NCBI GenBank assembly: GCA_050633405.1
Contig: JBOEGL010000007.1
Location: forward strand, 184,892-248,891
Reading direction: 5' to 3'
Origin: Cognatishimia sp.
GTDB lineage: Bacteria > Pseudomonadota > Alphaproteobacteria > Rhodobacterales > Rhodobacteraceae
Length of the DNA: 64,000 nt
Shown here: positions 1 to 64,000 of the stretch, piece after piece
How positions within the stretch are numbered: the stretch's first letter is position 1
Layout: every line of letters starts with the position of its first letter
Made by a program: the position numbers and the translations under genes
Notes under the pieces: model-generated
Databases searched by the model: none
The model's input: only the letters and a program-made list of their open reading frames with translations
What the model was told of the DNA's origin: nothing

Positions 1-142
1 GCTCAAACTCTTGGTGCAATGTGAAATCGGCGTTGGGCAGATTAAACCATTGTGCCACTAGGTCTGCCTTGGTCAAGTAGGACCAGACATGGGCGCGCGG
101 GGCGGCCAGAAAGAGGTGTTTGTTGATTTCAATATCACTCAT
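1..142 (-). CDS. SRPBCC/START-like (AHSA1-type) domain protein, N-terminal part; runs off the window edge
   Basis: ATG at 142 overlaps the ArsR stop (ATGAGTGA). Translates MSDIEINKHLFLAAPRAHVWSYLTKADLVAQWF, a typical AHSA1/SRPBCC N-terminus (A-P-x3-VW-x2-LT-x6-WF). Confidence 0.8.
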   Translation of the reverse strand, partial: MSDIEINKHLFLAAPRAHVWSYLTKADLVAQWFNLPNADFTLHQEFE

Positions 143-470
143 TGGGTGTGCTTTCGGTTGTGCCGGTCTCGACGAGGCTTTTTAAATTTGCGAGCTTCTC
201 ATCCCAGAAACTCTCGAAGGAGCTTAGCCAGTCAAAGGCCGGCTGCATGGCCTTTGGGTTCAACTGGTTCAGTTTTTCGCGGCCGCGGGTTTGCACATGG
301 ATCAAATTGCCCTGTTCCAGAATGGTCAGGTGCTTTTTGACAGCGCCACGGGTCATTTCAAACTGATCCGAAATCTGAGCGATGGTCAGGCTGTCTTTTT
401 TGGACAGCATCACCAAAATATCACGCCGGGTTGGATCAGCCAGGGCGCGAAAAATGGGCTGCATCTGCAT
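135..470 (-). CDS. ArsR/SmtB family transcriptional regulator
   Basis: FRALADPTRRDIL...MTRGAVKKHLTILEQGNLI...GRE motif. Start placed at ATG 470 with AGGAG 5 nt upstream. Confidence 0.9.
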   Translation of the reverse strand: MQMQPIFRALADPTRRDILVMLSKKDSLTIAQISDQFEMTRGAVKKHLTILEQGNLIHVQTRGREKLNQLNPKAMQPAFDWLSSFESFWDEKLANLKSLVETGTTESTPNE

Positions 471-483
471 TGGGGCTCCTGAT

Positions 484-526
484 ATGTTACCAATTGGTGA
501 TGTATTTAATGTTACCATTTGGTGTT
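484..526. promoter_or_regulatory. Tandem palindromic operators (ATGTTACCAATTGGTGAT / ATGTTACCATTTGGTGTT), probable ArsR autoregulatory sites
   Basis: Two near-identical 18-mers with a 25-bp period, centred on ACCAWTTGGT. They lie between a minus-strand TTGACA (533-528) and the ArsR start. Confidence 0.65.
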
Positions 527-571
527 ATGTCAAGTCCTAGCAGCTCACTCTGCTAGGGGGGGTTGATCTTT

Positions 572-586
572 GTTCATGAATTGTTC
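572..586 (+). promoter_or_regulatory. LexA (SOS) box, alphaproteobacterial type GTTC-N7-GTTC
   Basis: GTTC ATGAATT GTTC, 11 nt upstream of the mmcB ATG. Confidence 0.85.
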
Positions 587-597
587 ACGGTGTTGTT

Positions 598-1062
598 ATG
601 ACAGAAAACCCAGCTCTTTCACTGCAACCCGGCCAGCTATTGGCCCGTGGTGTCGGCCGCCATCTGCGCAGCCATGGTTTTGTTTCGATAGAAGAATTTG
701 TGCCTGAACGCGGCAAACGCGTGGATGTGATGGCGCTGGGCCCCAAAGGGGAACTTTGGGTGATCGAGTGTAAATCGAGCCTGGCGGATTTTCAGTCAGA
801 CCACAAATGGCAGGGCTATCTGGAATGGTGTGATCGGTATTTTTGGGCGGTGGATACCGCCTTTCCAACCGAAATTTTGCCAGATGGGACCGGGCTGATC
901 ATCGCTGATTCTTATGATGCAGAACTTATTCGCATGGGGCCCGAAGCCAAACTCGCAGCGGCACGTCGCAAAAAGATCATTCAAAAATTCGCCATGGATG
1001 CAGCTCGGCGGCTGCACAGATTTCGCGACCCTAAATTGCTGCCTTTGCCAGATGAAACCTGA
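598..1062 (+). CDS. mmcB: MmcB family DNA repair putative endonuclease
   Basis: RVDVMAL...IWVIECKSS.ADF.SD.KWQGYLEWCDRYFWAV-type PD-(D/E)XK motif; upstream LexA box. Confidence 0.85.
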   Translation: MTENPALSLQPGQLLARGVGRHLRSHGFVSIEEFVPERGKRVDVMALGPKGELWVIECKSSLADFQSDHKWQGYLEWCDRYFWAVDTAFPTEILPDGTGLIIADSYDAELIRMGPEAKLAAARRKKIIQKFAMDAARRLHRFRDPKLLPLPDET

Positions 1063-1251
1063 CTATTTGCCCATCTGAGCAGCGGTCTGGGCCGCAGCGC
1101 GAATTTCTTCTGCGATCTCTTCGGCCTCATCCGGAGAGAAATCCATCGGAATCTCAAGCGTGCCCGCTTCGATGAAGATGCGCACAAACCCCTGATCAGT
1201 TGGCCCGATTTGCAGATTTGCTTCGACGTCGCGTTCGGTATTAATGCCCAT
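1063..1251 (-). CDS. Small conserved acidic hypothetical protein (62 aa; DUF6324-like)
   Basis: MGINTERDVEANLQIGPT...MDFSPDEAEEIAEEIRAAA; AGGAG RBS upstream of ATG 1251. Confidence 0.7.
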   Translation of the reverse strand: MGINTERDVEANLQIGPTDQGFVRIFIEAGTLEIPMDFSPDEAEEIAEEIRAAAQTAAQMGK

Positions 1252-1399
1252 TTCATCTCTCCTTGCCTGATTTGGGCCTAGCGGTATATGCTGTTTTTTG
1301 CAAGGTGCTGGCCTGAACGACATTCGCAAAGCAAATCCCGATTTTTTGCGATTTTCATGCTTGCATTTGCCACAGGGGAAATGTACATCGCCCCAGCGT

Positions 1400-1476
1400 G
1401 CCGCCTTAGCTCAGTAGGTTAGAGCGCCTGATTGTGGATCAGGAGGTCCCCCGTTCGAGCCGGGGAGGTGGTACCA
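1400..1476 (+). tRNA. tRNA-His (GUG)
   Basis: Cloverleaf: acceptor GCCGCCT/AGGTGGT, D-arm GCTC..GAGC, anticodon arm CCTGA-TTGTGGA-TCAGG, T-loop GTTCGAG, encoded A-CCA end. Confidence 0.97.
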
Positions 1477-1507
1477 TTTCCCAGCTTTAAATTTGATGAA
1501 ATACCTA

Positions 1508-1571
1508 GATTTGTTCTTGACCCAAATACCCTGGGGAGGCTGAAACGTGTTTTCAGCCGGGGCGAAGCTCC
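1508..1571 (+). repeat. Dispersed structured intergenic repeat, copy 1
   Basis: Core TTTGTTCTTGACCCAAATACC (1510-1530), hairpin GGCTGAAA-CGTGT-TTTCAGCC, terminal GGGGC-GAA-GCTCC. The core recurs at 5371-5391 and 14643-14663 on the minus strand. Confidence 0.85.
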
Positions 1572-1580
1572 TCTCAAGAT

Positions 1581-1874
1581 CTAGTCGACCGTGATGGTTT
1601 GCTTCAGACTGCCGGTCAGTGCGTCAAAAATCAGAATGTGATTGTCTGCTGTGACCACGGCATACCAATCCTTGCCACGGGTAAAGGCCGTAGCTTTGGA
1701 CCCGTCCGGCAAGTCGATGGATGTCGGCATTTCTGGACCAGCGCCATAGAAACGGGTGACAAGCAGGCCAACCACCACTACAAGCCCGCCAATCATCACC
1801 ACCGTCAGCACTGTGATCAACTGGCGCAAAAACCGCAAATTTGCCGGTTCTACCGGTTCAGGAGTGTCATCCAT
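1581..1874 (-). CDS. Small membrane protein (DUF6476-like)
   Basis: One TM helix (LITVLTVVMIGGLVVVVGLLV) followed by a LPDG...AFTRG.DWYAVVT domain. Start at 1874 or 1880. Confidence 0.75.
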   Translation of the reverse strand: MDDTPEPVEPANLRFLRQLITVLTVVMIGGLVVVVGLLVTRFYGAGPEMPTSIDLPDGSKATAFTRGKDWYAVVTADNHILIFDALTGSLKQTITVD

Positions 1875-2904
1875 GGCCACCGCTCATGTTACGTTTCAAA
1901 TTGCGGACAACCCGCCTGCGCGTCTTGATAAAGCCTTGGCGCGCGATGTGCCAGCAGAAGCCGCGCTGTCTCGCACCAGAATGGCGCGGTTGATGGCCGA
2001 CGGTCATGTTAAGGTGAACGGCGCGATTGCCACCGACCCGAAAGCAAAGATCGCCGAGGGGGCTGAAGTGGTGATTGTGGTGCCGGTCGCGGATGAAAGC
2101 CATATCGGCCCTGAAAATATTCCCTTGGATGTTATTTTTGAAGATGACGATCTGATTGTGATCAATAAAAGTGCGGGCATGGTGGTGCATCCGGCCCCTG
2201 GCACGCCTAACGGCACTTTGGTGAATGCGTTATTACATCACTGTGGTGACACGCTGTCTGGGGTGGGCGGATCAAAGCGTCCGGGCATTGTTCACCGGAT
2301 TGATAAGGAAACCTCTGGTCTGTTGGTGGTGGCCAAAACCGATCGTGCTCATCATGGATTGGCGGCGCAATTTGAGAAACACACCGTCGAGCGCTATTAC
2401 AATGCAGTGGTCTATGGGGTGCCTGATGCGCATGATCCCAGATTGCGTGGTGTGCGTGGCGTGAATTTTGAGCCCGGTAATATTATGAAGATCACCACGC
2501 ATTTGGCGCGGCATAAGACCGATCGTCAAAGGCAGGCGGTGTTGTTTGAAGGCGGGCGCCATGCGGTCACTCGCTCGCGCATTGTCGAACCCTTTGGAAC
2601 TCCTGAAGTGGCCTCATTGATCGAATGCTGGTTGGAAACCGGTCGCACGCATCAGATCCGGGTGCATATGACCCATGCGGGTCATAGTTTGATTGGCGAT
2701 CCAACTTATGGCGGGCGGCGGAAGTTATCTGAAAAGGCGTTAAGTGTGCAGGGCGTTCAAGCGGCGCGCAATTTTCCACGTCAGGCACTACATGCGGCGG
2801 TTTTAGGATTTGTACATCCGGTCAGTAAAGAAGATTTGCGGTTTGAGGCACCATTGCCAGAGGACATGACAAACTTGATTGCGGCGCTGCGGAAGCCGAC
2901 CTGA
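1873..2904 (+). CDS. rluD: RluA family 23S rRNA pseudouridine synthase (RluD-like)
   Basis: N-terminal S4 domain, catalytic GIVHRIDKETSG, GRTHQIRVH, RQALHA motifs. Confidence 0.92.
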   Translation: MATAHVTFQIADNPPARLDKALARDVPAEAALSRTRMARLMADGHVKVNGAIATDPKAKIAEGAEVVIVVPVADESHIGPENIPLDVIFEDDDLIVINKSAGMVVHPAPGTPNGTLVNALLHHCGDTLSGVGGSKRPGIVHRIDKETSGLLVVAKTDRAHHGLAAQFEKHTVERYYNAVVYGVPDAHDPRLRGVRGVNFEPGNIMKITTHLARHKTDRQRQAVLFEGGRHAVTRSRIVEPFGTPEVASLIECWLETGRTHQIRVHMTHAGHSLIGDPTYGGRRKLSEKALSVQGVQAARNFPRQALHAAVLGFVHPVSKEDLRFEAPLPEDMTNLIAALRKPT

Positions 2905-3221
2905 GCACGCAAAGCTGACAATAAGCGCCGAATATGCTACATTTGGCAGTGAGGCCTTTTGCCCGGGACCTTCAGTCAAATGGACTGATTTAATTTAGTT
3001 TTCTGAGTTTCGGGCCGATATACAAAGGCAGTGTTTGGGTACAGACAGAATTTCCGTCTGTGGAAATATGCGTAAGCGATATGCGTTTTCGCATAGACTC
3101 TGCACTTTCGCACGCTGTTGAAAGATGTCACAAATTGCACAGCGACGTGAGCGCACTACCCTGTGATTGGCATTATGTGAATGCTGCGTTCACAATTAAT
3201 TAAGAAAAAATTGCTAGCCCG

Positions 3222-3250
3222 CTTGAAAGCCTGTTAGCGCCAACCTATCT
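3222..3250 (+). promoter_or_regulatory. RpoH-type promoter upstream of rpoH
   Basis: CTTGAA-N16-CCTATCT, 37 nt upstream of the ATG; matches the alphaproteobacterial RpoH consensus. Confidence 0.7.
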
Positions 3251-3287
3251 GGATGTTAAGCCTTTAAACATTAAGGGGGACGAGAAG

Positions 3288-4184
3288 ATGAGTAATTATA
3301 AAAATCTCCCGGCACCAACGCCGGAAGGCGGTTTGAACCGCTATATGCAAGAAATTCGGAAGTTCCCGCTGTTGGAACCCGAAGAAGAATACATGCTGGG
3401 CAAAGCCTGGGCCGAAAAAGAAGACACGGAAGCCGCTCATAAGATGGTGACAAGCCATCTGCGTTTGGCGGCCAAGATTGCCATGGGGTACCGTGGCTAT
3501 GGTCTGCCGCAGGCCGAAGTGATTTCCGAGGCCAACGTGGGCCTGATGCAGGCCGTGAAACGCTTTGACCCAGAAAAGGGCTTTCGTCTGGCTACCTATG
3601 CTATGTGGTGGATCCGTGCCTCCATTCAGGAATACGTGCTGCGCAGCTGGTCGATGGTCAAGCTTGGTACAACCTCGGCTCAGAAAAAGCTGTTCTTTAA
3701 TCTGCGTAAAGCCAAAGCCCGTATTGGGGCGCTGGAAGAAGGCGACATGCGTCCGGAAAATGTGCAGCGCATTGCTCATGATTTGGGTGTAACCGAAGAC
3801 GAAGTTGTCAGCATGAACCGCCGTTTGTCCGGTGGCGATGCTTCGCTAAACGCGACGGTCGGCTCCGAAGGCGAAGGCACCATGCAATGGCAGGATTGGC
3901 TGGAAGACGAGGATGCGGATCAGGCGGGCGACTATGAAGCCAAAAATGAGTTGGAAGCGCGCCGTGAGCTTTTGGCCGAGGCTATGGATGTGCTGAACGA
4001 CCGCGAAAAGGACATCTTGGTGCAGCGTCGTCTGCAAGACAAAGTGATCACACTCGAAGAATTGAGTGGTCAGTATGATGTCAGCCGTGAGCGTATTCGT
4101 CAAATCGAAGTGCGCGCGTTTGAAAAACTTCAGGTGCGTATGCGCGCCCTGGCCAGCGACAAAGGCATGCTTGCACGCGCCTAA
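3288..4184 (+). CDS. rpoH: RNA polymerase sigma-32 factor
   Basis: Sigma70 regions 2-4, RpoH box QKKLFFNLRKAK, C-terminal VSRERIRQIE. Confidence 0.97.
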   Translation: MSNYKNLPAPTPEGGLNRYMQEIRKFPLLEPEEEYMLGKAWAEKEDTEAAHKMVTSHLRLAAKIAMGYRGYGLPQAEVISEANVGLMQAVKRFDPEKGFRLATYAMWWIRASIQEYVLRSWSMVKLGTTSAQKKLFFNLRKAKARIGALEEGDMRPENVQRIAHDLGVTEDEVVSMNRRLSGGDASLNATVGSEGEGTMQWQDWLEDEDADQAGDYEAKNELEARRELLAEAMDVLNDREKDILVQRRLQDKVITLEELSGQYDVSRERIRQIEVRAFEKLQVRMRALASDKGMLARA

Positions 4185-4222
4185 ACCTCCCTCGGAGCGC
4201 CGATACCTCCAGCGATCCAAGG

Positions 4223-4252
4223 AAAAGCCCCAGCCTTTTGGCCGGGGCTTTT
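4223..4252 (+). terminator. Intrinsic terminator after rpoH (bidirectional-looking)
   Basis: AAAAGCCCC-AGCCTTTTGGC-CGGGGCTTTT. Confidence 0.75.
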
Positions 4253-4325
4253 GTCGTTTTTGTTGGCTTGTGCGGTCATGGCCAGCTGCTAGTGTTTGCG
4301 CAAACGTAAATTTGTGGAGGGCGTT

Positions 4326-5297
4326 ATGGAAACTGTCAAATGGGGCATTTTAGGAGCCAGTAAGTTTGCCAAGGAACATATGGGCCCAGCCATTCACGCC
4401 GCCGATGGGGCTGAGCTTGTGGCGCTCGCAACGTCTTCGGCAGAAAAAGTCGCGCCCTTTCTGGCGTTCTGTCCAAACCTCAAAACCCATGGCAGCTATG
4501 ATGCATTGTTGGCAGATCCGGAAATCGATGCGGTCTATATCCCATTGCCCAATCACATGCATGTGGAATGGGCCCTAAGAGCCATGGCTGCGGGCAAGCA
4601 TGTGCTTTGCGAAAAGCCGATGGCTTTATGCGCAGATGATTTTGCTAAATTGATCGCGGCCCGGGATGCTTCGGGTTTGCTGGCGGCCGAAGCCTATATG
4701 ATCGCCCATCATCCGCAGTGGCAATATGTGCGGCAATTGTTGGCAGATCACGAGATCGGCACGTTGCGGCATGTGACCGGGGCCTTTTCTTTTAACAATC
4801 AGGATCAACCAGAGAATATCCGTAATAAGAGCGACACAGGTGGCGGGGCACTACGTGATATTGGCGTTTACACGCTGGGTTCGGTGCGCTTGGCGACCGG
4901 GCAAGAGCCATGCGAAGTGGCTGCACGTATACGTTGGGAAAACGCTGTTGATGTTTTCTCGGACGTGCAGGCGCAATTTTCCGGGTTCAGCTATTCGGCC
5001 TATGTCAGCACCCGTATGAAGCAACATCAGGATATGGTGTTTCATGGCAGCCGTGGTCTGATCCGGTTGATTGCACCGTTTAATCCAGGCGTATTTGCCG
5101 AGGGGCAGGTGGTTTTACAGCGGGATGGGCAAGACGATGTCATCCGGCGTTTTACCGGGGTGAACCAATATAGATTACAGGTCGAGGCATTTGGGCGCTC
5201 TGTTCGGGATGGCGTGGCGTACCCCTGCGCTTTGGAGTTTTCGCGCGGCACCCAGAAGATGATGGACCAAGTATTTGCGGTGGCGCGAGATCTGTAA
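4326..5297 (+). CDS. Gfo/Idh/MocA family oxidoreductase
   Basis: WGILGAS Rossmann start, DAVYIPLPNHMH, GKHVLCEKP, GGGALRDIGVY. Confidence 0.92.
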   Translation: METVKWGILGASKFAKEHMGPAIHAADGAELVALATSSAEKVAPFLAFCPNLKTHGSYDALLADPEIDAVYIPLPNHMHVEWALRAMAAGKHVLCEKPMALCADDFAKLIAARDASGLLAAEAYMIAHHPQWQYVRQLLADHEIGTLRHVTGAFSFNNQDQPENIRNKSDTGGGALRDIGVYTLGSVRLATGQEPCEVAARIRWENAVDVFSDVQAQFSGFSYSAYVSTRMKQHQDMVFHGSRGLIRLIAPFNPGVFAEGQVVLQRDGQDDVIRRFTGVNQYRLQVEAFGRSVRDGVAYPCALEFSRGTQKMMDQVFAVARDL

Positions 5298-5313
5298 GTG
5301 GGTCTGTCATGTA

Positions 5314-5341
5314 TTCCAGCGACGTCAAGACGTCGCTGGAA
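5314..5341. terminator. Perfect 13-bp hairpin between convergent genes
   Basis: TTCCAGCGACGTC-AA-GACGTCGCTGGAA. Confidence 0.6.
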
Positions 5342-5344
5342 CGT

Positions 5345-5391
5345 GGCCGAAACGCTGTTTCGGCCCTTTGGGTATTTGGGTCAAGAACAAA
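5345..5391 (-). repeat. Dispersed structured intergenic repeat, copy 3
   Basis: Minus strand reads TTTGTTCTTGACCCAAATACCC (22/22 identical to 1510-1531), then hairpin GGCCGAAA-CAGCG-TTTCGGCC. Confidence 0.85.
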
Positions 5392-5399
5392 GCCGCTGT

Positions 5400-7220
5400 C
5401 TAGGCTTCCATCGCCTCAAGCTCATCGATCATGTCAGAAATCATCGACAGGCCTTTGTCCCAGAACTTTGGATCGCTGGCATCAAGGCCAAAGGGGGCCA
5501 GCAGGTCTTTGTGGTGTTTAGAGCCGCCAGCTTTGAGCATATCAAAGTATTTTTCTTCGAAGTCCTCGCCGCCTTCGGCGTAAACCGCATAGAGCGCGTT
5601 TACCAAGCCGTCGCCAAAGGCATAGGCATAGACGTAGAAGGGCGAATGCACGAAGTGGGGGATGTAAGCCCAAAAGGTGTCATAGCCATCCATAAATTCA
5701 AACGCAGGCCCTAGGCTTTCGGCCTGAACTGACATCCAAAGTGCGTTGATGCCTTCAGGGGTCAATTCGCCATCGGCGCGGGCGTCGTGCAATTTGCATT
5801 CGAAGTCATAAAACGCGATTTGACGCACAACCGTGTTGATCATGTCTTCGACTTTTCCAGCCAACAGCACTTTGCGCTGTTCTTGGGTTTCGGCCTTGTC
5901 CAGCATCTTGCGGAAAGTCAGCATTTCGCCAAAGACAGAGGCGGTTTCCGCCAATGTCAGCGGTGTGGAGGACAGCATTTCGCCCTGTTCCGCAGCCAAT
6001 ACCTGGTGCACCCCATGGCCGAGTTCATGCGCCAGAGTCATCACGTCGCGTGGTTTGCCAAGGTAATTTAGCATCACATAGGGATGTACGTTGGTCACCG
6101 TTGGGTGGGCGAATGCGCCCGGGGCTTTGCCGGGTTTGACCTCGGCGTCGATCCAGCCTTTGGTGAAAAACGGCTCTGCTATCTCGGCCATGCGCGGATC
6201 GAAGGCGGCATAGGCTTCCATTACCGTGCTTTGGGCTTCGCTCCATGGTACAATACGGGTGTCTTCCATGGGCAGCGGCGCGTTGCGGTCCCAAACCTGC
6301 ATGACGTCAAGTCCCAGCCATTTGCGTTTGAGTTCATAATATCGGTGGCTGAGCTTGGGGTAGGCGGCGACAACCGCGTTGCGCAGCGCCTCCACCACTT
6401 CCGGCTCTACATCGTTTGACAAATGCCGCCCGGCCTGTGGTGACGGCATTTTGCGCCAACGGTCCATGACTTCTTTTTCTTTGGCCTGGGTGTTGTGCAC
6501 GCGGGCAAAGGTTTTGATGTTTGCCCCCAGCACGCGGGCGATTTCGCGGGATGCGGCTTCGCGTTTGCTGCGGTCTTGTTCAGTCAGGAAATTCAGGGTG
6601 GCTTCGATGTTCAGCTTTTCGCCTTCCATCTCAAATTCCAACCCGGCAATGGTTTCGTCAAACAGGCGCTCCCATGCGTCGCCCACCACGCCCAGATCGT
6701 GCAGGAACTTTTCCAGCTCGTCAGACAGTTGGTGGGGTTTCATGGCGCGGATGCGATCAAAAACAGGTTTGTAACGTGCTAGATCGGAGTTTTGAGCAAA
6801 CATTGCGGTCAGTTTGTCATCGTCAATGCGGTTCAGTTCCAGAGTGAAAAATACCAGCGGAGTCGAGAAATCTGTCAGTGCCTCTTGCATGTTGGACATA
6901 AATTGTGCGCGTTCTGCGTCGACCGTAACCTGATAATAGCGCAGGCCAGCATAAGACATGATACGGCCAGAAATCTGGCTGATTTTTTCGTTGCGCTGCA
7001 CGCAGGTCAAAAGGCCGGCGGCATCCAGATCGGCCAGTTTATCTTCGTAATCGGCCGCAAATGACGCGCATTCGCCCTCGAGCCACTCTAAGTCTTTGTC
7101 TAGTTCAGGCGCATCTGGGGAGGTGTATAGATCAGATAGATCCCATTCTGGCAGGCCCCCCAATCCTTCACCTCCGGCAGTGGCATTGGCGTCGCGGACG
7201 GGGAAGGGCAGGTTCAGCAT
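5400..7220 (-). CDS. pepF: M3 family oligoendopeptidase F
   Basis: HELGHGVH zinc motif, LAETASVFGE, WAYIPHF..PFYVYAY. Confidence 0.93.
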   Translation of the reverse strand: MLNLPFPVRDANATAGGEGLGGLPEWDLSDLYTSPDAPELDKDLEWLEGECASFAADYEDKLADLDAAGLLTCVQRNEKISQISGRIMSYAGLRYYQVTVDAERAQFMSNMQEALTDFSTPLVFFTLELNRIDDDKLTAMFAQNSDLARYKPVFDRIRAMKPHQLSDELEKFLHDLGVVGDAWERLFDETIAGLEFEMEGEKLNIEATLNFLTEQDRSKREAASREIARVLGANIKTFARVHNTQAKEKEVMDRWRKMPSPQAGRHLSNDVEPEVVEALRNAVVAAYPKLSHRYYELKRKWLGLDVMQVWDRNAPLPMEDTRIVPWSEAQSTVMEAYAAFDPRMAEIAEPFFTKGWIDAEVKPGKAPGAFAHPTVTNVHPYVMLNYLGKPRDVMTLAHELGHGVHQVLAAEQGEMLSSTPLTLAETASVFGEMLTFRKMLDKAETQEQRKVLLAGKVEDMINTVVRQIAFYDFECKLHDARADGELTPEGINALWMSVQAESLGPAFEFMDGYDTFWAYIPHFVHSPFYVYAYAFGDGLVNALYAVYAEGGEDFEEKYFDMLKAGGSKHHKDLLAPFGLDASDPKFWDKGLSMISDMIDELEAMEA

Positions 7221-7355
7221 AGGGGCCTCTTGGGTCAGGAATTCTGTTAGGTGTCAGATAGGCAGAGCAGGGGGCAAGGTGCAAGAGGCGGAGTGTTTTA
7301 AACTTGGTTTTGACGGGGCAGCGGTTAAGTTGAAGAGAGAGCAGGAGGCAGTCCT

Positions 7356-8192
7356 TTGAGATTTGTACGATTTGGTGAGATTGGGCAGGAACTACCGGGT
7401 ATTTTGGATGCCCAGGGGCAGGTTCGCAACCTCTCGGGGGTGGTCCCGGATATCGCAGGTGACGTTTTGGGGCACTTGGGGGATATCGACGTTGGTGAAT
7501 TGCCAGTTGTTCCTGGGAATCCGCGTTTGGGGCCCCCGGTGGGCGACACGGGTAAATTCATTTGCATCGGCTTGAATTACCGGGATCATGCCAAAGAGGC
7601 GGGCATGCCCATTCCTGAAGAGCCCATTGTGTTTATGAAGGCGACCAGCGCCATTGGCGGGGCAAATGACCCCATCGTGTTGCCGCTTGGATCAGAGAAA
7701 GGCGACTGGGAAGTTGAGCTGGGGGTGGTGATCGGCAAGACCGCCAAATATGTCAGCGAAGCTGAAGCGTTGGATTATGTGGCGGGCTATTGCGCCGTCA
7801 ACGATGTGTCAGAACGTGGGTTTCAGATAGAACGCGGTGGGCAATGGACCAAGGGCAAAAGCTGTGACAGCTTTGGCCCGCTGGGGCCTTGGTTGGTGAC
7901 GCCCGATGAAATTGGCGATCCGCAGGCCCTGGACATGTCCTTGTGGATCAATGGTGATTTGCGCCAAAGCGGATCGACATCGACAATGATCTTTCCTGTG
8001 GCCTATGTGATTTCCTACCTCAGCCAAATGATGCGCTTGGAGCCGGGTGATGTGATTGCAACCGGGACGCCGCCCGGAGTGGGCATGGGCATGAAACCAC
8101 CGCTATATTTGCAAGCTGGGGACGTGGTCGAACTGGAAATCCAAGGCTTGGGGCGTCAGCGTCAACGCGTCATGCGGGACGAAGTGCTGTAA
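7356..8192 (+). CDS. Fumarylacetoacetate hydrolase family protein
   Basis: GKFICIGLNYRDH, DWEVELGVVIG, NDVSER, GDVIATGTPPGVG. TTG start with GGAGG RBS. Confidence 0.92.
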   Translation: MRFVRFGEIGQELPGILDAQGQVRNLSGVVPDIAGDVLGHLGDIDVGELPVVPGNPRLGPPVGDTGKFICIGLNYRDHAKEAGMPIPEEPIVFMKATSAIGGANDPIVLPLGSEKGDWEVELGVVIGKTAKYVSEAEALDYVAGYCAVNDVSERGFQIERGGQWTKGKSCDSFGPLGPWLVTPDEIGDPQALDMSLWINGDLRQSGSTSTMIFPVAYVISYLSQMMRLEPGDVIATGTPPGVGMGMKPPLYLQAGDVVELEIQGLGRQRQRVMRDEVL

Positions 8193-8198
8193 GATACT

Positions 8199-9152
8199 CT
8201 ATGATCTGGGCGCTAAAAACAGCGCTGCAATCTTGCGGGTCACATCGCCACGTATGGTTGGATTGTCCATCAATACTTCGTGTTCGCCTGCTGGCACCAT
8301 GTCTAATGTGCCATCCTCCCATGATGTCATGCGGCTGGTAATTGCACCTGGGCAAACGATGTTTTCATCGGTGCCAAGAAAGGTAAGACATGGGATTTGA
8401 GGGGCAGGGTGGCGGCGCAGATCGCTGCATTCGCGCAATGCCTGTGACAGCCAGCGCATGGTTGGGCCGCCAATCATCAGCTGTGGCTGAGCGCGCGCAT
8501 GCGATTGCAGCCGGGCATACATGTCCCGGTCTTTGGTCAGTTGGTTGTCTTCAAAGGCGGTGTCCAAAACATAGGTTTCATGTTTGGTGCCGGGGGCCAA
8601 CCAATGACCGATGCCTAAAAGGCTGGCAATTCCGCTGAGTAATACGGCTATCGGGCGCAAAACCTTGTTGAGACCGATGTCCCACATGGGGCCGGTGAAG
8701 GCTGCGGCTTGCACTGGCAGGCCGTCATAAAGCGCGCGCAAACCGATGCAGCCACCCATGGAGTGGCCCATTAGAAAATAGGGTTCTGGCAAATTCAGTG
8801 CTTTGGCGCTGCGCAACATGGCGGCAACATCAAGCTGATAATCTTGGAAATTGACAACATGGCCCGACATCACGTTGCCGGTCAGCCGATCCGCCAAACC
8901 CTGACCGCGCCAGTCGATGGAAAATGTGGCCAGACCTAAATCTGCAAACCGTCCTGCGATTTCTGCATATTTTTCAATATACTCCGTGCGCCCCGGAAAC
9001 AGCAAAACCGTGCCTTTGGTCTTGCCTGCGGCATCGTTGCTTTGCCAAGCGGCCACGCGCAGCCGCACCCCGTCTGTTGCCAAGGTCCAATAGGCCTCGG
9101 CTTCTGGTTCACCTGAAATAACCGGAAAAAACGGCGCGCGGTCCAGACCCAT
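8199..9152 (-). CDS. Alpha/beta hydrolase (lysophospholipase L2-like)
   Basis: PGRTEYIEKY, DWRGQGLA, GHSMGG nucleophile elbow, HEVLM. Confidence 0.9.
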   Translation of the reverse strand: MGLDRAPFFPVISGEPEAEAYWTLATDGVRLRVAAWQSNDAAGKTKGTVLLFPGRTEYIEKYAEIAGRFADLGLATFSIDWRGQGLADRLTGNVMSGHVVNFQDYQLDVAAMLRSAKALNLPEPYFLMGHSMGGCIGLRALYDGLPVQAAAFTGPMWDIGLNKVLRPIAVLLSGIASLLGIGHWLAPGTKHETYVLDTAFEDNQLTKDRDMYARLQSHARAQPQLMIGGPTMRWLSQALRECSDLRRHPAPQIPCLTFLGTDENIVCPGAITSRMTSWEDGTLDMVPAGEHEVLMDNPTIRGDVTRKIAALFLAPRS

Positions 9153-9442
9153 TACGACAGTGCCGACGCAAGTTTCATTGCCATGCCCATGTCACCATCA
9201 ACAGACAGCTTACCGCTCATGAAGGCAGAGGTTGGGTTGATATCCCCTTCAAGGATAGCCTGAAACACATCTGCGTCAGCCGTCAGCGTTACATCTGCAT
9301 CGTCATCGCTGGCTCGCACACCTTCGCCGTCGATGATAAGCGCGCCTTCGCCTTCGATTACAAATTTTGCAGATCCATCTATCCCGGCGTCTCCGAGTTT
9401 GGCTGCCAGTGCGTCTACCGCTGCCGCTACAATATCGCTCAT
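9152..9442 (-). CDS. SCP2 sterol-binding domain protein
   Basis: P..AFMSGKLSVDGDMGMAMKL C-terminal SCP2 signature. Confidence 0.9.
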   Translation of the reverse strand: MSDIVAAAVDALAAKLGDAGIDGSAKFVIEGEGALIIDGEGVRASDDDADVTLTADADVFQAILEGDINPTSAFMSGKLSVDGDMGMAMKLASALS

Positions 9443-9525
9443 TCGTAATCTTCCTTTGAATTGCCGCTTATTTCCCCCGCGCCGGACTAGTAAATCCCGA
9501 TGCGCAGGTTACATTCAAGAGTGTT

Positions 9526-10086
9526 ATGCGCTTGTTATCTATTAATCTCAAACTTGTCGTTGCGGCAGCCTTTGTTACCCTCATGTGCGGTGTGGGCAGC
9601 GTGAATGCAAGCGACCGATTGACGGATCTCTTGGCCGAGCTCAAATCCGCCGAAGCTATTGAAGCGGTGAAAATCACCAAGGAAATTCGTTTGGAGTGGG
9701 AGAAATCCGGATCGGCCGCTGCGGATCTGTTGCTGAGACGTGGGCGGGATGCAGTGGAAACCGGTGATTTTGATGCGGCCATAGAGCATTTTTCAGCTTT
9801 GGTGGATCACGCGCCAGAATTTGCAGAGGGCTGGGTCGCGCGGGCAAGCGCCTTTGTGCAGATTGGGCTTTTGGGGCCGGCGGTGTCGGATTTAGAACAG
9901 GCTTTAGAGCTGAATCCAATGCATTTTGAAGCCATAAACGGTCTTGGCGTGATCTTAGAGATGATTGACCGCCCTGAGGAAGCCTATGAAGCCTATCTGT
10001 TGGTCATGGCTATACATCCGACCCATCCGGTCGTAACACAGGCTTTACAACGTCTAGAGCCCATGGCCAAAGGCCAAAAACTCTGA
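9526..10086 (+). CDS. Exported tetratricopeptide repeat protein
   Basis: Signal peptide; TPR-like A..DLEQALELNP.HFEAINGLG. Confidence 0.85.
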   Translation: MRLLSINLKLVVAAAFVTLMCGVGSVNASDRLTDLLAELKSAEAIEAVKITKEIRLEWEKSGSAAADLLLRRGRDAVETGDFDAAIEHFSALVDHAPEFAEGWVARASAFVQIGLLGPAVSDLEQALELNPMHFEAINGLGVILEMIDRPEEAYEAYLLVMAIHPTHPVVTQALQRLEPMAKGQKL

Positions 10087-10101
10087 AAAATTAAAAGGCG
10101 C

Positions 10102-12903
10102 ATGGACATGTCCTCAGCAGGGCGGATCACAGCGGTTTTGGGGCCGACCAATACAGGTAAAACCCATTTGGCGATTGAGCGGATGCTGGGACATCGCACG
10201 GGGGTCATTGGCCTGCCGCTGCGACTGTTGGCACGCGAAGTCTATGACAAAATCGTTGCGGCGCGGGGGCCAAACGTCGTTGCGCTAATGACCGGCGAAG
10301 AGCGGATTGTGCCGCCGCGGGCGCAATATTGGGTCTGTACGGTCGAATCTATGCCAGAGGGCATGGGTTGTGATTTTCTGGCCGTGGATGAAATCCAGCT
10401 TTGTGCAAACCCGGAACGGGGGCATGTGTTTACCGACCGGTTGTTGCGGGCACGGGGGCTGCATGAAACCATGTTTATGGGCTCTGACACGATGCGCGGG
10501 GCGATTGCGGCGTTGGTGCCCGGCGTGCAATTTGATCGGCGAGAACGCATGTCGACCCTTAGCTATGCAGGCAGTCGCAAGATCAGCCGCATGCAGCCGC
10601 GCAGCGCGATTGTCGGGTTTTCTGTTGATAACGTCTATGCCATCGCAGAATTGCTGAAACGCCAAAAGGGCGGGGCGGCTGTGGTGATGGGTGCGCTAAG
10701 CCCGCGCACCCGGAATAAACAGGTCGAGTTGTATCAGAACGGCGATGTTGACTTTCTGGTGGCCACAGATGCGATCGGCATGGGCCTGAATCTCGACATC
10801 GACCACGTGGCCTTTTCCAGTACCCGTAAATTTGATGGCCGTCGCATGCGCGAAATCATGCCGAACGAGTTGGCGCAGATCGCCGGCCGCGCTGGGCGGG
10901 GCATGAGCCACGGAACCTTTGGCGTCACCGGAGAGGCGCGCCCCTTGGAGGATGAGGTGGCGCAGGCGATCATGGATCATCGCTTTACGCCCCTAAATAA
11001 GCTGAATTGGCGCAACGCCGCGTTGAATTTTGCCACGGTTGAAGCTTTGATCCATTCGCTTCAGGTTGCACCGCAAGACATGTTGCTGATGAAGTCCCGC
11101 GAAGCAGATGACCTGATGGTGCTTAATACATTGGCGCGTGACGCTGAAATTCGCGCCCGCGCAACCGATCCGCAATCTGTGCGCCTGTTATGGGATGTTT
11201 GTCGGGTGCCAGATTTTCGGGGGATCAGCCATAACGAGCATGCCAGCCTCTTGCAGAGCCTCTTTGGGTACCTACATCAACGGGGAACTGTGCCCTTTGA
11301 TTGGTTCGCGCGACAGGTGAAACGAATCGATCGGGTTGACGGAAATATTGATGCGTTGTCAAAAAGATTGGCATTTATCCGCACTTGGACTTATGTGGCG
11401 CAGCGAAATGGTTGGATTGATGACGAAAACCATTGGCGCGGCGAGACGCGCGCTGTAGAAGATCGCCTGTCAGACGCATTACATGCGAAACTGACGGAAA
11501 AATTTGTGGACCGCCGAACGTCTGTTTTACTCCGGCGGCTCAAACAGAAGGAGGCCCTTTTGGCCGATGTGAATGATAAGGGTGAAGTGACCGTCGAAGG
11601 TGAATTCGTAGGTCGCTTGGATGGGTTCCGGTTTCAGGCTGACAAAAGCGCTGAAGGCGCTGAGGCCAAGACGTTGCGTCAGGCAAGCTTGGCAGCTTTG
11701 GCACCGCAATTCCATTTGCGGGCGGATCGCTTTTACAACGCACCCGATACTGAAATTGATTACACCGAACAGGGTGGCCTGATGTGGGGCGAATATGCGG
11801 TTGGCAAATTGGTGGCCGGCGCGGACCCACTGAAACCATCTGTGCAAGTTTTTGTTGATGATGAAGCCGGTCCTGACGTTGCGCAAAAAGTAGAGCGCCG
11901 TTTGCAGCATTTCATTGATCGCAAGATTGCGGCGCTTTTTGAACCGCTGTTGAACCTGTCACGTGACGAAGAACTGTCAGGTTTGGCCCGCGGTTTTGCG
12001 TTTCGCATGGTTGAAGCGCTGGGGGTGATCCCACGCGGTGACGTTGCCGTCGAAGTGAAAGAGTTGGACCAAGATGCCCGTGGCGCATTGCGCAAACATG
12101 GCATTCGCTTTGGTCAGTTCACGATCTTTATGCCCCTGCTTTTGAAGCCAGCACCGACCCGCTTGCGGTTGGTTTTGTGGTCCTTGCACAAAAACCTGGA
12201 TGTGTTTCCAGAATCGCCACCTCCGGGCTTGGTGACCGTGCCTGCGGGTGAACAAACACCGGCAGGATACCACGCGATGGCGGGCTATCGTGCCGCAGGC
12301 GAGCGTGCGATTCGTATTGATATGCTGGAACGCCTTGCAGATATGCTGCGGTCTGAGGACAGCCGTGGGGGCTTTGAAGCCAACCCGGATATGTTGTCGA
12401 TCACCGGCATGACACTAGAGCAATTCGCAGCGCTTATGGATGGGCTGGGATATAAGGCTGAAAAAGGCGAGCGCGCCAAGGTGAAGCCTGTGGTTGCAGC
12501 CACAGCCGAAGCGGATGCTGCAGCCGATGCATCGGCGGAAACGCCAGCCGCTGACGCCGCAGATACTCCACAAGAGGACGCAGCAACGCCCGTTGAAGAG
12601 GTCGAGGCTGGAGAGGCCGATGCCGCACCAGCAGAGCCCGAGGTCGAGGTGTTTTATACCTTTACATGGGGTGGCCGCGCCAACCGCCAGAACAACCGCA
12701 GAGGTGGCCAACAAGGCGCTCGTCGTGACGGCAATGCAGGTCAGAGCAAGCCAGGTGGAAAACCTCGGGGCAAGCCACGTGGGAAAGGCAAGCCCGGTCA
12801 GGACGGTGCTAAGAAATACAGCGCCCGTCCACCCAAAAAAGAAAAGCCAATTGATCCGGACAATCCGTTTGCTGCGGCTTTGATGGGGCTGAAAACCAAG
12901 TGA
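10102..12903 (+). CDS. Suv3-like SF2 helicase (MgpS-like)
   Basis: GPTNTGKT Walker A, VDEIQL, VATDAIGMGLN, QIAGRAGR; acidic linker and basic C-terminal tail. Confidence 0.88.
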   Translation: MDMSSAGRITAVLGPTNTGKTHLAIERMLGHRTGVIGLPLRLLAREVYDKIVAARGPNVVALMTGEERIVPPRAQYWVCTVESMPEGMGCDFLAVDEIQLCANPERGHVFTDRLLRARGLHETMFMGSDTMRGAIAALVPGVQFDRRERMSTLSYAGSRKISRMQPRSAIVGFSVDNVYAIAELLKRQKGGAAVVMGALSPRTRNKQVELYQNGDVDFLVATDAIGMGLNLDIDHVAFSSTRKFDGRRMREIMPNELAQIAGRAGRGMSHGTFGVTGEARPLEDEVAQAIMDHRFTPLNKLNWRNAALNFATVEALIHSLQVAPQDMLLMKSREADDLMVLNTLARDAEIRARATDPQSVRLLWDVCRVPDFRGISHNEHASLLQSLFGYLHQRGTVPFDWFARQVKRIDRVDGNIDALSKRLAFIRTWTYVAQRNGWIDDENHWRGETRAVEDRLSDALHAKLTEKFVDRRTSVLLRRLKQKEALLADVNDKGEVTVEGEFVGRLDGFRFQADKSAEGAEAKTLRQASLAALAPQFHLRADRFYNAPDTEIDYTEQGGLMWGEYAVGKLVAGADPLKPSVQVFVDDEAGPDVAQKVERRLQHFIDRKIAALFEPLLNLSRDEELSGLARGFAFRMVEALGVIPRGDVAVEVKELDQDARGALRKHGIRFGQFTIFMPLLLKPAPTRLRLVLWSLHKNLDVFPESPPPGLVTVPAGEQTPAGYHAMAGYRAAGERAIRIDMLERLADMLRSEDSRGGFEANPDMLSITGMTLEQFAALMDGLGYKAEKGERAKVKPVVAATAEADAAADASAETPAADAADTPQEDAATPVEEVEAGEADAAPAEPEVEVFYTFTWGGRANRQNNRRGGQQGARRDGNAGQSKPGGKPRGKPRGKGKPGQDGAKKYSARPPKKEKPIDPDNPFAAALMGLKTK

Positions 12904-12905
12904 TT

Positions 12906-12942
12906 AAAATGGGGCGTGCAGTTGATGCTGTACGCCCTTTTT
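12906..12942 (+). terminator. Intrinsic terminator after the helicase gene
   Basis: GGGCGTGCAG-TTGATG-CTGTACGCCC-TTTTT. Confidence 0.65.
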
Positions 12943-12970
12943 GTATCCAGAGCTTGGGGATAACTCTCTC

Positions 12971-13348
12971 GTGAACGACGCCCCGCCCAAACTACGGATA
13001 GATAAATGGCTATGGCACGCCCGTTTCTTTAAGACACGCAGCTTGGCTGCCAAAATTGTCACGACTGGCAAGGTGCGGGTGAACGCTCAAAAGATTGCCA
13101 AATCCAGCTTTTTGATCAGCCCAGGCGATGTGCTGACTTTTGCCCAGGCCTCAGAAATCCGAGTCGTGCGCGTCGAAGCCCTGGGAACGCGGCGGGGGCC
13201 TGCCTCAGAAGCACAGCTTTTGTACTTTGATATGAGTGAACCCAAAGAAAAAGTTCCGGATGCACCGCGATTTGAAGGAAAAGGACGTCCAAGCAAGCGA
13301 GATCGTCGCAATCTCACCCTTATGAAAAACAGGCAGCTTGAAGATTAG
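12971..13348 (+). CDS. S4 RNA-binding domain protein (Hsp15/HslR-like)
   Basis: RIDKWLWHARFFKTRSLA...GRPSKRDRR; GTG start assumed. Confidence 0.88.
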   Translation: MNDAPPKLRIDKWLWHARFFKTRSLAAKIVTTGKVRVNAQKIAKSSFLISPGDVLTFAQASEIRVVRVEALGTRRGPASEAQLLYFDMSEPKEKVPDAPRFEGKGRPSKRDRRNLTLMKNRQLED

Positions 13349-13398
13349 CGCGCCTTGAATTAGCTAGGCTCTAACAATTCTGTATATCGAGACGCCCC

Positions 13399-13737
13399 AT
13401 GACCTATGTTGTTACTGACAACTGCATTGCTTGCAAATACACCGACTGCGTTGAAGTCTGCCCGGTGGATTGTTTTTACGAAGGCGAAAATACGCTGGTG
13501 ATTCACCCAGATGAATGCATCGACTGCGGTGTATGTGAGCCAGAATGCCCTGCGGACGCGATCCGCCCGGACACCGAGCCGGATATGGAAAAATGGGTCG
13601 AGTTTAACCGAAAATACGCAGATCAGTGGCCGGTTATTATCTCCAAGAAAGATCCAATGCCTGACGCAGAAGAGCGCGACGGTGAAGCGGGTAAAATGGA
13701 GAAGTATTTCTCTGAAGCACCAGGCGAAGGCGGGTAA
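13399..13737 (+). CDS. fdxA: 7Fe ferredoxin FdxA
   Basis: [19 protein letters not shown]...[12 protein letters not shown]. Confidence 0.95.
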
Positions 13738-14022
13738 ACGCGGCAACGCGTTGGGGGCTTGTCGATTTGTAGTGTAAACTTGGTTTAGCAAGCTGACTTT
13801 AGAGGGAAACACGAGGTTTCCCTTGAGGCGCTTCTATTGTTGCGAATTTTGTGTTATATTTGCGTTACAAATGAATAGAAACACCTGATGCCATCCCGAG
13901 AGCTAAGGCGATTTGCCCGGCCTAGGATGGTTTTTTGCGCCAAAGTGACCTCTGCTGCGGAAATTTGATTCTCCGCGCGCTGGGTTTATCAGCTTTTGGG
14001 GCGCTCTGTTAGGAAGGACGAC

Positions 14023-14532
14023 ATGAGCAAGTCGAAGAAAAATGAGTTTCGCCCGGACGATTTTGTTGTCTACCCAGCGCATGGCGTTGGGCAGATTGTA
14101 TCCATTGAAGAACAGGAAATCGCCGGAATTGAGCTAGAACTTTTTGTTATTTCTTTTGAGAAAGACAAGATGACGTTGCGGGTGCCTACCCACAAAGCCA
14201 CAGAAATTGGCATGCGCGGGCTGAGTTCGCCGGATGTGATTAGTCAGGCGATGAAAACCCTGAAGGGCAAGGCCAAGGTCAAGCGTGCCATGTGGTCGCG
14301 TCGGGCGCAGGAATATGAACAAAAGATCAACTCTGGGGATCTGATAGCGATTGCCGAAGTTGTGCGCGACTTGCACCGCACTGACGATCAGCGCGAGCAA
14401 AGCTATTCTGAGCGTCAGTTGTATGAAGCGGCCCTTGAACGCCTGACACGTGAAGTGGCAGCGGTTGCCGGTGGCGACGAAGTTCTGGCGGCCAAGCAGG
14501 TGGATGAGGTTTTGACCGCCCGCGCTGCCTAA
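14023..14532 (+). CDS. carD: CarD family transcription factor
   Basis: VVYPAHGVG, WSRRAQEYEQKINSG, SYSERQLYEAA; AGGAAGG RBS. Confidence 0.95.
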   Translation: MSKSKKNEFRPDDFVVYPAHGVGQIVSIEEQEIAGIELELFVISFEKDKMTLRVPTHKATEIGMRGLSSPDVISQAMKTLKGKAKVKRAMWSRRAQEYEQKINSGDLIAIAEVVRDLHRTDDQREQSYSERQLYEAALERLTREVAAVAGGDEVLAAKQVDEVLTARAA

Positions 14533-14558
14533 GGGTATTCAGATCTTATAAAATGGAG

Positions 14559-14588
14559 CCGCTCAGATCTGTCTGGGCAGTTTTTTTT
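14559..14588 (+). terminator. Intrinsic terminator after carD
   Basis: GCTCAGA-TCTG-TCTGGGC followed by T8. Confidence 0.7.
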
Positions 14589-14665
14589 GGGGGGGGGGGC
14601 TTTGCCCCCATCGGTGAATCCGAGTTTCACCGCTTCCCCCAGGGTATTGGGATCAAGAACAAATC
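14589..14665 (-). repeat. Dispersed structured intergenic repeat, copy 2
   Basis: Minus strand reads GATTTGTTCTTGATCCCAATACCCTGGGG (27/29 identical to 1508-1536), hairpin CGGTGAA-ACTCGGA-TTCACCG, terminal GGGGGC-AAA-GCCCCC. Confidence 0.85.
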
Positions 14666-14702
14666 CAATTTCAGGGGTCTGAAGCTGGGCGTCAAACCAA
14701 GC

Positions 14703-15251
14703 TTAGCCCGGGCTTTCCATCACCACGGCCAGCACGGCAGTTGTGGTCAGGGCCTCATAGGCGTGTGGCACATCAGCTGGAAAGCGATAGTAATCGCCGG
14801 GCAAAAGCTGTTCCAGTTGGTCAGTCGGTCCGGTCTGGACCTCTCCAGAAATCACATAGACATGTTCGACGGTGCCTTTTGGATGGGCCTCGGCTTTTCG
14901 CGTTGACCCTTGTCGCAGCACAACGCGATAAAGGTCGCGGATGCGGCCAGGGGGGGATTTATCCAGCAATTGGGTCTGATAGTCAGCCATTTCAGAGGCC
15001 ACGCCTTGCCCGTCTTCGGCGCGGATCAGTTTGATCTCGTTTGATGGCATCTCAAATAGATGGCTGAAGGGCACACCCAGAACGTTCGCGATGGCCCAAA
15101 GGGTTTCAATGCTGGGATTGCCCTGACCTGATTCAAGTTGAGACAGTGTGGATTTCGCCAGTCCGGCCTGTGTTGCTAAGGCTGACAGGCTGAGCCCAAC
15201 ACGGTGTCTTTCACGTTGGATCGCGCGGGCAATTAGGACTGACGGGGTCAT
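14703..15251 (-). CDS. XRE-family HTH + cupin transcriptional regulator
   Basis: LSALATQAGLAKSTLSQLESGQGNPSIETLW HTH; H..GTVEH.YV..G...F.AD.PH.Y cupin. Confidence 0.9.
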   Translation of the reverse strand: MTPSVLIARAIQRERHRVGLSLSALATQAGLAKSTLSQLESGQGNPSIETLWAIANVLGVPFSHLFEMPSNEIKLIRAEDGQGVASEMADYQTQLLDKSPPGRIRDLYRVVLRQGSTRKAEAHPKGTVEHVYVISGEVQTGPTDQLEQLLPGDYYRFPADVPHAYEALTTTAVLAVVMESPG

Positions 15252-15269
15252 CTATGGCTTTCTTTGGGC

Positions 15270-15350
15270 GTTCGTTGTAGCGAACATAGTTTGATTTGAC
15301 ATTGATCACAACTCCGTCCATCTTGGCGAACAGTGTTCGATATTTCAGTC
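15270..15350. promoter_or_regulatory. Candidate XRE-cupin operator array (GTTCG-N6-CGAAC)
   Basis: Perfect copy at 15270-15285; imperfect copies at 15316-15331 and 15335-15350 in the divergent intergenic region. Confidence 0.5.
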
Positions 15351-15384
15351 GATGAATGCGAATCACAGTTGGGTATGTGGAGAT

Positions 15385-16137
15385 ATGAGCGGATCAATGT
15401 CAGTCGAAAGCACAAATAATTCCGCGCCTTTGCCCCAAGGATGGGCGAAGGAAGCGAAAGATGGCGGGCGGGACGCCCTGCCAATTATGCTGGCCATCGC
15501 GCCCTATGCTTTGGTGTTTGGTGTATATGGTGTGGATCAGGGTCTGTCTTCGGTCGAAGTGCTGTTGGCTTCGGCCACGATTTTTGCGGTTGCTAGCCAA
15601 TATGTGATGGTCGATTTGATGGGGCAAGATGTTCCAATTTGGTCAATATTGTTGGCTGTTCTGGCGGTAAATTTCCGACATGTGCTATATTCTGCCTCTC
15701 TGACGCCAAGCCTGGGGGCGTTTTCAAGCTGGCAAAAAATTCTGGCATTCTTTGTTCTGACAGATCCGCAATTTGCGAGCAGTGCTGCGCGATCTGCGCG
15801 ACATTCATTGCGCCCCAGCTATTATTTCTCTTATGCCCTGGGGGTCTATTTCATCTGGATCTGCGCCAATATTCTTGGCAGCTTTTTTGGTCGCTGGATG
15901 GGGGATCTAAGCCGTTTTGGATTGGATTTTCTGTTGCCGATGTTCTTTGCCAGCCTGGTGATCGGGTTTCGACACACGCGCGGATTTTCTTGGGTTTTAG
16001 CCGCCAGCGTCAGTGTCTCTTTGGCGGCCTATTTTCTGATTGGAAGCCCGTGGCACATTACACTTGGCGGGCTAGCGGGCATTGCGACAGCCGCGTTGCG
16101 CAGCGCCCCAAAGAGCAGCGGAGGCCTCAATGCCTGA
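15385..16137 (+). CDS. azlC: AzlC family (LIV-E) amino acid exporter subunit; start uncertain (15352/15385/15397)
   Basis: FAVASQY, VNFRHVLYSASL, FVLTDPQFA, FGLDFLLPMFF. Confidence 0.85.
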   Translation: MSGSMSVESTNNSAPLPQGWAKEAKDGGRDALPIMLAIAPYALVFGVYGVDQGLSSVEVLLASATIFAVASQYVMVDLMGQDVPIWSILLAVLAVNFRHVLYSASLTPSLGAFSSWQKILAFFVLTDPQFASSAARSARHSLRPSYYFSYALGVYFIWICANILGSFFGRWMGDLSRFGLDFLLPMFFASLVIGFRHTRGFSWVLAASVSVSLAAYFLIGSPWHITLGGLAGIATAALRSAPKSSGGLNA

Positions 16138-16423
16138 TAGTTTTATTTTGGTTTTGCTTTGTGCGCTGGTCACCTATGCAACGCGCAGCGCTGGCTATGT
16201 TATTATGTCGTTTTTTGGCACAGTTCATTATCGCGTGGCGGCCGGATTAGAGGCGGTGCCGATAGCGGTGCTGTCTGCGCTGGTGGCCCCGTTTTTGGTG
16301 CAGGGCGCATTTTCCGAAGCTTTTGCTTTGATCTTTGTTTGTCTATTGTCTTTGCGATTGCCGATGTTGCCAAGTGTTACACTGGGTGTAGTGACTTTGG
16401 CGGCGTTGCGCGCGTTGTTGTGA
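16130..16423 (+). CDS. azlD: AzlD family small exporter subunit
   Basis: VTYATR.AG...LEAVPIAVLSALVAP; overlaps the azlC stop. Confidence 0.8.
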   Translation: MPDSFILVLLCALVTYATRSAGYVIMSFFGTVHYRVAAGLEAVPIAVLSALVAPFLVQGAFSEAFALIFVCLLSLRLPMLPSVTLGVVTLAALRALL

Positions 16424-16430
16424 CAGGCGA

Positions 16431-17216
16431 TTAGCTGTGGCAGTGGCCGTTGGAATAGCGAAAGAGGGTCTCGCCAAGAGCCTGTGCCACATCCTGTGAC
16501 AAAACCTGAAATTGCAGTTTTTCTGGCATCGTCACCGTGGCAGCGAGCAAGGTATCGCGCTGTGCAGAGTTTCCATTAAAAGCCCGTGTCATATGAAAGG
16601 TCATTGGCTCGGGTATATTCGCGAGGCGTTCAGAGAAATCAAAGTACGCCGGAGCATCCGGATGGGGCGTCGGTTTCGGGGCTTTCTCTTGGAAATTGCT
16701 GACACTGGAACTGATCAATGAGATCGTCAGAGATCGTGTTGGATCGCGCAGCAGATCGCGGATGTTTTCCTTGGAGTCAAATTGGGTGATCTGCTGGTTT
16801 CCTGACGAACCCTGTAGGGTCAATTTGCTGGTTTTCATAGCGAATTGATCAGGGACCTCGGTCAAAATGCGTTGGGCCTGGTCCTCCATTGACAGGGTCA
16901 TTGGCCCACGTTGCAGGATCAGGATAGCCTGATCTTTTTTGGTGGGCAGGATACGTGCTTTGGAAAAGTCAAACAGGCCAAGATCAGCGCGCATGAGCGC
17001 ATGGGTGAAATGGGTTTGATCTGCGTTTTGCTGCGCAACTGATATGGTGAGCTGGCATTTGTGAACTGATACATCGGCTTCTAGCAATCCGGGCACGGCA
17101 GAGCGCAAGACCTGTGTGACATCTTGGTCGGTCGGGGCGGTGTCACGGTATAGAAAGTACCAGGCGGTAAAACCCGCTATTGCCAGACACGCGACGAATG
17201 CAAAAATACGCATCAA
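16431..17216 (-). CDS. Hypothetical membrane-anchored/exported protein
   Basis: 261-aa ORF with an N-terminal hydrophobic helix, directly downstream of and co-oriented with cobS. No family recognised. Confidence 0.6.
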   Translation of the reverse strand: MMRIFAFVACLAIAGFTAWYFLYRDTAPTDQDVTQVLRSAVPGLLEADVSVHKCQLTISVAQQNADQTHFTHALMRADLGLFDFSKARILPTKKDQAILILQRGPMTLSMEDQAQRILTEVPDQFAMKTSKLTLQGSSGNQQITQFDSKENIRDLLRDPTRSLTISLISSSVSNFQEKAPKPTPHPDAPAYFDFSERLANIPEPMTFHMTRAFNGNSAQRDTLLAATVTMPEKLQFQVLSQDVAQALGETLFRYSNGHCHS

Positions 17217-17228
17217 ATCATCCTCAGT

Positions 17229-17975
17229 TTAAGCCAACGCCATTAAAAGCGTGATCATAGTCACTTGCTGGCTCGCGCCAAGTACATCTCCGGTTTGCCC
17301 GCCAATTTTGCGTTTCGCAAGCCATGCGATGCCAAATGCTGCCATTGCAGCAAGCAGCGCCAGCTTTAACCCATCCCACCCGAGCGCAAATAGGGCAAAG
17401 CAAGTCGCGACGGCCAGTCCCAGGATAACTGGGTTAAGGTGCGGGCGCCCCTGCGCATGGCTGAGCCCCGCGTCACGCGCATGGGGCAGGGCCAGCATTA
17501 TTACAGGCATAAAACTGCGTGATAAAACTTCGACCGCAAGCAGGGGCCAAAACCAGGATCCAGCCTCTATCAGGAGCCAGATTGCCAGCCACCTAAGTCC
17601 AAGGGAAAGAAACAGGGCCAAGACGCCATAGCTGCCAATTTGGCTGTCTTTCATGATTTCCAGCCGGCGGTTCGTGCTCCATCCGCCCCAGAAGCCATCG
17701 CAGCAATCTGCGAGCCCGTCTTCATGCATTGCACCGGTTAATAAAATTGTGCTGGTCAGCCAAACGCCTGCGACCAGGGGCGTTGCGATATTTAGCCAAA
17801 GCGCAAACCCGGTCACGCCACCTGCGATCAGCGAAACAATCAGCCCCACAATTGGATAGGCCCACACAGCTTGGGCACTACGGCCGAACTCTGCTTTCAC
17901 GGGCAAGCGTGTCAACAGCGCAATCGCAATTAGAATATCGCCAGGTCTTGCCAGCGACGTGTCGTCCTTTTGCAT
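17229..17975 (-). CDS. cobS: Adenosylcobinamide-GDP ribazoletransferase
   Basis: LLTRLP, LTGAMHEDGLADCCDGF, IMKDSQIGSYG, GGQTGDVLGA. Confidence 0.95.
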   Translation of the reverse strand: MQKDDTSLARPGDILIAIALLTRLPVKAEFGRSAQAVWAYPIVGLIVSLIAGGVTGFALWLNIATPLVAGVWLTSTILLTGAMHEDGLADCCDGFWGGWSTNRRLEIMKDSQIGSYGVLALFLSLGLRWLAIWLLIEAGSWFWPLLAVEVLSRSFMPVIMLALPHARDAGLSHAQGRPHLNPVILGLAVATCFALFALGWDGLKLALLAAMAAFGIAWLAKRKIGGQTGDVLGASQQVTMITLLMALA

Positions 17976-18055
17976 CTGAAAGTCCTTTACTGGCTTGCCC
18001 AAGGCGGTGGGTCAGGTAAACACCGAGCGGACGCGCGAAACAACAGGAGCCTGCT

Positions 18056-19066
18056 ATGACAGCCGCATTTTCCAACCTTAATGAATTTCGCACTCTCCTT
18101 GCAGGGGCAAAAGGCCCAAATGCAAAGGCACAGAATGAGGCCGAAGAGCGCAATGGTCAGCTGACCAAACCTCCGGGTGCATTGGGACGCCTGGAAGATT
18201 TGGCAATTTGGTACGCTGCTTGGCGCGGTACAGCGCGCCCTGAAATCGCCAATCCGCAAGTGATTGTGTTTGCAGGAAACCACGGCATCACGGCACAGGG
18301 TGTTTCGGCGTTTCCTGCGGAGGTTACCGAGCAAATGGTTTTGAACTTTCAGCATGGTGGTGCCGCGATCAACCAATTGTCGCGCGCTGCAGGGGCTAAG
18401 CTTTCTGTACATGCGCTTGCGCTCGAAACGCCAACGGCTGATTTCACGCAAGGCCCCGCGATGAGCGAGGCAGAGGTTGTAGAGGCATTACGCACTGGTT
18501 GGGACGCTGTGGATGGCAACACCGATCTTTTGGTCGTCGGTGAAATGGGCATCGGCAACACAACGTCGGGTGCTGCTATCCTAAACGCGATCTATGGTGG
18601 TGCGGCCGAAGATTGGGTGGGCCGAGGAACAGGGGTTGATGACGCAGGTCTGCGTCTAAAGGCTGAGGTCGTGCAGGCAGGGATCAAAGCCAATGGCGCT
18701 GTGACCGGGCTTGAGGCGCTGCGGTGTCTTGGCGGCCGTGAACTTGCCGCAATGGCAGGCGCAATTGCGCGCGCGCGGGTTGATCATATACCGGTTATTC
18801 TGGATGGCTTTATTTGTACTGCGGCAGCGGTCAGCTTGCTGGACGCACTAGACAGTGCATTGGATCACGCGATTGCGGGCCATGCGTCAGCAGAAGCCGC
18901 GCATTTTAATGTGCTGAAGAAATTGGGAAAAGAACCCTTGTTGGCGATGAATATGCGTTTGGGTGAGGCCTCGGGTGGGGCTTTGGCAATCAACATACTC
19001 AAAAGCGCCATAGCCTGTCATTCTGGCATGGCCACCTTCGCCGAAGCCGGCGTTTCTGACAGCTGA
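18056..19066 (+). CDS. cobT: Nicotinate-nucleotide--dimethylbenzimidazole phosphoribosyltransferase
   Basis: [35 protein letters not shown]. Confidence 0.95.
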
Positions 19067-19233
19067 TTACTTGTTTTTGCGGGGCGATTGCCTTGGCAGG
19101 CTGTCTGCCCCGCATGGTGCTTCATAGCTGAGGTGTCGCGAGAAAGGTTTTGGGCACCGGGGCCGGTCGGACCTGCAATAGTAAAATATGTTTGCTGGCC
19201 AAGTTTGGTCTTCTTCGCGAAGAACTGGCAAAT

Positions 19234-19247
19234 TTTACGCGCGTCAA
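19234..19247. promoter_or_regulatory. Candidate LacI-family operator upstream of the regulator gene
   Basis: TTTACGCGCGTCAA, one mismatch from the perfect palindrome at 20388. Confidence 0.65.
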
Positions 19248-19323
19248 TTAAGGTGGGTCTGAACACGCGGCAGATGTGCGTTTGGACGAGACCCAGGGGT
19301 AGGGCGAAGGAGACAGGCCGGAG

Positions 19324-20355
19324 ATGAGCGACCCAAAAATCAAGAATATGGATGATTTTGCTTCAGTAAGCGGCATTTCACGTCCAACGATTTCAAAGTA
19401 CTTTAACGACCCATCTAGCGTGCGTAAGACCACGCGTGAACGCATCGAACGCGCGCTTGAGCAGTTTGACTATCGCCCAAATATGTATGCGATGAACCAA
19501 AATAGGCGACTGACCAAGAATATCGGCATCGTTGTTCCCTATCTGGCTGACCCATTCTTTGTGGAAATGGCACGTAATATCGAAAATCATGTATTGGAGG
19601 CCGGTTTTCGACCGGTTTTGCTGGGCTCACATGGGGACCCGGAAAGTGAAATAGAAAACCTTGAAAACTTGCGTCTGATGAAACCGGCAGGGGTATTGCT
19701 GGCCCCACTGGGGCGCGGATCAGATCCAGAGCGCATCGAAGCCTTTTGCAAAGATGTTCCAACGGTGCTGTTTGACGCCAATATTGAGGATTTGGGCGCG
19801 GCATTCATCGGCTCTAACAATGATCAAAGCGTGAATTTGATTGTCGAATACTTGTGTCGTACAGGCGAACCTCCGGCATTCTTTGAAATGAAAACACCAG
19901 TAAACCCAAACGCGCTTAAACGTCGTACAGCCTATGTTCAATCGATGGAGCGTCTGGGTCATACGCCGAATTTGATTCAGGCTGACGGCGAAGGATGGGA
20001 TTTCGAAGAAATCGGGTTTCGCGAGGGAACCAGAGTCATTTTGGAACGCAATTTACCGTCTGACACAATCCTATGCAGCAACGACCGTTTGGCGATTGGT
20101 TTTTTGTCGGCGGCGTATCAACAGGGGCTACGTATCGGGATGGCTGACAATTGCGCCTTACGTGTCGCAGGCCACGATGATCACCCGTATTCGCGCTATA
20201 GCTGCCCGACATTAACAACGGTTTCGCAAGATTATGTTGCGATTGCAGCGCAAAGCGCCGCCACGCTTATAGACCTTATCGAGTCGGGCAAAACCGGCGA
20301 AGCCAAGAAGAATACATTATTTGATGGCAACCTTATTATGCGGGGATCCGCTTAA
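19324..20355 (+). CDS. LacI family regulator of the polyol operon (SmoC-like position)
   Basis: MDDFASVSGISRPTISKYFN HTH, YRPN hinge, sugar-binding domain; directly precedes smoE. Confidence 0.9.
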   Translation: MSDPKIKNMDDFASVSGISRPTISKYFNDPSSVRKTTRERIERALEQFDYRPNMYAMNQNRRLTKNIGIVVPYLADPFFVEMARNIENHVLEAGFRPVLLGSHGDPESEIENLENLRLMKPAGVLLAPLGRGSDPERIEAFCKDVPTVLFDANIEDLGAAFIGSNNDQSVNLIVEYLCRTGEPPAFFEMKTPVNPNALKRRTAYVQSMERLGHTPNLIQADGEGWDFEEIGFREGTRVILERNLPSDTILCSNDRLAIGFLSAAYQQGLRIGMADNCALRVAGHDDHPYSRYSCPTLTTVSQDYVAIAAQSAATLIDLIESGKTGEAKKNTLFDGNLIMRGSA

Positions 20356-20387
20356 GTAATTGTATAAATTTGATAAAATATAAAAAC

Positions 20388-20401
20388 TTTACGCGCGTAA
20401 A
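20388..20401. promoter_or_regulatory. Candidate LacI-family operator upstream of smoE
   Basis: Perfect 14-bp palindrome TTTACGCGCGTAAA next to TTGACG (20409-20414). Confidence 0.75.
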
Positions 20402-20471
20402 AAATAAATTGACGCGAGGCAGTGTTTGGCGCTAGCCTTTAGGCACAACATCCAATTATGGGAGGATACGG

Positions 20472-21776
20472 ATGTCTTTGAAGAACACACTTCGTGCGGC
20501 CACCGCCTTGTCGGTGCTTGCCACGACAGCGGCTTTTGCCGACACGATCACAATTGCAACTGTGAACAACGGTGACATGATCCGCATGCAGGGGCTGACC
20601 AGCGATTTTACCGCCAAAACGGGCCACGACGTTGAGTGGGTCACATTGGAAGAAAACATTCTGCGTCAGCGTGTGACACAGGACATCGCGACCAAGGGCG
20701 GACAATTCGACATCATGACCATCGGCATGTACGAAACGCCGATCTGGGGAGCTCAGAACTGGTTGGTTCCACTGAATGATCTGTCTGCAGGTTACGACAT
20801 CGACGATTTGCTTCCTGCAATGCGCAATGGCTTGTCACATGATGGCACCATGTATGCAGCGCCATTTTATGGTGAGTCATCCATGGTGTTTTACCGCACT
20901 GACCTGATGGAAGCAGCGGGCCTTGAAATGCCGGCCTCACCAACTTGGGGCTTTATTCGTGAAGCCGCCTTGGCGATGACAGACAAGGAAAACGAAATCT
21001 ATGGTGCCTGCCTGCGCGGCAAAGCGGGCTGGGGCGACAACATGGCGTTTGTCACATCTATGGCCAATTCTTTTGGCGCGCGTTGGTTTGACGAAGACTG
21101 GAAGCCGCAGTTTGACTCACCAGAGTGGCAAGAAACACTGACGTTCTATCTTGATTTGATGGAGCAAGCAGGCCCTCCAGGATCTTCAGGCAACAGCTTT
21201 AACGAAAACCTGACGCTGTTTAATCAAGGCAAATGTGGCATGTGGATTGACGCCACTGTTGCGGCTTCGAAACTGACCAACCCAGAGGATTCCGTTGTTG
21301 CTGACAAAGTCGGATTTGCGCTGGCACCACATAAAGAGGGTGTGTCCAAAAACGGCAACTGGCTTTGGGCGTGGGCGTTGGCCATTCCCGCTGGAACAAA
21401 GAATGTCGATGCCGCAAAGCAGTTTATCGAATGGTCCACGTCCAAGGACTACATCGAGCTTGTCGCAGCAAACGAAGGCTGGGCAAATGTGCCTCCGGGG
21501 GCGCGGACTTCGCTGTATGAGAACCCTGAGTACCAGAAGGTTCCATTTGCACAAGTGACCCTGGAAAGCATCCTGTCAGCGGATCCAAACCAACCAACTG
21601 TTAAGCCGGTGCCATATATCGGTGTGCAATTCGCTGCGATCCCAGAATTTGCAGGCATTGCAGGTCAGGTTGGCCAAGAATTCTCGGCTGCCGTCGCAGG
21701 ACAACAGACCGCTGAACAGGCATTGGCCAAGGCACAGGCGCTGACAGCAGAAGAAATGGAAGCCGCAGGCTACTAA
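20472..21776 (+). CDS. smoE: Polyol (sorbitol/mannitol) ABC transporter substrate-binding protein
   Basis: Signal peptide, TITIATVNNGDMIRMQ, LRGKAGWGDN, WLWAWALAIP. Confidence 0.9.
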   Translation: MSLKNTLRAATALSVLATTAAFADTITIATVNNGDMIRMQGLTSDFTAKTGHDVEWVTLEENILRQRVTQDIATKGGQFDIMTIGMYETPIWGAQNWLVPLNDLSAGYDIDDLLPAMRNGLSHDGTMYAAPFYGESSMVFYRTDLMEAAGLEMPASPTWGFIREAALAMTDKENEIYGACLRGKAGWGDNMAFVTSMANSFGARWFDEDWKPQFDSPEWQETLTFYLDLMEQAGPPGSSGNSFNENLTLFNQGKCGMWIDATVAASKLTNPEDSVVADKVGFALAPHKEGVSKNGNWLWAWALAIPAGTKNVDAAKQFIEWSTSKDYIELVAANEGWANVPPGARTSLYENPEYQKVPFAQVTLESILSADPNQPTVKPVPYIGVQFAAIPEFAGIAGQVGQEFSAAVAGQQTAEQALAKAQALTAEEMEAAGY

Positions 21777-21794
21777 GCCGCGCGCCTTCCCAAC

Positions 21795-21819
21795 GAGGGC
21801 GGCGCAGGCCGCCGCCCTC
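21795..21819 (+). other. Intercistronic 10-bp stem-loop after smoE
   Basis: GAGGGCGGCG-CAGGC-CGCCGCCCTC; no U-tract. Confidence 0.7.
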
Positions 21820-21891
21820 TAGCCTACTCACCTAGAAAAGCGAATAATCGTCCAAGGCGGCAGTGTGACCGTCAACGGAGGAGATGTACTT

Positions 21892-22758
21892 ATGGCTACT
21901 CAACACTCCAGATCTGCCGCCAGGATTATGATGGCACCTGCTGTCATATTGCTCTTGGGATGGATGCTGGTTCCCCTCACGATGACACTCTACTTTTCAT
22001 TCAAGAAATACCTGCCGCTGCGCGGTGGTGATCTGGGATGGGTGGGTTTTGACAACTACGTCAGATTTGTTTCATCAAGCGCCTTTTGGCCAAGCGTTTT
22101 GACAACTTTGATCGTTGTCGGCGGTGTTTTATTTATTACGATTATTTTTGGCGTGCTTCTGGCACTTCTGCTGAACCAACCCATGTGGGGGCAAGGCATC
22201 GTCAGAATTTTAGTTATTGCTCCATTTTTTGTGATGCCGACCGTTTCTGCCTTGGTCTGGAAAAATATGTTCATGGATCCGGTAAACGGTCTGTTTGCGC
22301 ATCTTTGGAAATTCTTTGGCGCAGAGCCGGTTTCGTGGCTGAGCCAAGCGTCACTTGAATCCATCATTATGATTGTGTCTTGGCAGTGGTTGCCTTTTGC
22401 CACGCTTATTCTGCTGACCGCCATCCAGTCTTTGGACAGTGAACAGTTGGAAGCCGCGGAAATGGATGGCGCGCCACCGGTTAAGCGTTTTGCCTTTATC
22501 ACCCTGCCGCACCTGAGCCGAGCTATCACCGTAGTGGTCCTGATCCAGACGATCTTTTTGCTGTCGATCTTTGCCGAAATCTTCGTGACCACGCAGGGCG
22601 CATTTGGCACCAAAACACTCACCTATTTGATCTTTCAGCGTGTGCTTGAAAGCCAAAACGTGGGCCTTGGATCTGCCGGCGGCGTCTACGCCATCATCCT
22701 TGCCAATATCGTTGCGATCTTCCTGATGCGCATCGTCGGCAAGAACTTGGACAAGTAA
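21892..22758 (+). CDS. smoF: Polyol ABC transporter permease
   Basis: EAAEMDGA EAA loop, multiple TM helices. Confidence 0.9.
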   Translation: MATQHSRSAARIMMAPAVILLLGWMLVPLTMTLYFSFKKYLPLRGGDLGWVGFDNYVRFVSSSAFWPSVLTTLIVVGGVLFITIIFGVLLALLLNQPMWGQGIVRILVIAPFFVMPTVSALVWKNMFMDPVNGLFAHLWKFFGAEPVSWLSQASLESIIMIVSWQWLPFATLILLTAIQSLDSEQLEAAEMDGAPPVKRFAFITLPHLSRAITVVVLIQTIFLLSIFAEIFVTTQGAFGTKTLTYLIFQRVLESQNVGLGSAGGVYAIILANIVAIFLMRIVGKNLDK

Positions 22759-22769
22759 GGAATTTCATC

Positions 22770-23600
22770 ATGGCTCGCTCTGTCACGACACAACGCAAAA
22801 CCATCAATACGGTCTTTGCCTGGAGTTTTGGTCTGCTGATCTTTTTTCCGATCCTGTGGACCATCTTAACCAGCTTCAAAACTGAAGCTCAGGCCATCGC
22901 CGACCCGCCCATATTCTTGGGGTTCAATTGGACGCTGGAAAACTATTCCGCCGTCATGGAACGCTCTAACTATATGCGCTTTCTGTGGAATTCGATCTTT
23001 ATTGCCGGTGGCTCCACCATTCTGGGTATTATCATCGCAGTGCCTGCTGCCTGGTCCATGGCCTTTGTGCCGGGCAAGCGCACAAAGGATATCCTGCTTT
23101 GGATGTTGTCCACCAAAATGTTGCCGGCCGTTGGCGTGCTGTATCCGATCTATCTGATCTTTATTCGCATGGGTCTGCTGGATACGAAAATTGGCCTGAT
23201 GGTGGTTTTGATGCTTATCAACCTGCCGATCATTGTTTGGATGCTCTACACCTACTTCCGCGAAATCCCAGGGGAAATTCTGGAAGCGGCGCGGATGGAT
23301 GGGGCCAGCCTAAAGGAAGAAATCCTTTATGTTCTTACTCCGATGGCCATTCCGGGCATTGCCTCAACCCTTCTGCTCAACGTGATCCTGGCTTGGAACG
23401 AAGCGTTCTGGACCTTGAACTTGACCGCTGCAAAAGCGGCCCCGCTGACGGCCTTTATCGCCAGCTATTCAAGCCCTGAAGGCCTGTTTTACGCCAAGCT
23501 CAGCGCGGCCTCCACCATGGCCATCGCGCCAATCCTCATTCTTGGCTGGTTTAGCCAGAAACAACTTGTCAGCGGCCTGACCTTCGGCGCCGTCAAATAA
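22770..23600 (+). CDS. smoG: Polyol ABC transporter permease
   Basis: EAARMDGA, WFSQKQLVSGLTFGAVK. Confidence 0.9.
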   Translation: MARSVTTQRKTINTVFAWSFGLLIFFPILWTILTSFKTEAQAIADPPIFLGFNWTLENYSAVMERSNYMRFLWNSIFIAGGSTILGIIIAVPAAWSMAFVPGKRTKDILLWMLSTKMLPAVGVLYPIYLIFIRMGLLDTKIGLMVVLMLINLPIIVWMLYTYFREIPGEILEAARMDGASLKEEILYVLTPMAIPGIASTLLLNVILAWNEAFWTLNLTAAKAAPLTAFIASYSSPEGLFYAKLSAASTMAIAPILILGWFSQKQLVSGLTFGAVK

Positions 23601-23612
23601 GGAAATAGACCC

Positions 23613-24617
23613 ATGGGACAAATTCAACTGAACCAAGTGACCAAAAGCTTCGGCGACGTCCAGGTCATTCCACCTCTGGATCTCACCATAGAAGACGGAG
23701 AGTTCACAGTTTTCGTCGGGCCATCAGGCTGCGGGAAATCAACGCTCTTGCGGCTGATTGCGGGCCTCGAAGATATCACCTCGGGCAATATTGCGATTGA
23801 CGGGGGCGATGCCACGGATGTGCCGCCTGCCAAGCGGGGACTGGCCATGGTATTCCAGTCTTACGCATTGTATCCGCATATGTCGGTGCGCAAGAACATT
23901 GCCTTTCCAATGCGGATGGCAAAGATCGCCCAAGACGAACAGGACCGGCGCATCGAAGCGGCAGCAAAAGCGTTGAACCTGACCGACTATTTAGATCGTC
24001 GGCCTGGCCAACTGTCAGGTGGTCAGCGTCAAAGGGTTGCCATCGGCCGCGCCATCGTTCGTGAGCCGGCCGCCTTCTTGTTTGACGAACCGCTTTCCAA
24101 TTTGGATGCCGCTTTGCGTGTCGGGATGCGTCTAGAGATCAGCGAACTGCACGAACGCCTGAAAACCACAATGATCTATGTGACCCATGATCAGGTCGAA
24201 GCTATGACAATGGCGGATAAGATCGTCGTGCTGCGTGCTGGGTTTATCGAGCAGGTTGGTTCGCCTCTCGAATTGTATCACCGCCCCCGCAATGTCTTTG
24301 TAGCAGGCTTTATAGGCTCTCCTAAAATGAACATCATTTCCGGGGATGAAGCCAAAAAACACGGGGCGACCTCTATTGGTATTCGTCCAGAGCATGTTGA
24401 CGTCAGCAAAACCGAGGGCCTTTGGGAGGGCCGTGTTGGTGTCGCGGAACACTTGGGCTCTGACACCTTTATTCATGTTCACAATACAGGCTTGGCAGAG
24501 ATGTTAACGGTGCGCATCACAGGTGACATCGAAGCCCGCCACGGCGACACGATTTACCTGAACCCTCAGATGGATAAGCTGCATAAATTTGATGCCCAAG
24601 GATTGCGGGTCGAATGA
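23613..24617 (+). CDS. smoK: Polyol ABC transporter ATP-binding protein
   Basis: [29 protein letters not shown]. Confidence 0.93.
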
Positions 24618-25387
24618 TGCGCTTGGCTGGAAAATCAGCCCTTGTGACAGGCGGCGCGCGCGGCATAGGGCGCGCATTTGCAAAGGCTTTCATTGAAGAA
24701 GGTGCGCAGGTTGCGATTGCCGATATCAATGGGGCGCAGGCAGAACAAACCGCGCTAAAGCTCGGGCCTAACGCGATTGCGGTTGAAATGGATGTTGCCT
24801 CGCAGGGCAGCATTGAAACTGCGGTCGCACAAACGATCAAGGTGTTTGGTGGCATTGATATTCTGGTGAACAATGCGGCGGTGTTCACCGCTGCACCAAT
24901 CACCGAAATCAGCCGCGCGGATTTTGATCGTGCCTTTGCGATCAACGTCGCAGGCTGTCTTTTCACCATGCAAGCAGTCGCGCGCCAAATGATTGATCGC
25001 GGTAAAGGCGGCAAAATCATCAATATGGCCAGTCAGGCCGGACGCCGCGGTGAAGCTTTGGTTGGCGTTTACTGTGCCTCTAAGGCGGCAGTGATCAGTT
25101 TGACCCAATCCGCAGGTCTGAATTTGATCGCGCATGGGATCAATGTGAATGCCATCGCGCCGGGCGTTGTTGACGGGGATCATTGGGACGAAGTCGACGC
25201 CATTTTCGCAAAATATGAGAATAAGCCCCTTGGCCAAAAGAAGTTGGAAGTGGGCAAGGCTGTTCCATTTGGGCGGATGGGCTGCGCCGAGGATCTGACA
25301 GGCATGGCGGTGTTTCTGGCCAGTCAAGATGCCGACTATGTCGTCGCGCAGACCTACAACGTGGATGGCGGACAATGGATGAGCTGA
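24614..25387 (+). CDS. smoS: Sorbitol (L-iditol) dehydrogenase, SDR family
   Basis: [39 protein letters not shown]. Confidence 0.9.
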
Positions 25388-25412
25388 GAGGCCTTTGCGC
25401 GGAGAAGATACG

Positions 25413-26888
25413 ATGAAGCTAGCGATTGAAACGCTCTCAAGCCTGCCAGATGCAGTGTTGCGCCCGCAGTATATCAGCGCTGCGCTAAAGCCCGGCATAG
25501 TGCATATTGGCTTGGGTAATTTCCACCGAGCACACCAGGCTTGGTATCTGCATCGTTTGATGCAGATGGGCCAAGCGCAAGATTGGGCGATCGTCGGCGC
25601 AAGTGTGCGGACAAACGACATTGCCATACGGGATAAATTGAAAGCTCAGGATTGCCTGACAACATTGATCGCGCTGGATCCGGCGGGCACGTCTGCTGAA
25701 GTCATCGGCTCTATGATAGACTATTTGCCTATCGAGGACGGCAATGGGTCTCTTATCGAAATGCTGGCAAATCCGGCCATTAAAATTGCATCGTTGACCG
25801 TCACCGAAAGCGGGTATTTTGTGGACACGGCCACTGGGAAGTTGGATCTGAGCCATTCAGATTTGCAGTTTGACCTGGCAAACCCCGCTACGCCGCGCAC
25901 CGTGTTTGGTGCGATTGTCGCGGCCCTTAAGCTGCGTCGGGCAGCGAGGGTTGGCCCGTTTACCGTGCAAAGTTGCGACAATCTGCAAGGCAACGGGAAT
26001 ATTGCGCGACAAGCGGTTGTTGGCCTGGCAAACCAGTTAGATCCAGAGCTTGCCCAATGGATTGATCAGGCCGTGTCGTTTCCAAATTCCATGGTGGACT
26101 GCATTGTGCCCGCCACCGGTCCTACAGAAATTGCGCGGGCCTTGGCTATGGGCATAGACGACAAGGTCCCGGTCACCCATGAAAACTATCGGCAATGGGT
26201 GATGGAGGATGATTTTTGCGCTGGGCGTCCAGATTGGGACCTCGTCGGGGCAATTTTCACAGAGGCTGTGCATGACCACGAAAAGATGAAGATGCGCGTT
26301 TTAAATGCGGGGCATCAAGTGATCGCCAATGTGGGCGAACTTCTGTCTATTGAAACGATATCTGATTGTCTGAAACATCCTGTAATCGCGTCCTTTTTTC
26401 GCAAAGTTCAACACGAAGAGATCGCACCCTATGTAAAGCCCGTACCCGGCATGTTGCCCTCGGATTATGTCGATCTGATCGAGGCCCGTTTTTCCAATGC
26501 GTATATTTTGGATACGACGCGTCGCGTCGCATTTGATGGTTCGTCTCGCCATCCTGGTTTTGTGCTGCCCATTCTGCGCGATGCCCTGCGGGCGGGTGGC
26601 ACCATAGAGGGCTTGGCACTTGTCGAGGCGCTTTGGGCGCGGATGTGTGCGGGCACGCGGCAAGATGGCACTCAAATTGCGCCCAATGATCCGCAATGGG
26701 ACAGTTTGGTCACTGTGGCTTTGGCGGCGCGCGATGAGCCGCAATGCTGGCTGAAACAGCGTCAAATCTATGGGGATCTGGCGCAGAATGCCGCGTTTTC
26801 CACTGCATTTGAGATCTGGTTGCGAGAGATCTGGGACAATGGCTGCGAGGCCGCCTTGAGAATCTATACAAGGCCAACGGCGCTCTGA
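25413..26888 (+). CDS. mtlK: Mannitol 2-dehydrogenase
   Basis: HIGLGNFHRAHQA, SCDNLQGNG, FPNSMVDCIVP, KMRVLNAGH. Confidence 0.92.
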   Translation: MKLAIETLSSLPDAVLRPQYISAALKPGIVHIGLGNFHRAHQAWYLHRLMQMGQAQDWAIVGASVRTNDIAIRDKLKAQDCLTTLIALDPAGTSAEVIGSMIDYLPIEDGNGSLIEMLANPAIKIASLTVTESGYFVDTATGKLDLSHSDLQFDLANPATPRTVFGAIVAALKLRRAARVGPFTVQSCDNLQGNGNIARQAVVGLANQLDPELAQWIDQAVSFPNSMVDCIVPATGPTEIARALAMGIDDKVPVTHENYRQWVMEDDFCAGRPDWDLVGAIFTEAVHDHEKMKMRVLNAGHQVIANVGELLSIETISDCLKHPVIASFFRKVQHEEIAPYVKPVPGMLPSDYVDLIEARFSNAYILDTTRRVAFDGSSRHPGFVLPILRDALRAGGTIEGLALVEALWARMCAGTRQDGTQIAPNDPQWDSLVTVALAARDEPQCWLKQRQIYGDLAQNAAFSTAFEIWLREIWDNGCEAALRIYTRPTAL

Positions 26889-26959
26889 ATTGTGCGGGAT
26901 ATGCACAGTTTCAAATTCGGTTTGCGTGAACCCCTGGCATTTAATCAAAGGCTTAAAAG

Positions 26960-27925
26960 ATGATCCTGTGTTGTGGTGAGGCGCTGATCGATATGATTTC
27001 AGAAAAATATCCAAAAGGGCAAGATGGGTTTATGCCTCATGCCGGTGGGGCTGTGTTTAATACAGCAATTGCCCTGGGGCGTTTGGGTGTGCCCACTGGT
27101 ATTCTCAGCGGGATATCCCAAGACCAATTTGGCGCATTTTTGCTCAATAAGCTGCAAGGGAGCCATGTAGACACAAGCTTTGTGGTTCGAGCCGACCGCC
27201 CAACCACATTGGCCTTTGTCAGCCTGGCAGACGGGCATGCATCTTATTCCTTTTTTGACGAAAATTCAGCAGGGCGCATGTTGTCCAGCTCGGATTTTCC
27301 AAATGTGCCGTCTGAGGCGCAGGCTTTGTATTTTGGCGGCATCAGTCTTTCGGTCGAACCAGCCGCCGAAGCCTTTGTCGGGTTGATGGTCGCGCAAAGT
27401 AAACTGCGGGCAATTGTCGTTGATCCAAACATCCGCCCGGAGTTTATCCGTGACCAGCAAGGGTATCGCGCGCGGCTTGCGACGATCTTTAAACATGCTG
27501 ATATAGTCAAAGTTTCAGATGAGGATTTGGATTGGATCTATCCAGAGGCCGCATCGCAAACAGAAAAGGCGCATCGGATTTTGCGTCAGGGCGCAGCGCT
27601 GGTGATCTTGACGCGTGGCAAACGTGGTGCCTGCGCCTATTTCGCAGGTGGCGAGGAAGTGAATACCCCGGCGCAGTTGGTTGATGTTGTTGATACGGTT
27701 GGGGCAGGCGATACATTTAACGCGGGTGTTTTGGCCGATTTAGCGATGTCAGGCCGCTTGACCAAATCTGGCATTCGCCAGCTCTCTGCTAGTGATATGC
27801 ATTCTGCGTTGTTATTTGGTGCAAAGGTAGCCGCCGTGACGGTGTCTCGGGCCGGGGCAAACCCCCCGTGGCTTTCAGAACTAAGCAAGGGGTCAGGCAC
27901 CGTGCCGCCGCCACAACCCAAATAG
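26960..27925 (+). CDS. PfkB family carbohydrate kinase (fructokinase)
   Basis: CCGEALID, GGAVFNTA, DPNIRP, DTVGAGDTFNAG. Confidence 0.9.
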   Translation: MILCCGEALIDMISEKYPKGQDGFMPHAGGAVFNTAIALGRLGVPTGILSGISQDQFGAFLLNKLQGSHVDTSFVVRADRPTTLAFVSLADGHASYSFFDENSAGRMLSSSDFPNVPSEAQALYFGGISLSVEPAAEAFVGLMVAQSKLRAIVVDPNIRPEFIRDQQGYRARLATIFKHADIVKVSDEDLDWIYPEAASQTEKAHRILRQGAALVILTRGKRGACAYFAGGEEVNTPAQLVDVVDTVGAGDTFNAGVLADLAMSGRLTKSGIRQLSASDMHSALLFGAKVAAVTVSRAGANPPWLSELSKGSGTVPPPQPK

Positions 27926-27954
27926 GCTTGGCAGTCGTCACAAGATCAGGGGAC

Positions 27955-27968
27955 TTGCGCTAGCGCAA
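27955..27968. promoter_or_regulatory. NnrR (Crp/Fnr-type) box upstream of nnrS
   Basis: TTGCG-CTAG-CGCAA, perfect inverted repeat ~50 nt before ATG 28019. Confidence 0.8.
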
Positions 27969-28018
27969 AGATCTATATGCTCCGTACATGTTTTATGCGG
28001 GCAAATAGGAGCGCATTG

Positions 28019-29257
28019 ATGACCCAAACAACGGCGGCACGCATGAGAAGCTGGAAAGGCCCAGCCCTGTTCACCTATGGGTTTCGCCCTTTCTTTCTAG
28101 GAGCGGCCATTTGGGCTTTTGTTGCGATGATGCTCTGGATTTTGATGCTGGGTGGCCATCTGCAATTGTCAATGCCACTCGATCTGGTCTCCTGGCACGC
28201 TCATGCCTTTTTGGTGGGGTATATCGGTGCAGTAGTGGCAGGTTTTTTGCTCACAGCTGTGCCAAATTGGACGGGGCGTTTGCCGGTTGCAGGCTGGCCA
28301 TTGTTGGCCTTGTTTGGTCTGTGGATCATGGGTCGCCTCGCGCTGCTTTTCTCTTCAGTGCTGCCGCTTGCGTTTGTCGCCGCTATAGATCTAAGCTTTT
28401 TTCTTGCGTTGATTGCCTTTCTTGCACGCGAGATCATTGCCGGTCGCAATTGGCGCAATCTGATTATTCTGGGTTTGCTGAGCACCTTTACACTTGGTAA
28501 CGCTTTGTTTCACCTGGATATCATGCGTGCCGCGACCCCATCTCAGGGGGTAGGGGTGCGGCTGTTGCTTGGGTCTACGCTGCTGATAGTAACGGTTATC
28601 GGGGGGCGCATTATTCCCTCGTTTACACGCAATTGGTTTGTGGCGCAGGGTGATGCCAAACGACCAGCCGCGCCGATGCAACGATTTGATAAGATTGCCT
28701 TGTTGGCCCTTTTGGCTGCGCTTGTTTTATGGTGCTTTGAATTGGCCTTTGCGGCACAGGCTTTGATGCTGGCCGGCGTGCTGCATCTTGTGCGGCTTGT
28801 CCGATGGAAAGGCTTGGCAACGCACAGCAATGCTTTGCTTTGGGTGTTGCATCTGGCCTATCTTTTTGTGCCGCTTGGGGCCTTGGCAATGGGCTGGGCT
28901 TTGAGCGTTGATCCAACGGCCTCGGCCGCTGCGCAACATTTGTGGATGGCAGGTGCAATTGGATTGATGACCTTGGCTGTAATGGCGCGCGCAACGTTGG
29001 GTCATACCGGTCACCCGCTGGTCGTGGGTCACAGTACAGTTGTCCTGTTTGTCATGTTGTTTGGCTCAGTGATCGCGCGGGTTCTGCCAGCGGTGCTTCC
29101 AGGCGACCCTCATCTTTACCATGTGATATCCGGGCTGTGTTGGTTATTTAGTTTCGGCGGGTTTGCGGTGGTCTATGGTACAAAGTTGGTGCAACCCAAG
29201 CGCGCTAAAAAGGCAGCGTCCCGGGCTGGTCGATCACAAAAAGCGGCGATTCAATAA
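28019..29257 (+). CDS. nnrS: NnrS family heme/copper membrane protein
   Basis: GFRPFFLG, WHAH, GFLLTAVPNWTG, GGRIIPSFTRNW, RATLGHTG; AGGAG RBS. Confidence 0.93.
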   Translation: MTQTTAARMRSWKGPALFTYGFRPFFLGAAIWAFVAMMLWILMLGGHLQLSMPLDLVSWHAHAFLVGYIGAVVAGFLLTAVPNWTGRLPVAGWPLLALFGLWIMGRLALLFSSVLPLAFVAAIDLSFFLALIAFLAREIIAGRNWRNLIILGLLSTFTLGNALFHLDIMRAATPSQGVGVRLLLGSTLLIVTVIGGRIIPSFTRNWFVAQGDAKRPAAPMQRFDKIALLALLAALVLWCFELAFAAQALMLAGVLHLVRLVRWKGLATHSNALLWVLHLAYLFVPLGALAMGWALSVDPTASAAAQHLWMAGAIGLMTLAVMARATLGHTGHPLVVGHSTVVLFVMLFGSVIARVLPAVLPGDPHLYHVISGLCWLFSFGGFAVVYGTKLVQPKRAKKAASRAGRSQKAAIQ

Positions 29258-29512
29258 TTTGCTTGCCTGAACGCCCCAATCCATAGCTTTGGGAACCCGT
29301 CCGCAGGAATGTGGGGAATATAGATTTGCACCCCAATCAGGCAGGCACAGAAAACAATGGGCTAAGGCACCACTATTTCTACTTTTTTAGCGCATGGCGC
29401 GCCTGCGCTGACAGGCCGTCAACCCATAGCGCTATTTCCTCAAATTTCTCGACAAGGCAAAGGTCGAATAGGCTGGAACCATTCCGCAAAAGCTGGCTAT
29501 CATAGACAGTAT

Positions 29513-30238
29513 ATGGGCACCACACCGCTAAACCAAACGCTGCATCGTCTAGATGAAAGCCTGATCGCGCAGTTGCCGCCATTTGCGGCGCTTAAACGCG
29601 AACAAATTCGTGAAATTCTAGATAGGGCCGAAGTACGACGTGTTGCGAAAGGTCAGGTTGTTTTTGATGAAGGGGCCACCGCAGACAGGTTTTTTCTGCT
29701 GTTAGATGGCTATATTCGCGTGGTGCGTATTACCGAAAGCGGCGAGCAGGTCATTGCCTTGCATATACCTATGGGGCAGTTGTTTGGCATCGCGCGCGCT
29801 CTAGAGCGTGATACATATCCCGCTACTGCGGTGGCGGCGTCCGAAGGTCTAGCGCTCAGTTGGCCCATGTCACTCTGGGAGACGTTTTGCGCTGAGTACA
29901 CCGGATTTGCGACCGCCAGCTACAAAACAGTCGGCAATCGCATTGGCGAAATGAATTTGCGCATTGTTGAACTTGCAACCCAGCAGGTTGAGCAACGTGT
30001 GGCAAATGCCTTGCTGCGTTTGGTCAATCAAACTGGGCGTCGCGTTGGCGCTGCCGTCGAAATTGATTTTCCGATCACTCGGCAAGACCTGAGCGAGATG
30101 ACAGGCACGACGCTGCACACGGTTAGCAGGTTGCTAAGCGCTTGGGAAAAAATGGGAATTGTTCAGAGTCGGCGCAAGCATATTTCGGTTCTTAAGCCGC
30201 ATTCTTTGGTGGAATTGACGGTGGCACCGCTGCGTTGA
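29513..30238 (+). CDS. nnrR: Crp/Fnr family NO-responsive regulator NnrR
   Basis: cNMP-like domain, YPATA, FPITRQDLSEMTGTTLHTVSRLLSAW HTH; lies within the nor cluster. Confidence 0.9.
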   Translation: MGTTPLNQTLHRLDESLIAQLPPFAALKREQIREILDRAEVRRVAKGQVVFDEGATADRFFLLLDGYIRVVRITESGEQVIALHIPMGQLFGIARALERDTYPATAVAASEGLALSWPMSLWETFCAEYTGFATASYKTVGNRIGEMNLRIVELATQQVEQRVANALLRLVNQTGRRVGAAVEIDFPITRQDLSEMTGTTLHTVSRLLSAWEKMGIVQSRRKHISVLKPHSLVELTVAPLR

Positions 30239-30434
30239 TCGCTTCGACCAGCGCGCAACGAAAAACATCCGCGTCTAATTTGTATTCTTCGCAAGCATCA
30301 AACACCGTGTGAAATGGGCTGACCATACAGCCCACGCATAGCATTCCGTGCTTGATAAATACCGGGATGGTCATCGGCCAGCGTTTCATCAGTGAATCTA
30401 GTGTCATGTCAGGGTCAAGCGACGATGGGTGCAT
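30192..30434 (-). CDS. DUF1858-domain small protein
   Basis: DMTLDSLMKRWPMTIPVFIKHGMLCVGC..SPFHTV..AC.EY; divergent from norC. Confidence 0.8.
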   Translation of the reverse strand: MHPSSLDPDMTLDSLMKRWPMTIPVFIKHGMLCVGCMVSPFHTVFDACEEYKLDADVFRCALVEAINAAVPPSIPPKNAA

Positions 30435-30485
30435 GGGCCATTCCTTTCGAGTGCTTCCAATCTAAATCAAGATTCCAGCGGAACA

Positions 30486-30499
30486 TTGCGCTGCCGCAA
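30486..30499. promoter_or_regulatory. NnrR box between DUF1858 and norC
   Basis: TTGCG-CTGC-CGCAA. Confidence 0.8.
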
Positions 30500-30564
30500 A
30501 CTTTGTAACCGCCATGCAAGGTAGTGAAACCCCATCCTAGAAACATAAAAGGAGGGGCCCAGAA

Positions 30565-31017
30565 ATGGCAGAAATTCTGACCAAAACGCGGGCGCGGAAT
30601 ATCTTTTACGGAGGCTCAGTGTTCTTCGTCCTGATATTCATTGCGCTGACCGTGCAAAGTCACAACTACATCGTCACCAAATCCACCGCAGGCGCGCCAC
30701 TTACCGAAGAGGTTGTGCATGGCAAGCATGTTTGGGAGGAACATTCCTGCATCAATTGTCATACTCTGCACGGTGAAGGCGCGTATTTCGCACCCGAAGT
30801 TGGCAACGTGATGACCCGCTGGGGTGTGCTCGAGGACAAAGAGGACTCGTTTGAAACCCTCAAATCTTGGATGGAAAGTCAGCCATCTGGGGTCGAAGGC
30901 CGCCGTCAAATGCCGAATTTTGATCTGACAGACGAAGACATTCGCGGTCTGAGCGAATTCCTGCGCTGGGCGGATCAAACCGATCGCCAGGGCTGGCCGC
31001 CAAATGATGCGGGATAA
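30565..31017 (+). CDS. norC: Nitric oxide reductase subunit C (cytochrome c)
   Basis: N-terminal TM helix, CINCH, GEGAYFAPE, RRQMPNF. Confidence 0.96.
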   Translation: MAEILTKTRARNIFYGGSVFFVLIFIALTVQSHNYIVTKSTAGAPLTEEVVHGKHVWEEHSCINCHTLHGEGAYFAPEVGNVMTRWGVLEDKEDSFETLKSWMESQPSGVEGRRQMPNFDLTDEDIRGLSEFLRWADQTDRQGWPPNDAG

Positions 31018-31029
31018 GGAGAAATAATC

Positions 31030-32373
31030 ATGAAATATCAATCCCAAAAAGTTGCCCTGGCGTATTTCGCCTGCGCGCTTGCTCTTTTTGCCATTCAGGT
31101 ACTTGGGGGGCTTCTCGCCGGGTGGATCTATGTCGCACCCAATTTCTTGTCGGAACTCCTGCCGTTTAACATTGTGCGCATGTTGCACACCAACGCTTTG
31201 ATTGTTTGGCTTCTGACCGGCTTTTTTGGCGCTGCTTACTTCCTGCTGCCCGAAGAGGCGGAACGCGAGATCTTTTCGGTCAAATTGGCCTACCTACAGC
31301 TGATCATTCTGATGGTTGGCACGCTTGGCGCCGTTGGTTCTTATTTGATGGGTGTTCACGAAGGACGTGAATTCCTGGAACAACCGCTCTGGGTTAAGTT
31401 TGGCATTCTGGTTGCCGCGGTGATCTTCCTTGTGAATGTCACGCTGACGGTTCTGGCGGGGCGCAAAACTGCGATCACCAATGTGTTGCTTCTGGGGCTG
31501 TGGCTGTTGTCGCTGCTGTGGATCTTTGCCTTCATCAACCCTGATAACCTGAGCCTGGACAAAATGTACTGGTGGTTTGTTGTGCATCTTTGGGTCGAAG
31601 CAACCTGGGAACTTGTGATGGCTGCCATCCTTGCGTTCTTGATGCTGAAGCTGACAGGCGTGGATCGGGAAGTTGTTGAAAAATGGCTTTATGTGATCTG
31701 CGGCACCGCGCTGTTTTCAGGTATTCTGGGCACCGGGCACCATTTCTACTGGATCGGTACCCCGGGTTATTGGCAGTGGATCGGCTCGATCTTTTCGACC
31801 CTCGAAGTCATTCCATTCTTCCTGATGATGAGCTTTGCTTTTGTCATGGTCTGGAAAGGCCGCCGAAACCACCCCAACAAAGCCGCCTTGCTGTGGTCGC
31901 TTGGATCAAGCACGGTTGCGTTCTTTGGCGCGGGGGTTTGGGGCTTTTTGCACACGTTGCATGGTGTGAACTTTTACAGCCACGGTACGCAAATCACTGC
32001 GGCCCACGGTCACCTTGCGTTCTTTGGGGCCTATGTTGCGCTGAACCTTGCGATGTTCTCTTATGCGATGCCCATTCTGCGCAACCGGGATCCCTATAAT
32101 CAGGTGATCAACATGAGCTCGTTCTGGCTGATGACCGGCGGCATGGCCTTCATGACCTTTGTGCTGACATTTGCAGGCACCATTCAAACCCATATGCAAC
32201 GGGTGGTCGGTGACTACTTTATGGATGTGCAAGACGGGTTGTCGGTGTTTTACATGATGCGCTTTGGTGCAGGTGTAGCAGTGGTGCTTGGGGCCTTGAT
32301 GTTCATCTATGGGCTGGCTGTCGTCCGCCGTGAAATCATTGCACCTGGTCCAGAAACTGCACCGGGAGAATAG
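31030..32373 (+). CDS. norB: Nitric oxide reductase subunit B (cNOR)
   Basis: RMLHTN, VVHLWVEATWE, GTGHH, TAAHGHLAF. Confidence 0.96.
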   Translation: MKYQSQKVALAYFACALALFAIQVLGGLLAGWIYVAPNFLSELLPFNIVRMLHTNALIVWLLTGFFGAAYFLLPEEAEREIFSVKLAYLQLIILMVGTLGAVGSYLMGVHEGREFLEQPLWVKFGILVAAVIFLVNVTLTVLAGRKTAITNVLLLGLWLLSLLWIFAFINPDNLSLDKMYWWFVVHLWVEATWELVMAAILAFLMLKLTGVDREVVEKWLYVICGTALFSGILGTGHHFYWIGTPGYWQWIGSIFSTLEVIPFFLMMSFAFVMVWKGRRNHPNKAALLWSLGSSTVAFFGAGVWGFLHTLHGVNFYSHGTQITAAHGHLAFFGAYVALNLAMFSYAMPILRNRDPYNQVINMSSFWLMTGGMAFMTFVLTFAGTIQTHMQRVVGDYFMDVQDGLSVFYMMRFGAGVAVVLGALMFIYGLAVVRREIIAPGPETAPGE

Positions 32374-32375
32374 GC

Positions 32376-33173
32376 ATGAATATGATGACTGACCCCAAAA
32401 ATGTGCCGCATTACGCACCAACCGGCAATGAATGCACGCTGTTTGAAACAGCTTATAACAACGGTTTGCCCCTTCTTTTGAAGGGGCCGACCGGCTGCGG
32501 CAAAACCCGCTTTGTGGAACATATGGCCGCGCGCATGGGCCGCAAGTTGTACACCGTGGCGTGCCATGATGATCTGTCCGCCGCTGACTTGATCGGGCGG
32601 TATTTGCTGCGTGGGGGCGAAACCGAATGGGTGGATGGTCCTTTGGCGCGTGCGGTACGCGAAGGCGCGATCTGCTATCTCGATGAGGTGGTCGAAGCCC
32701 GCAAAGATGTGACTGTGGTCCTGCACCCGCTCACCGACAACCGCCGCACTTTGATGATCGACCGCACCGGCGAAGAGTTGCAAGCCCCCAAAGGTTTTAT
32801 GCTCGTGGCCTCGTATAACCCAGGCTATCAAAATGTCCTCAAGCGGCTTAAGCCATCGACCCGACAACGCTTTCTGTCCGCCAGTTTCGACTTTCCCGAA
32901 GCCCATATCGAAACCGCGATTGTGGTGCAGGAAAGTGGTTTGGATGCAAAACGTGTTGCGCCACTGATCCGCTTGGCCGGGAAAATTCGCGGCTTGTCTG
33001 GCATGGATTTGGAAGAGGGTGTTTCAACCCGGCTATTGATCTATGCGGCCAGCTTGGTGGCAGGTGGCATGCCGTTGCTCCAAGCGCTTGAAGCGGCGGT
33101 CATCGAACCGCTCAGCGACGACGCTGATACCAAAGCAGCATTGCGCGATTTGATTGCGGTTACATACGGATAG
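32376..33173 (+). CDS. norQ: NorQ MoxR-type AAA+ ATPase
   Basis: GPTGCGKT, YLDEVVEARKD, LKPSTRQRF, STRLLIYAA. Confidence 0.95.
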   Translation: MNMMTDPKNVPHYAPTGNECTLFETAYNNGLPLLLKGPTGCGKTRFVEHMAARMGRKLYTVACHDDLSAADLIGRYLLRGGETEWVDGPLARAVREGAICYLDEVVEARKDVTVVLHPLTDNRRTLMIDRTGEELQAPKGFMLVASYNPGYQNVLKRLKPSTRQRFLSASFDFPEAHIETAIVVQESGLDAKRVAPLIRLAGKIRGLSGMDLEEGVSTRLLIYAASLVAGGMPLLQALEAAVIEPLSDDADTKAALRDLIAVTYG

Positions 33174-33178
33174 TAACA

Positions 33179-35062
33179 ATGGAACTTCTGAACCTGTTTG
33201 AACCCGAAGAGACCGTCGGCAATGCCTGGCACGACATTGCCAGCCGTATCGCGTCTGATCAGCGGTTTGAACAGGCCGCAATTCAACTGCCTCAGATCCG
33301 CACCAGCCTGGCAGTCTTGTTTCGCGCTTTGGGCGGGGCTGCGGGGGTTGATATTGCCGAGGCCCCGGCCTCCAAAGCCCTGCATCGCACCCGATTGCGT
33401 CTTGCTTTTGGCTCAGGTGGAGAGACCGTCACAAGCGCCACCTATGACGGTGAACGCCTGCGTTTGCCACCGGTGATCGACTGTTTTGCAGATCCATCCC
33501 TGAACAAAGCTGCCTATATGTGGCTAACTGCCTCTGCGGCTTTGACCGATGTAAGCCAATTGGATTTGCCGATGGCTGACCAAGCCAGAGACTGCGCCCA
33601 GATCAGGGCCAATATCCAGGCCTCTGACCGTGTTTTCAAAAACTGCCCGGGATTGCGTGAGGTTTATGGCCATCTTTGCTCTGGGATATTAGAGCAACGG
33701 GTCACAGCCACTTTGCCACCAGCCGAAGCTGCGATGGAACGGGCCGTGCGCGACCAATTGAATGGCTCTGCGGCACCGATAGAGATTTCGGCGACAAGCC
33801 GTGGATACCGGCCCTTTGCCCCCGTGCCAATCTGGCTCGACTTCCGGCCCACCGTCGCCAGCAAACACAATCCCGATGCAGCGCAAGAAAAATCCTCGGC
33901 CCCTGGGGTACCGACAACAACCCGCAAAATGGGAGAACGCCGCGATCTTGATCAGGCCAACCGCAAAGACAGCTTTATCGTGCACCGCTTTGAATCCATC
34001 CTGTCTTGGGTGGAAAGCATGAACATCAATCGAAGCGTTGATGACGATGACGACGAAAATGCCAAGAAAGCCGCCGAAGATCAGGACAGCGTGACCTTGT
34101 CGCGCCATGATCGCAAAGCTGCGACACGGCTGCGGTTGCATCTTGATTTGTCACCTATCGAGGCCGAACATGAACGGCTTGCCGGTAAATTCACCTATCC
34201 AGAATGGAACCATAGGTCCCGTAGCTATATGCAAGATCACGTGCGGGTGTTGGAAGCCCCTGTGCAGAGCGATGCAAACAATAAATTCACCCCAGATCCG
34301 CGTCGTATTGCAGAGGTCCGGCGGCAGTTTGTTGCACTGCGTCCACGTCGCATTCTGACCCCAAGACAAATTGACGGCCAAGAGCTTGATCTGGATGCGG
34401 TGATAGCTGCGCGCGCAGATCTGCAAGCCACGGGGCGGGGCAGTGACCGGATCTATATGGCCAGCCGTCAAATAGAACGGGACCTATCGGTTGCAGTGTT
34501 GATGGATACATCGCGATCGACCGAAGCGGCCATCGGTGAAACCTGTGTGATCGACGTGGCGCGTGACGCGTTGGCCGCCCTGGCTACGGGCATAGATGCC
34601 AGCGGTGATCGTCTGGGCATTTGGGGATTTTCATCGCTGAAACGAAACCGGGTTTTCCTAAGCAAATGCAAGGGGTTTGACGACCCGATGTCCGCGAAAG
34701 TCACAGAAAACATCTGTGCGCTTCGGCCCGGCCATTACACCCGTTTGGGGGCAGCGATCCGCCATTCGGCGATGCGGTTGGCGGATGAAAGTTCCAGCCG
34801 TCGGCTGCTGCTTGTGTTGACCGACGGCAAACCTAATGACTTGGATCACTACGAAGGCCAGCATGGCATCGAAGACAGCCATATGGCGGTGCGCGAAGCC
34901 CGGCGTATGGGATTAACGGTGCACGGCATCGTCGTAGACGAAGACGGCCAAGATTGGTTTGCGCGCATCTTTGGCAAAGGCGGATTTACGCTGTTGCCAA
35001 ACCCAAACCGCCTGACCCGTGCCTTGCCCGAAATTTACCGCGTTTTGACACAGGAGACATAA
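33179..35062 (+). CDS. norD: NorD VWA-domain protein
   Basis: YPEW motif, MIDAS DTSRST, YTRLGAAIRH, TDGKPNDLDHYEG. Confidence 0.93.
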   Translation: MELLNLFEPEETVGNAWHDIASRIASDQRFEQAAIQLPQIRTSLAVLFRALGGAAGVDIAEAPASKALHRTRLRLAFGSGGETVTSATYDGERLRLPPVIDCFADPSLNKAAYMWLTASAALTDVSQLDLPMADQARDCAQIRANIQASDRVFKNCPGLREVYGHLCSGILEQRVTATLPPAEAAMERAVRDQLNGSAAPIEISATSRGYRPFAPVPIWLDFRPTVASKHNPDAAQEKSSAPGVPTTTRKMGERRDLDQANRKDSFIVHRFESILSWVESMNINRSVDDDDDENAKKAAEDQDSVTLSRHDRKAATRLRLHLDLSPIEAEHERLAGKFTYPEWNHRSRSYMQDHVRVLEAPVQSDANNKFTPDPRRIAEVRRQFVALRPRRILTPRQIDGQELDLDAVIAARADLQATGRGSDRIYMASRQIERDLSVAVLMDTSRSTEAAIGETCVIDVARDALAALATGIDASGDRLGIWGFSSLKRNRVFLSKCKGFDDPMSAKVTENICALRPGHYTRLGAAIRHSAMRLADESSSRRLLLVLTDGKPNDLDHYEGQHGIEDSHMAVREARRMGLTVHGIVVDEDGQDWFARIFGKGGFTLLPNPNRLTRALPEIYRVLTQET

Positions 35063-35063
35063 T

Positions 35064-35231
35064 ATGCGCTTTCTAATTTTACTGCTAATGGCCAGCCCCG
35101 CCGCTGCCAGCGAATTTGACCGGCCGATCCCCAATGCGCAATCTGCCACCGCCGAGTTTTGGTTTGCCCTGGCCTCTATTTTGCTGGTTGTGGCTTTGGT
35201 TGCCGTGGGGCGGGTGGTCGCCAAAAGATGA
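35064..35231 (+). CDS. 55-aa membrane protein (NnrT-like); absent from the ORF track
   Basis: Hand-translated MRFLILLLMASPAAASEFDRPIPNAQSATAEFWFALASILLVVALVAVGRVVAKR; AGGAG RBS; stop overlaps the next ATG (ATGA). Confidence 0.75.
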   Translation: MRFLILLLMASPAAASEFDRPIPNAQSATAEFWFALASILLVVALVAVGRVVAKR

Positions 35232-35446
35232 GCGGCCAGGCAAAACTCATGCTGGTGCTTTATCCCTTTGGGTGTGGTGCCATGGCGGTGAACGCGTTTT
35301 TTGCCTCATTGCTGGGCAGTTGGGTGGGTTTGCCGGTATTATCTATGGCGCAATCCATTGTGCTTGGCGCATTGATTGCGCTGCCTGCCACCTGGTATTT
35401 TTCAAAATACATCTACGGGCTGGCGCAGCAGATCGACGCGCCCTGA
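35228..35446 (+). CDS. 72-aa two-TM protein (NnrT-like)
   Basis: MSGQAKLMLVLYPFGCGAMAVNAFFASLLGSWVGLPVLS...; translationally coupled to the preceding ORF. Confidence 0.75.
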   Translation: MSGQAKLMLVLYPFGCGAMAVNAFFASLLGSWVGLPVLSMAQSIVLGALIALPATWYFSKYIYGLAQQIDAP

Positions 35447-35563
35447 TATCGTGTAAATCTTGGGCAAATCCACATCATAGCCAATGCGCTTTGCTCGTTT
35501 GAGCACCTTTATTCTGAACCCCAAGAATTGCACGAGAATTTGTTGAGCTGCGCCGCTGAATGT

Positions 35564-35580
35564 GGTCTATGGAATAGACC
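35564..35580. promoter_or_regulatory. Perfect inverted repeat abutting the methyltransferase ATG
   Basis: GGTCTAT-GGA-ATAGACC immediately before ATG 35581. Confidence 0.5.
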
Positions 35581-36744
35581 ATGGCACAGAACAAGATAAG
35601 AACATATTACGAATTCTTTGCAGGCGGCGGCATGGCGCGTGCCGGGCTAGGGGACACATGGACTTGTCTTTTGGCCAATGATTTTGATCGCAAGAAAGCC
35701 GGAACCTACCGCTCAAATTGGGGCGGGGATACGCTGATTACCGATGATATTCGTAATATCTCGCCCGATGAAATGCCCGGAAATCCAGATCTGGTTTGGG
35801 GGTCTTTTCCCTGTCAGGACCTGTCTCTTGCGGGCAATGGTGCCGGATTAAAGGGCAACCGATCCGGCACATTCTGGCCGTTCATGTCACATCTAAAAGC
35901 ATTGAAAGACGAAGGCCGTGCCCCGGCCATGATTGCGCTGGAAAACGTACTTGGCACCTTAACCTCACATCAAGGCAAGGATTTCGCCGCCATCTGTCAG
36001 GCCTTCCAACGGCTTGGTTACCGCTTTGGTGCCTTTGTCGTGGATGCCGCGCATTTTGTGCCACAATCTCGCCCGCGTCTGTTCCTGATCGCGGTTGATA
36101 ATACGCTGCCGGTAGACAGCACCTTGCTTGAAACCGGACCCGTTGCGCCCTGGCATTCCGCCGCAATTGTGAAAGCTCACAATGGGTTGTCACGCAAGTT
36201 GCAAAAGGAATGGCTGTGGTGGCATCTACCTACCCCTCCGCAGCGTTTGTCAAAGTTTGCGGATCTGATCGAAGAAAACCCAACCTCCACGAAATGGCAC
36301 AGCAAAGCGGAAACAACCGCGCTCTTGTCGATGATGTCAGAGGTGAATCTGGCTAAAGTCGAAACCGCAATGGCGTCTGAAACCCGCATGGTTGGCGCGA
36401 TTTACAAGCGCACGCGGCATGAACACGGTATCAAAGTACAACGCGCAGAAATTCGGTTTGATGACATCGCCGGTTGTTTGCGTACTCCTGCAGGGGGCTC
36501 GTCGCGACAGTCCATCATGGTGGTCGAAGGCAAAAACATTCGATCCCGGTTGATTTCCACGCGCGAAACCGCGCGCCTAATGGGCCTGCCAGATAGTTAC
36601 ATCTTGCCAGAGCGTTATAACGAGGCCTACCACCTGACAGGCGATGGTGTGGCTGTTCCGGTTGTGCGATTTATCGCCAAGAACCTGCTTGAAAAACTAA
36701 TCGACCGTGTTCCGAACGACAAAAGGCGCTCTTCCATTGTCTGA
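35581..36744 (+). CDS. DNA (cytosine-5)-methyltransferase
   Basis: Motif I EFFAGGG, IV SFPCQDLS, VI ENV, VIII QSRPR, IX RETARLMG, X GDGVAVPV, in canonical order. Confidence 0.95.
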   Translation: MAQNKIRTYYEFFAGGGMARAGLGDTWTCLLANDFDRKKAGTYRSNWGGDTLITDDIRNISPDEMPGNPDLVWGSFPCQDLSLAGNGAGLKGNRSGTFWPFMSHLKALKDEGRAPAMIALENVLGTLTSHQGKDFAAICQAFQRLGYRFGAFVVDAAHFVPQSRPRLFLIAVDNTLPVDSTLLETGPVAPWHSAAIVKAHNGLSRKLQKEWLWWHLPTPPQRLSKFADLIEENPTSTKWHSKAETTALLSMMSEVNLAKVETAMASETRMVGAIYKRTRHEHGIKVQRAEIRFDDIAGCLRTPAGGSSRQSIMVVEGKNIRSRLISTRETARLMGLPDSYILPERYNEAYHLTGDGVAVPVVRFIAKNLLEKLIDRVPNDKRRSSIV

Positions 36745-37651
36745 AATACCCTGCGAAAAAAATGCTGAGCTGCGCCAGAAAATTTTGGAATTCGCCGAGG
36801 TTCTTAAGACCGAAGCCCACAAGCTTGGCGATCACGGTCTTGATGAACAAGATTTTTATCAATCTGGCCTGTTCCGCGGCACCATCGAACGTATTCGCGG
36901 CCAGTTTTCTGCATCAATGAAGGAAAAGCGCAGCTTTGTGGCTTTGGTTTTGACCCATATGCAAGCGCGGGGATTTGTGCGGTCTTGGGGCTCTGCCGGC
37001 GAGGCCAATCGCCACGATTATTTTGTGACCCTAAACAATGGCCGCACGGCGATCATCGAACTTAAGGGCTGTTTGGATGGCAACAACACCAATAGTTTTG
37101 AACGCCCGCCGCATGCGGATGAATTCATTATCTGGAGCGTCTGCAGCAATCCCGGGGCAGATCCGCGTCACAATGTTTGGTCAGGTATTCACACACGACT
37201 CAGTGCTGAGATGATCGACCGGGATCAGCGCATTGATGGTTTGATTGTCTGGGATTGGATATGCGGAACATCTGCGCGGCCCTGTCCAAAACTCGCGCTT
37301 GATCCGGATCGGGCCACGGATATTGGCGACTACAGGTTGCCGCCGCCCTGTATCTATTTGTTTCCTGGCACTGTCCCCAGTCCGCGCAACAACCCCAATC
37401 CGCGGGTGAATACCTTGGCTGATGTGGGCATTCTAGAAGCAATGCATCAATGTTTTGGTGGTTTTGACAGCGAACTCAACGCGGTTTCGGTGGAAGTGGC
37501 GCATCGCGATGCGGACACCGTGCGCACAACCTCGATCATCAGAGAAGGCACCGTGCAAAAGACAACAGAGCCAACACACCCATCCGGCGCAAATAAAGAG
37601 GCACGGCAGCCGCGTTTCTTGCCTAACTCAGGCCTGTTGGCCAAGGGGTAA
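36737..37651 (+). CDS. Putative PD-(D/E)XK restriction endonuclease (TTG start assumed; ORF open from 36707)
   Basis: RHDYFVTLNNGRTAIIELKG (D...E-x-K spacing); 8-nt overlap with the MTase stop; no other family recognised. Confidence 0.6.
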   Translation: MSEIPCEKNAELRQKILEFAEVLKTEAHKLGDHGLDEQDFYQSGLFRGTIERIRGQFSASMKEKRSFVALVLTHMQARGFVRSWGSAGEANRHDYFVTLNNGRTAIIELKGCLDGNNTNSFERPPHADEFIIWSVCSNPGADPRHNVWSGIHTRLSAEMIDRDQRIDGLIVWDWICGTSARPCPKLALDPDRATDIGDYRLPPPCIYLFPGTVPSPRNNPNPRVNTLADVGILEAMHQCFGGFDSELNAVSVEVAHRDADTVRTTSIIREGTVQKTTEPTHPSGANKEARQPRFLPNSGLLAKG

Positions 37652-39010
37652 ATGCAGCGTCAAGCTTGCGCCGATTTCAACCTCGTCTATTTCCAGTCGG
37701 CCACCATGTTTCTCGGCCACCGAATTTGCAATCGCCAACCCCAGACCGCTACCGCTAGAGGGTTCGAGCTGCGAAAAGCGTCTGAAGGCTGCGTCCTGCT
37801 GGCTAGGCGCAAGCCCCTTGCCATCGTCCTGAACCAAGATGCAGACCTCGTTGCCCTGCGTGAATAGGCGCAGGCAAATACTGCTGAGGTCTGGGCCCCC
37901 ATGCGTCAGAGCATTGTCGATCAGGTTCTTCACCGCCTCTGACAAATAAAGCGCATCACCCTGAAACATCACTGGACCCGGGTCTGCATCAAATTCGAAC
38001 GCAATCCCGGCTGATAACAAAACAGAACCTTGCTCTGCACAAAGGTCTTTTATCAAGGCCCGCAGGTCAAACTCGGTGAATTGCTCCATCTCGGTGGCGT
38101 GTCTTAACCGGTCCATAGACAACAGTTGTTCGGTGATCCGCGTTACATTTCTGGCAGCTTTTTCCAAATCTCTTGTGCGCTGCTTGCGGTCTTCTCCTGA
38201 CTGGGCATCCTTCACAGCTTGCGTCATTGATTGCATCGCAGCGACAGGATTTCTCAGCTGGTGTGCAGCATCAGAGATAAAGGCTTGATGAGCTTGCAGG
38301 TTGTTTTCTAGCAATGAAAATAATGAGTTAAGCGTTTTGACAATTCCTTTGGCCTCGGCGGGAACCGGGCGCTTAATCCGGCTAAGATCGTTCGGGGACC
38401 GCTCGGCGATGGCATTGCGCAGATCAATCAAGGGCCAAAGGCCCCACCCAACGCCGAACCAAACCACAAGCGCCAAGGTCAGCAATAATGCCCCCATCAA
38501 ACTTATGGCTCTGATCGCCAATTCATTGGCAAAGGCCTGCCGTTCCGCCAGCCTCTGCCAGACGGTCACCGTGGAATCCCCGCTAAGACCCTCAACCGAT
38601 ATTCGTTCGGTCAGCCGCATAACGCGCACGTTTTCGCCGCGGTAATTTGCTTCAAAAACCTCCGGGCCACCACCAATTTCAGGCGGTGCTATTTTGTCAG
38701 AATTTCCGGGGCTTGGCGGGTAGGCATAACCCGTGACATAGATCCCGCCCGGGCCAGTCGCATGGTAAAAAACCTGCCCGCCGGCCGCGTCGTCAATCAT
38801 CTCGCTGGTCGATGGCAACAGCGCGTCTCCACCTGATACCGCAACATCGCGTGATATGGCCAAAGCAGAGGCCAAAAGGCCCCGATCAAACAGCTCTTGT
38901 GCGGTTTGCTGCGCCACTATGATGCGCCAAATTCCCAGAACCGCAGCCATCAAAACCAAAGGGGTCAATATAAGGGCAAAAAGCCGGATACGTAGCGAGG
39001 CAAATCGCAT
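37628..39010 (-). CDS. tctE: Sensor histidine kinase (TctE-like)
   Basis: Two TM helices, DAAHQLRNP H-box, NLIDNAL, DDGKG, GSGLGLAI. Confidence 0.85.
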   Translation of the reverse strand: MRFASLRIRLFALILTPLVLMAAVLGIWRIIVAQQTAQELFDRGLLASALAISRDVAVSGGDALLPSTSEMIDDAAGGQVFYHATGPGGIYVTGYAYPPSPGNSDKIAPPEIGGGPEVFEANYRGENVRVMRLTERISVEGLSGDSTVTVWQRLAERQAFANELAIRAISLMGALLLTLALVVWFGVGWGLWPLIDLRNAIAERSPNDLSRIKRPVPAEAKGIVKTLNSLFSLLENNLQAHQAFISDAAHQLRNPVAAMQSMTQAVKDAQSGEDRKQRTRDLEKAARNVTRITEQLLSMDRLRHATEMEQFTEFDLRALIKDLCAEQGSVLLSAGIAFEFDADPGPVMFQGDALYLSEAVKNLIDNALTHGGPDLSSICLRLFTQGNEVCILVQDDGKGLAPSQQDAAFRRFSQLEPSSGSGLGLAIANSVAEKHGGRLEIDEVEIGASLTLHLPLGQQA

Positions 39011-39678
39011 TACAAATCCGCCGCCAGCATATAGCCAAGTCCACGCGCAGTTTTGATCGAAATGCCAAATTTTGCCAATCGTTTCCGCAGCCTAGAAACA
39101 TGCGGTTCTACCGCAGTCTCTTCGATATCCGCCCCCACACCATAAACATGATCGGTCAATTGCGCCTTAGACACAATCCGTCCGCGCCGCTCTAGCAAAC
39201 ATTCGAAAACAGCCAGTTCACGACGGGGTATATCCAGCGGTTGCCCCTGTGAAGTCACCTGTCGTGCGGTGCGGTTAAAGGCAAGCTCACCAATGGTTTC
39301 AATGTCGCCATAGTCCAACTCTTTGCGTCGCGACAAAGCTCTGATGCGGGCTTCCAGTTCATCCATTTCAAAGGGTTTGATCAAATAGTCATCTGCCCCA
39401 GCATCCAAGCCCTGCACACGATCTTTGGTCTCTGTGCGCGCGGTCAGCAAAATCACCGGTGTCCCATCATTGCGGCGGCGCATGGCGCGCAAGATCTCCA
39501 AGCCTGTGCGCCCCGGCAGATTTATATCCAAGACCACCAAATCCGCCCCTTCTTGGGTCAGGAACCGATGGGCCAAATCACCATCAACCAGAACATCCGC
39601 TGAATGCCCTCGGTCGCGCAGCCGGTACGCGATGGCATTGGCGAGAGTTTCATTGTCTTCGATGATAGCAATGCGCAT
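39010..39678 (-). CDS. tctD: OmpR-family response regulator (TctD-like)
   Basis: IIEDN, LDINLPG, GLDAGADDYLIKPF, VSRLRKRL...TARGLGY. Confidence 0.88.
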   Translation of the reverse strand: MRIAIIEDNETLANAIAYRLRDRGHSADVLVDGDLAHRFLTQEGADLVVLDINLPGRTGLEILRAMRRRNDGTPVILLTARTETKDRVQGLDAGADDYLIKPFEMDELEARIRALSRRKELDYGDIETIGELAFNRTARQVTSQGQPLDIPRRELAVFECLLERRGRIVSKAQLTDHVYGVGADIEETAVEPHVSRLRKRLAKFGISIKTARGLGYMLAADL

Positions 39679-39688
39679 TCTGTCTCCT

Positions 39689-39708
39689 GCAAGCTTGCCG
39701 CAAGGTTG
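39689..39708. promoter_or_regulatory. 11-bp-period direct repeat, candidate OmpR-family binding site
   Basis: GCAAGCTTG (39689-97) and GCAAGGTTG (39700-08) between the divergent tctD and tctC. Confidence 0.5.
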
Positions 39709-39820
39709 GTCTCCCATGATTGGACGATCGAAAGAGGGAATCAATCCCTCATTTCATATGGACAAACAACTTGGCGAGGAGGACGTTGCCGTGTTTGTCT
39801 GGTCTTAAGGGGAGGAACCA

Positions 39821-40909
39821 ATGACCAAATTTGATTTCACACGTCGTGCTGTATTGAGCGTGATTGCCGCTGCGGGTCTCGCAGCTCCTGCCGCAGCCGA
39901 GGTTGATTTTTCAGGCAAAACCATTGAATGGGTGATCCCATTTTCTGAAACAGGTGGCTCTGCCAAATGGGCCAACTTCTTTGCGCCACTGTTGTCAGAA
40001 GCCTTGCCAGGCGCGCCAACCGTTGTGGTAAAGTTTATGCCGGGGGCCGGGTCTACCAAAGGCGCGAATTGGTTCCAGTCTCAAAAGCATAAAGACGGCA
40101 CCTTGCTGTTTGGCACATCTGGTTCGACCCAATTCCCATATTTGCTGGGCGATCCACGCGTGCGTTATGAATATAACGACTGGAACACCGTAATGGCTTC
40201 GGGCACAGGTGGTGTCGCCTATCTTAATGCCGAAGATGGGGCCAAGTTTGATGGCTCTGCCAATGCATTGAAAGACATAGATTTCATCTATGGATCGCAG
40301 GGTGCAACGCGTTTGGATCTGGTGCCTTTGCTGGCCTGGGAAATGCTGGGCATGAATGTTGAACCGGTGTTTGGCATCAAAGGCCGCGGCGATGGTCGTC
40401 TGATGTTTGAACGTGGCGAGGCCACAATAGATTATCAAACATCCTCCGGATACCTGGGTGGTTCTGCGCCACTTGTCGAAGTCGGCCAAGCAGTTCCCAT
40501 GATGACCTGGGGCGCGCTTGATACGGACGGCAACATCGTGCGCGACCCGACATTTCCCGAGATTGCGACCTTCAAAGAAGTCTGCGAAGCCACAGATGGC
40601 TGCGAAACTTCGGGTGACGCTTGGGACGCTTGGAAAGCCTTCTTCGTAGCAGGGTTCCCTGTACAGAAATTGGCCTTCTTGCCTGCAGGCACACCTCAGG
40701 ACGTGATCGACACCTATACCGAAGCCTTCAACGAGGTTGTCGCGCGGGCTGACTTTGCCGAGATTTCCTCAAAGCGGGTTGGTAAATATCCGGTCTTTAC
40801 AGGTGCAGGGTCACAAGACGCGTTGGCCACAGCGACACAAGTTCCGACATCAGCCAAAGACTTTGTGGTTGGCTGGCTCAAAGACGCATATGGTGTTTCG
40901 CTGAAATAG
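39821..40909 (+). CDS. tctC: Tripartite tricarboxylate transporter substrate-binding protein
   Basis: Signal peptide, FSGKTIEWVIPFSETGGS, MPGAGS; upstream of tctA. Confidence 0.85.
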   Translation: MTKFDFTRRAVLSVIAAAGLAAPAAAEVDFSGKTIEWVIPFSETGGSAKWANFFAPLLSEALPGAPTVVVKFMPGAGSTKGANWFQSQKHKDGTLLFGTSGSTQFPYLLGDPRVRYEYNDWNTVMASGTGGVAYLNAEDGAKFDGSANALKDIDFIYGSQGATRLDLVPLLAWEMLGMNVEPVFGIKGRGDGRLMFERGEATIDYQTSSGYLGGSAPLVEVGQAVPMMTWGALDTDGNIVRDPTFPEIATFKEVCEATDGCETSGDAWDAWKAFFVAGFPVQKLAFLPAGTPQDVIDTYTEAFNEVVARADFAEISSKRVGKYPVFTGAGSQDALATATQVPTSAKDFVVGWLKDAYGVSLK

Positions 40910-40917
40910 CACACCTC

Positions 40918-40948
40918 GGGCAGGGCGACCTTTCGGTTGGCCCTGTCC
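40918..40948 (+). other. Intercistronic stem-loop after tctC
   Basis: GGGCAGGGC-GACC-TTTC-GGTT-G-GCCCTGTCC. Confidence 0.6.
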
Positions 40949-40996
40949 ACTGATCTTTCTATTAACTTTCAATAACTTAGATGAAAGGCGGCTCCC

Positions 40997-43027
40997 ATGG
41001 AGGTTTTCGCCACCGCTCTTCCTGCGCTTGGTGAAGCGTGGGCACTTATCCTGCAACCCATTGTCCTGGGCTATTTGGTGCTTGGGGTTGTAATGGGGCT
41101 TGCCGTTGGTGTGTTCCCCGGTCTTGGTGGGATCGCCGGACTGTCGCTTTTACTACCATTTATGTTCGGCATGGACCCCATTCTAGGCCTGGCCCTGATG
41201 ATTGGCATGGTCGCTGTTGTTCCAACATCTGATACCTTTGCCTCTGTTTTGATGGGCATACCTGGTTCTTCGGCCTCTCAAGCCACGGTGCTTGACGGCT
41301 TTCCAATGGCCAAAAACGGCGAGGCCGCACGCGCCTTGTCTGCTGCTTTTTCATCCTCTCTGTTTGGGGGACTGGTTGGCGCAACCTTCCTGACCATGTT
41401 CATCCTGATTGCGCGGCCAATTGTATTGGCCTTTGGCTTGCCGGAAATGCTGATGATCACGGTGTTGGGCCTGTCGATGGTTGCGGTTCTGGCAGGGCGC
41501 ATCGCGCTCAAGGGTCTGGCTGCGGCCGGGCTTGGCTTGATGATTGGCACCATTGGCGAGGCAGACGCGGGCGGCAGCCTGCGCATGGCTACCTATGACA
41601 TTCCCTATCTTACAGACGGGTTAAAGCTGGTCATTGTGGGTCTCGGTATCTTTGCTATCCCCGAAATCGTTTCCTTGCTGCGCCAAGATCGGTCGATTGC
41701 AAAAGGCGCAAGTCTTGGTGCCGGCTGGCTGGACGGCGTAAAAGACTGGGCCAACAATATTTGGCTGTCAGTACGCTGTTCTATCATCGGTGTTGTGGTT
41801 GGCGTTATTCCGGGCCTTGGCGGCTCTGTGGTCGACTGGATCGCCTATGGCCATTCAGTGCAAACCACCAAAGACAAATCCAAATTCGGCAGCGGTGAAG
41901 TGCGTGGCGTGATCGGGCCAGAAAGCTCCAACAACGCCAAAGAGGGCGGTGGGCTGGTGCCAACATTGTTGTTTGGTATTCCCGGCTCTGGCTCGATGGC
42001 GATCTTTATTGGCGCGGTTGCGCTTTTGGGATCTGGCGAGATTGAAGTTGGGCCAAGCATGCTCAAGGACAACTTGGATATCACCTATTCGATTGTTTGG
42101 TTGCTCGCGCTGGCCAATGTGGTTGGCACCATTCTGTGCATCGGCTTGTCAGGCGGCATCGCGAAACTCACGACCATTCGCTTTACCTATCTGGCCCCAT
42201 TTCTGTTTATGCTGATCAGCTTTGCAGCGTTTCAGTCTGGCCAGAACTTTGAAGATCTCTTGGCGCTGTTTGTCATTGGTTTGATTGGTATCTTCCTGCG
42301 CCGCTTTGATTGGTCGCGCCCGGCCTTCTTGATTGGTTTTGTTCTGTCAAACCCAGTTGAAAAATTCACCAACCAAGCCTTCCAGATCGCCAGCTTCCGT
42401 TTTCGCAAAAGCTTTGAAGAGGGCATCGACTATATCTTCAGCCCGATTGTGATTGTGCTGATCATTATCACAGTGGTGTCGGTGATCCTGGGCATTCGCC
42501 AAGCCAAAACCATCATGGCCGAAGGCGATGTGAAATCTGGATCTAAACGCGCGCCCTTGGTGTTCTTATTGGTGATTTCTGCCTATTTGTTGGTGGCCGT
42601 TATTAACGCGAATATGATCCCAGATTATAACATGACAGACAAAGTCATCCCTCTGGCGATTGGTTCATTTTCGGTGCTTTGCTGCCTTATCCTGATGGTG
42701 CAAATGATGCGCCGTCCCGAGGGCGATGTGATCTTTGCCGACAAAGAAGTGGCGGGCGAAGACGCTGATGCCCCCTATGGTCTGTGGTCAACTTTGGCTT
42801 GGTTTGCCGCCTTGATCGCGGGCACTTGGTTTGTCGGCTTTATCCTGGCTCTGGTTGGCTTTCTTGTGGCCTTTCTGCGGGTGCGCGCAGGTGCGGGTTG
42901 GGGCAAAACCCTGCTGCTAACAGCTTGTGGCATTGGCTTTATGTGCCTGATGGCAGGCGCGTTGAACCGTGATTTTCCTCCGGGACTTTTGCAAGGAGCA
43001 GTGGATCTGCCTTGGCCGCTAAAATGA
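40997..43027 (+). CDS. tctA: Tripartite tricarboxylate transporter permease, TctA with fused C-terminal TctB-like part
   Basis: GVFPGLGG, GIPGSSASQATVLDGFPMA, GPESSNNAKEGG, LFGIPGS, plus ~170 extra residues with 4-5 TM helices. Confidence 0.88.
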   Translation: MEVFATALPALGEAWALILQPIVLGYLVLGVVMGLAVGVFPGLGGIAGLSLLLPFMFGMDPILGLALMIGMVAVVPTSDTFASVLMGIPGSSASQATVLDGFPMAKNGEAARALSAAFSSSLFGGLVGATFLTMFILIARPIVLAFGLPEMLMITVLGLSMVAVLAGRIALKGLAAAGLGLMIGTIGEADAGGSLRMATYDIPYLTDGLKLVIVGLGIFAIPEIVSLLRQDRSIAKGASLGAGWLDGVKDWANNIWLSVRCSIIGVVVGVIPGLGGSVVDWIAYGHSVQTTKDKSKFGSGEVRGVIGPESSNNAKEGGGLVPTLLFGIPGSGSMAIFIGAVALLGSGEIEVGPSMLKDNLDITYSIVWLLALANVVGTILCIGLSGGIAKLTTIRFTYLAPFLFMLISFAAFQSGQNFEDLLALFVIGLIGIFLRRFDWSRPAFLIGFVLSNPVEKFTNQAFQIASFRFRKSFEEGIDYIFSPIVIVLIIITVVSVILGIRQAKTIMAEGDVKSGSKRAPLVFLLVISAYLLVAVINANMIPDYNMTDKVIPLAIGSFSVLCCLILMVQMMRRPEGDVIFADKEVAGEDADAPYGLWSTLAWFAALIAGTWFVGFILALVGFLVAFLRVRAGAGWGKTLLLTACGIGFMCLMAGALNRDFPPGLLQGAVDLPWPLK

Positions 43028-44124
43028 GCCAGACAGCCATTCCATATCTGTTCATGCGGGGCGGGACGTCACGTGGGCCATATTTCCGGCGCGAAGACCT
43101 GCCTGAAAACTTGGACCAACTCGCCGAGGTTCTGATCTCTGTCGTTGGATCCGGGCACGCGCTTAATATCGACGGGATCGGCGGCGGGGCCGCCGTGACC
43201 ACCAAGGTTGCCATGTTGTCTGCAAGCCAAGACGACTGGGCAGATGTCGACTATTTTTTTGCGCAGGTTTCGGTCACCGAAAAGCTTGTCGACTTCAAAC
43301 CAACCTGCGGTAATATCATGTCTGGGGTTGGCCCTGCCGCCCTAGAGATGGGGCTGGTCAGCCCCTCTGGTGACACCACCGAGATCAAAATCCTCTCGGT
43401 CAACACCGGCGCTCGGGTGATCGCCAAAGTGCAAACGCCTGACCGGCAATTGGACTATACGGGCGACACCGAAATCGCGGGCGTGCCTGGCACTGCCGCG
43501 CCGGTTCAGCTGACCTTTATGGGGGTTGTTGGCGCATCTACCGGGGCATTTTTGCCTTCGGGAAATGTGCAAGATACCATCGAGGGCATTGACGTCACCT
43601 GCATGGATGTTGCGATGCCGATGGTGATCGCGCGGGCGCAAGACTTTGGTTTGACCGGCTATGAAAGCGCACAAGAACTGGATGAAAACAAAGATTTCTT
43701 CCGTCAGATGGAGCGCATCCGCATCGCAGCCGGTAAACGCATGGGCATGGGCGATGTGTCAAAATCGGTCACGCCCAAATTTGGCCTCCTGGCCCCTGCA
43801 CAGCAAGGCGGCACTATTGCGGCGCGTTACTTTATGCCGTGGAGCACGCATCCAACCATGGCTGTGACCGGCGCGCAATGCCTTGCCTCTTGTGCCTTAA
43901 CACCCGGTACTGTGGCAGATGGCATGTTGGAACGCGCCAAAGAAAGCCCAACCAATGTGGTGCTTGAACACCCCTCCGGGACCATCGAGGTCCTGGTCGA
44001 TTTTGAGACCAGAAACGGCTTCAGTCTGAATGCCGCTGGTCTGGTCCGCACCGCCCGAAAACTGGCAGACGGTCAGGTTTATGTCCCCGAAACCGTATGG
44101 GGCCAACCAAAGGAAAACGTATGA
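43024..44124 (+). CDS. PrpF family isomerase/tautomerase
   Basis: FMRGGTSRG, IDGIGGG..TTKV, CGN, MDVAMP, EHPSG, RTARKL. Confidence 0.9.
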   Translation: MSQTAIPYLFMRGGTSRGPYFRREDLPENLDQLAEVLISVVGSGHALNIDGIGGGAAVTTKVAMLSASQDDWADVDYFFAQVSVTEKLVDFKPTCGNIMSGVGPAALEMGLVSPSGDTTEIKILSVNTGARVIAKVQTPDRQLDYTGDTEIAGVPGTAAPVQLTFMGVVGASTGAFLPSGNVQDTIEGIDVTCMDVAMPMVIARAQDFGLTGYESAQELDENKDFFRQMERIRIAAGKRMGMGDVSKSVTPKFGLLAPAQQGGTIAARYFMPWSTHPTMAVTGAQCLASCALTPGTVADGMLERAKESPTNVVLEHPSGTIEVLVDFETRNGFSLNAAGLVRTARKLADGQVYVPETVWGQPKENV

Positions 44125-44939
44125 ATCTTCGAAATATTCTGGTTGCCTTTAATGGCTCTGACAGTGCACTGACGGCCCTGCGATATGCGGCGTCTTTGGC
44201 CGGGGATAACGCCCATGTCACCGCCTTGCTGGCCCATTCAACACACGAAGTTGTAAACAGCCAAGCTGCTTGGGTTCCGGCAAAAGCGCGTGAAATTATC
44301 AACCAAGCCAACGCCGATATTCTCAGCGAGATCGAGGCCCGGTTTGCGACGGTAAAGGCCGAGCTCTCGCTTGGGGATCGCCTGCATTTTGAGCGTCGCT
44401 CAGGACGTGTGGACGCGGTGCTTTCAGAAAGTGCCCGCAGCTTTGATATTTTGGTCGTCGGGCAGGATCAGGATGAAAACGTCGATAATCATGTGTCGCT
44501 GCACCCAGATCGCATTGCCTTGATGAGCGGACGGCCAGTATTGATTGTACCCGTTGGTGCCAAGGCTCCAAAAGGCACGGTTGATGCGGCCGTCGCTTGG
44601 GATGGTGGTCGGGCCTCGGCGCGGGCACTTTCAGATTGGTTAACGCTGGTAGATGCGCAAAGTAAGCTCACGGTGTTGACCGTTGGGGACCAAGCCTTGC
44701 CACGTCCCGAAGCAGAGATGATGCTGCATCTTCAGCGCCATGGCGTCGCTGCAACACTTCAAAACATCGCTGCAGATCCTGGTGTCGCGCGGGCGCTTTT
44801 GGCCTATTGTAAATCACATGGTCCCAACCTTTTGGTGATGGGGGCCTATGAGCATTCCAAATTTCGGGAAGACTTCCTGAGTGGGGTGACAGCACGGGTT
44901 ATCCGGGCCACTCCAATTCCAATTCTCTTATCGCATTAA
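44121..44939 (+). CDS. Universal stress protein (two USP domains)
   Basis: ILVAFNGS, AWDGGRASARA, LVMGAYEHSKFRE...GVT. Confidence 0.88.
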   Translation: MNLRNILVAFNGSDSALTALRYAASLAGDNAHVTALLAHSTHEVVNSQAAWVPAKAREIINQANADILSEIEARFATVKAELSLGDRLHFERRSGRVDAVLSESARSFDILVVGQDQDENVDNHVSLHPDRIALMSGRPVLIVPVGAKAPKGTVDAAVAWDGGRASARALSDWLTLVDAQSKLTVLTVGDQALPRPEAEMMLHLQRHGVAATLQNIAADPGVARALLAYCKSHGPNLLVMGAYEHSKFREDFLSGVTARVIRATPIPILLSH

Positions 44940-44951
44940 AGGCGCGAAAAA

Positions 44952-45140
44952 ATGACCTCACAAGAAGCAAGACAAAAACTGAATCAAGCACTTGAACTGC
45001 TAAAATCCGTACAAGACGGGTTGGGCGGTCAAATCTGTGAATCAGAAAAGAGCGGCGTCCATGACGTTGAAGCGCGCAATATTACGGATCTGCACGACCG
45101 GGCGGCGCGGGCCATCAACGCCTATAACAAAGGAAGCTAA
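44952..45140 (+). CDS. 62-aa hypothetical helical protein
   Basis: Fills the gap between USP and the dehydrogenase with 12- and 3-nt spacers; amphipathic sequence. Confidence 0.65.
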   Translation: MTSQEARQKLNQALELLKSVQDGLGGQICESEKSGVHDVEARNITDLHDRAARAINAYNKGS

Positions 45141-45143
45141 ATC

Positions 45144-46118
45144 TTGAAGGTTCACATTCTTGACGATTGGTTTGATACGTTGCGGCAGTTGCCCTGTTTT
45201 GCGCGTTTGTCAGGCCATGATGTCACGGTGTGGACAGATCAGGTGACCGACGAAGCCGTTTTGGCACAACGTCTGCAAGAGGCTGAGTGCCTCGTGCTGT
45301 TTCGCGAACGTACCAAGATCACCCGCAGCCTGCTGCAACAATTGCCAAACCTGCGATTGATCAGCCAGCGCAGTGTCTACCCGCATGTGGATGTGCAGGC
45401 CTGTAGCGATCAAAATGTGTTGCTGTGTTCGAATATGCACGCTGGAACCCCATCGTTTGCAGCCGCTGAATTGACCTGGGCGCTGATCATGTCCGCAATG
45501 CGTGACCTGCCTGCACAAATGGCCTCGGCCAAATCCGGCCATTGGCAAATGGGGGTTGGCAAAACCCTGCGCGGTCGTCAGCTGGGCCTGTTTGGCTATG
45601 GCCGCATCGCCAAAGCTGTTGCCCAATATGCCAAGGCGTTTGGGATGAATACGGTTTGGTGGTCGTCAGAAGAAGGCCGCGCCCGGGCCGACGCCGATGG
45701 GCAAACGGTGGCAGAGAGCCGCAAAGCGTTTTTCAGCCAAAGCGACGTTGTCTCGTTGCATGTGCGGCTCAAACCGAGCACGCATGCGATCATCACCGCG
45801 CAAGATTTCGCTGCGATGAAACCGTCCTCGACCTTTATCAACACGTCGCGCGCCGGATTGATTGCACCGGGGGCCTTGCTATCCGCCTTGCAGGCTGGAC
45901 ACCCCGGCCAAGCTGCGATTGATGTCTTTGATACAGAGCCGATGACGGACCCCAATGACCCATTGTTGTCGCATCCCAAGCTGATTGCGACGCCCCACAT
46001 TGGGTTTGTGACCGAAGATGAATTTGAACTTCAGTTCTCTGATATCTTTGATCAGGTGAATGCCTATGCAGACAAAGCGCCCATTCACATGATCAATCCG
46101 ACGGTTTGGGCAGGCTAA
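45144..46118 (+). CDS. D-isomer-specific 2-hydroxyacid dehydrogenase
   Basis: LGLFGYGRIA, SLHVRL, INTSRAG, DVFDTEP, TPHIG; TTG start. Confidence 0.9.
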   Translation: MKVHILDDWFDTLRQLPCFARLSGHDVTVWTDQVTDEAVLAQRLQEAECLVLFRERTKITRSLLQQLPNLRLISQRSVYPHVDVQACSDQNVLLCSNMHAGTPSFAAAELTWALIMSAMRDLPAQMASAKSGHWQMGVGKTLRGRQLGLFGYGRIAKAVAQYAKAFGMNTVWWSSEEGRARADADGQTVAESRKAFFSQSDVVSLHVRLKPSTHAIITAQDFAAMKPSSTFINTSRAGLIAPGALLSALQAGHPGQAAIDVFDTEPMTDPNDPLLSHPKLIATPHIGFVTEDEFELQFSDIFDQVNAYADKAPIHMINPTVWAG

Positions 46119-47008
46119 ACCATTGTGCGGATCAGTTCCTTTAATGTGATCGCTGCCCTGGTTTCTGATTGACCCAGCCGGGTTACCAGACCAACGGACC
46201 GCGTGATCTTGAGATCGCTGATGGGGCGCATCACAATGCGCGGATCATCGGCCACAGAGTCCGGCAACAGGGCCACACCCACCCCCTGCGCGACCATATC
46301 CAGTGCCGTCGACGAACGACTGGCCTCAAAGGACCAAGGTATTTGCACCTGGGCTTTTGCCATCGCGTCATCAATCAACAGACGGTTTCCAGTGCCTTTG
46401 GCGGGTAAAATGAGCGGTTCAGCTCGAAGGTGCGCAAGAAGCACTTCACCGCCATTGGTCAGGTCATGGCCGCACGGTAGCGCCAGCGAAATGCGCTCTT
46501 GGAACAGCGGGTCAAATAAAACCGAAGGCTCTGAGGGTGGGGTGGGGCAAATGCCAAAATCGGCCAGGCCTTCGCTGACCGCTTCTGCCACTTCGTTGGC
46601 AGAGCCATCCAGCAATCGAACACGTGCCTGCGTGCCACTTGACTGAAACCGTGACAATGCTGGCAGAAAAATCCGTGTCAAAGTGGTTGGCACCAGCGCC
46701 ACCGTCACCACAGCGTTGCGTTGGTGGGCAAAGGCAACGCTGTCATCGCGCATGGATTGGGTGGTCTCCCAGGCGTCCGCCAAAATGGCTTCGGCGCGGC
46801 TTTGTAAGCGTTTTGCCGCTAATGTGGGCCGAACCTGACGGGTACTGCGCTCAAACAACACGGTGCCAAGCGCCTCTTCCAGTTTCTGAATACGGCGCGT
46901 GATGGCGGATTGTGACAGGTTGAGTTTGGCCGCAGCCAAATGAAACGACCCGGTGTCTTTCACCACCAAAAACGCCTGAAGGTCACCAAAGTCATAATTA
47001 ATGTGCAT
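46115..47008 (-). CDS. LysR family regulator (TcuR-like)
   Basis: GSFHLAAAKLNLSQSAITRRIQKLEEALG; divergent from tcuA. Confidence 0.92.
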   Translation of the reverse strand: MHINYDFGDLQAFLVVKDTGSFHLAAAKLNLSQSAITRRIQKLEEALGTVLFERSTRQVRPTLAAKRLQSRAEAILADAWETTQSMRDDSVAFAHQRNAVVTVALVPTTLTRIFLPALSRFQSSGTQARVRLLDGSANEVAEAVSEGLADFGICPTPPSEPSVLFDPLFQERISLALPCGHDLTNGGEVLLAHLRAEPLILPAKGTGNRLLIDDAMAKAQVQIPWSFEASRSSTALDMVAQGVGVALLPDSVADDPRIVMRPISDLKITRSVGLVTRLGQSETRAAITLKELIRTMV

Positions 47009-47015
47009 AGCGCAT
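47001..47015. promoter_or_regulatory. Candidate LysR T-N11-A box overlapping the regulator start
   Basis: ATGTGCATAGCGCAT (ATG-N9-CAT). Confidence 0.45.
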
Positions 47016-47086
47016 CAATATCACACAAACCTGCATTCGTCAAATTAACAGGCATTCTCTACACTGGTTTTATCGTGGAGAAGCAG

Positions 47087-48472
47087 ATGAAATCACAGTA
47101 TGACATAGCAGTTATTGGGGGCGGCAACGCAGGCTTATGCGCGGCGATCACCGCTGCAGAGGCCGGCGCAAAAGTAGTGATACTAGAGGCCGCGCCCAAA
47201 GCCTATCGTGGCGGCAATTCACGCCACACGCGCAATTTTCGCTGTATGCACGCGGGCCCTTTGGGGCCGCTGACCGGCAGCTATAGCCCGCAAGAATACT
47301 TTGAGGACCTGCTGAAAGTCACCGGCGGCAAAACAGATGAAACACTGGCACGGTTAGCCATTCAGCAATCCGAAGAGTGCTTGCCGTGGATGCAAGCCCA
47401 CGGTGTCAGGTTTCAACCTTCATTGTCTGGCACGTTGTCTTTGGCGCAAACCAACGCTTTCTTTCTTGGCGGCGGCAAAGCACTGGTGAATGCGTATTAT
47501 CGCACGGCTCTGTCTCTTGGCGTTGACGTGTTCTACGACACCAAAGTCACGCATCTACAGCAAAATGATGGCCATATCGACTGGGTCGATTTTGAACAAA
47601 ACGGCCATAAGAAACGTCTGACGCCAACGGCTGTCATTGTGGCTTCGGGTGGGTTTCAGGCCGACACAGACTGGCTTGCCCGCGCTTGGGGCCCCGCCGC
47701 CAAAAACTTTCTCATCCGTGGCACGCCCTATAACAAAGGGGTGGTTCTGGCCGATTTGCTAAAGCAAGATGTGACGCAGGTGGGGGACCCAACCCAATGC
47801 CACGCGGTTGCCATTGATGGGCGCGCGCCAAAATTTGATGGCGGTATTGTCACCCGTCTGGACTGTGTGCCGTTTTCCATCGTTGTGAACAACCTGGGTG
47901 ACCGTTTTTATGACGAAGGCGAAGACGTCTGGCCCAAACGCTATGCGATTTGGGGCCGCTTGGTGGCCGCGCAGCCTGATCAGGTGGGGTATGCGATCAT
48001 TGATTCAAAGTCTCTGGATCTGTTTATGCCCTCGGTCTTTCCGCCCATCAAGGCAGAGAGTTTGCCGGAACTGGCCAACAAAATGGGCCTGCCAGCAGAA
48101 CAGCTTTGCAAGACAGTAAAGCACTTCAATGCGGCCTGTGGTGACAGTGGTGGATTTCACCCAAACACATTGGACGGCGTGACAACCACAGGACTTGAAC
48201 CCGCCAAAACCAATTGGGCACGGCCGATCTCTGACCCCCCTTTTTATGGCTATAGCCTGCGCACCGGGGTGACCTTCACCTACCTGGGTTTGCAGGTAGA
48301 CAGCAAAGCGCAATGCGCCACCGCGCAGGGTCCCATTCGAAACCTTTGGGCTGCGGGTGAAACCATGGCCGGGTCCATTCTGGGGCAGGGCTATCTGGCA
48401 GGCTTTGGCATGACCATTGGCACTGTCTTTGGCCGCATCGCAGGTCAGGAGGCCGCAAACTATGCAAACTGA
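47087..48472 (+). CDS. tcuA: FAD-dependent tricarballylate dehydrogenase
   Basis: IGGGNAGLCAA, RGGNSRHTRNFRCMH, TNAFFLGGGKAL, HAVAIDGRAPKFDGGIVTRLD. Confidence 0.92.
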   Translation: MKSQYDIAVIGGGNAGLCAAITAAEAGAKVVILEAAPKAYRGGNSRHTRNFRCMHAGPLGPLTGSYSPQEYFEDLLKVTGGKTDETLARLAIQQSEECLPWMQAHGVRFQPSLSGTLSLAQTNAFFLGGGKALVNAYYRTALSLGVDVFYDTKVTHLQQNDGHIDWVDFEQNGHKKRLTPTAVIVASGGFQADTDWLARAWGPAAKNFLIRGTPYNKGVVLADLLKQDVTQVGDPTQCHAVAIDGRAPKFDGGIVTRLDCVPFSIVVNNLGDRFYDEGEDVWPKRYAIWGRLVAAQPDQVGYAIIDSKSLDLFMPSVFPPIKAESLPELANKMGLPAEQLCKTVKHFNAACGDSGGFHPNTLDGVTTTGLEPAKTNWARPISDPPFYGYSLRTGVTFTYLGLQVDSKAQCATAQGPIRNLWAAGETMAGSILGQGYLAGFGMTIGTVFGRIAGQEAANYAN

Positions 48473-49526
48473 ACATTTGAAGGAAGCCCACAGACAAGTC
48501 GAAATCTGCAACGCCTGCCGCTATTGCGAGGGGTTTTGCGCGGTCTTCCCAGCCATGCATGCGGAACGCGCCTTTTCTGACGGGGATATCACCCAGTTTG
48601 CAAATCTTTGCCACAACTGCCGAGGCTGCTATTACGCCTGTCAGTACACTGCGCCGCATGAATTTGATTTGAATTTGCCGGCCGCCTTGGCCGAAGTGCG
48701 CCGTGAAAGTTGGGAAAACTATGTTTGGCCACAGGTGCTGGCGCGTGGTTTTCAGACCAACGGCTTAAAAATTTGCGCAGCCGTTGCGGCCTGTCTTATC
48801 TTTTTGATCTTGTTTGTGACATTTGTGGCCGGAGAGGGCGATGGATTTTATGCCCATCTGTCTCACAATGCGATGATTGCCTTGTTTATCCCAGCATTCC
48901 TGCTGCCGCTTTTGGGGCTGGGCATGGGGGTGCATCGGTATTGGAAAGATATTGGCGGCACGCGCATCAAATGGGCGCATATCAAGCAGGCCTTTGCCAA
49001 TGTCGCGGCAATGAAAAACCTGTCTGGCGGGCATGGTGACGGCTGTAACTTTGAAGAACAAGACCGCTTCAGTCATCAACGACGTTATGCGCATCACGCC
49101 ATCATGTATGGGTTTCTTTTGTGTTTTGCCGCCACCAGCGCGGGCACCGTTATGCATTATCTGCTGGACCTTCCTGCACCCTATGCTGGGGTGTCTGTGC
49201 CCAAATTGTTCGGCGTGCCGGGGGGCATTCTGCTGACGATAGGATGCGGCTGGATGATGTCGCTCAAATTGCGCTCTGAAAAGGCGCTGGGGGACGTCAA
49301 GGCCTGGGGCGCAGAGATTGGCTTTACGGCGCTGCTGGGCAGCGTGGCCTTTACCGGGCTGTTGCTGTGGATATGGGGAGCGGCCAGAGGGGCAGAAACC
49401 CTATTGGCCATTCATCTGGGGTTTGTTCTGGCGTTTTTCCTGCTGTTACCTTTCACCAAAATGGCACATGGGATCTTTCGCTTGGCGGCTTTGATCTTTG
49501 ACGCACAAAGGCAGCTTAAAGCGTAA
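48462..49526 (+). CDS. tcuB: Tricarballylate utilization 4Fe-4S membrane protein
   Basis: CNACRYCEGFCAVFP, CHNCRGCYYACQY, PFTKMAH. Confidence 0.92.
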   Translation: MQTEHLKEAHRQVEICNACRYCEGFCAVFPAMHAERAFSDGDITQFANLCHNCRGCYYACQYTAPHEFDLNLPAALAEVRRESWENYVWPQVLARGFQTNGLKICAAVAACLIFLILFVTFVAGEGDGFYAHLSHNAMIALFIPAFLLPLLGLGMGVHRYWKDIGGTRIKWAHIKQAFANVAAMKNLSGGHGDGCNFEEQDRFSHQRRYAHHAIMYGFLLCFAATSAGTVMHYLLDLPAPYAGVSVPKLFGVPGGILLTIGCGWMMSLKLRSEKALGDVKAWGAEIGFTALLGSVAFTGLLLWIWGAARGAETLLAIHLGFVLAFFLLLPFTKMAHGIFRLAALIFDAQRQLKA

Positions 49527-49579
49527 ACCAACCTTTAGCTTTGCATTCAAATCCTCTGACAAGCTTGCTAAGCTGGGGT

Positions 49580-50134
49580 ATGACTGGTGAGCTCTCAAAG
49601 TATTTTCCGCTGCGCAAAGGCCGCACCCACGAAGCCTTTGGGGCCAATGCCAAAAGCATGGCCTTTGCTTTGGCCGGGCAATTGCGTGGCCCGGTGCTGT
49701 GGATCAGAGAGGCCTGGTTGACCGATCAGATCAACCCGGCGGGCTTTGCAGACTATGTGGACCCTGCGCAAGTTTTGGTTGTGAAGGGCAAAGAGCAAAG
49801 CGATGTTCTGGCCGCCGCCGAAGAATCCCTGCGCTCCGGCGCGGTGGTTTTGACCGTGATCGAACTCAGCAAGCCGATTGGTTTGACCGCCGGGCGGCGT
49901 TTGCAGCTGGCGGCAGAGGTGGGCAAGTCCACTGGACTGTGTCTGATTGCCGATGGCATGGGCAGCAATGCTGCGGAAACCCGCTGGCAATGTGAACCGC
50001 TTTTTGATCAGAGCGACTCGACTCTGCAGCGCTGGCAGCTTAAAAAGAACAAATCAGGAACATTGACAGGTTGGGATGTCCGTTGGGATGCCAAGACGCA
50101 TCGTATCATTGTGGTTTCCAAGGCTGGCGAGTGA
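49580..50134 (+). CDS. imuA: ImuA (SulA/RecA-like) mutagenesis protein
   Basis: ALAGQLRGPVLW, EESLRSGAV, RRLQLAAE.G, AAETRW; first gene of the cassette. Confidence 0.85.
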   Translation: MTGELSKYFPLRKGRTHEAFGANAKSMAFALAGQLRGPVLWIREAWLTDQINPAGFADYVDPAQVLVVKGKEQSDVLAAAEESLRSGAVVLTVIELSKPIGLTAGRRLQLAAEVGKSTGLCLIADGMGSNAAETRWQCEPLFDQSDSTLQRWQLKKNKSGTLTGWDVRWDAKTHRIIVVSKAGE

Positions 50135-51554
50135 TCGCTTTCTTCGGGTGCGCCCGATGGATGGCCCCTTTGTACTGACTCACCGGCACAGCAATGCAGA
50201 CCGGGTGTATTGCTTGAACGACGCCGCGCTGAAACAGGGGTTGCAGGCGGGCATGGGCTATGCGGATGCCCGCAGCTTTTGCCCTGATTTGCAAAGCGCT
50301 CCAGCCGATCTTGCGGCGGATCAGCACTTTCTGAAAACTCTGGCGCGCTGGGCAAAACGCTATTGTCCCTGGGTGGGGTTAGATGCGCCAGATGGGCTGG
50401 TGCTGGACGTCACCGGGGCCACCCATTTGTTTGGTGGCGAAGAATCCCTGTTGCAAGACATGCACCTGCGTCTGGCCCGTGCCGGGCTGACGGCCCGCAC
50501 CGGGCTGGCCGATACCCGTGGTGCGGCTTGGGCGCTGGCGCATTATGGGCGGGGTATTGCCGCCGCAGGGCATCCGCTACAGGCCATCGGCGCATTGCCC
50601 GTGGCGGCCCTGCGCTTGCCGGAAAAACCCATTGTCGCCCTGCAACGCTTGGGCCTTCGAACCATCGCAGACCTCATCGCAGTGCCCCGCGCCACGCTCA
50701 CCAGACGGTTTGATGCAGATGTGATGCTGCGGCTGGATCAGGCGCTGGGCAAAGTGCCCGAAAGCATCTCGCCGCTGCCGGATCCGCCACGCTATCAAAT
50801 GCGCCTCAGCCTGCCAGAGCCGATTGGGATGGCCGCTGATGTGATGGCGGGCACCGAACGGCTGCTGGTGCAATTATGTGACCGTCTGAAAGCCCATGAG
50901 AAGGGCGCAAGATTGCTAAGCCTGACCCTGCGGCGCGTGGATCAGGCCAGCCAGGTTGTCGAGTTGCGACTGGCGCGGCCCATGCGCAACCCGGCGCGTA
51001 TTCTGCCGCTGTTTGAGCGCGGCATCGCGGCGGCGGATGCGGGATTTGGCATTGATCAGCTGCGGCTGGCTGCCCTGCAGGTCGAACCCCTAGAGGTGCG
51101 GCAAACCACCCATCAGCAAGGGGCCCCAAATGACAAATTGGATGATCTGATCACCCGGATTGGCAACCGTATTGGTCTGGAAAATATCCAGCGATTTTTG
51201 CCGGCAGACAGCCATATCCCGGAACGCAGCTTTCTGATTGCCCCGGCGGCCTGGTCAGACCCTGCCAAATTTGCACCGCCGCAGCGCCAAAGACCGCTGC
51301 AGCTTTTCCCGCCAGAGCCGATCTATGGCCAGGGGGCGCGTCCGCCCAGACAGTTTCGCTGGCGACGTATGGCGCTGACCGCCGGGCGGGTCACCGGCCC
51401 GGAACGCATTGCGCCGGAATGGTGGCTGTCTGACGACAATTGGCGCTCTGGCCTGCGTGACTATTGGAAGGTAGACACCAAACAGGGGCGGCGGCTGTGG
51501 CTGTTTTACACGCCGCAGAAACCCGGCTGGTTTGTGCAGGGGGAATTTGCATGA
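50088..51554 (+). CDS. imuB: ImuB, inactive Y-family polymerase-like protein
   Basis: SLWFPRL (no DxDxF catalytic motif), GMGYADARSFCP, GPERIAPEWW, RDYW. Confidence 0.9.
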   Translation: MPRRIVSLWFPRLASDRFLRVRPMDGPFVLTHRHSNADRVYCLNDAALKQGLQAGMGYADARSFCPDLQSAPADLAADQHFLKTLARWAKRYCPWVGLDAPDGLVLDVTGATHLFGGEESLLQDMHLRLARAGLTARTGLADTRGAAWALAHYGRGIAAAGHPLQAIGALPVAALRLPEKPIVALQRLGLRTIADLIAVPRATLTRRFDADVMLRLDQALGKVPESISPLPDPPRYQMRLSLPEPIGMAADVMAGTERLLVQLCDRLKAHEKGARLLSLTLRRVDQASQVVELRLARPMRNPARILPLFERGIAAADAGFGIDQLRLAALQVEPLEVRQTTHQQGAPNDKLDDLITRIGNRIGLENIQRFLPADSHIPERSFLIAPAAWSDPAKFAPPQRQRPLQLFPPEPIYGQGARPPRQFRWRRMALTAGRVTGPERIAPEWWLSDDNWRSGLRDYWKVDTKQGRRLWLFYTPQKPGWFVQGEFA

Positions 51555-54500
51555 CCCATGATCCTGCGCTTGTCAGCCCCACGGCGGGCTATGCCGAACT
51601 CTGTGTGACCAGCAATTTCACCTTTCTGACCGGGGCCTCTCATCCCGAAGAGCTGGTGACCCGTGCCGCCGAACTAAACCTTGAAGCCATCGCCATCACC
51701 GACCGCAACTCGCTGGCTGGGGTGGTGCGGGCCTATTCGGCGCTGAAGATCCTGAAAGACGAGGCTGCAGAAGACATCCGTATTCGCTCGCAACACCGCA
51801 TCGACAGTTGTTCCCGTCAAGAAGTTGGCCACCCAGAACCGATCTCTCAGCCAGAGATGATAAAGCTGCCCAAGCTGATTGTGGGCTGTCGCCTTTGTCT
51901 GACCGACAGCGCTGTAGACTGGGTGGCCTTGCCCTGTGACCGTGCTGCCTATGCCCGGCTGACCCGGCTTTTGACATTGGGCAAACGCCGCGCCCCCAAA
52001 GGCGCGTGCTATTTGCAGCATGCAGACCTGCTGGATGGCTGTCAGGGCATGATTTTGATCGCCTTGCCCGGCGATCATCTGCGGGCAGGGGCTTTGCATA
52101 TCCAGGCGTTGCAACGCCGCTACCCGGGCTTTGTCTTTGTTGGGGCCGTGCCGCGCTATGATGGCAGCGATCAGGCCTATTTTGATGCCTGCGCCTATCT
52201 GGCCCGCAGAACAGCCGCCCCCATGGTGGCCGCCGGGGATGTCTTGATGCACCGTGGCAGCCGCCGCCAATTGGCTGATGTGCTGACCTGCATGCGCGAC
52301 CATATCACCATCGATGACATCGGCACCCGCGCCTTGCCCAATGCCGAGCGCCGTCTCAAACCCTATGCGGATATGGCGCGGCTGTACCGCAATCACCCGG
52401 CTGCCATACGGCGCAGTATGGATATTGCCGCCCGTTGCAGCTTTTGCCTCAGCGAGCTGTCTTATGAATACCCAGATGAAATAACGGGGGGCGAGACACC
52501 GCAGGCGCGGCTGACACGATTGGCCCACGAAGGCCTGAAGCGGCGCTACCCAAAAGGCCCAACAGAAAAAGCCATTGCGCAGGTCAAAAAGGAATTGATC
52601 CTTGTCGAAAAGCTCAAGTTTCCGGCCTATTTTCTGACCGTGCATGACATTGTGCAATTTGCCCGCTCTCAGGGCATTTTGTGTCAGGGACGTGGCTCTG
52701 CGGCCAACTCTATCCTGTGTTATTTGCTGGGCATCACCGATGTCAGTCCCGAAATCATCGCCATGGTGGTGGAACGCTTTGTGTCAGAACATCGCGGTGA
52801 ACCCCCTGATATCGACGTTGATTTTGAACACGAACGCCGCGAAGAGGTCATCCAACATATATATGAAAAATATGGCCGCCATCGCGCCGGGCTCTGCGCC
52901 ACGGTGATCCATTTTCGTTCGCGCGCGGCCATTCGCGAAGTCGGCAAGGTCATGGGGCTCAGCCAAGATGTCACCGCCAGCTTATCGGGGCAAATCTGGG
53001 GGCAGTCCAACGGCGGCGCAGATCTGGACCGGGTGCGCGAGTTGGGGCTTGATCCCACAGAACGGCGTTTGGGCCAGACCCTCCAGTTGATCGGCGAGAT
53101 TATCGGCTTTCCGCGGCATTTGTCGCAACACGTGGGCGGCTTTGTCATCACCAAGGGCCGCTTGGACGAATTATGCCCCATTGAAAACGCCGCCATGGAG
53201 GATCGCACCATCATCGAATGGGACAAAGACGACATTGATGCACTCAACATCCTCAAGGTCGATGTCTTGGGGCTGGGCATGCTCAGCTGCATTCGCAAGT
53301 CGTTTGATCTGCTCAAGCAGCACGATCACAAGACCCTGTCGATCGCCACGGTGCCACAAGAGGACAAAGCCACCTATGACATGCTGTGTGTGGCCGATGC
53401 CATTGGGGTGTTTCAGGTGGAAAGCCGGGCGCAGATGAACTTTCTGCCGCGCATGAAACCACGTGAATTCTATGATCTGGTGATCGAAGTGGCCATCGTG
53501 CGGCCAGGCCCCATTCAGGGCGGTATGGTGCAACCCTATATCAAACGTCGACAAGGGCTGGAACAGGCAGAACCCTTTGGCTCTGCTTTGGAAGAGGTCA
53601 CCAAAAAGACTCTGGGCGTGCCACTGTTTCAGGAACAGGCCATGCAGATTGCAGTGGTCGGGGCAGGGTTCACCCCTGAAGAGGCCGATCATCTGCGCCG
53701 CTCTCTGGCCTCGTTTCGCCGCATGGGCACCATCGGTACTTTCAAAGAGAAATTCATCACCGGCATGCTTAAAAACGGCTATGACACCGAAGTGGCAGAG
53801 CGGTGTTTCAGCCAGATCGAAGGCTTTGCCGATTACGGTTTCCCCGAAAGCCATGCCGCCGCCTTTGCCATGCTGGCCTATGTCTCTGCCTGGCTGAAGC
53901 GCCATCACCCGGCTGTTTTCGCCTGTGCGCTGCTCAATTCCCAACCCATGGGGTTTTATGCCCCAGCCCAGATCGTGCGCGATGTGCGTGAACATCAGGT
54001 CGAAGTGCGACCGATCTGTGTGAATAACAGCACTTGGGATAATACGCTGGAACGGCGCACAGACGGGGCCTTGGCCCTGCGTCTGGGCTTTCGCCAGATC
54101 AAAGGCTTCAAAGAAGAAGACGCTGGCTGGATTGTGGCGGCCCGGGGCAATGGCTACCCTGATCCCGAAGGCCTGTGGCTGCGCGCTGGCCTGTCTCCGC
54201 CAACCCTTGAACGCCTGGCCGAAGCCGACGCCTTTAACACCATGGGGCTGACGCGGCGTGATGCGCTCTGGCAGGTCAAGGCGATCCGCAGCCAACAGCC
54301 CCTGCCGTTGTTTAATGACCCGATTGACGGCGAAAGCATTCAGGAACCCACGGTGGATTTGCCGCAAATGAACCTGGGCGAAGAGGTGGTCGAAGATTAC
54401 GTCGCCATGCGCCTGACCCTGCGGGCGCATCCGATGGAATTGTTACGCCCCGCCATGCCGGGGCTCACCCCCCATGCTGATCTTGCCGCCGCGCCTTTGG

Positions 54501-54892
54501 CGCGCACCATTGTCTGTGGTCTGGTTATCACCCGCCAACGCCCCGGCACCGCCTCGGGCGTGGTGTTTCTGACGCTCGAGGACGAAACCGGCGTGTCCAA
54601 TGTGGTGGTCTGGCCCAAGGTCTATGAGAAATTCCGGCGGGTGGTGATGGGCGGCCGCTTGCTGCGCGTCACCGGCTATCTGCAACGCGAAGGCATTGTT
54701 GTGCATCTGATTGCCCAGAATATCGAAGATATGTCGCACCGCCTGGCCAGCCTTGGGCACCCAATGGACGAAGTGATTGGCGAAACCTTACCACAGGCCG
54801 ATGACACACCGCGCCCACGCAAACCCGCCCCCAGCGCAAGGCACCCGCGTGAACAGGCCAAACGGCTCTTTCCCAGCCGCGATTTCCACTAG
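51551..54892 (+). CDS. dnaE2: Error-prone DNA polymerase DnaE2 (ImuC)
   Basis: PHP domain, GRGSAANS, PDIDVDFEHERREE, YGFPESHA, C-terminal SRDFH. Confidence 0.96.
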   Translation: MTHDPALVSPTAGYAELCVTSNFTFLTGASHPEELVTRAAELNLEAIAITDRNSLAGVVRAYSALKILKDEAAEDIRIRSQHRIDSCSRQEVGHPEPISQPEMIKLPKLIVGCRLCLTDSAVDWVALPCDRAAYARLTRLLTLGKRRAPKGACYLQHADLLDGCQGMILIALPGDHLRAGALHIQALQRRYPGFVFVGAVPRYDGSDQAYFDACAYLARRTAAPMVAAGDVLMHRGSRRQLADVLTCMRDHITIDDIGTRALPNAERRLKPYADMARLYRNHPAAIRRSMDIAARCSFCLSELSYEYPDEITGGETPQARLTRLAHEGLKRRYPKGPTEKAIAQVKKELILVEKLKFPAYFLTVHDIVQFARSQGILCQGRGSAANSILCYLLGITDVSPEIIAMVVERFVSEHRGEPPDIDVDFEHERREEVIQHIYEKYGRHRAGLCATVIHFRSRAAIREVGKVMGLSQDVTASLSGQIWGQSNGGADLDRVRELGLDPTERRLGQTLQLIGEIIGFPRHLSQHVGGFVITKGRLDELCPIENAAMEDRTIIEWDKDDIDALNILKVDVLGLGMLSCIRKSFDLLKQHDHKTLSIATVPQEDKATYDMLCVADAIGVFQVESRAQMNFLPRMKPREFYDLVIEVAIVRPGPIQGGMVQPYIKRRQGLEQAEPFGSALEEVTKKTLGVPLFQEQAMQIAVVGAGFTPEEADHLRRSLASFRRMGTIGTFKEKFITGMLKNGYDTEVAERCFSQIEGFADYGFPESHAAAFAMLAYVSAWLKRHHPAVFACALLNSQPMGFYAPAQIVRDVREHQVEVRPICVNNSTWDNTLERRTDGALALRLGFRQIKGFKEEDAGWIVAARGNGYPDPEGLWLRAGLSPPTLERLAEADAFNTMGLTRRDALWQVKAIRSQQPLPLFNDPIDGESIQEPTVDLPQMNLGEEVVEDYVAMRLTLRAHPMELLRPAMPGLTPHADLAAAPLARTIVCGLVITRQRPGTASGVVFLTLEDETGVSNVVVWPKVYEKFRRVVMGGRLLRVTGYLQREGIVVHLIAQNIEDMSHRLASLGHPMDEVIGETLPQADDTPRPRKPAPSARHPREQAKRLFPSRDFH

Positions 54893-54993
54893 GCCCCCAT
54901 CCGTCGCTCAGCATCTCCGCCAAGCGCCCCCAAAGGTCACTTTTCCTTGCCTTGAAAATCAGCTAGGTCAGCGCAGCAAAACAGGGGCAGCCC

Positions 54994-56148
54994 ATGCAAT
55001 TTCGTCTCACCGGGGCACAGGTTCTCATGGCAGATGCCTTGCAGGATCACGACCTGAACATCGCCCACGGGCGGATCAGCGACCAGCCGCAATCCCGCGA
55101 GATTGACCTGTCGGGCTTTCAGATCCTACCGGCCATTGTTGACATCCATGGTGATGGGTTTGAACGTCATCTGGCCCCCCGGCGCGGCGCGATGAAAGAT
55201 CTTGGTCAGGGTCTGATATCTGCAGATGCGGAACTGGCCAGCAATGGCATCGCCACCGCCACACTGGCGCAGTTTTACAGCTGGGAAGGCGGCATGCGCG
55301 GTCCGGAATTTGCCGCACGTTTCCTCAAGGCCCACGACAAAGCCAAGCCCCACATGCTGACCGACACGCTGATACAGCTGCGGTTTGAAACCCATATGCT
55401 GGATCACTACGCCGCCTTTGCCGAACTGGTACAGGCCCATCAGGTCCCCTATGTGGTCTTTAACGATCATCTGCCCCACGCTGCTCTGGCCAAAGGCAAA
55501 CGCCCTCCGCGCCTCACCGGTCAGGCCCTCAAAGGCGGTCGCAGCCCCGAAGCGCACCTGGCCCTCTTGCAAGCGCTCTATGCGCGGCGCGATGAGGTGC
55601 CCGCCCAACTGGCCCGGCTTGCGGCAGGCTTTGCACAGAACAATATCCGCATGGGCAGCCACGATGATGCCACCCGCGCCCAACGTCAAAGCTTTCAAAC
55701 CATGGGGCTGACCCTGTCAGAATTCCCCGAAACCTCAGAGGCCGCCACCGCCACACATGACTTTGGCGGCCATATCATTCTGGGCGCGCCAAATGTGGTG
55801 CGCGGCGGCTCCCATTCTGGCAATGTGGCGGCTCAGGATCTGATCGCCGACGGGCTCTGTGACGCGCTGGCCTCTGATTATCACTATCCGGCACTGCGGC
55901 AGGCGGTCTTCAAACTGTCAGACGAAGCTGTGCTGAGTTTTGCCGCGGCCTGGGCGCTGATCTCTAGCGGGTCTGCTAAACTGCTAGGCCTGACCGATCG
56001 CGGCACGCTCAGCAAAGGGCAACGCGCCGACTTCATTGTTCTTGATCCAAATACCCGTCGCATCGAGGCCACATTCAGCAACGGTCATGTCAGTTATTTG
56101 GCCGGCGAAGCGGCGCGACGTTTTTTTGCACTCACGGAAGCCCCATAA
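54994..56148 (+). CDS. phnM: PhnM-like amidohydrolase (alpha-D-ribose 1-methylphosphonate 5-triphosphate diphosphatase paralog)
   Basis: DIHGDGFERH, SHDD, GAPNVVRGGSHSGN, LASDYHYP, RADF. Confidence 0.85.
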   Translation: MQFRLTGAQVLMADALQDHDLNIAHGRISDQPQSREIDLSGFQILPAIVDIHGDGFERHLAPRRGAMKDLGQGLISADAELASNGIATATLAQFYSWEGGMRGPEFAARFLKAHDKAKPHMLTDTLIQLRFETHMLDHYAAFAELVQAHQVPYVVFNDHLPHAALAKGKRPPRLTGQALKGGRSPEAHLALLQALYARRDEVPAQLARLAAGFAQNNIRMGSHDDATRAQRQSFQTMGLTLSEFPETSEAATATHDFGGHIILGAPNVVRGGSHSGNVAAQDLIADGLCDALASDYHYPALRQAVFKLSDEAVLSFAAAWALISSGSAKLLGLTDRGTLSKGQRADFIVLDPNTRRIEATFSNGHVSYLAGEAARRFFALTEAP

Positions 56149-56172
56149 AAAACGCCCGCACAGCGGCGGGCG
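56147..56172 (-). terminator. Intrinsic terminator of purK (between convergent genes)
   Basis: Minus strand CGCCCGC-CGCTGT-GCGGGCG-TTTTTT. Confidence 0.65.
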
Positions 56173-56215
56173 CAGAACTTTACCTGAAATCGCCGCGGTT
56201 CCCCGCCGCACCCTC

Positions 56216-57292
56216 TCATTTGACGCTGGCAATCACCTTATTCACATGGCCCATCTTGCGGCCGGGCTTGGTTTCGGCTTTGCCATAAAGATGCAGGGCT
56301 GCATGGGCTTGCGCCAACAATTCCGGCACCCGATCCATGTCCTCGCCAATCAGATTTTCCATCACCACATCTGAATGACGTTTGCCATCCCCAAGCGGCA
56401 GGCCAACCACCGCCCGGATATGCTGTTCAAACTGATCTACGGCACAGCCATTTTGCGTCCAGTGGCCCGAATTATGCACACGCGGCGCGATTTCATTCAC
56501 CACCAACCCATTTGGTGTGACAAACAGCTCAACCCCCATGACGCCGACATAAGACAGCGCATTCAAGATCTTAGAAGCGATCAGCACCGCATCCATGCGC
56601 ATCATGCCCGGCAGGTTTGCTGGCACAGTCGTGGTGCGCAAAATGCCGCCAATATGCACATTCTCGCCGGGGTCAAAACAGGCGACTTCGCCCGTTGCAC
56701 CGCGCGCAGCAATCACCGACACCTCATGGGTGAAATTCACAAAGCCTTCCAGCACCGACGGTGCCCCCGCCATATCTGCTAGGGCCGCCTTGGCGTCCGC
56801 CGCAGAATTCAACCGGGCCTGACCTTTGCCATCATAGCCAAACCGGCGGGTTTTTAGGATCGACGGCGTGCCAATCTCGGCCAGCGCGGCCTCAAGCTCA
56901 TCGGCGGTTTCCACTTCAGCAAAGGGCGCAACATTCAGGCCAAGATCTGCCAAAAACTTCTTTTCGGTGATCCGGTCCTGGCTGATACGCAGGGCCTCCC
57001 GGCCCGGGCGAATGTCACAATGGGCTTCTAAAGCATCCAACGCAGAGGTCGGGACGTTTTCAAATTCATAGGTGATCACATCCACGGTTTTGGCGAATGC
57101 CAACAGCGCAGCAGTATCTTCATAGGCAGCCGTGGTGACCTGATGGGCCACATCCGCTGCGGGCGGGTTGGCTCCGGGTTCAAAAATATGGGTTTTATAG
57201 CCCAGTCGCGCTGCGGCAACAGACAACATGCGGCCCAATTGGCCACCGCCTAAAATCCCGATGGTGCTGCCGGGTTTCAAAGTCTCAGTCAT
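56216..57292 (-). CDS. purK: N5-carboxyaminoimidazole ribonucleotide synthase
   Basis: [47 protein letters not shown]. Confidence 0.96.
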
Positions 57293-57773
57293 CTACTGGT
57301 TCATCCGCAATCGAGTCCGAAAGGGCGGTGCGCCAAGCATCCAGCCGCGCCGCAAGGTCTGTGTCCTGCAAGGCCAGAATGCCCGCAGCCATCAGGCCGC
57401 CGTTCTTGGCTCCGGCCGCGCCAATCGCCATGGTGGCCACCGGAAAGCCACGCGGCATTTGCACGATGGAATACAGACTGTCCACACCCGACAGGGCGCG
57501 GGTTTGCACTGGAATGCCCACGACGGGCACGCGGGTTTTGCTGGCCATCATGCCGGGCAGGTGGGCCGCACCGCCAGCGCCAGCGATGATCACTTGCAAG
57601 CCACGCTCAACCGCTGTTTTGCCATAGGTCCACAGACGGTCAGGCGTGCGGTGCGCCGAAACGATTTTGGTTTCGTAAGGAACGCCCAATTCGTCCAAAA
57701 CATCTGCTGCTTCTTTCATGGTTGGCCAATCAGATTGGCTCCCCATGATTATGCCCACTTTGATATCCGTCAT
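57285..57773 (-). CDS. purE: N5-CAIR mutase
   Basis: [37 protein letters not shown]. Confidence 0.97.
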
Positions 57774-57818
57774 AACCTGCCTCTAAATAGGAGCGCGCAC
57801 TATAGCCGGATTGCCTGC

Positions 57819-58055
57819 CTAGGCAATGATATCTGGGGTCAATCGGTCTTCGATATGGGCGATTTTGTCTTTTAGTCGCAGTTTCTGCTTTTTCAGCCGC
57901 TGGATTGTCAGCTGGTCGCCTGTGGCACGTTCCACCAAAGCGTGAATCGCGTCATCCAGATCTCGATGCTCTTGGCGAAAAACCTCCAGTTCCACCCGCA
58001 AAACATCATCTGTCTTCATTGATAAATCAGCTTTGGGATCACTGGGCGCGTTCAT
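57819..58055 (-). CDS. DUF465/YdcH family small coiled-coil protein
   Basis: EHRDLDDAI...RLKKQKLRLKDKI. Confidence 0.88.
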   Translation of the reverse strand: MNAPSDPKADLSMKTDDVLRVELEVFRQEHRDLDDAIHALVERATGDQLTIQRLKKQKLRLKDKIAHIEDRLTPDIIA

Positions 58056-58115
58056 AGTAATTTCCTGGGTCGTTCACCGTTGCACATTACCGAATTCGGG
58101 ACACGAAGCAAAGCC

Positions 58116-58144
58116 CTTGCACTCTGATGTTACGCCGCCCATAT
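58116..58144 (+). promoter_or_regulatory. RpoH-type promoter of the Hsp20 gene
   Basis: CTTGCA-N16-CCCATAT. Confidence 0.75.
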
Positions 58145-58155
58145 TAATAAGGAAC

Positions 58156-58215
58156 GGGTCGCCAAAACGGGGCCCTAAAACCTGACTGTCGCTTTACGTA
58201 AAGGACGTGTCGATG
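58156..58215 (+). ncRNA. ROSE-like RNA thermometer in the Hsp20 5' UTR
   Basis: First hairpin GGGTCGCC-AAAAC-GGGGCCC; 3' hairpin GTCGCTTT-ACGT-AAAGGAC places the U(U/C)GCU motif with a bulged G opposite the AGGA SD. Confidence 0.7.
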
Positions 58216-58626
58216 AGTAAATTGACCTTGGGGTCCTATCCCCACATGCTCGGATTTGAGCAATTGGAACGCCTCTTGGAACGCACCGCAAAGGGCGGAA
58301 ACGAGGGCTATCCGCCTTTTAATATCGAACAAACCTCAGATTTTTCCTATCGCATCACGCTGGCCGTGGCCGGTTTTGCCGAAGATGACCTGTCCCTGAC
58401 TGTAGAAGACAAGCAGTTGGTGGTGCGCGGGCGGCAAAGTGAAGACATCGCCGAACGGGTGTTCTTGCACCGCGGCATCGCGGCACGGCAGTTTCAGCGC
58501 TCTTTTGTGCTGGCCGACGGCGTAGAAGTGGGCGAAGCCTCTATGGAAAACGGCTTGCTGCATGTGGATCTCACGCGTTCCAAACCCGAAACCATTGTAC
58601 AAACCATCCAGATAAAGAAGGCTTAA
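58213..58626 (+). CDS. Hsp20 family small heat shock protein (IbpA-like)
   Basis: YPPFNIE, ITLAVAGF, LHRGIAARQF.RSF.LAD, NGLLHVDL. Confidence 0.93.
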   Translation: MSKLTLGSYPHMLGFEQLERLLERTAKGGNEGYPPFNIEQTSDFSYRITLAVAGFAEDDLSLTVEDKQLVVRGRQSEDIAERVFLHRGIAARQFQRSFVLADGVEVGEASMENGLLHVDLTRSKPETIVQTIQIKKA

Positions 58627-58628
58627 AA

Positions 58629-58856
58629 ATGCATAGCAAATTTAACTTCCAAGACCTGATGGATGACCGGATGGTCTATGTCACCCAAGTGGATGCCGCA
58701 GACTTGCCTGAAGAGATGCAAGAGCAGGTCGAAGGGGCCGACACCCTGTTTGCCGTCTGCGCCACCGATGGCCAACGCCTTGCTGTGGTCAAAGACCGCC
58801 AGCTCGCGTTTGTTCTGGCGCGCCAGAATGATTATGCGCCGGTGACCGTCCACTGA
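58629..58856 (+). CDS. DUF1150 family protein
   Basis: VYV...LFAV...GQRLAVV.DR.LAFVLARQNDYAPVTVH. Confidence 0.85.
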   Translation: MHSKFNFQDLMDDRMVYVTQVDAADLPEEMQEQVEGADTLFAVCATDGQRLAVVKDRQLAFVLARQNDYAPVTVH

Positions 58857-58923
58857 ACTCGCACGCACCGGTTGGTCCAAGCGCAGGGGCAATTGGTTTT
58901 CGATTTTGCAATCGCCTCACACA

Positions 58924-58951
58924 AAAACGCGGCCCGTTATGGCCGCGTTTT
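58924..58951. terminator. Bidirectional intrinsic terminator
   Basis: AAAACGCGGCC-CGTTAT-GGCCGCGTTTT. Confidence 0.8.
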
Positions 58952-58973
58952 CTTTGTATTATACCTTCAAAAC

Positions 58974-61049
58974 TTACGCTTTGATCAGGCCCATGCTTTC
59001 CAGTTTCAGCAGAACCTGGTGTGCGCAGTTGTCGACTTCGGAATTCTCAGTCTCGATGCTCAGCTCTGGGTTTGCAGGCACATCATATGGGTCAGAGATA
59101 CCTGTGAACTCTTTGATTTTGCCTGCGCGCGCCAGCTTATACAGGCCTTTGCGATCCCGACGTTCACATTCTTCGATGCTGGTGGCGACGTGTACTTCGA
59201 CAAAGGCACCAAAGGCTTCGATGTCTTCACGCACCGCACGACGGGTTGTCGCATAAGGCGCGATAGGCGCACAGATCGCGATACCGCCGTTTTTGGTGAT
59301 TTCAGACGCAACATAGCCGATACGACGGATGTTCAGGTCGCGGTGTTCTTTAGAGAAGCCCAGCTCTGACGACAGGTTCTTACGCACGATGTCACCATCC
59401 AGCAACGTCACCGGACGACCACCCATTTCCATCAATTTCACCATCAACGCGTTGGCGATGGTGGATTTGCCGGAACCTGAGAAACCGGTGAAGAACACGG
59501 TGAAACCCTGATCTGAACGCGGTGGCTTGGTGCGGCGCAGTTCTTTCACAACTTCCGGGAATGAGAACCACTCAGGAATTTCCAGACCTTCAGCCAAACG
59601 ACGACGCAATTCTGTACCAGAGATGTTCAGAATGGTGACGTTGTCACGATCTTCGATCTCATCGTTAGGCTCGTATTGGGCGCGCTCTTGCACATAAACC
59701 ATGTGCTTAAAGTCGACCATTTCAATGCCCATTTCTTCGGCGTTCTCGCGGAAGAGTTCCTGCGCGTCATACGGACCATAGAAATCTTCGCCTTGGCTGT
59801 TTTTGCCTGGGCCAGCGTGGTCGCGACCGATGATGATGTGGGTACAGCCGTGGTTCTTACGAATCAGGCCATGCCAAACCGCCTCACGTGGGCCGGCCAT
59901 ACGCATCGCCAGGTTCAGCAAAGACATGGTGGTTGTCGCCGCTGGATACTTGTCCAGAACCGCCTCATAGCAACGCACACGGGTAAAGTGATCAACGTCA
60001 CCCGGCTTGGTCATGCCGACAACAGGGTGAATCAGCAGGTTGGCTTGCGCTTCTTTTGCTGCGCGGAAGGTCAGTTCCTGGTGTGCGCGGTGCAATGGGT
60101 TGCGTGTTTGGAACGCAACAATTTTGCGCCAGCCCAATTTGCGGAAATAGGCGCGCAATTCGTTTGGCGTGTCGCGGCGGGCACGGAAATCATAATGCAC
60201 AGGCTGTTGCAGACCAGTGATTGGACCACCCAAATAGACTTTGCCCATGCTGTTGTGCAGATAGTTCACAGCAGGGTGCGCATCGTCATCCGCGCCAAAG
60301 ACTTTTTCAGCTTCGCGCGCTTTGTTTGGTACCCAGTTATCTGTAACCGTCATGGTCGCCAGAATAACGCCCTCTTGGTCGCGCAGCGCGATATCTTGGC
60401 CGATTTCCAGCTGTGCGGCGAATTCTTCGGACACATCCAGGTTGATCGGCATTGGCCAAAGCTGACCATCTGCCAAACGCATGTTTTCAACAACGCCATT
60501 ATAGTCGGCCTCGCTCAGAAAGCCCTTCAGTGGGTTGAAACCACCGTTCATCAACAGCTCCAGATCACAGATCTGGCGCGGTGTCAGGTCGTGGCTAACC
60601 AGATCAGCGGCTTCAACCTTCAGTTTCTGCGCGCTCTCATAAGAGACATACAGCTCGGGGATAGGTGCAAAACTGTTTTGCATGTTTTTCGTCCTATATT
60701 TTATGGGAAATTGGGGGCTGGAAGACCCGGTTAGCTCTGCGTGTAACGCATCATATTCTGCAAACTTCCGGGCAAGGAACTGGTCAGTCAGGCGCGTCTT
60801 TTCCGTCGCACCTTTCAGTGTCAGCCCATAGGCAAATCTTTGACGATTATCAGGCCCAGGGCGGTCGCTTTTGTTAACAAGCTTTGCGTCTGTTGCTGAC
60901 CGCAACAAAGCATTCAAGCGGCCAAGCGAAATGCCAAGGGCCTCGGCGGTGGCACGCTGCGGTGCCCCCGGTGCCAGATCAAGCTGACGCAAAAGTCGGA
61001 AGAGCAGGTCTTCGTCTTGCAGGCTTATTTTAGCAGTTGAGGTTGGCAT
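58974..61049 (-). CDS. sat: Bifunctional sulfate adenylyltransferase/APS kinase with an N-terminal MarR-like winged HTH
   Basis: QTRNPLHRAH, GRDHAG, FTGFSGSGKST, LDGD, RDRKGLY; residues ~1-110 are HTH-like; second start with an SD at 60683. Confidence 0.92.
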   Translation of the reverse strand: MPTSTAKISLQDEDLLFRLLRQLDLAPGAPQRATAEALGISLGRLNALLRSATDAKLVNKSDRPGPDNRQRFAYGLTLKGATEKTRLTDQFLARKFAEYDALHAELTGSSSPQFPIKYRTKNMQNSFAPIPELYVSYESAQKLKVEAADLVSHDLTPRQICDLELLMNGGFNPLKGFLSEADYNGVVENMRLADGQLWPMPINLDVSEEFAAQLEIGQDIALRDQEGVILATMTVTDNWVPNKAREAEKVFGADDDAHPAVNYLHNSMGKVYLGGPITGLQQPVHYDFRARRDTPNELRAYFRKLGWRKIVAFQTRNPLHRAHQELTFRAAKEAQANLLIHPVVGMTKPGDVDHFTRVRCYEAVLDKYPAATTTMSLLNLAMRMAGPREAVWHGLIRKNHGCTHIIIGRDHAGPGKNSQGEDFYGPYDAQELFRENAEEMGIEMVDFKHMVYVQERAQYEPNDEIEDRDNVTILNISGTELRRRLAEGLEIPEWFSFPEVVKELRRTKPPRSDQGFTVFFTGFSGSGKSTIANALMVKLMEMGGRPVTLLDGDIVRKNLSSELGFSKEHRDLNIRRIGYVASEITKNGGIAICAPIAPYATTRRAVREDIEAFGAFVEVHVATSIEECERRDRKGLYKLARAGKIKEFTGISDPYDVPANPELSIETENSEVDNCAHQVLLKLESMGLIKA

Positions 61050-61065
61050 TCAATTTGTCTCAAAG

Positions 61066-61085
61066 TGTGTTCATGCGTGAACACA
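61066..61085. promoter_or_regulatory. Perfect 8-bp inverted repeat upstream of the HTH-sat start
   Basis: TGTGTTCA-TGCG-TGAACACA, 16 nt before ATG 61049. Confidence 0.55.
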
Positions 61086-61250
61086 TTACATAGTTTGCAC
61101 GTGCAGCAAAGGAAAAATTTCACTTCGCAGGCGAAATACACCCTCGTGGTCAAAAAACAACGAAAGGGCCGTTTACTGCGTCGAAACGCGAAACAAAGCC
61201 CTGCTAATCGGCAATTTTGTTCAGTTTTAGGCGAAGAATGGTCAAAAACA

Positions 61251-61282
61251 AAAAAATCCAGACCCAAATGAATGGGCCTGGA
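61251..61282 (-). terminator. Intrinsic terminator after trxB
   Basis: TCCAG-ACCCA-AATGAA-TGGGC-CTGGA preceded by an A-run (U-tract on the minus strand). Confidence 0.6.
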
Positions 61283-61316
61283 TCTTGCCGCTTACGCGGG
61301 CGATTCTATGGATGAA

Positions 61317-62258
61317 CTATTCTTGCTCGGCAATAAACCGTTCTGCGTCCAACGCGGCCATACAGCCCATGCCGGCCGATGTCACAGCCTGGCGATAGAC
61401 ATGGTCTGTCAGATCGCCAGCCGCAAACACACCAGGGATCGAGGTCTTGGTGCTGCCCAGCTCTACTTTGACGTACCCGCCATTGTGGGTTTCCAGTTTG
61501 TCTTTCACCAATTCGTTGGCAGGGGCGTGGCCAATGGCAACAAAAACACCTGCGCATGGGATTTCGCTGACCTCACCGGTCTTGGTGTGTTTCACTTTTA
61601 CACCGGTCACGCCCAATGGTGCTTCGGTGCCCAGAACTTCTTCCAATTCGTGGAACCACAGGGTCTCAATCTTCTCGTTTTTCTCCAGACGATTTTGCAA
61701 AATCTTTTCAGCCCGCAATTCATCGCGCCGGTGGATCAAGGTGACCTTCGAGGCAAAGTTCGTCAGAAACAGGGCTTCTTCAACCGCGGTGTTGCCGCCG
61801 CCAATCACCACAATTTCCGCGCCGCGATAGAAAAAACCATCGCAGGTGGCGCAAGCAGAGACACCAAAGCCTTTGAATTTCTCTTCGCTTTCCAGGCCCA
61901 GCCACTTTGCACGTGCACCGGTCGCCAAAATCACCGCATCCGCCGTATAGAGCGTGCCGCTGTCGCCTTTGGCCACAAAGGGGCGGCTTTCGGTATCAAG
62001 TTCGGTGATAATGTCGCCAATGATCTCACAGCCCATCGCTTGCGCGTGTTCCTGCATCTTGATCATCAAATCCGGGCCCTGAACTTCGGTAAAGCCCGGG
62101 TAATTCTCGACCTCGGTTGTGGTGGTCAATTGACCGCCAGGTTCGATGCCTTGCACAAGAATTGGGCTTAACATCGCGCGGCTCGCATAGACGCCCGCAG
62201 TATAGCCCGCAGGCCCCGATCCGATAATCAGAACCTTCGTGTGTTTCGTGTCGCCCAT
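61317..62258 (-). CDS. trxB: Thioredoxin-disulfide reductase
   Basis: [47 protein letters not shown]. Confidence 0.96.
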
Positions 62259-62465
62259 ATCCCACCCATGTGCTTGCAGTTTGCTGTCAGACGCGAGATA
62301 TAGCCTTCCCGACGGTTCCGTTAAACCCCTGACATAAACGGATTGCGCCTGGCGCATATCAAAGGGATTGCAGTTACTGAAAAGCCTCGGTGCGTGTAAC
62401 GAAATATTATTGCGTATAAGCAACTTGGTGCTATAAGAACTGAAAATCTCACGGAGAATTCCTGA

Positions 62466-62966
62466 ATGCCCGGCACCCGGCTTGATCCCATCGACCGAAA
62501 AATTCTTGCTGAATTGCAAGCGGATGGTCGGATGACAAACGTAGAGCTGGCAAAACGAGTCGGTATTTCAGCCCCGCCATGTCTGCGCCGCGTGCGCACG
62601 TTGGAAGACGCCGGATTTATCCGCGGTTACCACGCTGATGTCGATTCGCGTGAACTGGGTTTTGAGGTGCAGGTCTTTGCCATGGTGGGCTTGGTCAGTC
62701 AGGCAGAATCAGACCTTTCTGCCTTTGAACAACGCTGCCGCGAATGGTCGCTTGTGCGCGAGTGTCATATGTTGAACGGCGAGGTGGATTTCATCCTCAA
62801 ATGTGTGGCCCCAGACCTGTCGACCTTCCAGAACTTTCTGACCAATGATTTGCTGAAAGCCGACAATGTGGCCAGTGTGAAAACTTCGCTGGTGATCCGC
62901 GACGCCAAGGATGAACCCGGCGTGCCCTTTGATGTTCTGGAAGAGCGGGTTGGTCGCACGGCCTAG
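62466..62966 (+). CDS. Lrp/AsnC family regulator
   Basis: [39 protein letters not shown]. Confidence 0.93.
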
Positions 62967-62976
62967 CAAGGCATCC

Positions 62977-63555
62977 CTACATTTTGGGCAGCAACCACGC
63001 GGTCAAATAGCGCTCCAGCAGGTTGCGTAGGGGCTCTTCATTGTGCAGCGCGCAGAAATGCAGCGCCATCGCCTGGATCAAAAATGCCCCAACCCCATCC
63101 GCCAAAAGCGCCGCCGAGATGTCTTTGCGAAACGGCCCCTGTGCCAGCCAAGGGCCCATAACAGTGCCCATGCGCCAAAATGTTTGGGCAATATCGCCAA
63201 TCTCTTCTTTGGCCGCCGCGCCAGAATGTCGTAATATCACGTCAAATACGTAACGCTCGGTGGTCATAAAGCCGATCAATGGCATCAATGCGTCGATCAG
63301 CGCATCGACATTTTGTGGCGGCTCTAAGGCCTCGATGTCATCCAGATGCCCGTTGATCCGCGCGCCCAGAAGCTGCTCCATCAGCGCATCTTTGTCGCGA
63401 AAATGCGCAAAGAATGTCCCCTTGGCCACACCCGCGCGCGCAACGACCTCTTCCACGCGCAACGCTTCATAGCCTGCCTCCGCGACAATCGCTTCTGAGG
63501 CACCAATCATGCGACCTCGGGTTTTCAAAGTACGTTGTTGAACTGCTTTCACCAT
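62977..63555 (-). CDS. TetR/AcrR family regulator
   Basis: GYEALRVEEVVARAGVAKGTFFAHFRDKDAL. Confidence 0.92.
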   Translation of the reverse strand: MVKAVQQRTLKTRGRMIGASEAIVAEAGYEALRVEEVVARAGVAKGTFFAHFRDKDALMEQLLGARINGHLDDIEALEPPQNVDALIDALMPLIGFMTTERYVFDVILRHSGAAAKEEIGDIAQTFWRMGTVMGPWLAQGPFRKDISAALLADGVGAFLIQAMALHFCALHNEEPLRNLLERYLTAWLLPKM

Positions 63556-63575
63556 AGGTCTTCTTCTCATCTTTT

Positions 63576-63643
63576 TTGACCGTGGTCAACTTTAGTAATT
63601 GACCGCGGTCATTTTTTGCGTCTAGAAAAGTGACCATGGTCAA
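63576..63643. promoter_or_regulatory. Three palindromic operators TGACC-NN-GGTCA (TetR candidate)
   Basis: TTGACCGTGGTCAA (63576-89), TTGACCGCGGTCAT (63599-612), GTGACCATGGTCAA (63630-43). Confidence 0.8.
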
Positions 63644-63657
63644 TATTGGAGCGACTC

Positions 63658-64000
63658 ATGGAACCTAAACGCATTTTTGTCCTCAATGGGCATCCCGCAG
63701 AAACCTCTCTGTCCCGCACTTTCGCCGACGCCTATGCCGAGGCCGCGCGCGCGGCCGGGCATCAGGTGCGCGTCACCCATGTCAGGGATCTTTCCTTTGA
63801 TATGGATTATGGATTTGGCGGCTATAAACACAGCAAACCGCTTGAACCCAATCTCGAAGAATTTATTCAAAATATAGAATGGTCCCAGCATATGGTGCTT
63901 GCCACCCCAATGTGGTGGGGCGGGCTGCCTGCGAAACTCAAGGGTCTGATTGACCGTTCTTTCCTGCCCGGCCGCACCTTTGACACACGCGGTAAAATGC
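63658..64000 (+). CDS. NAD(P)H-dependent quinone oxidoreductase (flavodoxin fold), N-terminal part
   Basis: Hand-translated MEPKRIFVLNGHPAETSLS...MVLATPMWWGGLPAKLKGLIDRSFLPG; open at the window edge. Confidence 0.9.
   Translation, partial: MEPKRIFVLNGHPAETSLSRTFADAYAEAARAAGHQVRVTHVRDLSFDMDYGFGGYKHSKPLEPNLEEFIQNIEWSQHMVLATPMWWGGLPAKLKGLIDRSFLPGRTFDTRGKM

Follow-up and report, generated by a model that had tools for sequence, protein, structure and literature searches.

A cluster of genes built from known enzyme families was analysed in Cognatishimia sp. (GCA_050633405.1), in which tcuAB lie beside genes for a transporter, a PrpF-family isomerase and a dehydrogenase. The cluster is real, common among marine Rhodobacteraceae and no chance neighbourhood, and the same gene set was found again in 84 related loci. 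On balance, we regard it as a self-contained module that would import tricarballylate and aconitate-type acids and feed them into the TCA cycle. The DNA analysed, hereafter the window, is a stretch of 64,000 nt (contig JBOEGL010000007.1, positions 184,892 to 248,891 of the forward strand). Every gene that a preliminary description had named between 37628 and 49526 was found in its place. The genes and the upstream elements are as follows:

37628–39010, minus strand: TctE-like sensor histidine kinase (Pfam 2CSK_N, HisKA, HATPase_c)
39010–39744, minus strand: TctD-like OmpR-family response regulator (Response_reg and Trans_reg_C)
39689–39704, plus strand: direct repeat GCAAGcttgccGCAAG, putative response-regulator binding site in the transporter operon promoter
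39734–39799, plus strand: conserved leader with a hairpin and a GC-rich stem
39821–40909, plus strand: periplasmic binding protein (SBP) with a TctC/Bug fold, 362 aa
40997–43027, plus strand: fused TctA-TctB permease, 676 aa (Pfam TctA)
43012–44124, plus strand: PrpF-family allylic isomerase (Pfam PrpF, 336 bits)
44097–44939, plus strand: tandem universal stress protein (USP; Pfam Usp in two stretches)
44952–45140, plus strand: small two-helix protein, 62 aa
45144–46118, plus strand: D-2-hydroxyacid dehydrogenase (Pfam 2-Hacid_dh, 2-Hacid_dh_C)
46115–47008, minus strand: LysR-type regulator, divergent from tcuAB (HTH_1 and LysR_substrate)
47087–48472, plus strand (open reading frame from 46940): TcuA, FAD-dependent tricarballylate dehydrogenase (NF006130, TIGR02485)
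48417–49526, plus strand: TcuB, Fe-S membrane partner of TcuA (TIGR02484)

Several start codons probably lie inside the annotated frames. Based on N-terminal residues and homologue lengths, translation of the isomerase probably begins at an internal ATG (43024) that overlaps the stop codon of the permease gene, and that of the USP at another (44121) that overlaps the isomerase stop. If these are the starts, the permease, isomerase and USP genes are likely joined by ATGA start/stop overlaps. The TcuA start is likely the ATG at 47087, which is preceded by GGAGAAG.

Transporter and tricarballylate dehydrogenase

The transporter, previously described as tripartite, is instead a two-gene system consisting of a TctC-fold SBP and a fused TctA-TctB permease, with no separate 4-TM TctB gene in the cluster. 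The SBP returns no match to any Pfam or NCBIfam model, the Pfam TctC model included. A profile of its family, however, matches the Bug/TctC structures BugE, MatC, BugD and TphC (E values of 1e-21 to 1e-14), and the best Foldseek matches of its AF2 model (pLDDT 94.5) are BugE, MatC, TBP/TphC and BugD, with TM-scores of 0.7–0.8 normalised to target length. By profile and predicted fold, the SBP is thus a divergent TctC/Bug-family receptor. It carries a Tat-type signal (FTRRAVL), and its orthologs share 80–90% identity between genera. In the permease, residues 24–445 correspond to TctA (PF01970, 373 bits) and the C-terminal 208 aa match TctB weakly (E value of 2.6e-4; 21.6 bits versus a cut-off of 29.1); the length of 676 aa is maintained in homologous loci.

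TcuA, encoded by one gene copy in this genome, scores above the cut-offs of NF006130 (659 versus 369 bits) and TIGR02485 (578 versus 372.55 bits). TcuB likewise exceeds the TIGR02484 cut-off (329 versus 246.6 bits), but with 377 bits falls short of the 524 bits set for the narrower NF011607.

Regulators and upstream elements

The two regulators announced in the preliminary description are both present, although they appear to govern separate operons and the LysR gene is a minority form. The histidine kinase is found in 72 of 74 related loci with sufficient flanking sequence, the sample behind all counts out of 74 below. The best NCBIfam match of the response regulator is TctD, at 201.6 bits and below the cut-off of 337; the alignment begins at residue 23, and the true start of the protein is probably near 39678. 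The GCAAG-N6-GCAAG repeat at 39689–39704 is the sole exact copy in the window. An exact repeat of this form is located 111–136 nt upstream of the SBP start in 79 of the 84 loci, and in no locus does a copy occur within the few hundred bases that precede tcuA. Its conservation upstream of the transporter operon only is consistent with separate control of the two operons. In an alignment of the upstream regions, the repeat is followed by a leader that contains the hairpin GAGGGAATCAATCCCTC (39734–39750) and a variable GC-rich stem (39761–39799) and precedes the Shine-Dalgarno sequence GGGAGGA. Both stems are retained by RNAalifold, with compensatory changes in 7 of 11 pairs.

The LysR gene is separated from the divergent tcuA by approximately 78 bp. 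Its product matches no TcuR-specific model, and the best NCBIfam match, PsrA, lies below its cut-off. This type of regulator occurs in only 6 of the 74 loci; most clusters encode AbrB plus GntR instead.

Conservation and linkage of the two halves

The response regulator, SBP, TctA-TctB and PrpF genes are present in all 74 loci, the dehydrogenase gene in 69 and tcuAB in 62, and this recurrence places the gene arrangement far beyond chance. In a genome-level survey of 301 genus representatives of Rhodobacteraceae, an SBP ortholog was found in 87 genera, TcuA in 91 and both in 65, corresponding to an odds ratio of 21 without correction for phylogeny; the two genes lie within 12 kb of each other in 46 genera. 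Co-occurrence of the transporter operon with tcuAB, on which the preliminary description had made its reading depend, is therefore observed at both levels. Roseibium, Hoeflea and Bauldia also carry the SBP gene, and some copies are located on plasmids. The composition is less exceptional than had been implied, since the cluster is common and its genes are routinely annotated at the family level.

An explanation that we consider unlikely is that two unrelated systems have come to lie side by side on mobile DNA. The transporter operon, run by the two-component system, would then serve one substrate, and LysR-tcuAB would process tricarballylate brought in by another carrier. The separate regulators, the restriction of the repeat to the transporter operon and the exchange of LysR for AbrB plus GntR between the halves are all in keeping with this explanation. 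In addition, AbrB-GntR-tcuAB, or tcuAB alone, is found without the transporter in some genomes. The absence of tcuAB from 12 of the 74 loci and of a close SBP ortholog from 26 of the 91 TcuA-bearing genera indicates that the two halves are able to work apart.

Against two unrelated systems, tcuAB remains linked to the transporter genes, as well as to those of the isomerase and dehydrogenase, in three gene orders at 50–90% identity. In the second (type II), tcuBA is divergent from the SBP gene and transporter operon, and a TPP enzyme is encoded between the isomerase and dehydrogenase genes; a third version of the gene set shares approximately 50% identity. A Bauldia MAG has both halves in a single co-directional run, with 39 bp between the dehydrogenase gene and the downstream tcuA. 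The genome-level association points the same way, and the window's version offers TcuAB no other transporter candidate: the genes assigned between 37628 and 49526 include no MFS carrier, their only transporter genes being those of the SBP and TctA-TctB. In favor of a self-contained module, flanks vary between genomes, and copies occur on plasmids and beside transposition genes. Further, 22 genera carry the SBP without TcuA anywhere in the genome, which fits a substrate for which the isomerase alone suffices.

The PrpF-family isomerase

The PrpF-family protein (PF04303, 336 bits) retains the catalytic Lys and Cys residues of its superfamily, in that its TTKVAM and TCGNIM motifs align with K66 and C100 of LigU. 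Its best PDB matches are YbhH (2.5e-98), for which no substrate is known (PMC9068703), and then LigU (1.8e-85). In a maximum-likelihood tree, the enzyme falls with other TTT-linked copies into a clade of its own (support of 100/100) that is sister to YbhH and contains no characterised member. The LigU/GalD clade, which includes the LigK-linked enzymes (100/100), excludes it. From its context, we propose that the enzyme is an aconitate isomerase.

The affinity to LigU raises an alternative that we rate as quite unlikely, namely that the transporter operon serves the lower gallate/protocatechuate 4,5-cleavage route and tcuAB is an unrelated passenger. Tricarboxylates from ring fission, such as 4-oxalomesaconate (OMA) or its reduced 2-hydroxy form, would be imported, the dehydrogenase would yield the 2-oxo acid, and the PrpF-like protein would be a true OMA tautomerase/isomerase. 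The equivalog model for OMA tautomerase, NF033377, is indeed matched marginally (468 bits versus a cut-off of 440), and PGAP gives orthologs this name. A plasmid of Roseivivax carries a related transporter-isomerase-TPP-dehydrogenase operon beside genes for a second OMA tautomerase, a PIG-L-type hydratase and CHA aldolase; such adjacency of OMA hydratase and CHA aldolase genes, seen in some relatives of the cluster, counts against its reading as a tricarboxylate module. A Rhizobium dehydrogenase with 48% identity is encoded beside an RraA-family gene. However, truly LigK-linked copies reach 518–525 bits with NF033377 and belong to the separate clade. A complete LigB, LigI, PrpF, LigK, GalB and LigC cluster is located on another contig of this genome (C3), and its isomerase is only 41% identical to the one studied here. 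OMA hydratase and CHA aldolase are absent from the conserved cluster, and among 26 genomes that carry the cluster, a CHA aldolase that exceeds the TIGR02798 cut-off is encoded in only 3. With a true OMA isomerase elsewhere in the genome, a distinct clade and 23 of 26 genomes without CHA aldolase, the name 4-oxalomesaconate tautomerase is probably wrong for this protein.

Dehydrogenase, universal stress protein and small protein

The dehydrogenase (PF02826 and PF00389) is retained in all three architectures. Its SRAG, DTEP and PHIG motifs align with those of its best PDB matches, the uncharacterised 4s1v and 3gg9, and contain the catalytic Arg-Glu-His residues; no NCBIfam equivalog cut-off is reached. 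Its presence sits uneasily with tricarballylate and aconitate as substrates, because with cis-aconitate as the sole product this enzyme, and the TPP enzyme of type II, would be needless.

In a highly improbable reading, the substrate of both transporter and dehydrogenase would be a hydroxy-sulfonate, for instance 3-sulfolactate, in the manner of SlcHFG and SlcC, with later steps encoded elsewhere. The order SBP-TctA-TctB is that given for slcHFG (PMC5812351), TauE/SafE-type exporter genes are close to two related loci, and the type II TPP enzyme distantly resembles Xsc and acetolactate synthase, although it scores 162–168 bits against Xsc cut-offs of 620–676. One source labels a dehydrogenase ortholog "(S)-sulfolactate dehydrogenase", but this label is automatic. 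Moreover, the conserved set has no desulfonating enzyme, and its constant partners, the PrpF-like isomerase and TcuAB, are carboxylate enzymes.

Tricarballylate is an inhibitor of isocitrate dehydrogenase. It is conceivable, if doubtful, that the dehydrogenase acts on isocitrate or a hydroxy-tricarboxylate and represents a new kind of such enzyme, with no relation to the classical beta-decarboxylating family. Cells with tricarballylate in the cytoplasm would then have an inhibitor-proof way of getting from aconitate to 2-oxoglutarate, and the TPP-dependent or FAH-family enzymes of sister clusters would decarboxylate its 2-oxo acid product.

The USP gene is present in 44 of the 74 loci. TeaD-like USPs are regulators of SBP-dependent carriers and bind ATP through a G-2x-G-9x-G(S/T) motif; by eye, both positions of this motif are degenerate here (for example, GAYEHSKFREDFLSGVT). 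A homologue of the 62-aa protein occupies the same position in approximately three-quarters of the 63 related loci with a gap of at least 150 bp before the dehydrogenase gene. The protein occurs in two forms, of 51–62 aa and of approximately 78 aa, with L17, R50 and A54 invariant. It has zero Pfam matches and is labelled hypothetical on a P. pseudonitzschiae plasmid.

Proposed mechanism and comparison with known systems

In the tricarballylate/aconitate module that we favor, the TctE/TctD-like system would sense external substrate and activate the operon from the SBP gene to the dehydrogenase gene via GCAAG-N6-GCAAG, and LysR would activate tcuAB separately, like TcuR in Salmonella. The two-gene TTT-type secondary transporter, with its Tat-exported SBP, would bring in tricarballylate and aconitate-type acids, and the USP and small protein would probably modulate this transporter. 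TcuA and TcuB would convert tricarballylate to cis-aconitate and pass electrons to the membrane, and the isomerase, through its Lys/Cys pair, would move the double bond in trans-aconitate or a closely similar compound, which would yield cis-aconitate as well. The latter would then be handled by the housekeeping aconitase and monomeric isocitrate dehydrogenase, which are encoded on two other contigs of this genome (C5 and C9, respectively). As a best guess, the dehydrogenase, an integral member of the module, may oxidize isocitrate or another 2-hydroxy-tricarboxylate to the 2-oxo acid. We know of no established natural marine source of tricarballylate, which counts against this mechanism.

Like Salmonella enterica tcuRABC (cited in PMC2606687), the cluster has adjacent, co-directional TcuA and TcuB equivalogs and a divergent LysR gene, and cis-aconitate is the product expected of both. 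It differs in that a TTT-type system replaces the TcuC MFS carrier, in the added isomerase, dehydrogenase, USP, small protein and two-component system, and in that most of its relatives have GntR plus an AbrB-family membrane protein rather than LysR. The region ACIAD1536-1543 of Acinetobacter baylyi ADP1 is also similar, with tcuA, tcuB, tcuC and two TcuR-like LysR genes described there (PMC2606687). In contrast to the cluster, that region as described relies on an MFS carrier and has no TTT transporter, two-component system, dehydrogenase or USP. We take a PrpF-family gene to be among the A. baylyi tcu genes.

In Bacillus velezensis tarR-tarAB, as here, a transporter gene is directly followed by a PrpF-superfamily isomerase gene with a local activator, and TarAB suffices for trans-aconitate assimilation; TbrA and Adi1 are other aconitate isomerases of this superfamily (PMC11495376). 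The Bacillus transporter is of the MFS type, however, and the cluster isomerase, a candidate for the same activity, belongs to a YbhH/LigU-like branch. Salmonella TctCBA/TctDE (TC 2.A.80) shares the TctA permease, TctC-fold receptor and divergent OmpR-type two-component system. In the cluster, by contrast, TctA carries TctB at its C-terminus, a fusion reviewed as rare (PMC5812351), the order is SBP, A, B, and the receptor is approximately 60 residues longer than TctC and missed by the Pfam TctC model. The best structural relatives of the isomerase, E. coli YbhH (6otv) and the (4E)-oxalomesaconate isomerase LigU/GalD, have the same catalytic Lys/Cys pair, but the pathway partners of LigU/GalD, itself of a distinct clade, are missing from the cluster. 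A limited literature search found no characterised pathway with the full composition, in line with the preliminary description.

Significance

These results identify a large TctC-like binding-protein family that escapes Pfam. In addition, public annotation probably gives the whole PrpF-family clade a wrong name, "4-oxalomesaconate tautomerase". A handful of candidate substrates can now be tried on the dehydrogenase, on the small protein and on YbhH, the E. coli orphan. Should the doubtful assignment of the dehydrogenase as a new isocitrate or hydroxy-tricarboxylate dehydrogenase be true, this enzyme, together with the fused transporter and YbhH-like isomerase, would constitute an undescribed and widespread marine tricarboxylate pathway. 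The transporter core is present in approximately 29% of the sampled Rhodobacteraceae genera and spreads on plasmids and islands, and it is thus probably a significant route of organic-acid uptake in abundant marine heterotrophs, including diatom-associated strains.

Gene content and layout of the cluster

All genes named in the preliminary description (tcuAB with a LysR gene, a TctED two-component system, a tripartite transporter, a PrpF-family isomerase, a USP, a 62-aa protein and a dehydrogenase) were found at window positions 37628-49526, where the following features are present.

Minus strand: sensor kinase with 2CSK_N, HisKA and HATPase_c domains
Minus strand: OmpR-type response regulator; top NCBIfam match TctD at 201.6 bits, below the cut-off of 337
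39689-39704: GCAAG-N6-GCAAG, the sole exact copy in the window
39734-39799: leader of the periplasmic binding protein (SBP) gene, with a conserved hairpin, GAGGGAATCAATCCCTC, at 39734-39750 and a covarying GC-rich stem at 39761-39799
Plus strand, gene 1: 362-aa SBP
Plus strand, gene 2: 676-aa TctA-family permease (TctAB)
Plus strand, gene 3: PrpF-family protein
Plus strand, gene 4: tandem USP
Plus strand, gene 5: 62-aa ORF
Plus strand, gene 6: D-2-hydroxyacid dehydrogenase
Convergent: LysR gene, divergent from tcuA-tcuB
tcuA: TcuA, 659 bits on NF006130 (cut-off 369)
tcuB: TcuB, 329 bits on TIGR02484 (cut-off 246.6)

The six genes from SBP to dehydrogenase are separated by gaps of no more than 87 nt. 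Internal ATGs at 43024 and 44121 are candidate starts, chosen from N-terminal sequences and from 366-aa and 272-aa homologues; with these, the isomerase gene would be joined by ATGA overlaps both to the permease gene before it and to the USP gene after it. TcuA likely starts at the ATG at 47087, which is preceded by GGAGAAG. A C5-methyltransferase pair lies upstream of the cluster, and an imuA-imuB-dnaE2 mutagenesis cassette (49541-54892) lies directly 3' of tcuB.

Conservation and co-occurrence

Across many Rhodobacteraceae genera, as well as in Roseibium and Hoeflea, SBP identity is 80-90%. Aliiroseovarius, Roseibium and Hoeflea retain synteny of the whole cluster in otherwise unrelated surroundings, and plasmid-borne copies occur in the diatom-associated Pseudosulfitobacter pseudonitzschiae, Sagittula and others. 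Synteny was counted in 84 loci, 74 of which had enough flank. The response regulator, SBP, TctAB and PrpF-family genes are present in 74/74 and the kinase in 72/74, followed by the dehydrogenase (69/74), tcuAB (62/74) and the USP (44/74). The window-type LysR gene is found in only 6/74 loci; in the majority form, an AbrB-family membrane protein and a GntR/FCD regulator lie between the dehydrogenase gene and tcuA. In a Bauldia MAG, tcuA is directly downstream of the dehydrogenase gene, at a distance of 39 bp. A cluster of Rhodobacteraceae type, about 75% identical, was also met on a contig labelled Nocardioides marinus (L046); contamination or mislabelling of the assembly is suggested by this.

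Among 301 genus representatives of the family, an SBP ortholog was found in 87, TcuA in 91 and both in 65, in 46 of which they are no more than 12 kb apart; in a further 17 genera the two are on different contigs, mostly of fragmented assemblies. This association (odds ratio 21, Fisher p 7e-26, not corrected for phylogeny), together with the locus counts, bears out the co-occurrence of the transporter operon and tcuAB in other genomes, for which the preliminary description had proposed a survey.

A two-gene transporter with a divergent receptor

The preliminary interpretation, of a cluster that may funnel tricarballylate and trans-aconitate into the TCA cycle, is partly supported: the co-occurrence stands, and the transporter called tripartite is actually a two-gene variant of the TTT (tripartite tricarboxylate transporter) family, with no tctB gene present. 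Against TctB, the C-terminal 208 residues of the permease match only weakly (E 2.6e-4). Fusions of TctA and TctB are rare according to a review, which also notes an SBP-A-B gene order in slcHFG (PMC5812351).

The SBP matched no Pfam or NCBIfam model and, as a single sequence, reached just E about 0.7 against Bug27 and MatC. A 55-member family profile, in contrast, retrieved BugE, MatC, BugD, TBP/TphC, AdpC and Bug27 at E 1e-21 to 1e-14. The same proteins are the top Foldseek matches of its AlphaFold model (pLDDT 94.5), at TM-scores of 0.7-0.8 normalised to target length. Because profile and predicted structure agree on Bug/TctC proteins, the SBP is assigned as a divergent TctC with a predicted twin-arginine signal, roughly 60 residues longer. 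Its family comprises 263 clusters at 50% identity (E below 1e-30).

Promoter repeat and leader

The exact direct repeat GCAAG-N6-GCAAG is located 111-136 nt 5' of the SBP start in 79/84 loci, and its 11-bp spacing would fit a regulator of the OmpR family. A second such site within a few hundred nt upstream of tcuA, which would be a sign of common control, was found in none of the loci. Since the repeat occurs only on the SBP side, each operon seems to be switched on its own: uptake, isomerase and dehydrogenase by the two-component system, tcuAB by LysR (or GntR). In the SBP leader, the second stem varies in sequence and retains its pairing across genera; mRNA stability and attenuation are possible roles.

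The PrpF-family enzyme is probably not a 4-oxalomesaconate tautomerase

The window's PrpF-family enzyme scores 468 bits on the NCBI 4-oxalomesaconate (OMA) tautomerase equivalog model (cut-off 440) and falls far under the cut-off on the PrpF model. Among solved structures it is closest to E. coli YbhH (2.5e-98), the substrate of which is not known (PMC9068703), and then to LigU, whose K66 and C100 are kept at the aligned positions. An OMA tautomerase would act in the lower protocatechuate 4,5-cleavage/gallate pathway, and this reading was largely rejected. The same genome encodes a complete cluster for that pathway on another contig, C3 (L006 5045-12052), with LigB, a LigI-type hydrolase (Amidohydro_2), a PrpF-like protein, LigK, a PIG-L-type hydratase, LysR and a LigC-like protein. 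With the window's enzyme the isomerase of that cluster shares 41% identity, and its score on the tautomerase model is higher (518 bits); likewise, in one Roseivivax locus the LigK-linked copy scores 525 bits and the TTT-linked copy 469. Maximum-likelihood analysis places the TTT-linked copies in one 100/100 clade, sister to YbhH, and LigU with the LigK-linked copies in a second one, also at 100/100. Finally, a CHA aldolase exceeds the TIGR02798 cut-off in only 3/26 cluster-bearing genomes. Because of these four observations, the tautomerase name is probably wrong for the window enzyme.

A fourth PrpF paralog in the genome, on contig C17, adjoins an AcnD-like aconitase and is presumably the true PrpF of the 2-methylcitrate cycle. 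On contig C31 (L005 1-10053), a second, paralogous TTT/PrpF module combines two MmgE/PrpD-family genes and a PGA_cap/CapA-like gene with LysR and with counterparts of the SBP (30% identical), of the fused TctAB (43%) and of the PrpF-like gene (66%). Its PrpF-like protein is nested within the clade of type I (the window's gene order). With its PrpD-family and PGA_cap-like genes, this module indicates that pairs of transporter and isomerase have been put to use on other acids as well; its own substrate is probably a different tricarboxylate.

Other architectures

In type II loci, where the SBP is about 60-68% identical to the window's, tcuBA and GntR, usually with AbrB, are divergent from an SBP-TctAB-PrpF-TPP enzyme-dehydrogenase operon, and both the two-component system and the USP are missing. 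The TPP enzyme falls short of every equivalog cut-off, and among solved structures it is nearest to 2-hydroxyacyl-CoA lyase and acetolactate synthases. Type III repeats the type I order with a transporter about 50% identical. A possible hybrid pathway is seen on a Roseivivax marinus plasmid (L088 1990-13245), where genes for TauE, CHA aldolase, a PIG-L-type hydratase and another, true OMA tautomerase adjoin a type II transporter-isomerase-TPP-dehydrogenase operon.

In one sampled genome (G284; L101 629-12300), TetR, TRAP transporter, MBL-fold, GST and FAH-family genes precede dehydrogenase-AbrB-GntR-tcuAB; here the places of the PrpF-like and TPP enzymes may be taken by an isomerase of GST type and an enzyme of FAH type. 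AbrB-family (PF05145) and GntR/FCD genes accompany tcuAB in most relatives (among them L087 9950-11766, L013 13039-14619, L107 and L109). The AbrB-GntR-tcuAB set is also found alone, so tricarballylate may be carried by the AbrB-family protein itself, in a role so far unrecognised. Across these gene orders, the dehydrogenase keeps company with both halves, transporter-isomerase and tcuAB, and is often paired with a candidate decarboxylase gene.

Small protein, USP and dehydrogenase

The 62-aa ORF is a genuine gene. At its position, most loci examined carry a homologue of either 51-62 aa or ~78 aa, the longer form mostly in clusters without the USP. L17, R50 and A54 are invariant within a two-helix pattern. 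Neither form matched Pfam, and one copy is labelled hypothetical by PGAP. In both domains of the USP, the ATP motif looks degenerate by eye.

The dehydrogenase retains the catalytic Arg, Glu and His and is closest to two uncharacterised structural-genomics entries (PDB 3gg9 and 4s1v), for neither of which a paper was found. A homolog search returned same-cluster orthologs only, with no functional clue; wider relatives, sought by tblastn against plasmids, are 48-65% identical and lie beside TTT, AbrB and PrpD, or an RraA-family gene. A sulfolactate reading was judged unlikely, the conserved set being without a desulfonating enzyme. In Salmonella, isocitrate dehydrogenase is subject to inhibition by tricarballylate (PMC8593673). 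D-threo-isocitrate belongs to the D-2-hydroxy acids. On these two grounds, it is tentatively proposed that the dehydrogenase could provide an inhibitor-proof bypass; alternatively, it might oxidise another hydroxy-tricarboxylate.

Proposed pathway

In the proposed scheme, the TTT system would import tricarballylate and aconitate isomers. TcuAB would yield cis-aconitate, its product in Salmonella as cited in PMC2606687, and the isomerase would convert trans- to cis-aconitate by analogy with TarA of Bacillus, where transporter and isomerase suffice (PMC11495376). AcnA (contig C5) and the monomeric isocitrate dehydrogenase (C9) would then complete entry into the TCA cycle. The observed part of this scheme consists of identities, folds, synteny and the promoter repeat. 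In 22 genera the transporter module is present and TcuA is nowhere in the genome, which fits a substrate that needs the isomerase alone.

No description of ADP1 tclR/pacI was found in the literature. The parts of the cluster all come from known families (tcu, TTT, PrpF, 2-HADH and USP), which databases name at family level. What is new is the constant combination of parts, together with a two-gene transporter whose receptor Pfam does not detect, an isomerase clade that stands apart and bears a doubtful name, and two or three conserved members that have no assigned role.

What the first reader, a model, noticed from the sequence alone, without database searches (positions are those of the whole stretch)
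60684..61049. MarR-like winged HTH fused in frame to ATP sulfurylase-APS kinase
The first ~120 codons (LFRLLRQL…QRATAEALGISLGRLNALLR…YGLTLKGATEKTRLT..FL.RK..EYDAL..EL) resemble the EPS-associated MarR-type regulators usually found as stand-alone genes in polysaccharide loci. Here they are continuous with Sat-CysC. A DNA-binding domain on the PAPS-producing enzyme suggests a trigger enzyme coupling sulfate activation (APS/PAPS level) to transcription, possibly of sulfated-polysaccharide or sulfur genes.
Basis: partly seen in the sequence, partly recalled or inferred. Interest (0 to 1): 0.7.

Follow-up and report, generated by a model that had tools for sequence, protein, structure and literature searches.

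The report
Sulfate-activating enzyme with DNA-binding head
In about a fifth of marine Rhodobacteraceae genera, the enzyme that activates sulfate carries a small DNA-binding domain at its front end; a matching palindrome sits in the gene's own promoter and a conserved internal start site is present, so the gene probably switches itself off and also makes the plain enzyme.

Summary
ORF 58974..61049 (-) encodes 691 aa. Residues 12-107 match the EPS-associated MarR model TIGR04176 (E 5e-21) and fold as a MarR-like winged helix. Residues 121-690 are an intact bifunctional Sat/CysC.

The fusion is conserved, not a local accident:
- It occurs in 55 of 301 Rhodobacteraceae genera, and none has a split form.
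- It was absent from other alphaproteobacterial families sampled.
- The N-domain is under strong purifying selection (dN/dS 0.09) with no indels.

Three further results:
1. Every fused gene (72/72) has the palindrome TGTTCA-N4-TGAACA just upstream of the long ORF (window 61085..61066). It is the only such site in this 3.6-Mb genome. It was absent upstream of 14 unfused orthologs. The same half-site lies upstream of stand-alone paralogs, where it co-varies with their recognition helix.
2. An internal Shine-Dalgarno sequence and start codon are conserved at the nucleotide level (AGG-A in 88/88; ATG/GTG/TTG only). This predicts a 569-aa isoform without the domain.
3. The fusion state changed at least four times on the enzyme tree.

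Best reading: an autoregulatory enzyme-transcription factor fusion of the BirA/NadR/PutA kind, made as two isoforms. Metabolite control of DNA binding is inferred, not shown. I found no literature on it.

The parts
58974..61049 (-). Long ORF, 691 aa: wHTH - linker - Sat (PUA-like domain plus ATP-sulfurylase) - CysC (APS kinase). The end coordinate includes the stop codon.
   Evidence: Catalytic motifs are readable in the sequence: QTRNPLHRAH, GRDHAG, P-loop GFSGSGKST, LDGD.
60729..61016 (-). MarR_EPS-like winged helix-turn-helix plus a long C-terminal helix (residues 12-107). Predicted elements: H10-25, H31-38, H42-54 (recognition helix ISLGRLNALLR), wing 58-76, H78-107.
   Evidence: TIGR04176 E 4.9e-21. 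AlphaFold2 mean pLDDT 82. Foldseek top PDB hits are all MarR family, such as HcaR, MepR, MexR and ZitR, with TM 0.5-0.6. dN/dS 0.09.
60684..60728 (-). Linker, residues 108-122 (GSSSPQFPIKYRTKN). Its length is invariant across genera and its pLDDT is low.
60692..60695 (-). Internal Shine-Dalgarno AGGA, formed by the Arg119 codon AGG plus the first base of codon 120. It lies 8 nt before the internal ATG.
   Evidence: AGG-A is present in 88 of 88 distinct fused genes and in 67 of 69 in a wider set, the other two being CGG. AGG makes up only 2.5% of Arg codons in these genes, and most of those are this one position.
60681..60683 (-). Internal start codon ATG (Met123). This is the start of the predicted 569-aa Sat/CysC isoform and the position where unfused orthologs begin.
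   Evidence: The codon is ATG in 64, GTG in 23 and TTG in 1 of 88 genes, and never a non-start codon. Unfused orthologs start 4-8 residues before the APIPEL motif. Predicted SD pairing is stronger than at the first start in 59 of 62 loci.
61066..61085 (.). Predicted operator: the 20-bp palindrome TGTGTTCACGCATGAACACA (core TGTTCA-N4-TGAACA at 61068..61083). It ends 16 nt upstream of the long-ORF ATG.
   Evidence: Present with 0-1 mismatch in 72 of 72 fused loci. Unique in the 3.6-Mb genome. Absent within 400 nt upstream of 14 unfused orthologs. The same half-site lies upstream of stand-alone paralogs.
61086..61252 (-). Promoter region of the fused gene. It holds a conserved CTTTGC-like element about 25-30 nt upstream of the palindrome and T-A-T-G-like bases just before it. 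The transcription start site is not determined.
   Evidence: Anchored comparison of 72 loci. The sigma-70 consensus scan found nothing. No Rfam family matched.
61253..61286 (-). Terminator-like hairpin followed by a T-run after the upstream gene trxB. It suggests that the fused gene has its own promoter.

Best explanation
The gene encodes a 691-aa enzyme-regulator fusion. A dimer-forming MarR_EPS-type winged-helix domain is joined by a short flexible linker to an intact ATP sulfurylase-APS kinase. I propose that wHTH domains of the long isoform, paired within the enzyme oligomer, bind the TGTTCA-N4-TGAACA palindrome 16 nt upstream of the start codon. Binding would repress the gene's own transcription, giving negative autoregulation with a single target. 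The same mRNA carries a conserved internal Shine-Dalgarno sequence and start codon, which yield a 569-aa enzyme without the domain. The cell would then contain mixed long and short subunits, and only a minority would carry the DNA-binding head. Shown by sequence comparison: the fusion, selection on it, the operator and its specificity to the fused state, and the internal start signals. Inferred: DNA binding itself, repression rather than activation, co-assembly of the two isoforms, and any dependence of DNA binding on ATP, sulfate, APS or PAPS (the 'trigger enzyme' step, which I put at about 40%).
For: 1. The fusion is real and under selection.
- 736 clusters of about 691 aa carry it.
- 55 of 301 genera have it, none with a stop, and no split forms were found.
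- dN/dS is 0.09 for the domain, 0.22 for the linker and 0.05 for the enzyme, and the spacing is a fixed 106 codons.

2. Domain identity.
- TIGR04176 matches at E 5e-21.
- The AlphaFold2 model has pLDDT 82, and Foldseek hits are exclusively MarR-family repressors, some solved in DNA complexes.

3. The operator.
- The palindrome is present in 72 of 72 fused loci, and about 10 loci carry two copies roughly 33 bp apart.
- It is the only site in the own genome: PWM score 35.4 bits against 15.6 for the runner-up.
- It is absent upstream of 14 unfused orthologs, including ones nested among fused lineages.
- Ten of 20 stand-alone paralogs carry a perfect GTTCA-N4-TGAAC within 300 nt upstream (about 3e-4 expected by chance per locus).
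- The half-site co-varies with the recognition helix: SLGxxN with GTTCA in 9/9, SFGGVN with GATCA in 2/2, and SVGG(M/I)H with GCTC.

4. The internal start.
- AGG-A occurs in 88/88 genes against an AGG background of 2.5% or less.
- The start codon is always ATG, GTG or TTG.
- Synonymous sites elsewhere in the region vary freely, so no embedded promoter is indicated.
- The internal SD is stronger than the first in 59 of 62 loci.

5. The domain is an accessory module.
- The trxB-sat synteny is shared by fused and unfused genomes.
- The fusion state changed at least 4 times on the enzyme tree.
Against: - There is no experimental evidence of any kind: no TSS, RNA-seq or proteomic data.
- The promoter hexamers could not be placed, so repression versus activation rests only on the operator lying next to the start codon.
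- The full-length AlphaFold2 model is poor (pLDDT 57). It says nothing about whether two wHTH domains can pair within the oligomer.
- The TIGR04176 score is below its curated cut-off.
- Operator and N-domain are physically linked and would be inherited or lost together, so their co-occurrence alone does not prove that one binds the other. The helix/half-site co-variation in paralogs is the stronger argument, but it rests on 20 related loci.
- Exact TGTTCA-N4-TGAACA sites also occur in 49 of 246 unfused genomes, so other proteins may use this motif.
Confidence: 0.7

Rival explanations
1. Plain autorepressor with no metabolite sensing. The wHTH binds the operator constitutively and simply buffers the enzyme level (dosage homeostasis). 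The enzyme part is only a covalently attached reporter of its own concentration.
For: The regulon is a single site. The stand-alone relatives are tiny proteins of 105-125 aa with no obvious ligand pocket. The linker appears flexible.
Against: Simple autorepression could be done by a separate gene, as in the paralogs. Fusion kept in frame, with a fixed linker length, across 55 genera suggests the covalent link matters. This rival differs from the best explanation only in its last, inferred step.
Confidence: 0.3
2. The palindrome is the site of a different, trans-acting regulator, and the N-domain has a role other than DNA binding, such as oligomerisation or partner binding.
For: Exact palindromes of this type occur in 20% of unfused genomes against 2% for a reversed control.
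Against: The palindrome is never seen upstream of unfused sat/cysC. The same half-site lies upstream of stand-alone paralogs and co-varies with their recognition helix. The conserved residues include the recognition helix S41-L42-G43-N46 and the wing residues R63, D67, R69 and R71.
Confidence: 0.07
3. The palindrome acts at the RNA level, as a 5'-UTR hairpin that tunes translation or stability of the long isoform, and not as a DNA operator.
For: It would form an 8-bp stem 16 nt before the ATG if it is transcribed. The first start has a weak SD.
Against: The arms are conserved in sequence with no compensatory changes, while the 4-nt centre varies freely. That is the pattern of a protein site, not of a structure. 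No Rfam match was found. In the paralogs the same half-site lies 100-150 nt from the start.
Confidence: 0.05
4. The N-terminal extension is a decaying remnant or a gene-calling artefact, and only the 569-aa enzyme is made.
For: The internal start is conserved and stronger. The extension was lost repeatedly.
Against: dN/dS is 0.09, there are no stops or indels in more than 100 divergent sequences, and 28 columns are invariant.
Confidence: 0.02

Closest known systems
BirA (E. coli biotin protein ligase / bio repressor)
   Same: An N-terminal winged helix is fused to an adenylate-forming enzyme, and it represses a biosynthetic operon at a palindromic operator. Repression there is triggered by the enzyme's own adenylate product (from general knowledge). 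This is the best functional analogy, because Sat also makes an adenylate, APS.
   Different: The enzyme fold and the wHTH family are unrelated. BirA is not known to be made as two isoforms. Ligand-dependent dimerisation is shown for BirA and is only conjectured here.
NadR (HTH - NMN adenylyltransferase - ribosylnicotinamide kinase) and PutA (RHH - proline dehydrogenase)
   Same: Each is a DNA-binding domain on a bifunctional metabolic enzyme that regulates genes of its own pathway. NadR also has the domain order DNA-binding domain, nucleotidyltransferase, P-loop kinase (from general knowledge).
   Different: The families are different. NadR and PutA control several promoters. Here only the gene's own promoter carries a site.
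Stand-alone MarR_EPS regulators (NCBIfam TIGR04176)
   Same: About 40% identity to the N-domain. The fold has the same wHTH plus long C-terminal helix. The operator type is the same, GTTCA-N4-TGAAC.
   Different: They are separate genes of about 105-170 aa and the first gene of polysaccharide loci, with an ops-like leader and a NusG paralog nearby. The fused domain scores below the family cut-off and lies in no EPS locus.
Penicillium chrysogenum ATP sulfurylase (PDB 1I2D) and Aquifex aeolicus Sat/APS kinase (2GKS)
   Same: These are the closest solved structures of the enzyme part (E 7e-201 and 6e-164), with the same PUA-like, sulfurylase and APS-kinase-like order. The fungal enzyme uses its kinase-like domain as an allosteric PAPS sensor (from general knowledge), a precedent for PAPS-dependent conformational change.
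   Different: Neither has a DNA-binding domain. Here the kinase P-loop and the LDGD motif are intact, so the domain is probably catalytic.

Membership tests
Bifunctional Sat/CysC (NCBIfam NF004040) | Whole-protein HMM score above the curated cut-off | tested here: met
   1037 bits against a cut-off of 669, residues 121-690
Bifunctional Sat/CysC (NCBIfam NF004040) | Catalytic motifs of ATP sulfurylase (QxRNPxHxxH, GRDHAG) and of APS kinase (P-loop GxxGxGKS/T, LDGD) | tested here: met
   FQTRNPLHRAH, IGRDHAGPG, GFSGSGKST and LLDGD are readable in P0001 and invariant in 50 fused orthologs
Bifunctional Sat/CysC (NCBIfam NF004040) | Both enzyme activities demonstrated | not testable with these tools
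   Needs enzyme assays
MarR_EPS (NCBIfam TIGR04176, equivalog) | HMM score above the curated cut-off of 88 bits | tested here: not met
   74.7 bits, E 4.9e-21, covering 96 of 105 model positions. It is a clear relative but not an equivalog member.
MarR_EPS (NCBIfam TIGR04176, equivalog) | Small stand-alone protein encoded in or next to an exopolysaccharide locus | tested here: not met
   The domain is fused to Sat/CysC. Its neighbours are trxB, an lrp-type regulator and hsp20, with no polysaccharide genes. The stand-alone paralogs do meet this feature.
MarR-type winged helix (fold level) | HTH, beta-hairpin wing and a flanking dimerisation helix | tested here: met
   AlphaFold2 pLDDT 82 with H-H-H-wing-long helix. 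The 50 best Foldseek PDB hits listed are almost all MarR-family repressors. The Pfam MarR_2 match is only E 0.025, while HTH_24 scores 23.1 bits against a cut-off of 21.9.
Trigger enzyme (enzyme that also acts as a transcription factor) | Catalytic domain and DNA-binding domain in one polypeptide | tested here: met
   A continuous ORF conserved in 55 genera and under purifying selection
Trigger enzyme (enzyme that also acts as a transcription factor) | Sequence-specific DNA binding at a regulated promoter | tested here: inconclusive
   A cognate palindrome is predicted by comparative genomics. Binding itself was not shown.
Trigger enzyme (enzyme that also acts as a transcription factor) | Regulatory activity controlled by the enzyme's substrate or product state | not testable with these tools
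   Needs EMSA or reporter assays with and without ATP, sulfate, APS and PAPS

The most novel reading that the evidence does not exclude
The enzyme oligomer acts as its own sensor. Long and short isoforms made from one mRNA co-assemble. DNA binding needs two wHTH heads brought together, and APS or PAPS occupancy of the sulfurylase/kinase domains changes the geometry that pairs them. Transcription of the only sulfate-activating enzyme would then be set jointly by enzyme concentration, isoform ratio and the level of activated sulfate. That would be a BirA-like adenylate switch built on a two-isoform hetero-oligomer, a design not described for any trigger enzyme.
Probability: 0.3. Interest if true: 0.75.

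Novelty: new variant of a known kind. Interest (0 to 1): 0.62.

Why it matters
Sulfate activation is the entry point of sulfur assimilation and the only route to PAPS. In this genome the fused gene is the sole ATP sulfurylase detected: there is no CysD, and CysH is of the APS-reductase type. Roseobacter-group bacteria dominate marine organic-sulfur cycling, yet how they control sulfate activation is not known.

A self-contained enzyme-repressor with a one-site regulon, a precisely predicted 20-bp operator and a predicted pair of isoforms is a compact, directly testable regulatory device. It would add a new enzyme class and a new DNA-binding family to the short list of trigger enzymes.

The work also gives the first operator prediction for the uncharacterised MarR_EPS family. 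It further shows how a regulator at the head of polysaccharide loci (at least one with a sulfotransferase nearby) may have been captured by the PAPS-making enzyme.

Tried and rejected
- **Split orthologs.** I searched 20 unfused loci for an upstream wHTH gene and 301 genomes for high-scoring short frames. None was found. The only short frames were cut by contig ends.
- **Short hits in the protein database.** Most are fragments from short contigs or carry the start of the enzyme domain, so they look like pieces of the fused gene, not stand-alone genes. A few on long contigs (for example a 125-aa protein on a 304-kb contig) were not examined.
- **Full-length AlphaFold2 model.** Mean pLDDT was 57 because the alignment is shallow (89% mean identity). 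It is not usable for domain packing.
- **Sigma-70 promoter scan of 60500..61400.** No hit. My manual attempts to place -35 and -10 hexamers gave spacers of 13-15 nt, so I left them open.
- **Riboswitch or leader RNA.** No Rfam match at E <= 1.
- **Genome-wide exact-pattern test across 301 genomes.** The pattern occurred in 33 of 55 fused genomes and 49 of 246 unfused ones, against 6 of 301 for the control pattern (combined). This is less discriminating than the local test, because half of the operators have one mismatch and other users of the motif exist.
- **A wider regulon.** The PWM scan of the own genome gave no second site above 15.6 bits.
- **LexA box.** The alphaproteobacterial SOS box is a direct repeat, GTTC-N7-GTTC (from general knowledge). 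Here the repeat is inverted with N6 between the GTTC and GAAC cores, so I rejected this reading.
- **Literature.** Six full-text searches found nothing on this fusion. [quoted passage not shown]
Full report
**The observation**

The minus-strand ORF 58974..61049 is open for 691 codons.
- Residues 12-107 match NCBIfam TIGR04176, 'MarR family EPS-associated transcriptional regulator', at E 4.9e-21. The score of 74.7 bits is below the curated cut-off of 88. The match covers model positions 2-97 of 105.
- The isolated domain matches Pfam HTH_24 just above its cut-off.
- Residues 121-690 match the equivalog model for bifunctional sulfate adenylyltransferase/adenylylsulfate kinase, NF004040, at 1037 bits against a cut-off of 669.
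- The sulfurylase motifs (QTRNPLHRAH, GRDHAG) and the kinase motifs (GFSGSGKST, LDGD) are intact.

**Is the fusion real?**

- A search restricted to residues 1-125 found 736 clusters (at 90% identity) of proteins of about 691 aa with the same N-terminus. The named ones are all from roseobacter-group genera such as Shimia, Leisingera, Planktotalea, Roseovarius, Sulfitobacter and Pseudoruegeria.
- A profile of the N-domain (A1) was run against one genome from each of 301 genera of the family. It found the domain continuous with Sat/CysC in 55 genera (E 1e-66 to 1e-42). No internal stop was seen, and the only short frames were cut by contig ends.
- A clearly separate class of weaker hits (E 1e-31 to 1e-15, frames of 119-222 aa) represents stand-alone paralogs. 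At least eight genomes have both forms.
- Twenty unfused sat/cysC loci have no such domain within 1.5 kb upstream.
- In 401 genomes spread over the class, fused forms appear only in the window's own family.
- Across 45 gaplessly comparable genes, dN/dS is 0.09 for the wHTH and helix, 0.22 for the linker and 0.05 for the enzyme. The distance from F17 to the internal start is 106 codons in all 72 genes.

The extension is therefore translated and under selection.

**What the domain is**

- AlphaFold2 on the N-domain alignment gives mean pLDDT 82. The predicted elements are three helices, a beta-hairpin wing and a 30-residue C-terminal helix.
- The 50 best Foldseek PDB hits listed are almost all MarR-family repressors, including HcaR, MepR, MexR and ZitR, some solved in DNA complexes. 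TM scores are 0.5-0.6.
- By sequence, the PDB offers only weak MarR hits.
- An exhaustive HMMER search shows that the nearest independent relatives are proteins of 100-170 aa at about 40% identity.
- In Rhodobacteraceae these stand-alone genes head polysaccharide loci. Downstream genes include an NAD-dependent epimerase, a UDP-glucose dehydrogenase, GT1 glycosyltransferases and Wzt or ABC exporters. One locus has a sulfotransferase nearby.

**A cognate operator**

- Immediately upstream of the long ORF, every fused gene carries TGTTCA-N4-TGAACA: 40 loci exactly and 32 with one mismatch, 72 of 72 in all. Often it is the 20-bp form TGTGTTCACGCGTGAACACA.
- About ten loci have two copies roughly 33 bp apart.
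- In the window it lies at 61085..61066, 16 nt before the ATG.
- It is the only exact copy in the 3.6-Mb genome.
- A weight matrix built from the orthologous sites scores it at 35.4 bits, with the next best site anywhere at 15.6 bits. The predicted regulon is therefore the gene itself.
- Fourteen unfused orthologs have nothing like it within 400 nt upstream. They share a different motif.
- Ten of 20 stand-alone paralogs have a perfect GTTCA-N4-TGAAC within 300 nt upstream of their own gene.
- The half-site tracks the recognition helix. SLGxxN goes with GTTCA (9 of 9), SFGGVN with GATCA (2 of 2), and SVGG(M/I)H with GCTC(A/G). The fused domain has ISLGRLN and GTTCA.
- The arms are conserved in sequence while the centre varies. 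That argues for a protein site and against an RNA hairpin.

This is the strongest available evidence, short of an experiment, that the domain binds DNA at its own promoter.

**Two isoforms**

- Three codons before the internal start, the invariant Arg is encoded by AGG followed by A in 88 of 88 distinct genes. AGG makes up only 2.5% of Arg codons in these genes, and most of those are this very position.
- In a wider set the count is 67 AGG and 2 CGG.
- The residue at the enzyme's start is M, V or L, but the codon is always ATG (64), GTG (23) or TTG (1).
- Neighbouring synonymous sites vary freely, so there is no sign of an embedded promoter.
- Predicted SD/anti-SD pairing is stronger at the internal start than at the first start in 59 of 62 loci, with medians of -4.0 and -2.2 kcal/mol.
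- Unfused orthologs begin at the same place.

The gene therefore very probably produces both the 691-aa fusion and a 569-aa plain enzyme. The plain enzyme is likely the more abundant form.

**Evolution and context**

- trxB lies upstream in 68 of 92 fused loci and 11 of 20 unfused loci, so the module sits at a conserved position.
- On a tree of the enzyme part, unfused sequences are scattered among fused ones. Well-supported branches force at least four changes, and parsimony gives eight.
- The simplest reading is one old gain followed by repeated losses. Losses are easy because the ancestral start is retained.
- In this genome the fused gene is the only ATP sulfurylase found. A single PAPS_reduct gene is present: a cysH with the CC...CxxC signature of APS reductases, next to cysI. 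There is no CysD. Two sulfotransferase-domain proteins exist.
- APS would thus feed assimilation and PAPS would feed sulfation.

**Mechanism proposed**

1. Paired wHTH heads of long subunits bind the palindrome.
2. Given its position next to the start codon, and the second upstream copy in some genera, binding probably represses transcription.
3. The internal start supplies head-less subunits that may co-assemble with long ones.
4. Whether binding responds to ATP, sulfate, APS or PAPS, as in BirA, is conjecture.

The closest solved relative of the enzyme part, the Penicillium ATP sulfurylase, is known to change conformation on binding PAPS. I cite this from general knowledge as a plausibility argument only.

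**What is missing**

- The promoter hexamers were not placed.
- The full-length model is poor.
- Operator and domain are linked on the DNA, so they would be inherited together in any case.

**Prior work**

- Six literature searches found no description of this fusion.
- Database records name the protein only as the bifunctional enzyme.
- After I had completed these analyses, the scan's own notes showed that another agent, working on another genome, had reached the same reading. That is agreement, not independent evidence.

**Verdict**

This is a real, conserved and apparently undescribed enzyme-regulator fusion. It is a new variant of the trigger-enzyme kind, and it has an unusually complete and testable set of predicted parts.

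Noticed in passing
L144-L163 (stand-alone MarR_EPS loci from other Rhodobacteraceae genomes): The leaders of the stand-alone paralogs carry a conserved GTGCGGTAGCC, which resembles the ops/JUMPstart core GGCGGTAG. A divergent NusG paralog (PF02357, N-terminus WFLAQLKPN) was confirmed just upstream in L154 and L163, and a similar ORF is present in L157. This suggests an RfaH-like antitermination system on these polysaccharide operons in alphaproteobacteria.
   Followed up: partly
L014-L033 (unfused sat/cysC loci), about 60-110 nt upstream of the start: Several unfused orthologs share a different conserved upstream element, CTAGAC - about 17 nt - GGGTCTAT. It may be their promoter or another regulator's inverted repeat (TAGAC...GTCTA).
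   Followed up: no
G045, G092, G209, G281 and G057, G103, G254: Identical palindromes recur in unfused genomes of different genera: TGTTCACCAATGAACA in four and TGTTCACCATTGAACA in three. Overall, the exact motif occurs in 20% of unfused genomes against 2% for a reversed control. Some other conserved site uses the same half-site.
   Followed up: no
many alphaproteobacterial families: The N-domain profile hits the N-terminal part of 200-290-aa frames at E about 1e-13 in dozens of unrelated families. These may be LexA-type winged helices. This was not checked.
   Followed up: no
L168 (own genome, C5:952646-953158 and flanks): The cluster reads cysI, then cysH, then a ferredoxin-NADP reductase-like gene. 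CysH has CC...CAPC, the iron-sulfur signature of APS reductases, so PAPS is not needed for assimilation in this organism. Two sulfotransferase-domain proteins (624-aa and 539-aa frames) lie at C7:141632 and C17:5793.
   Followed up: partly
L161, about 1.4-2.1 kb upstream of the stand-alone MarR_EPS gene: A Sulfotransfer_2 protein (PF03567, E 3.7e-6) lies next to a stand-alone MarR_EPS polysaccharide locus. This hints that the family is associated with sulfated polysaccharides, and so at why it was captured by the PAPS synthase.
   Followed up: no
window 61253..61286 (-): A strong terminator-like hairpin (14 pairs followed by a T-run) lies directly after trxB. It separates trxB from the fused gene's promoter.
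   Followed up: no
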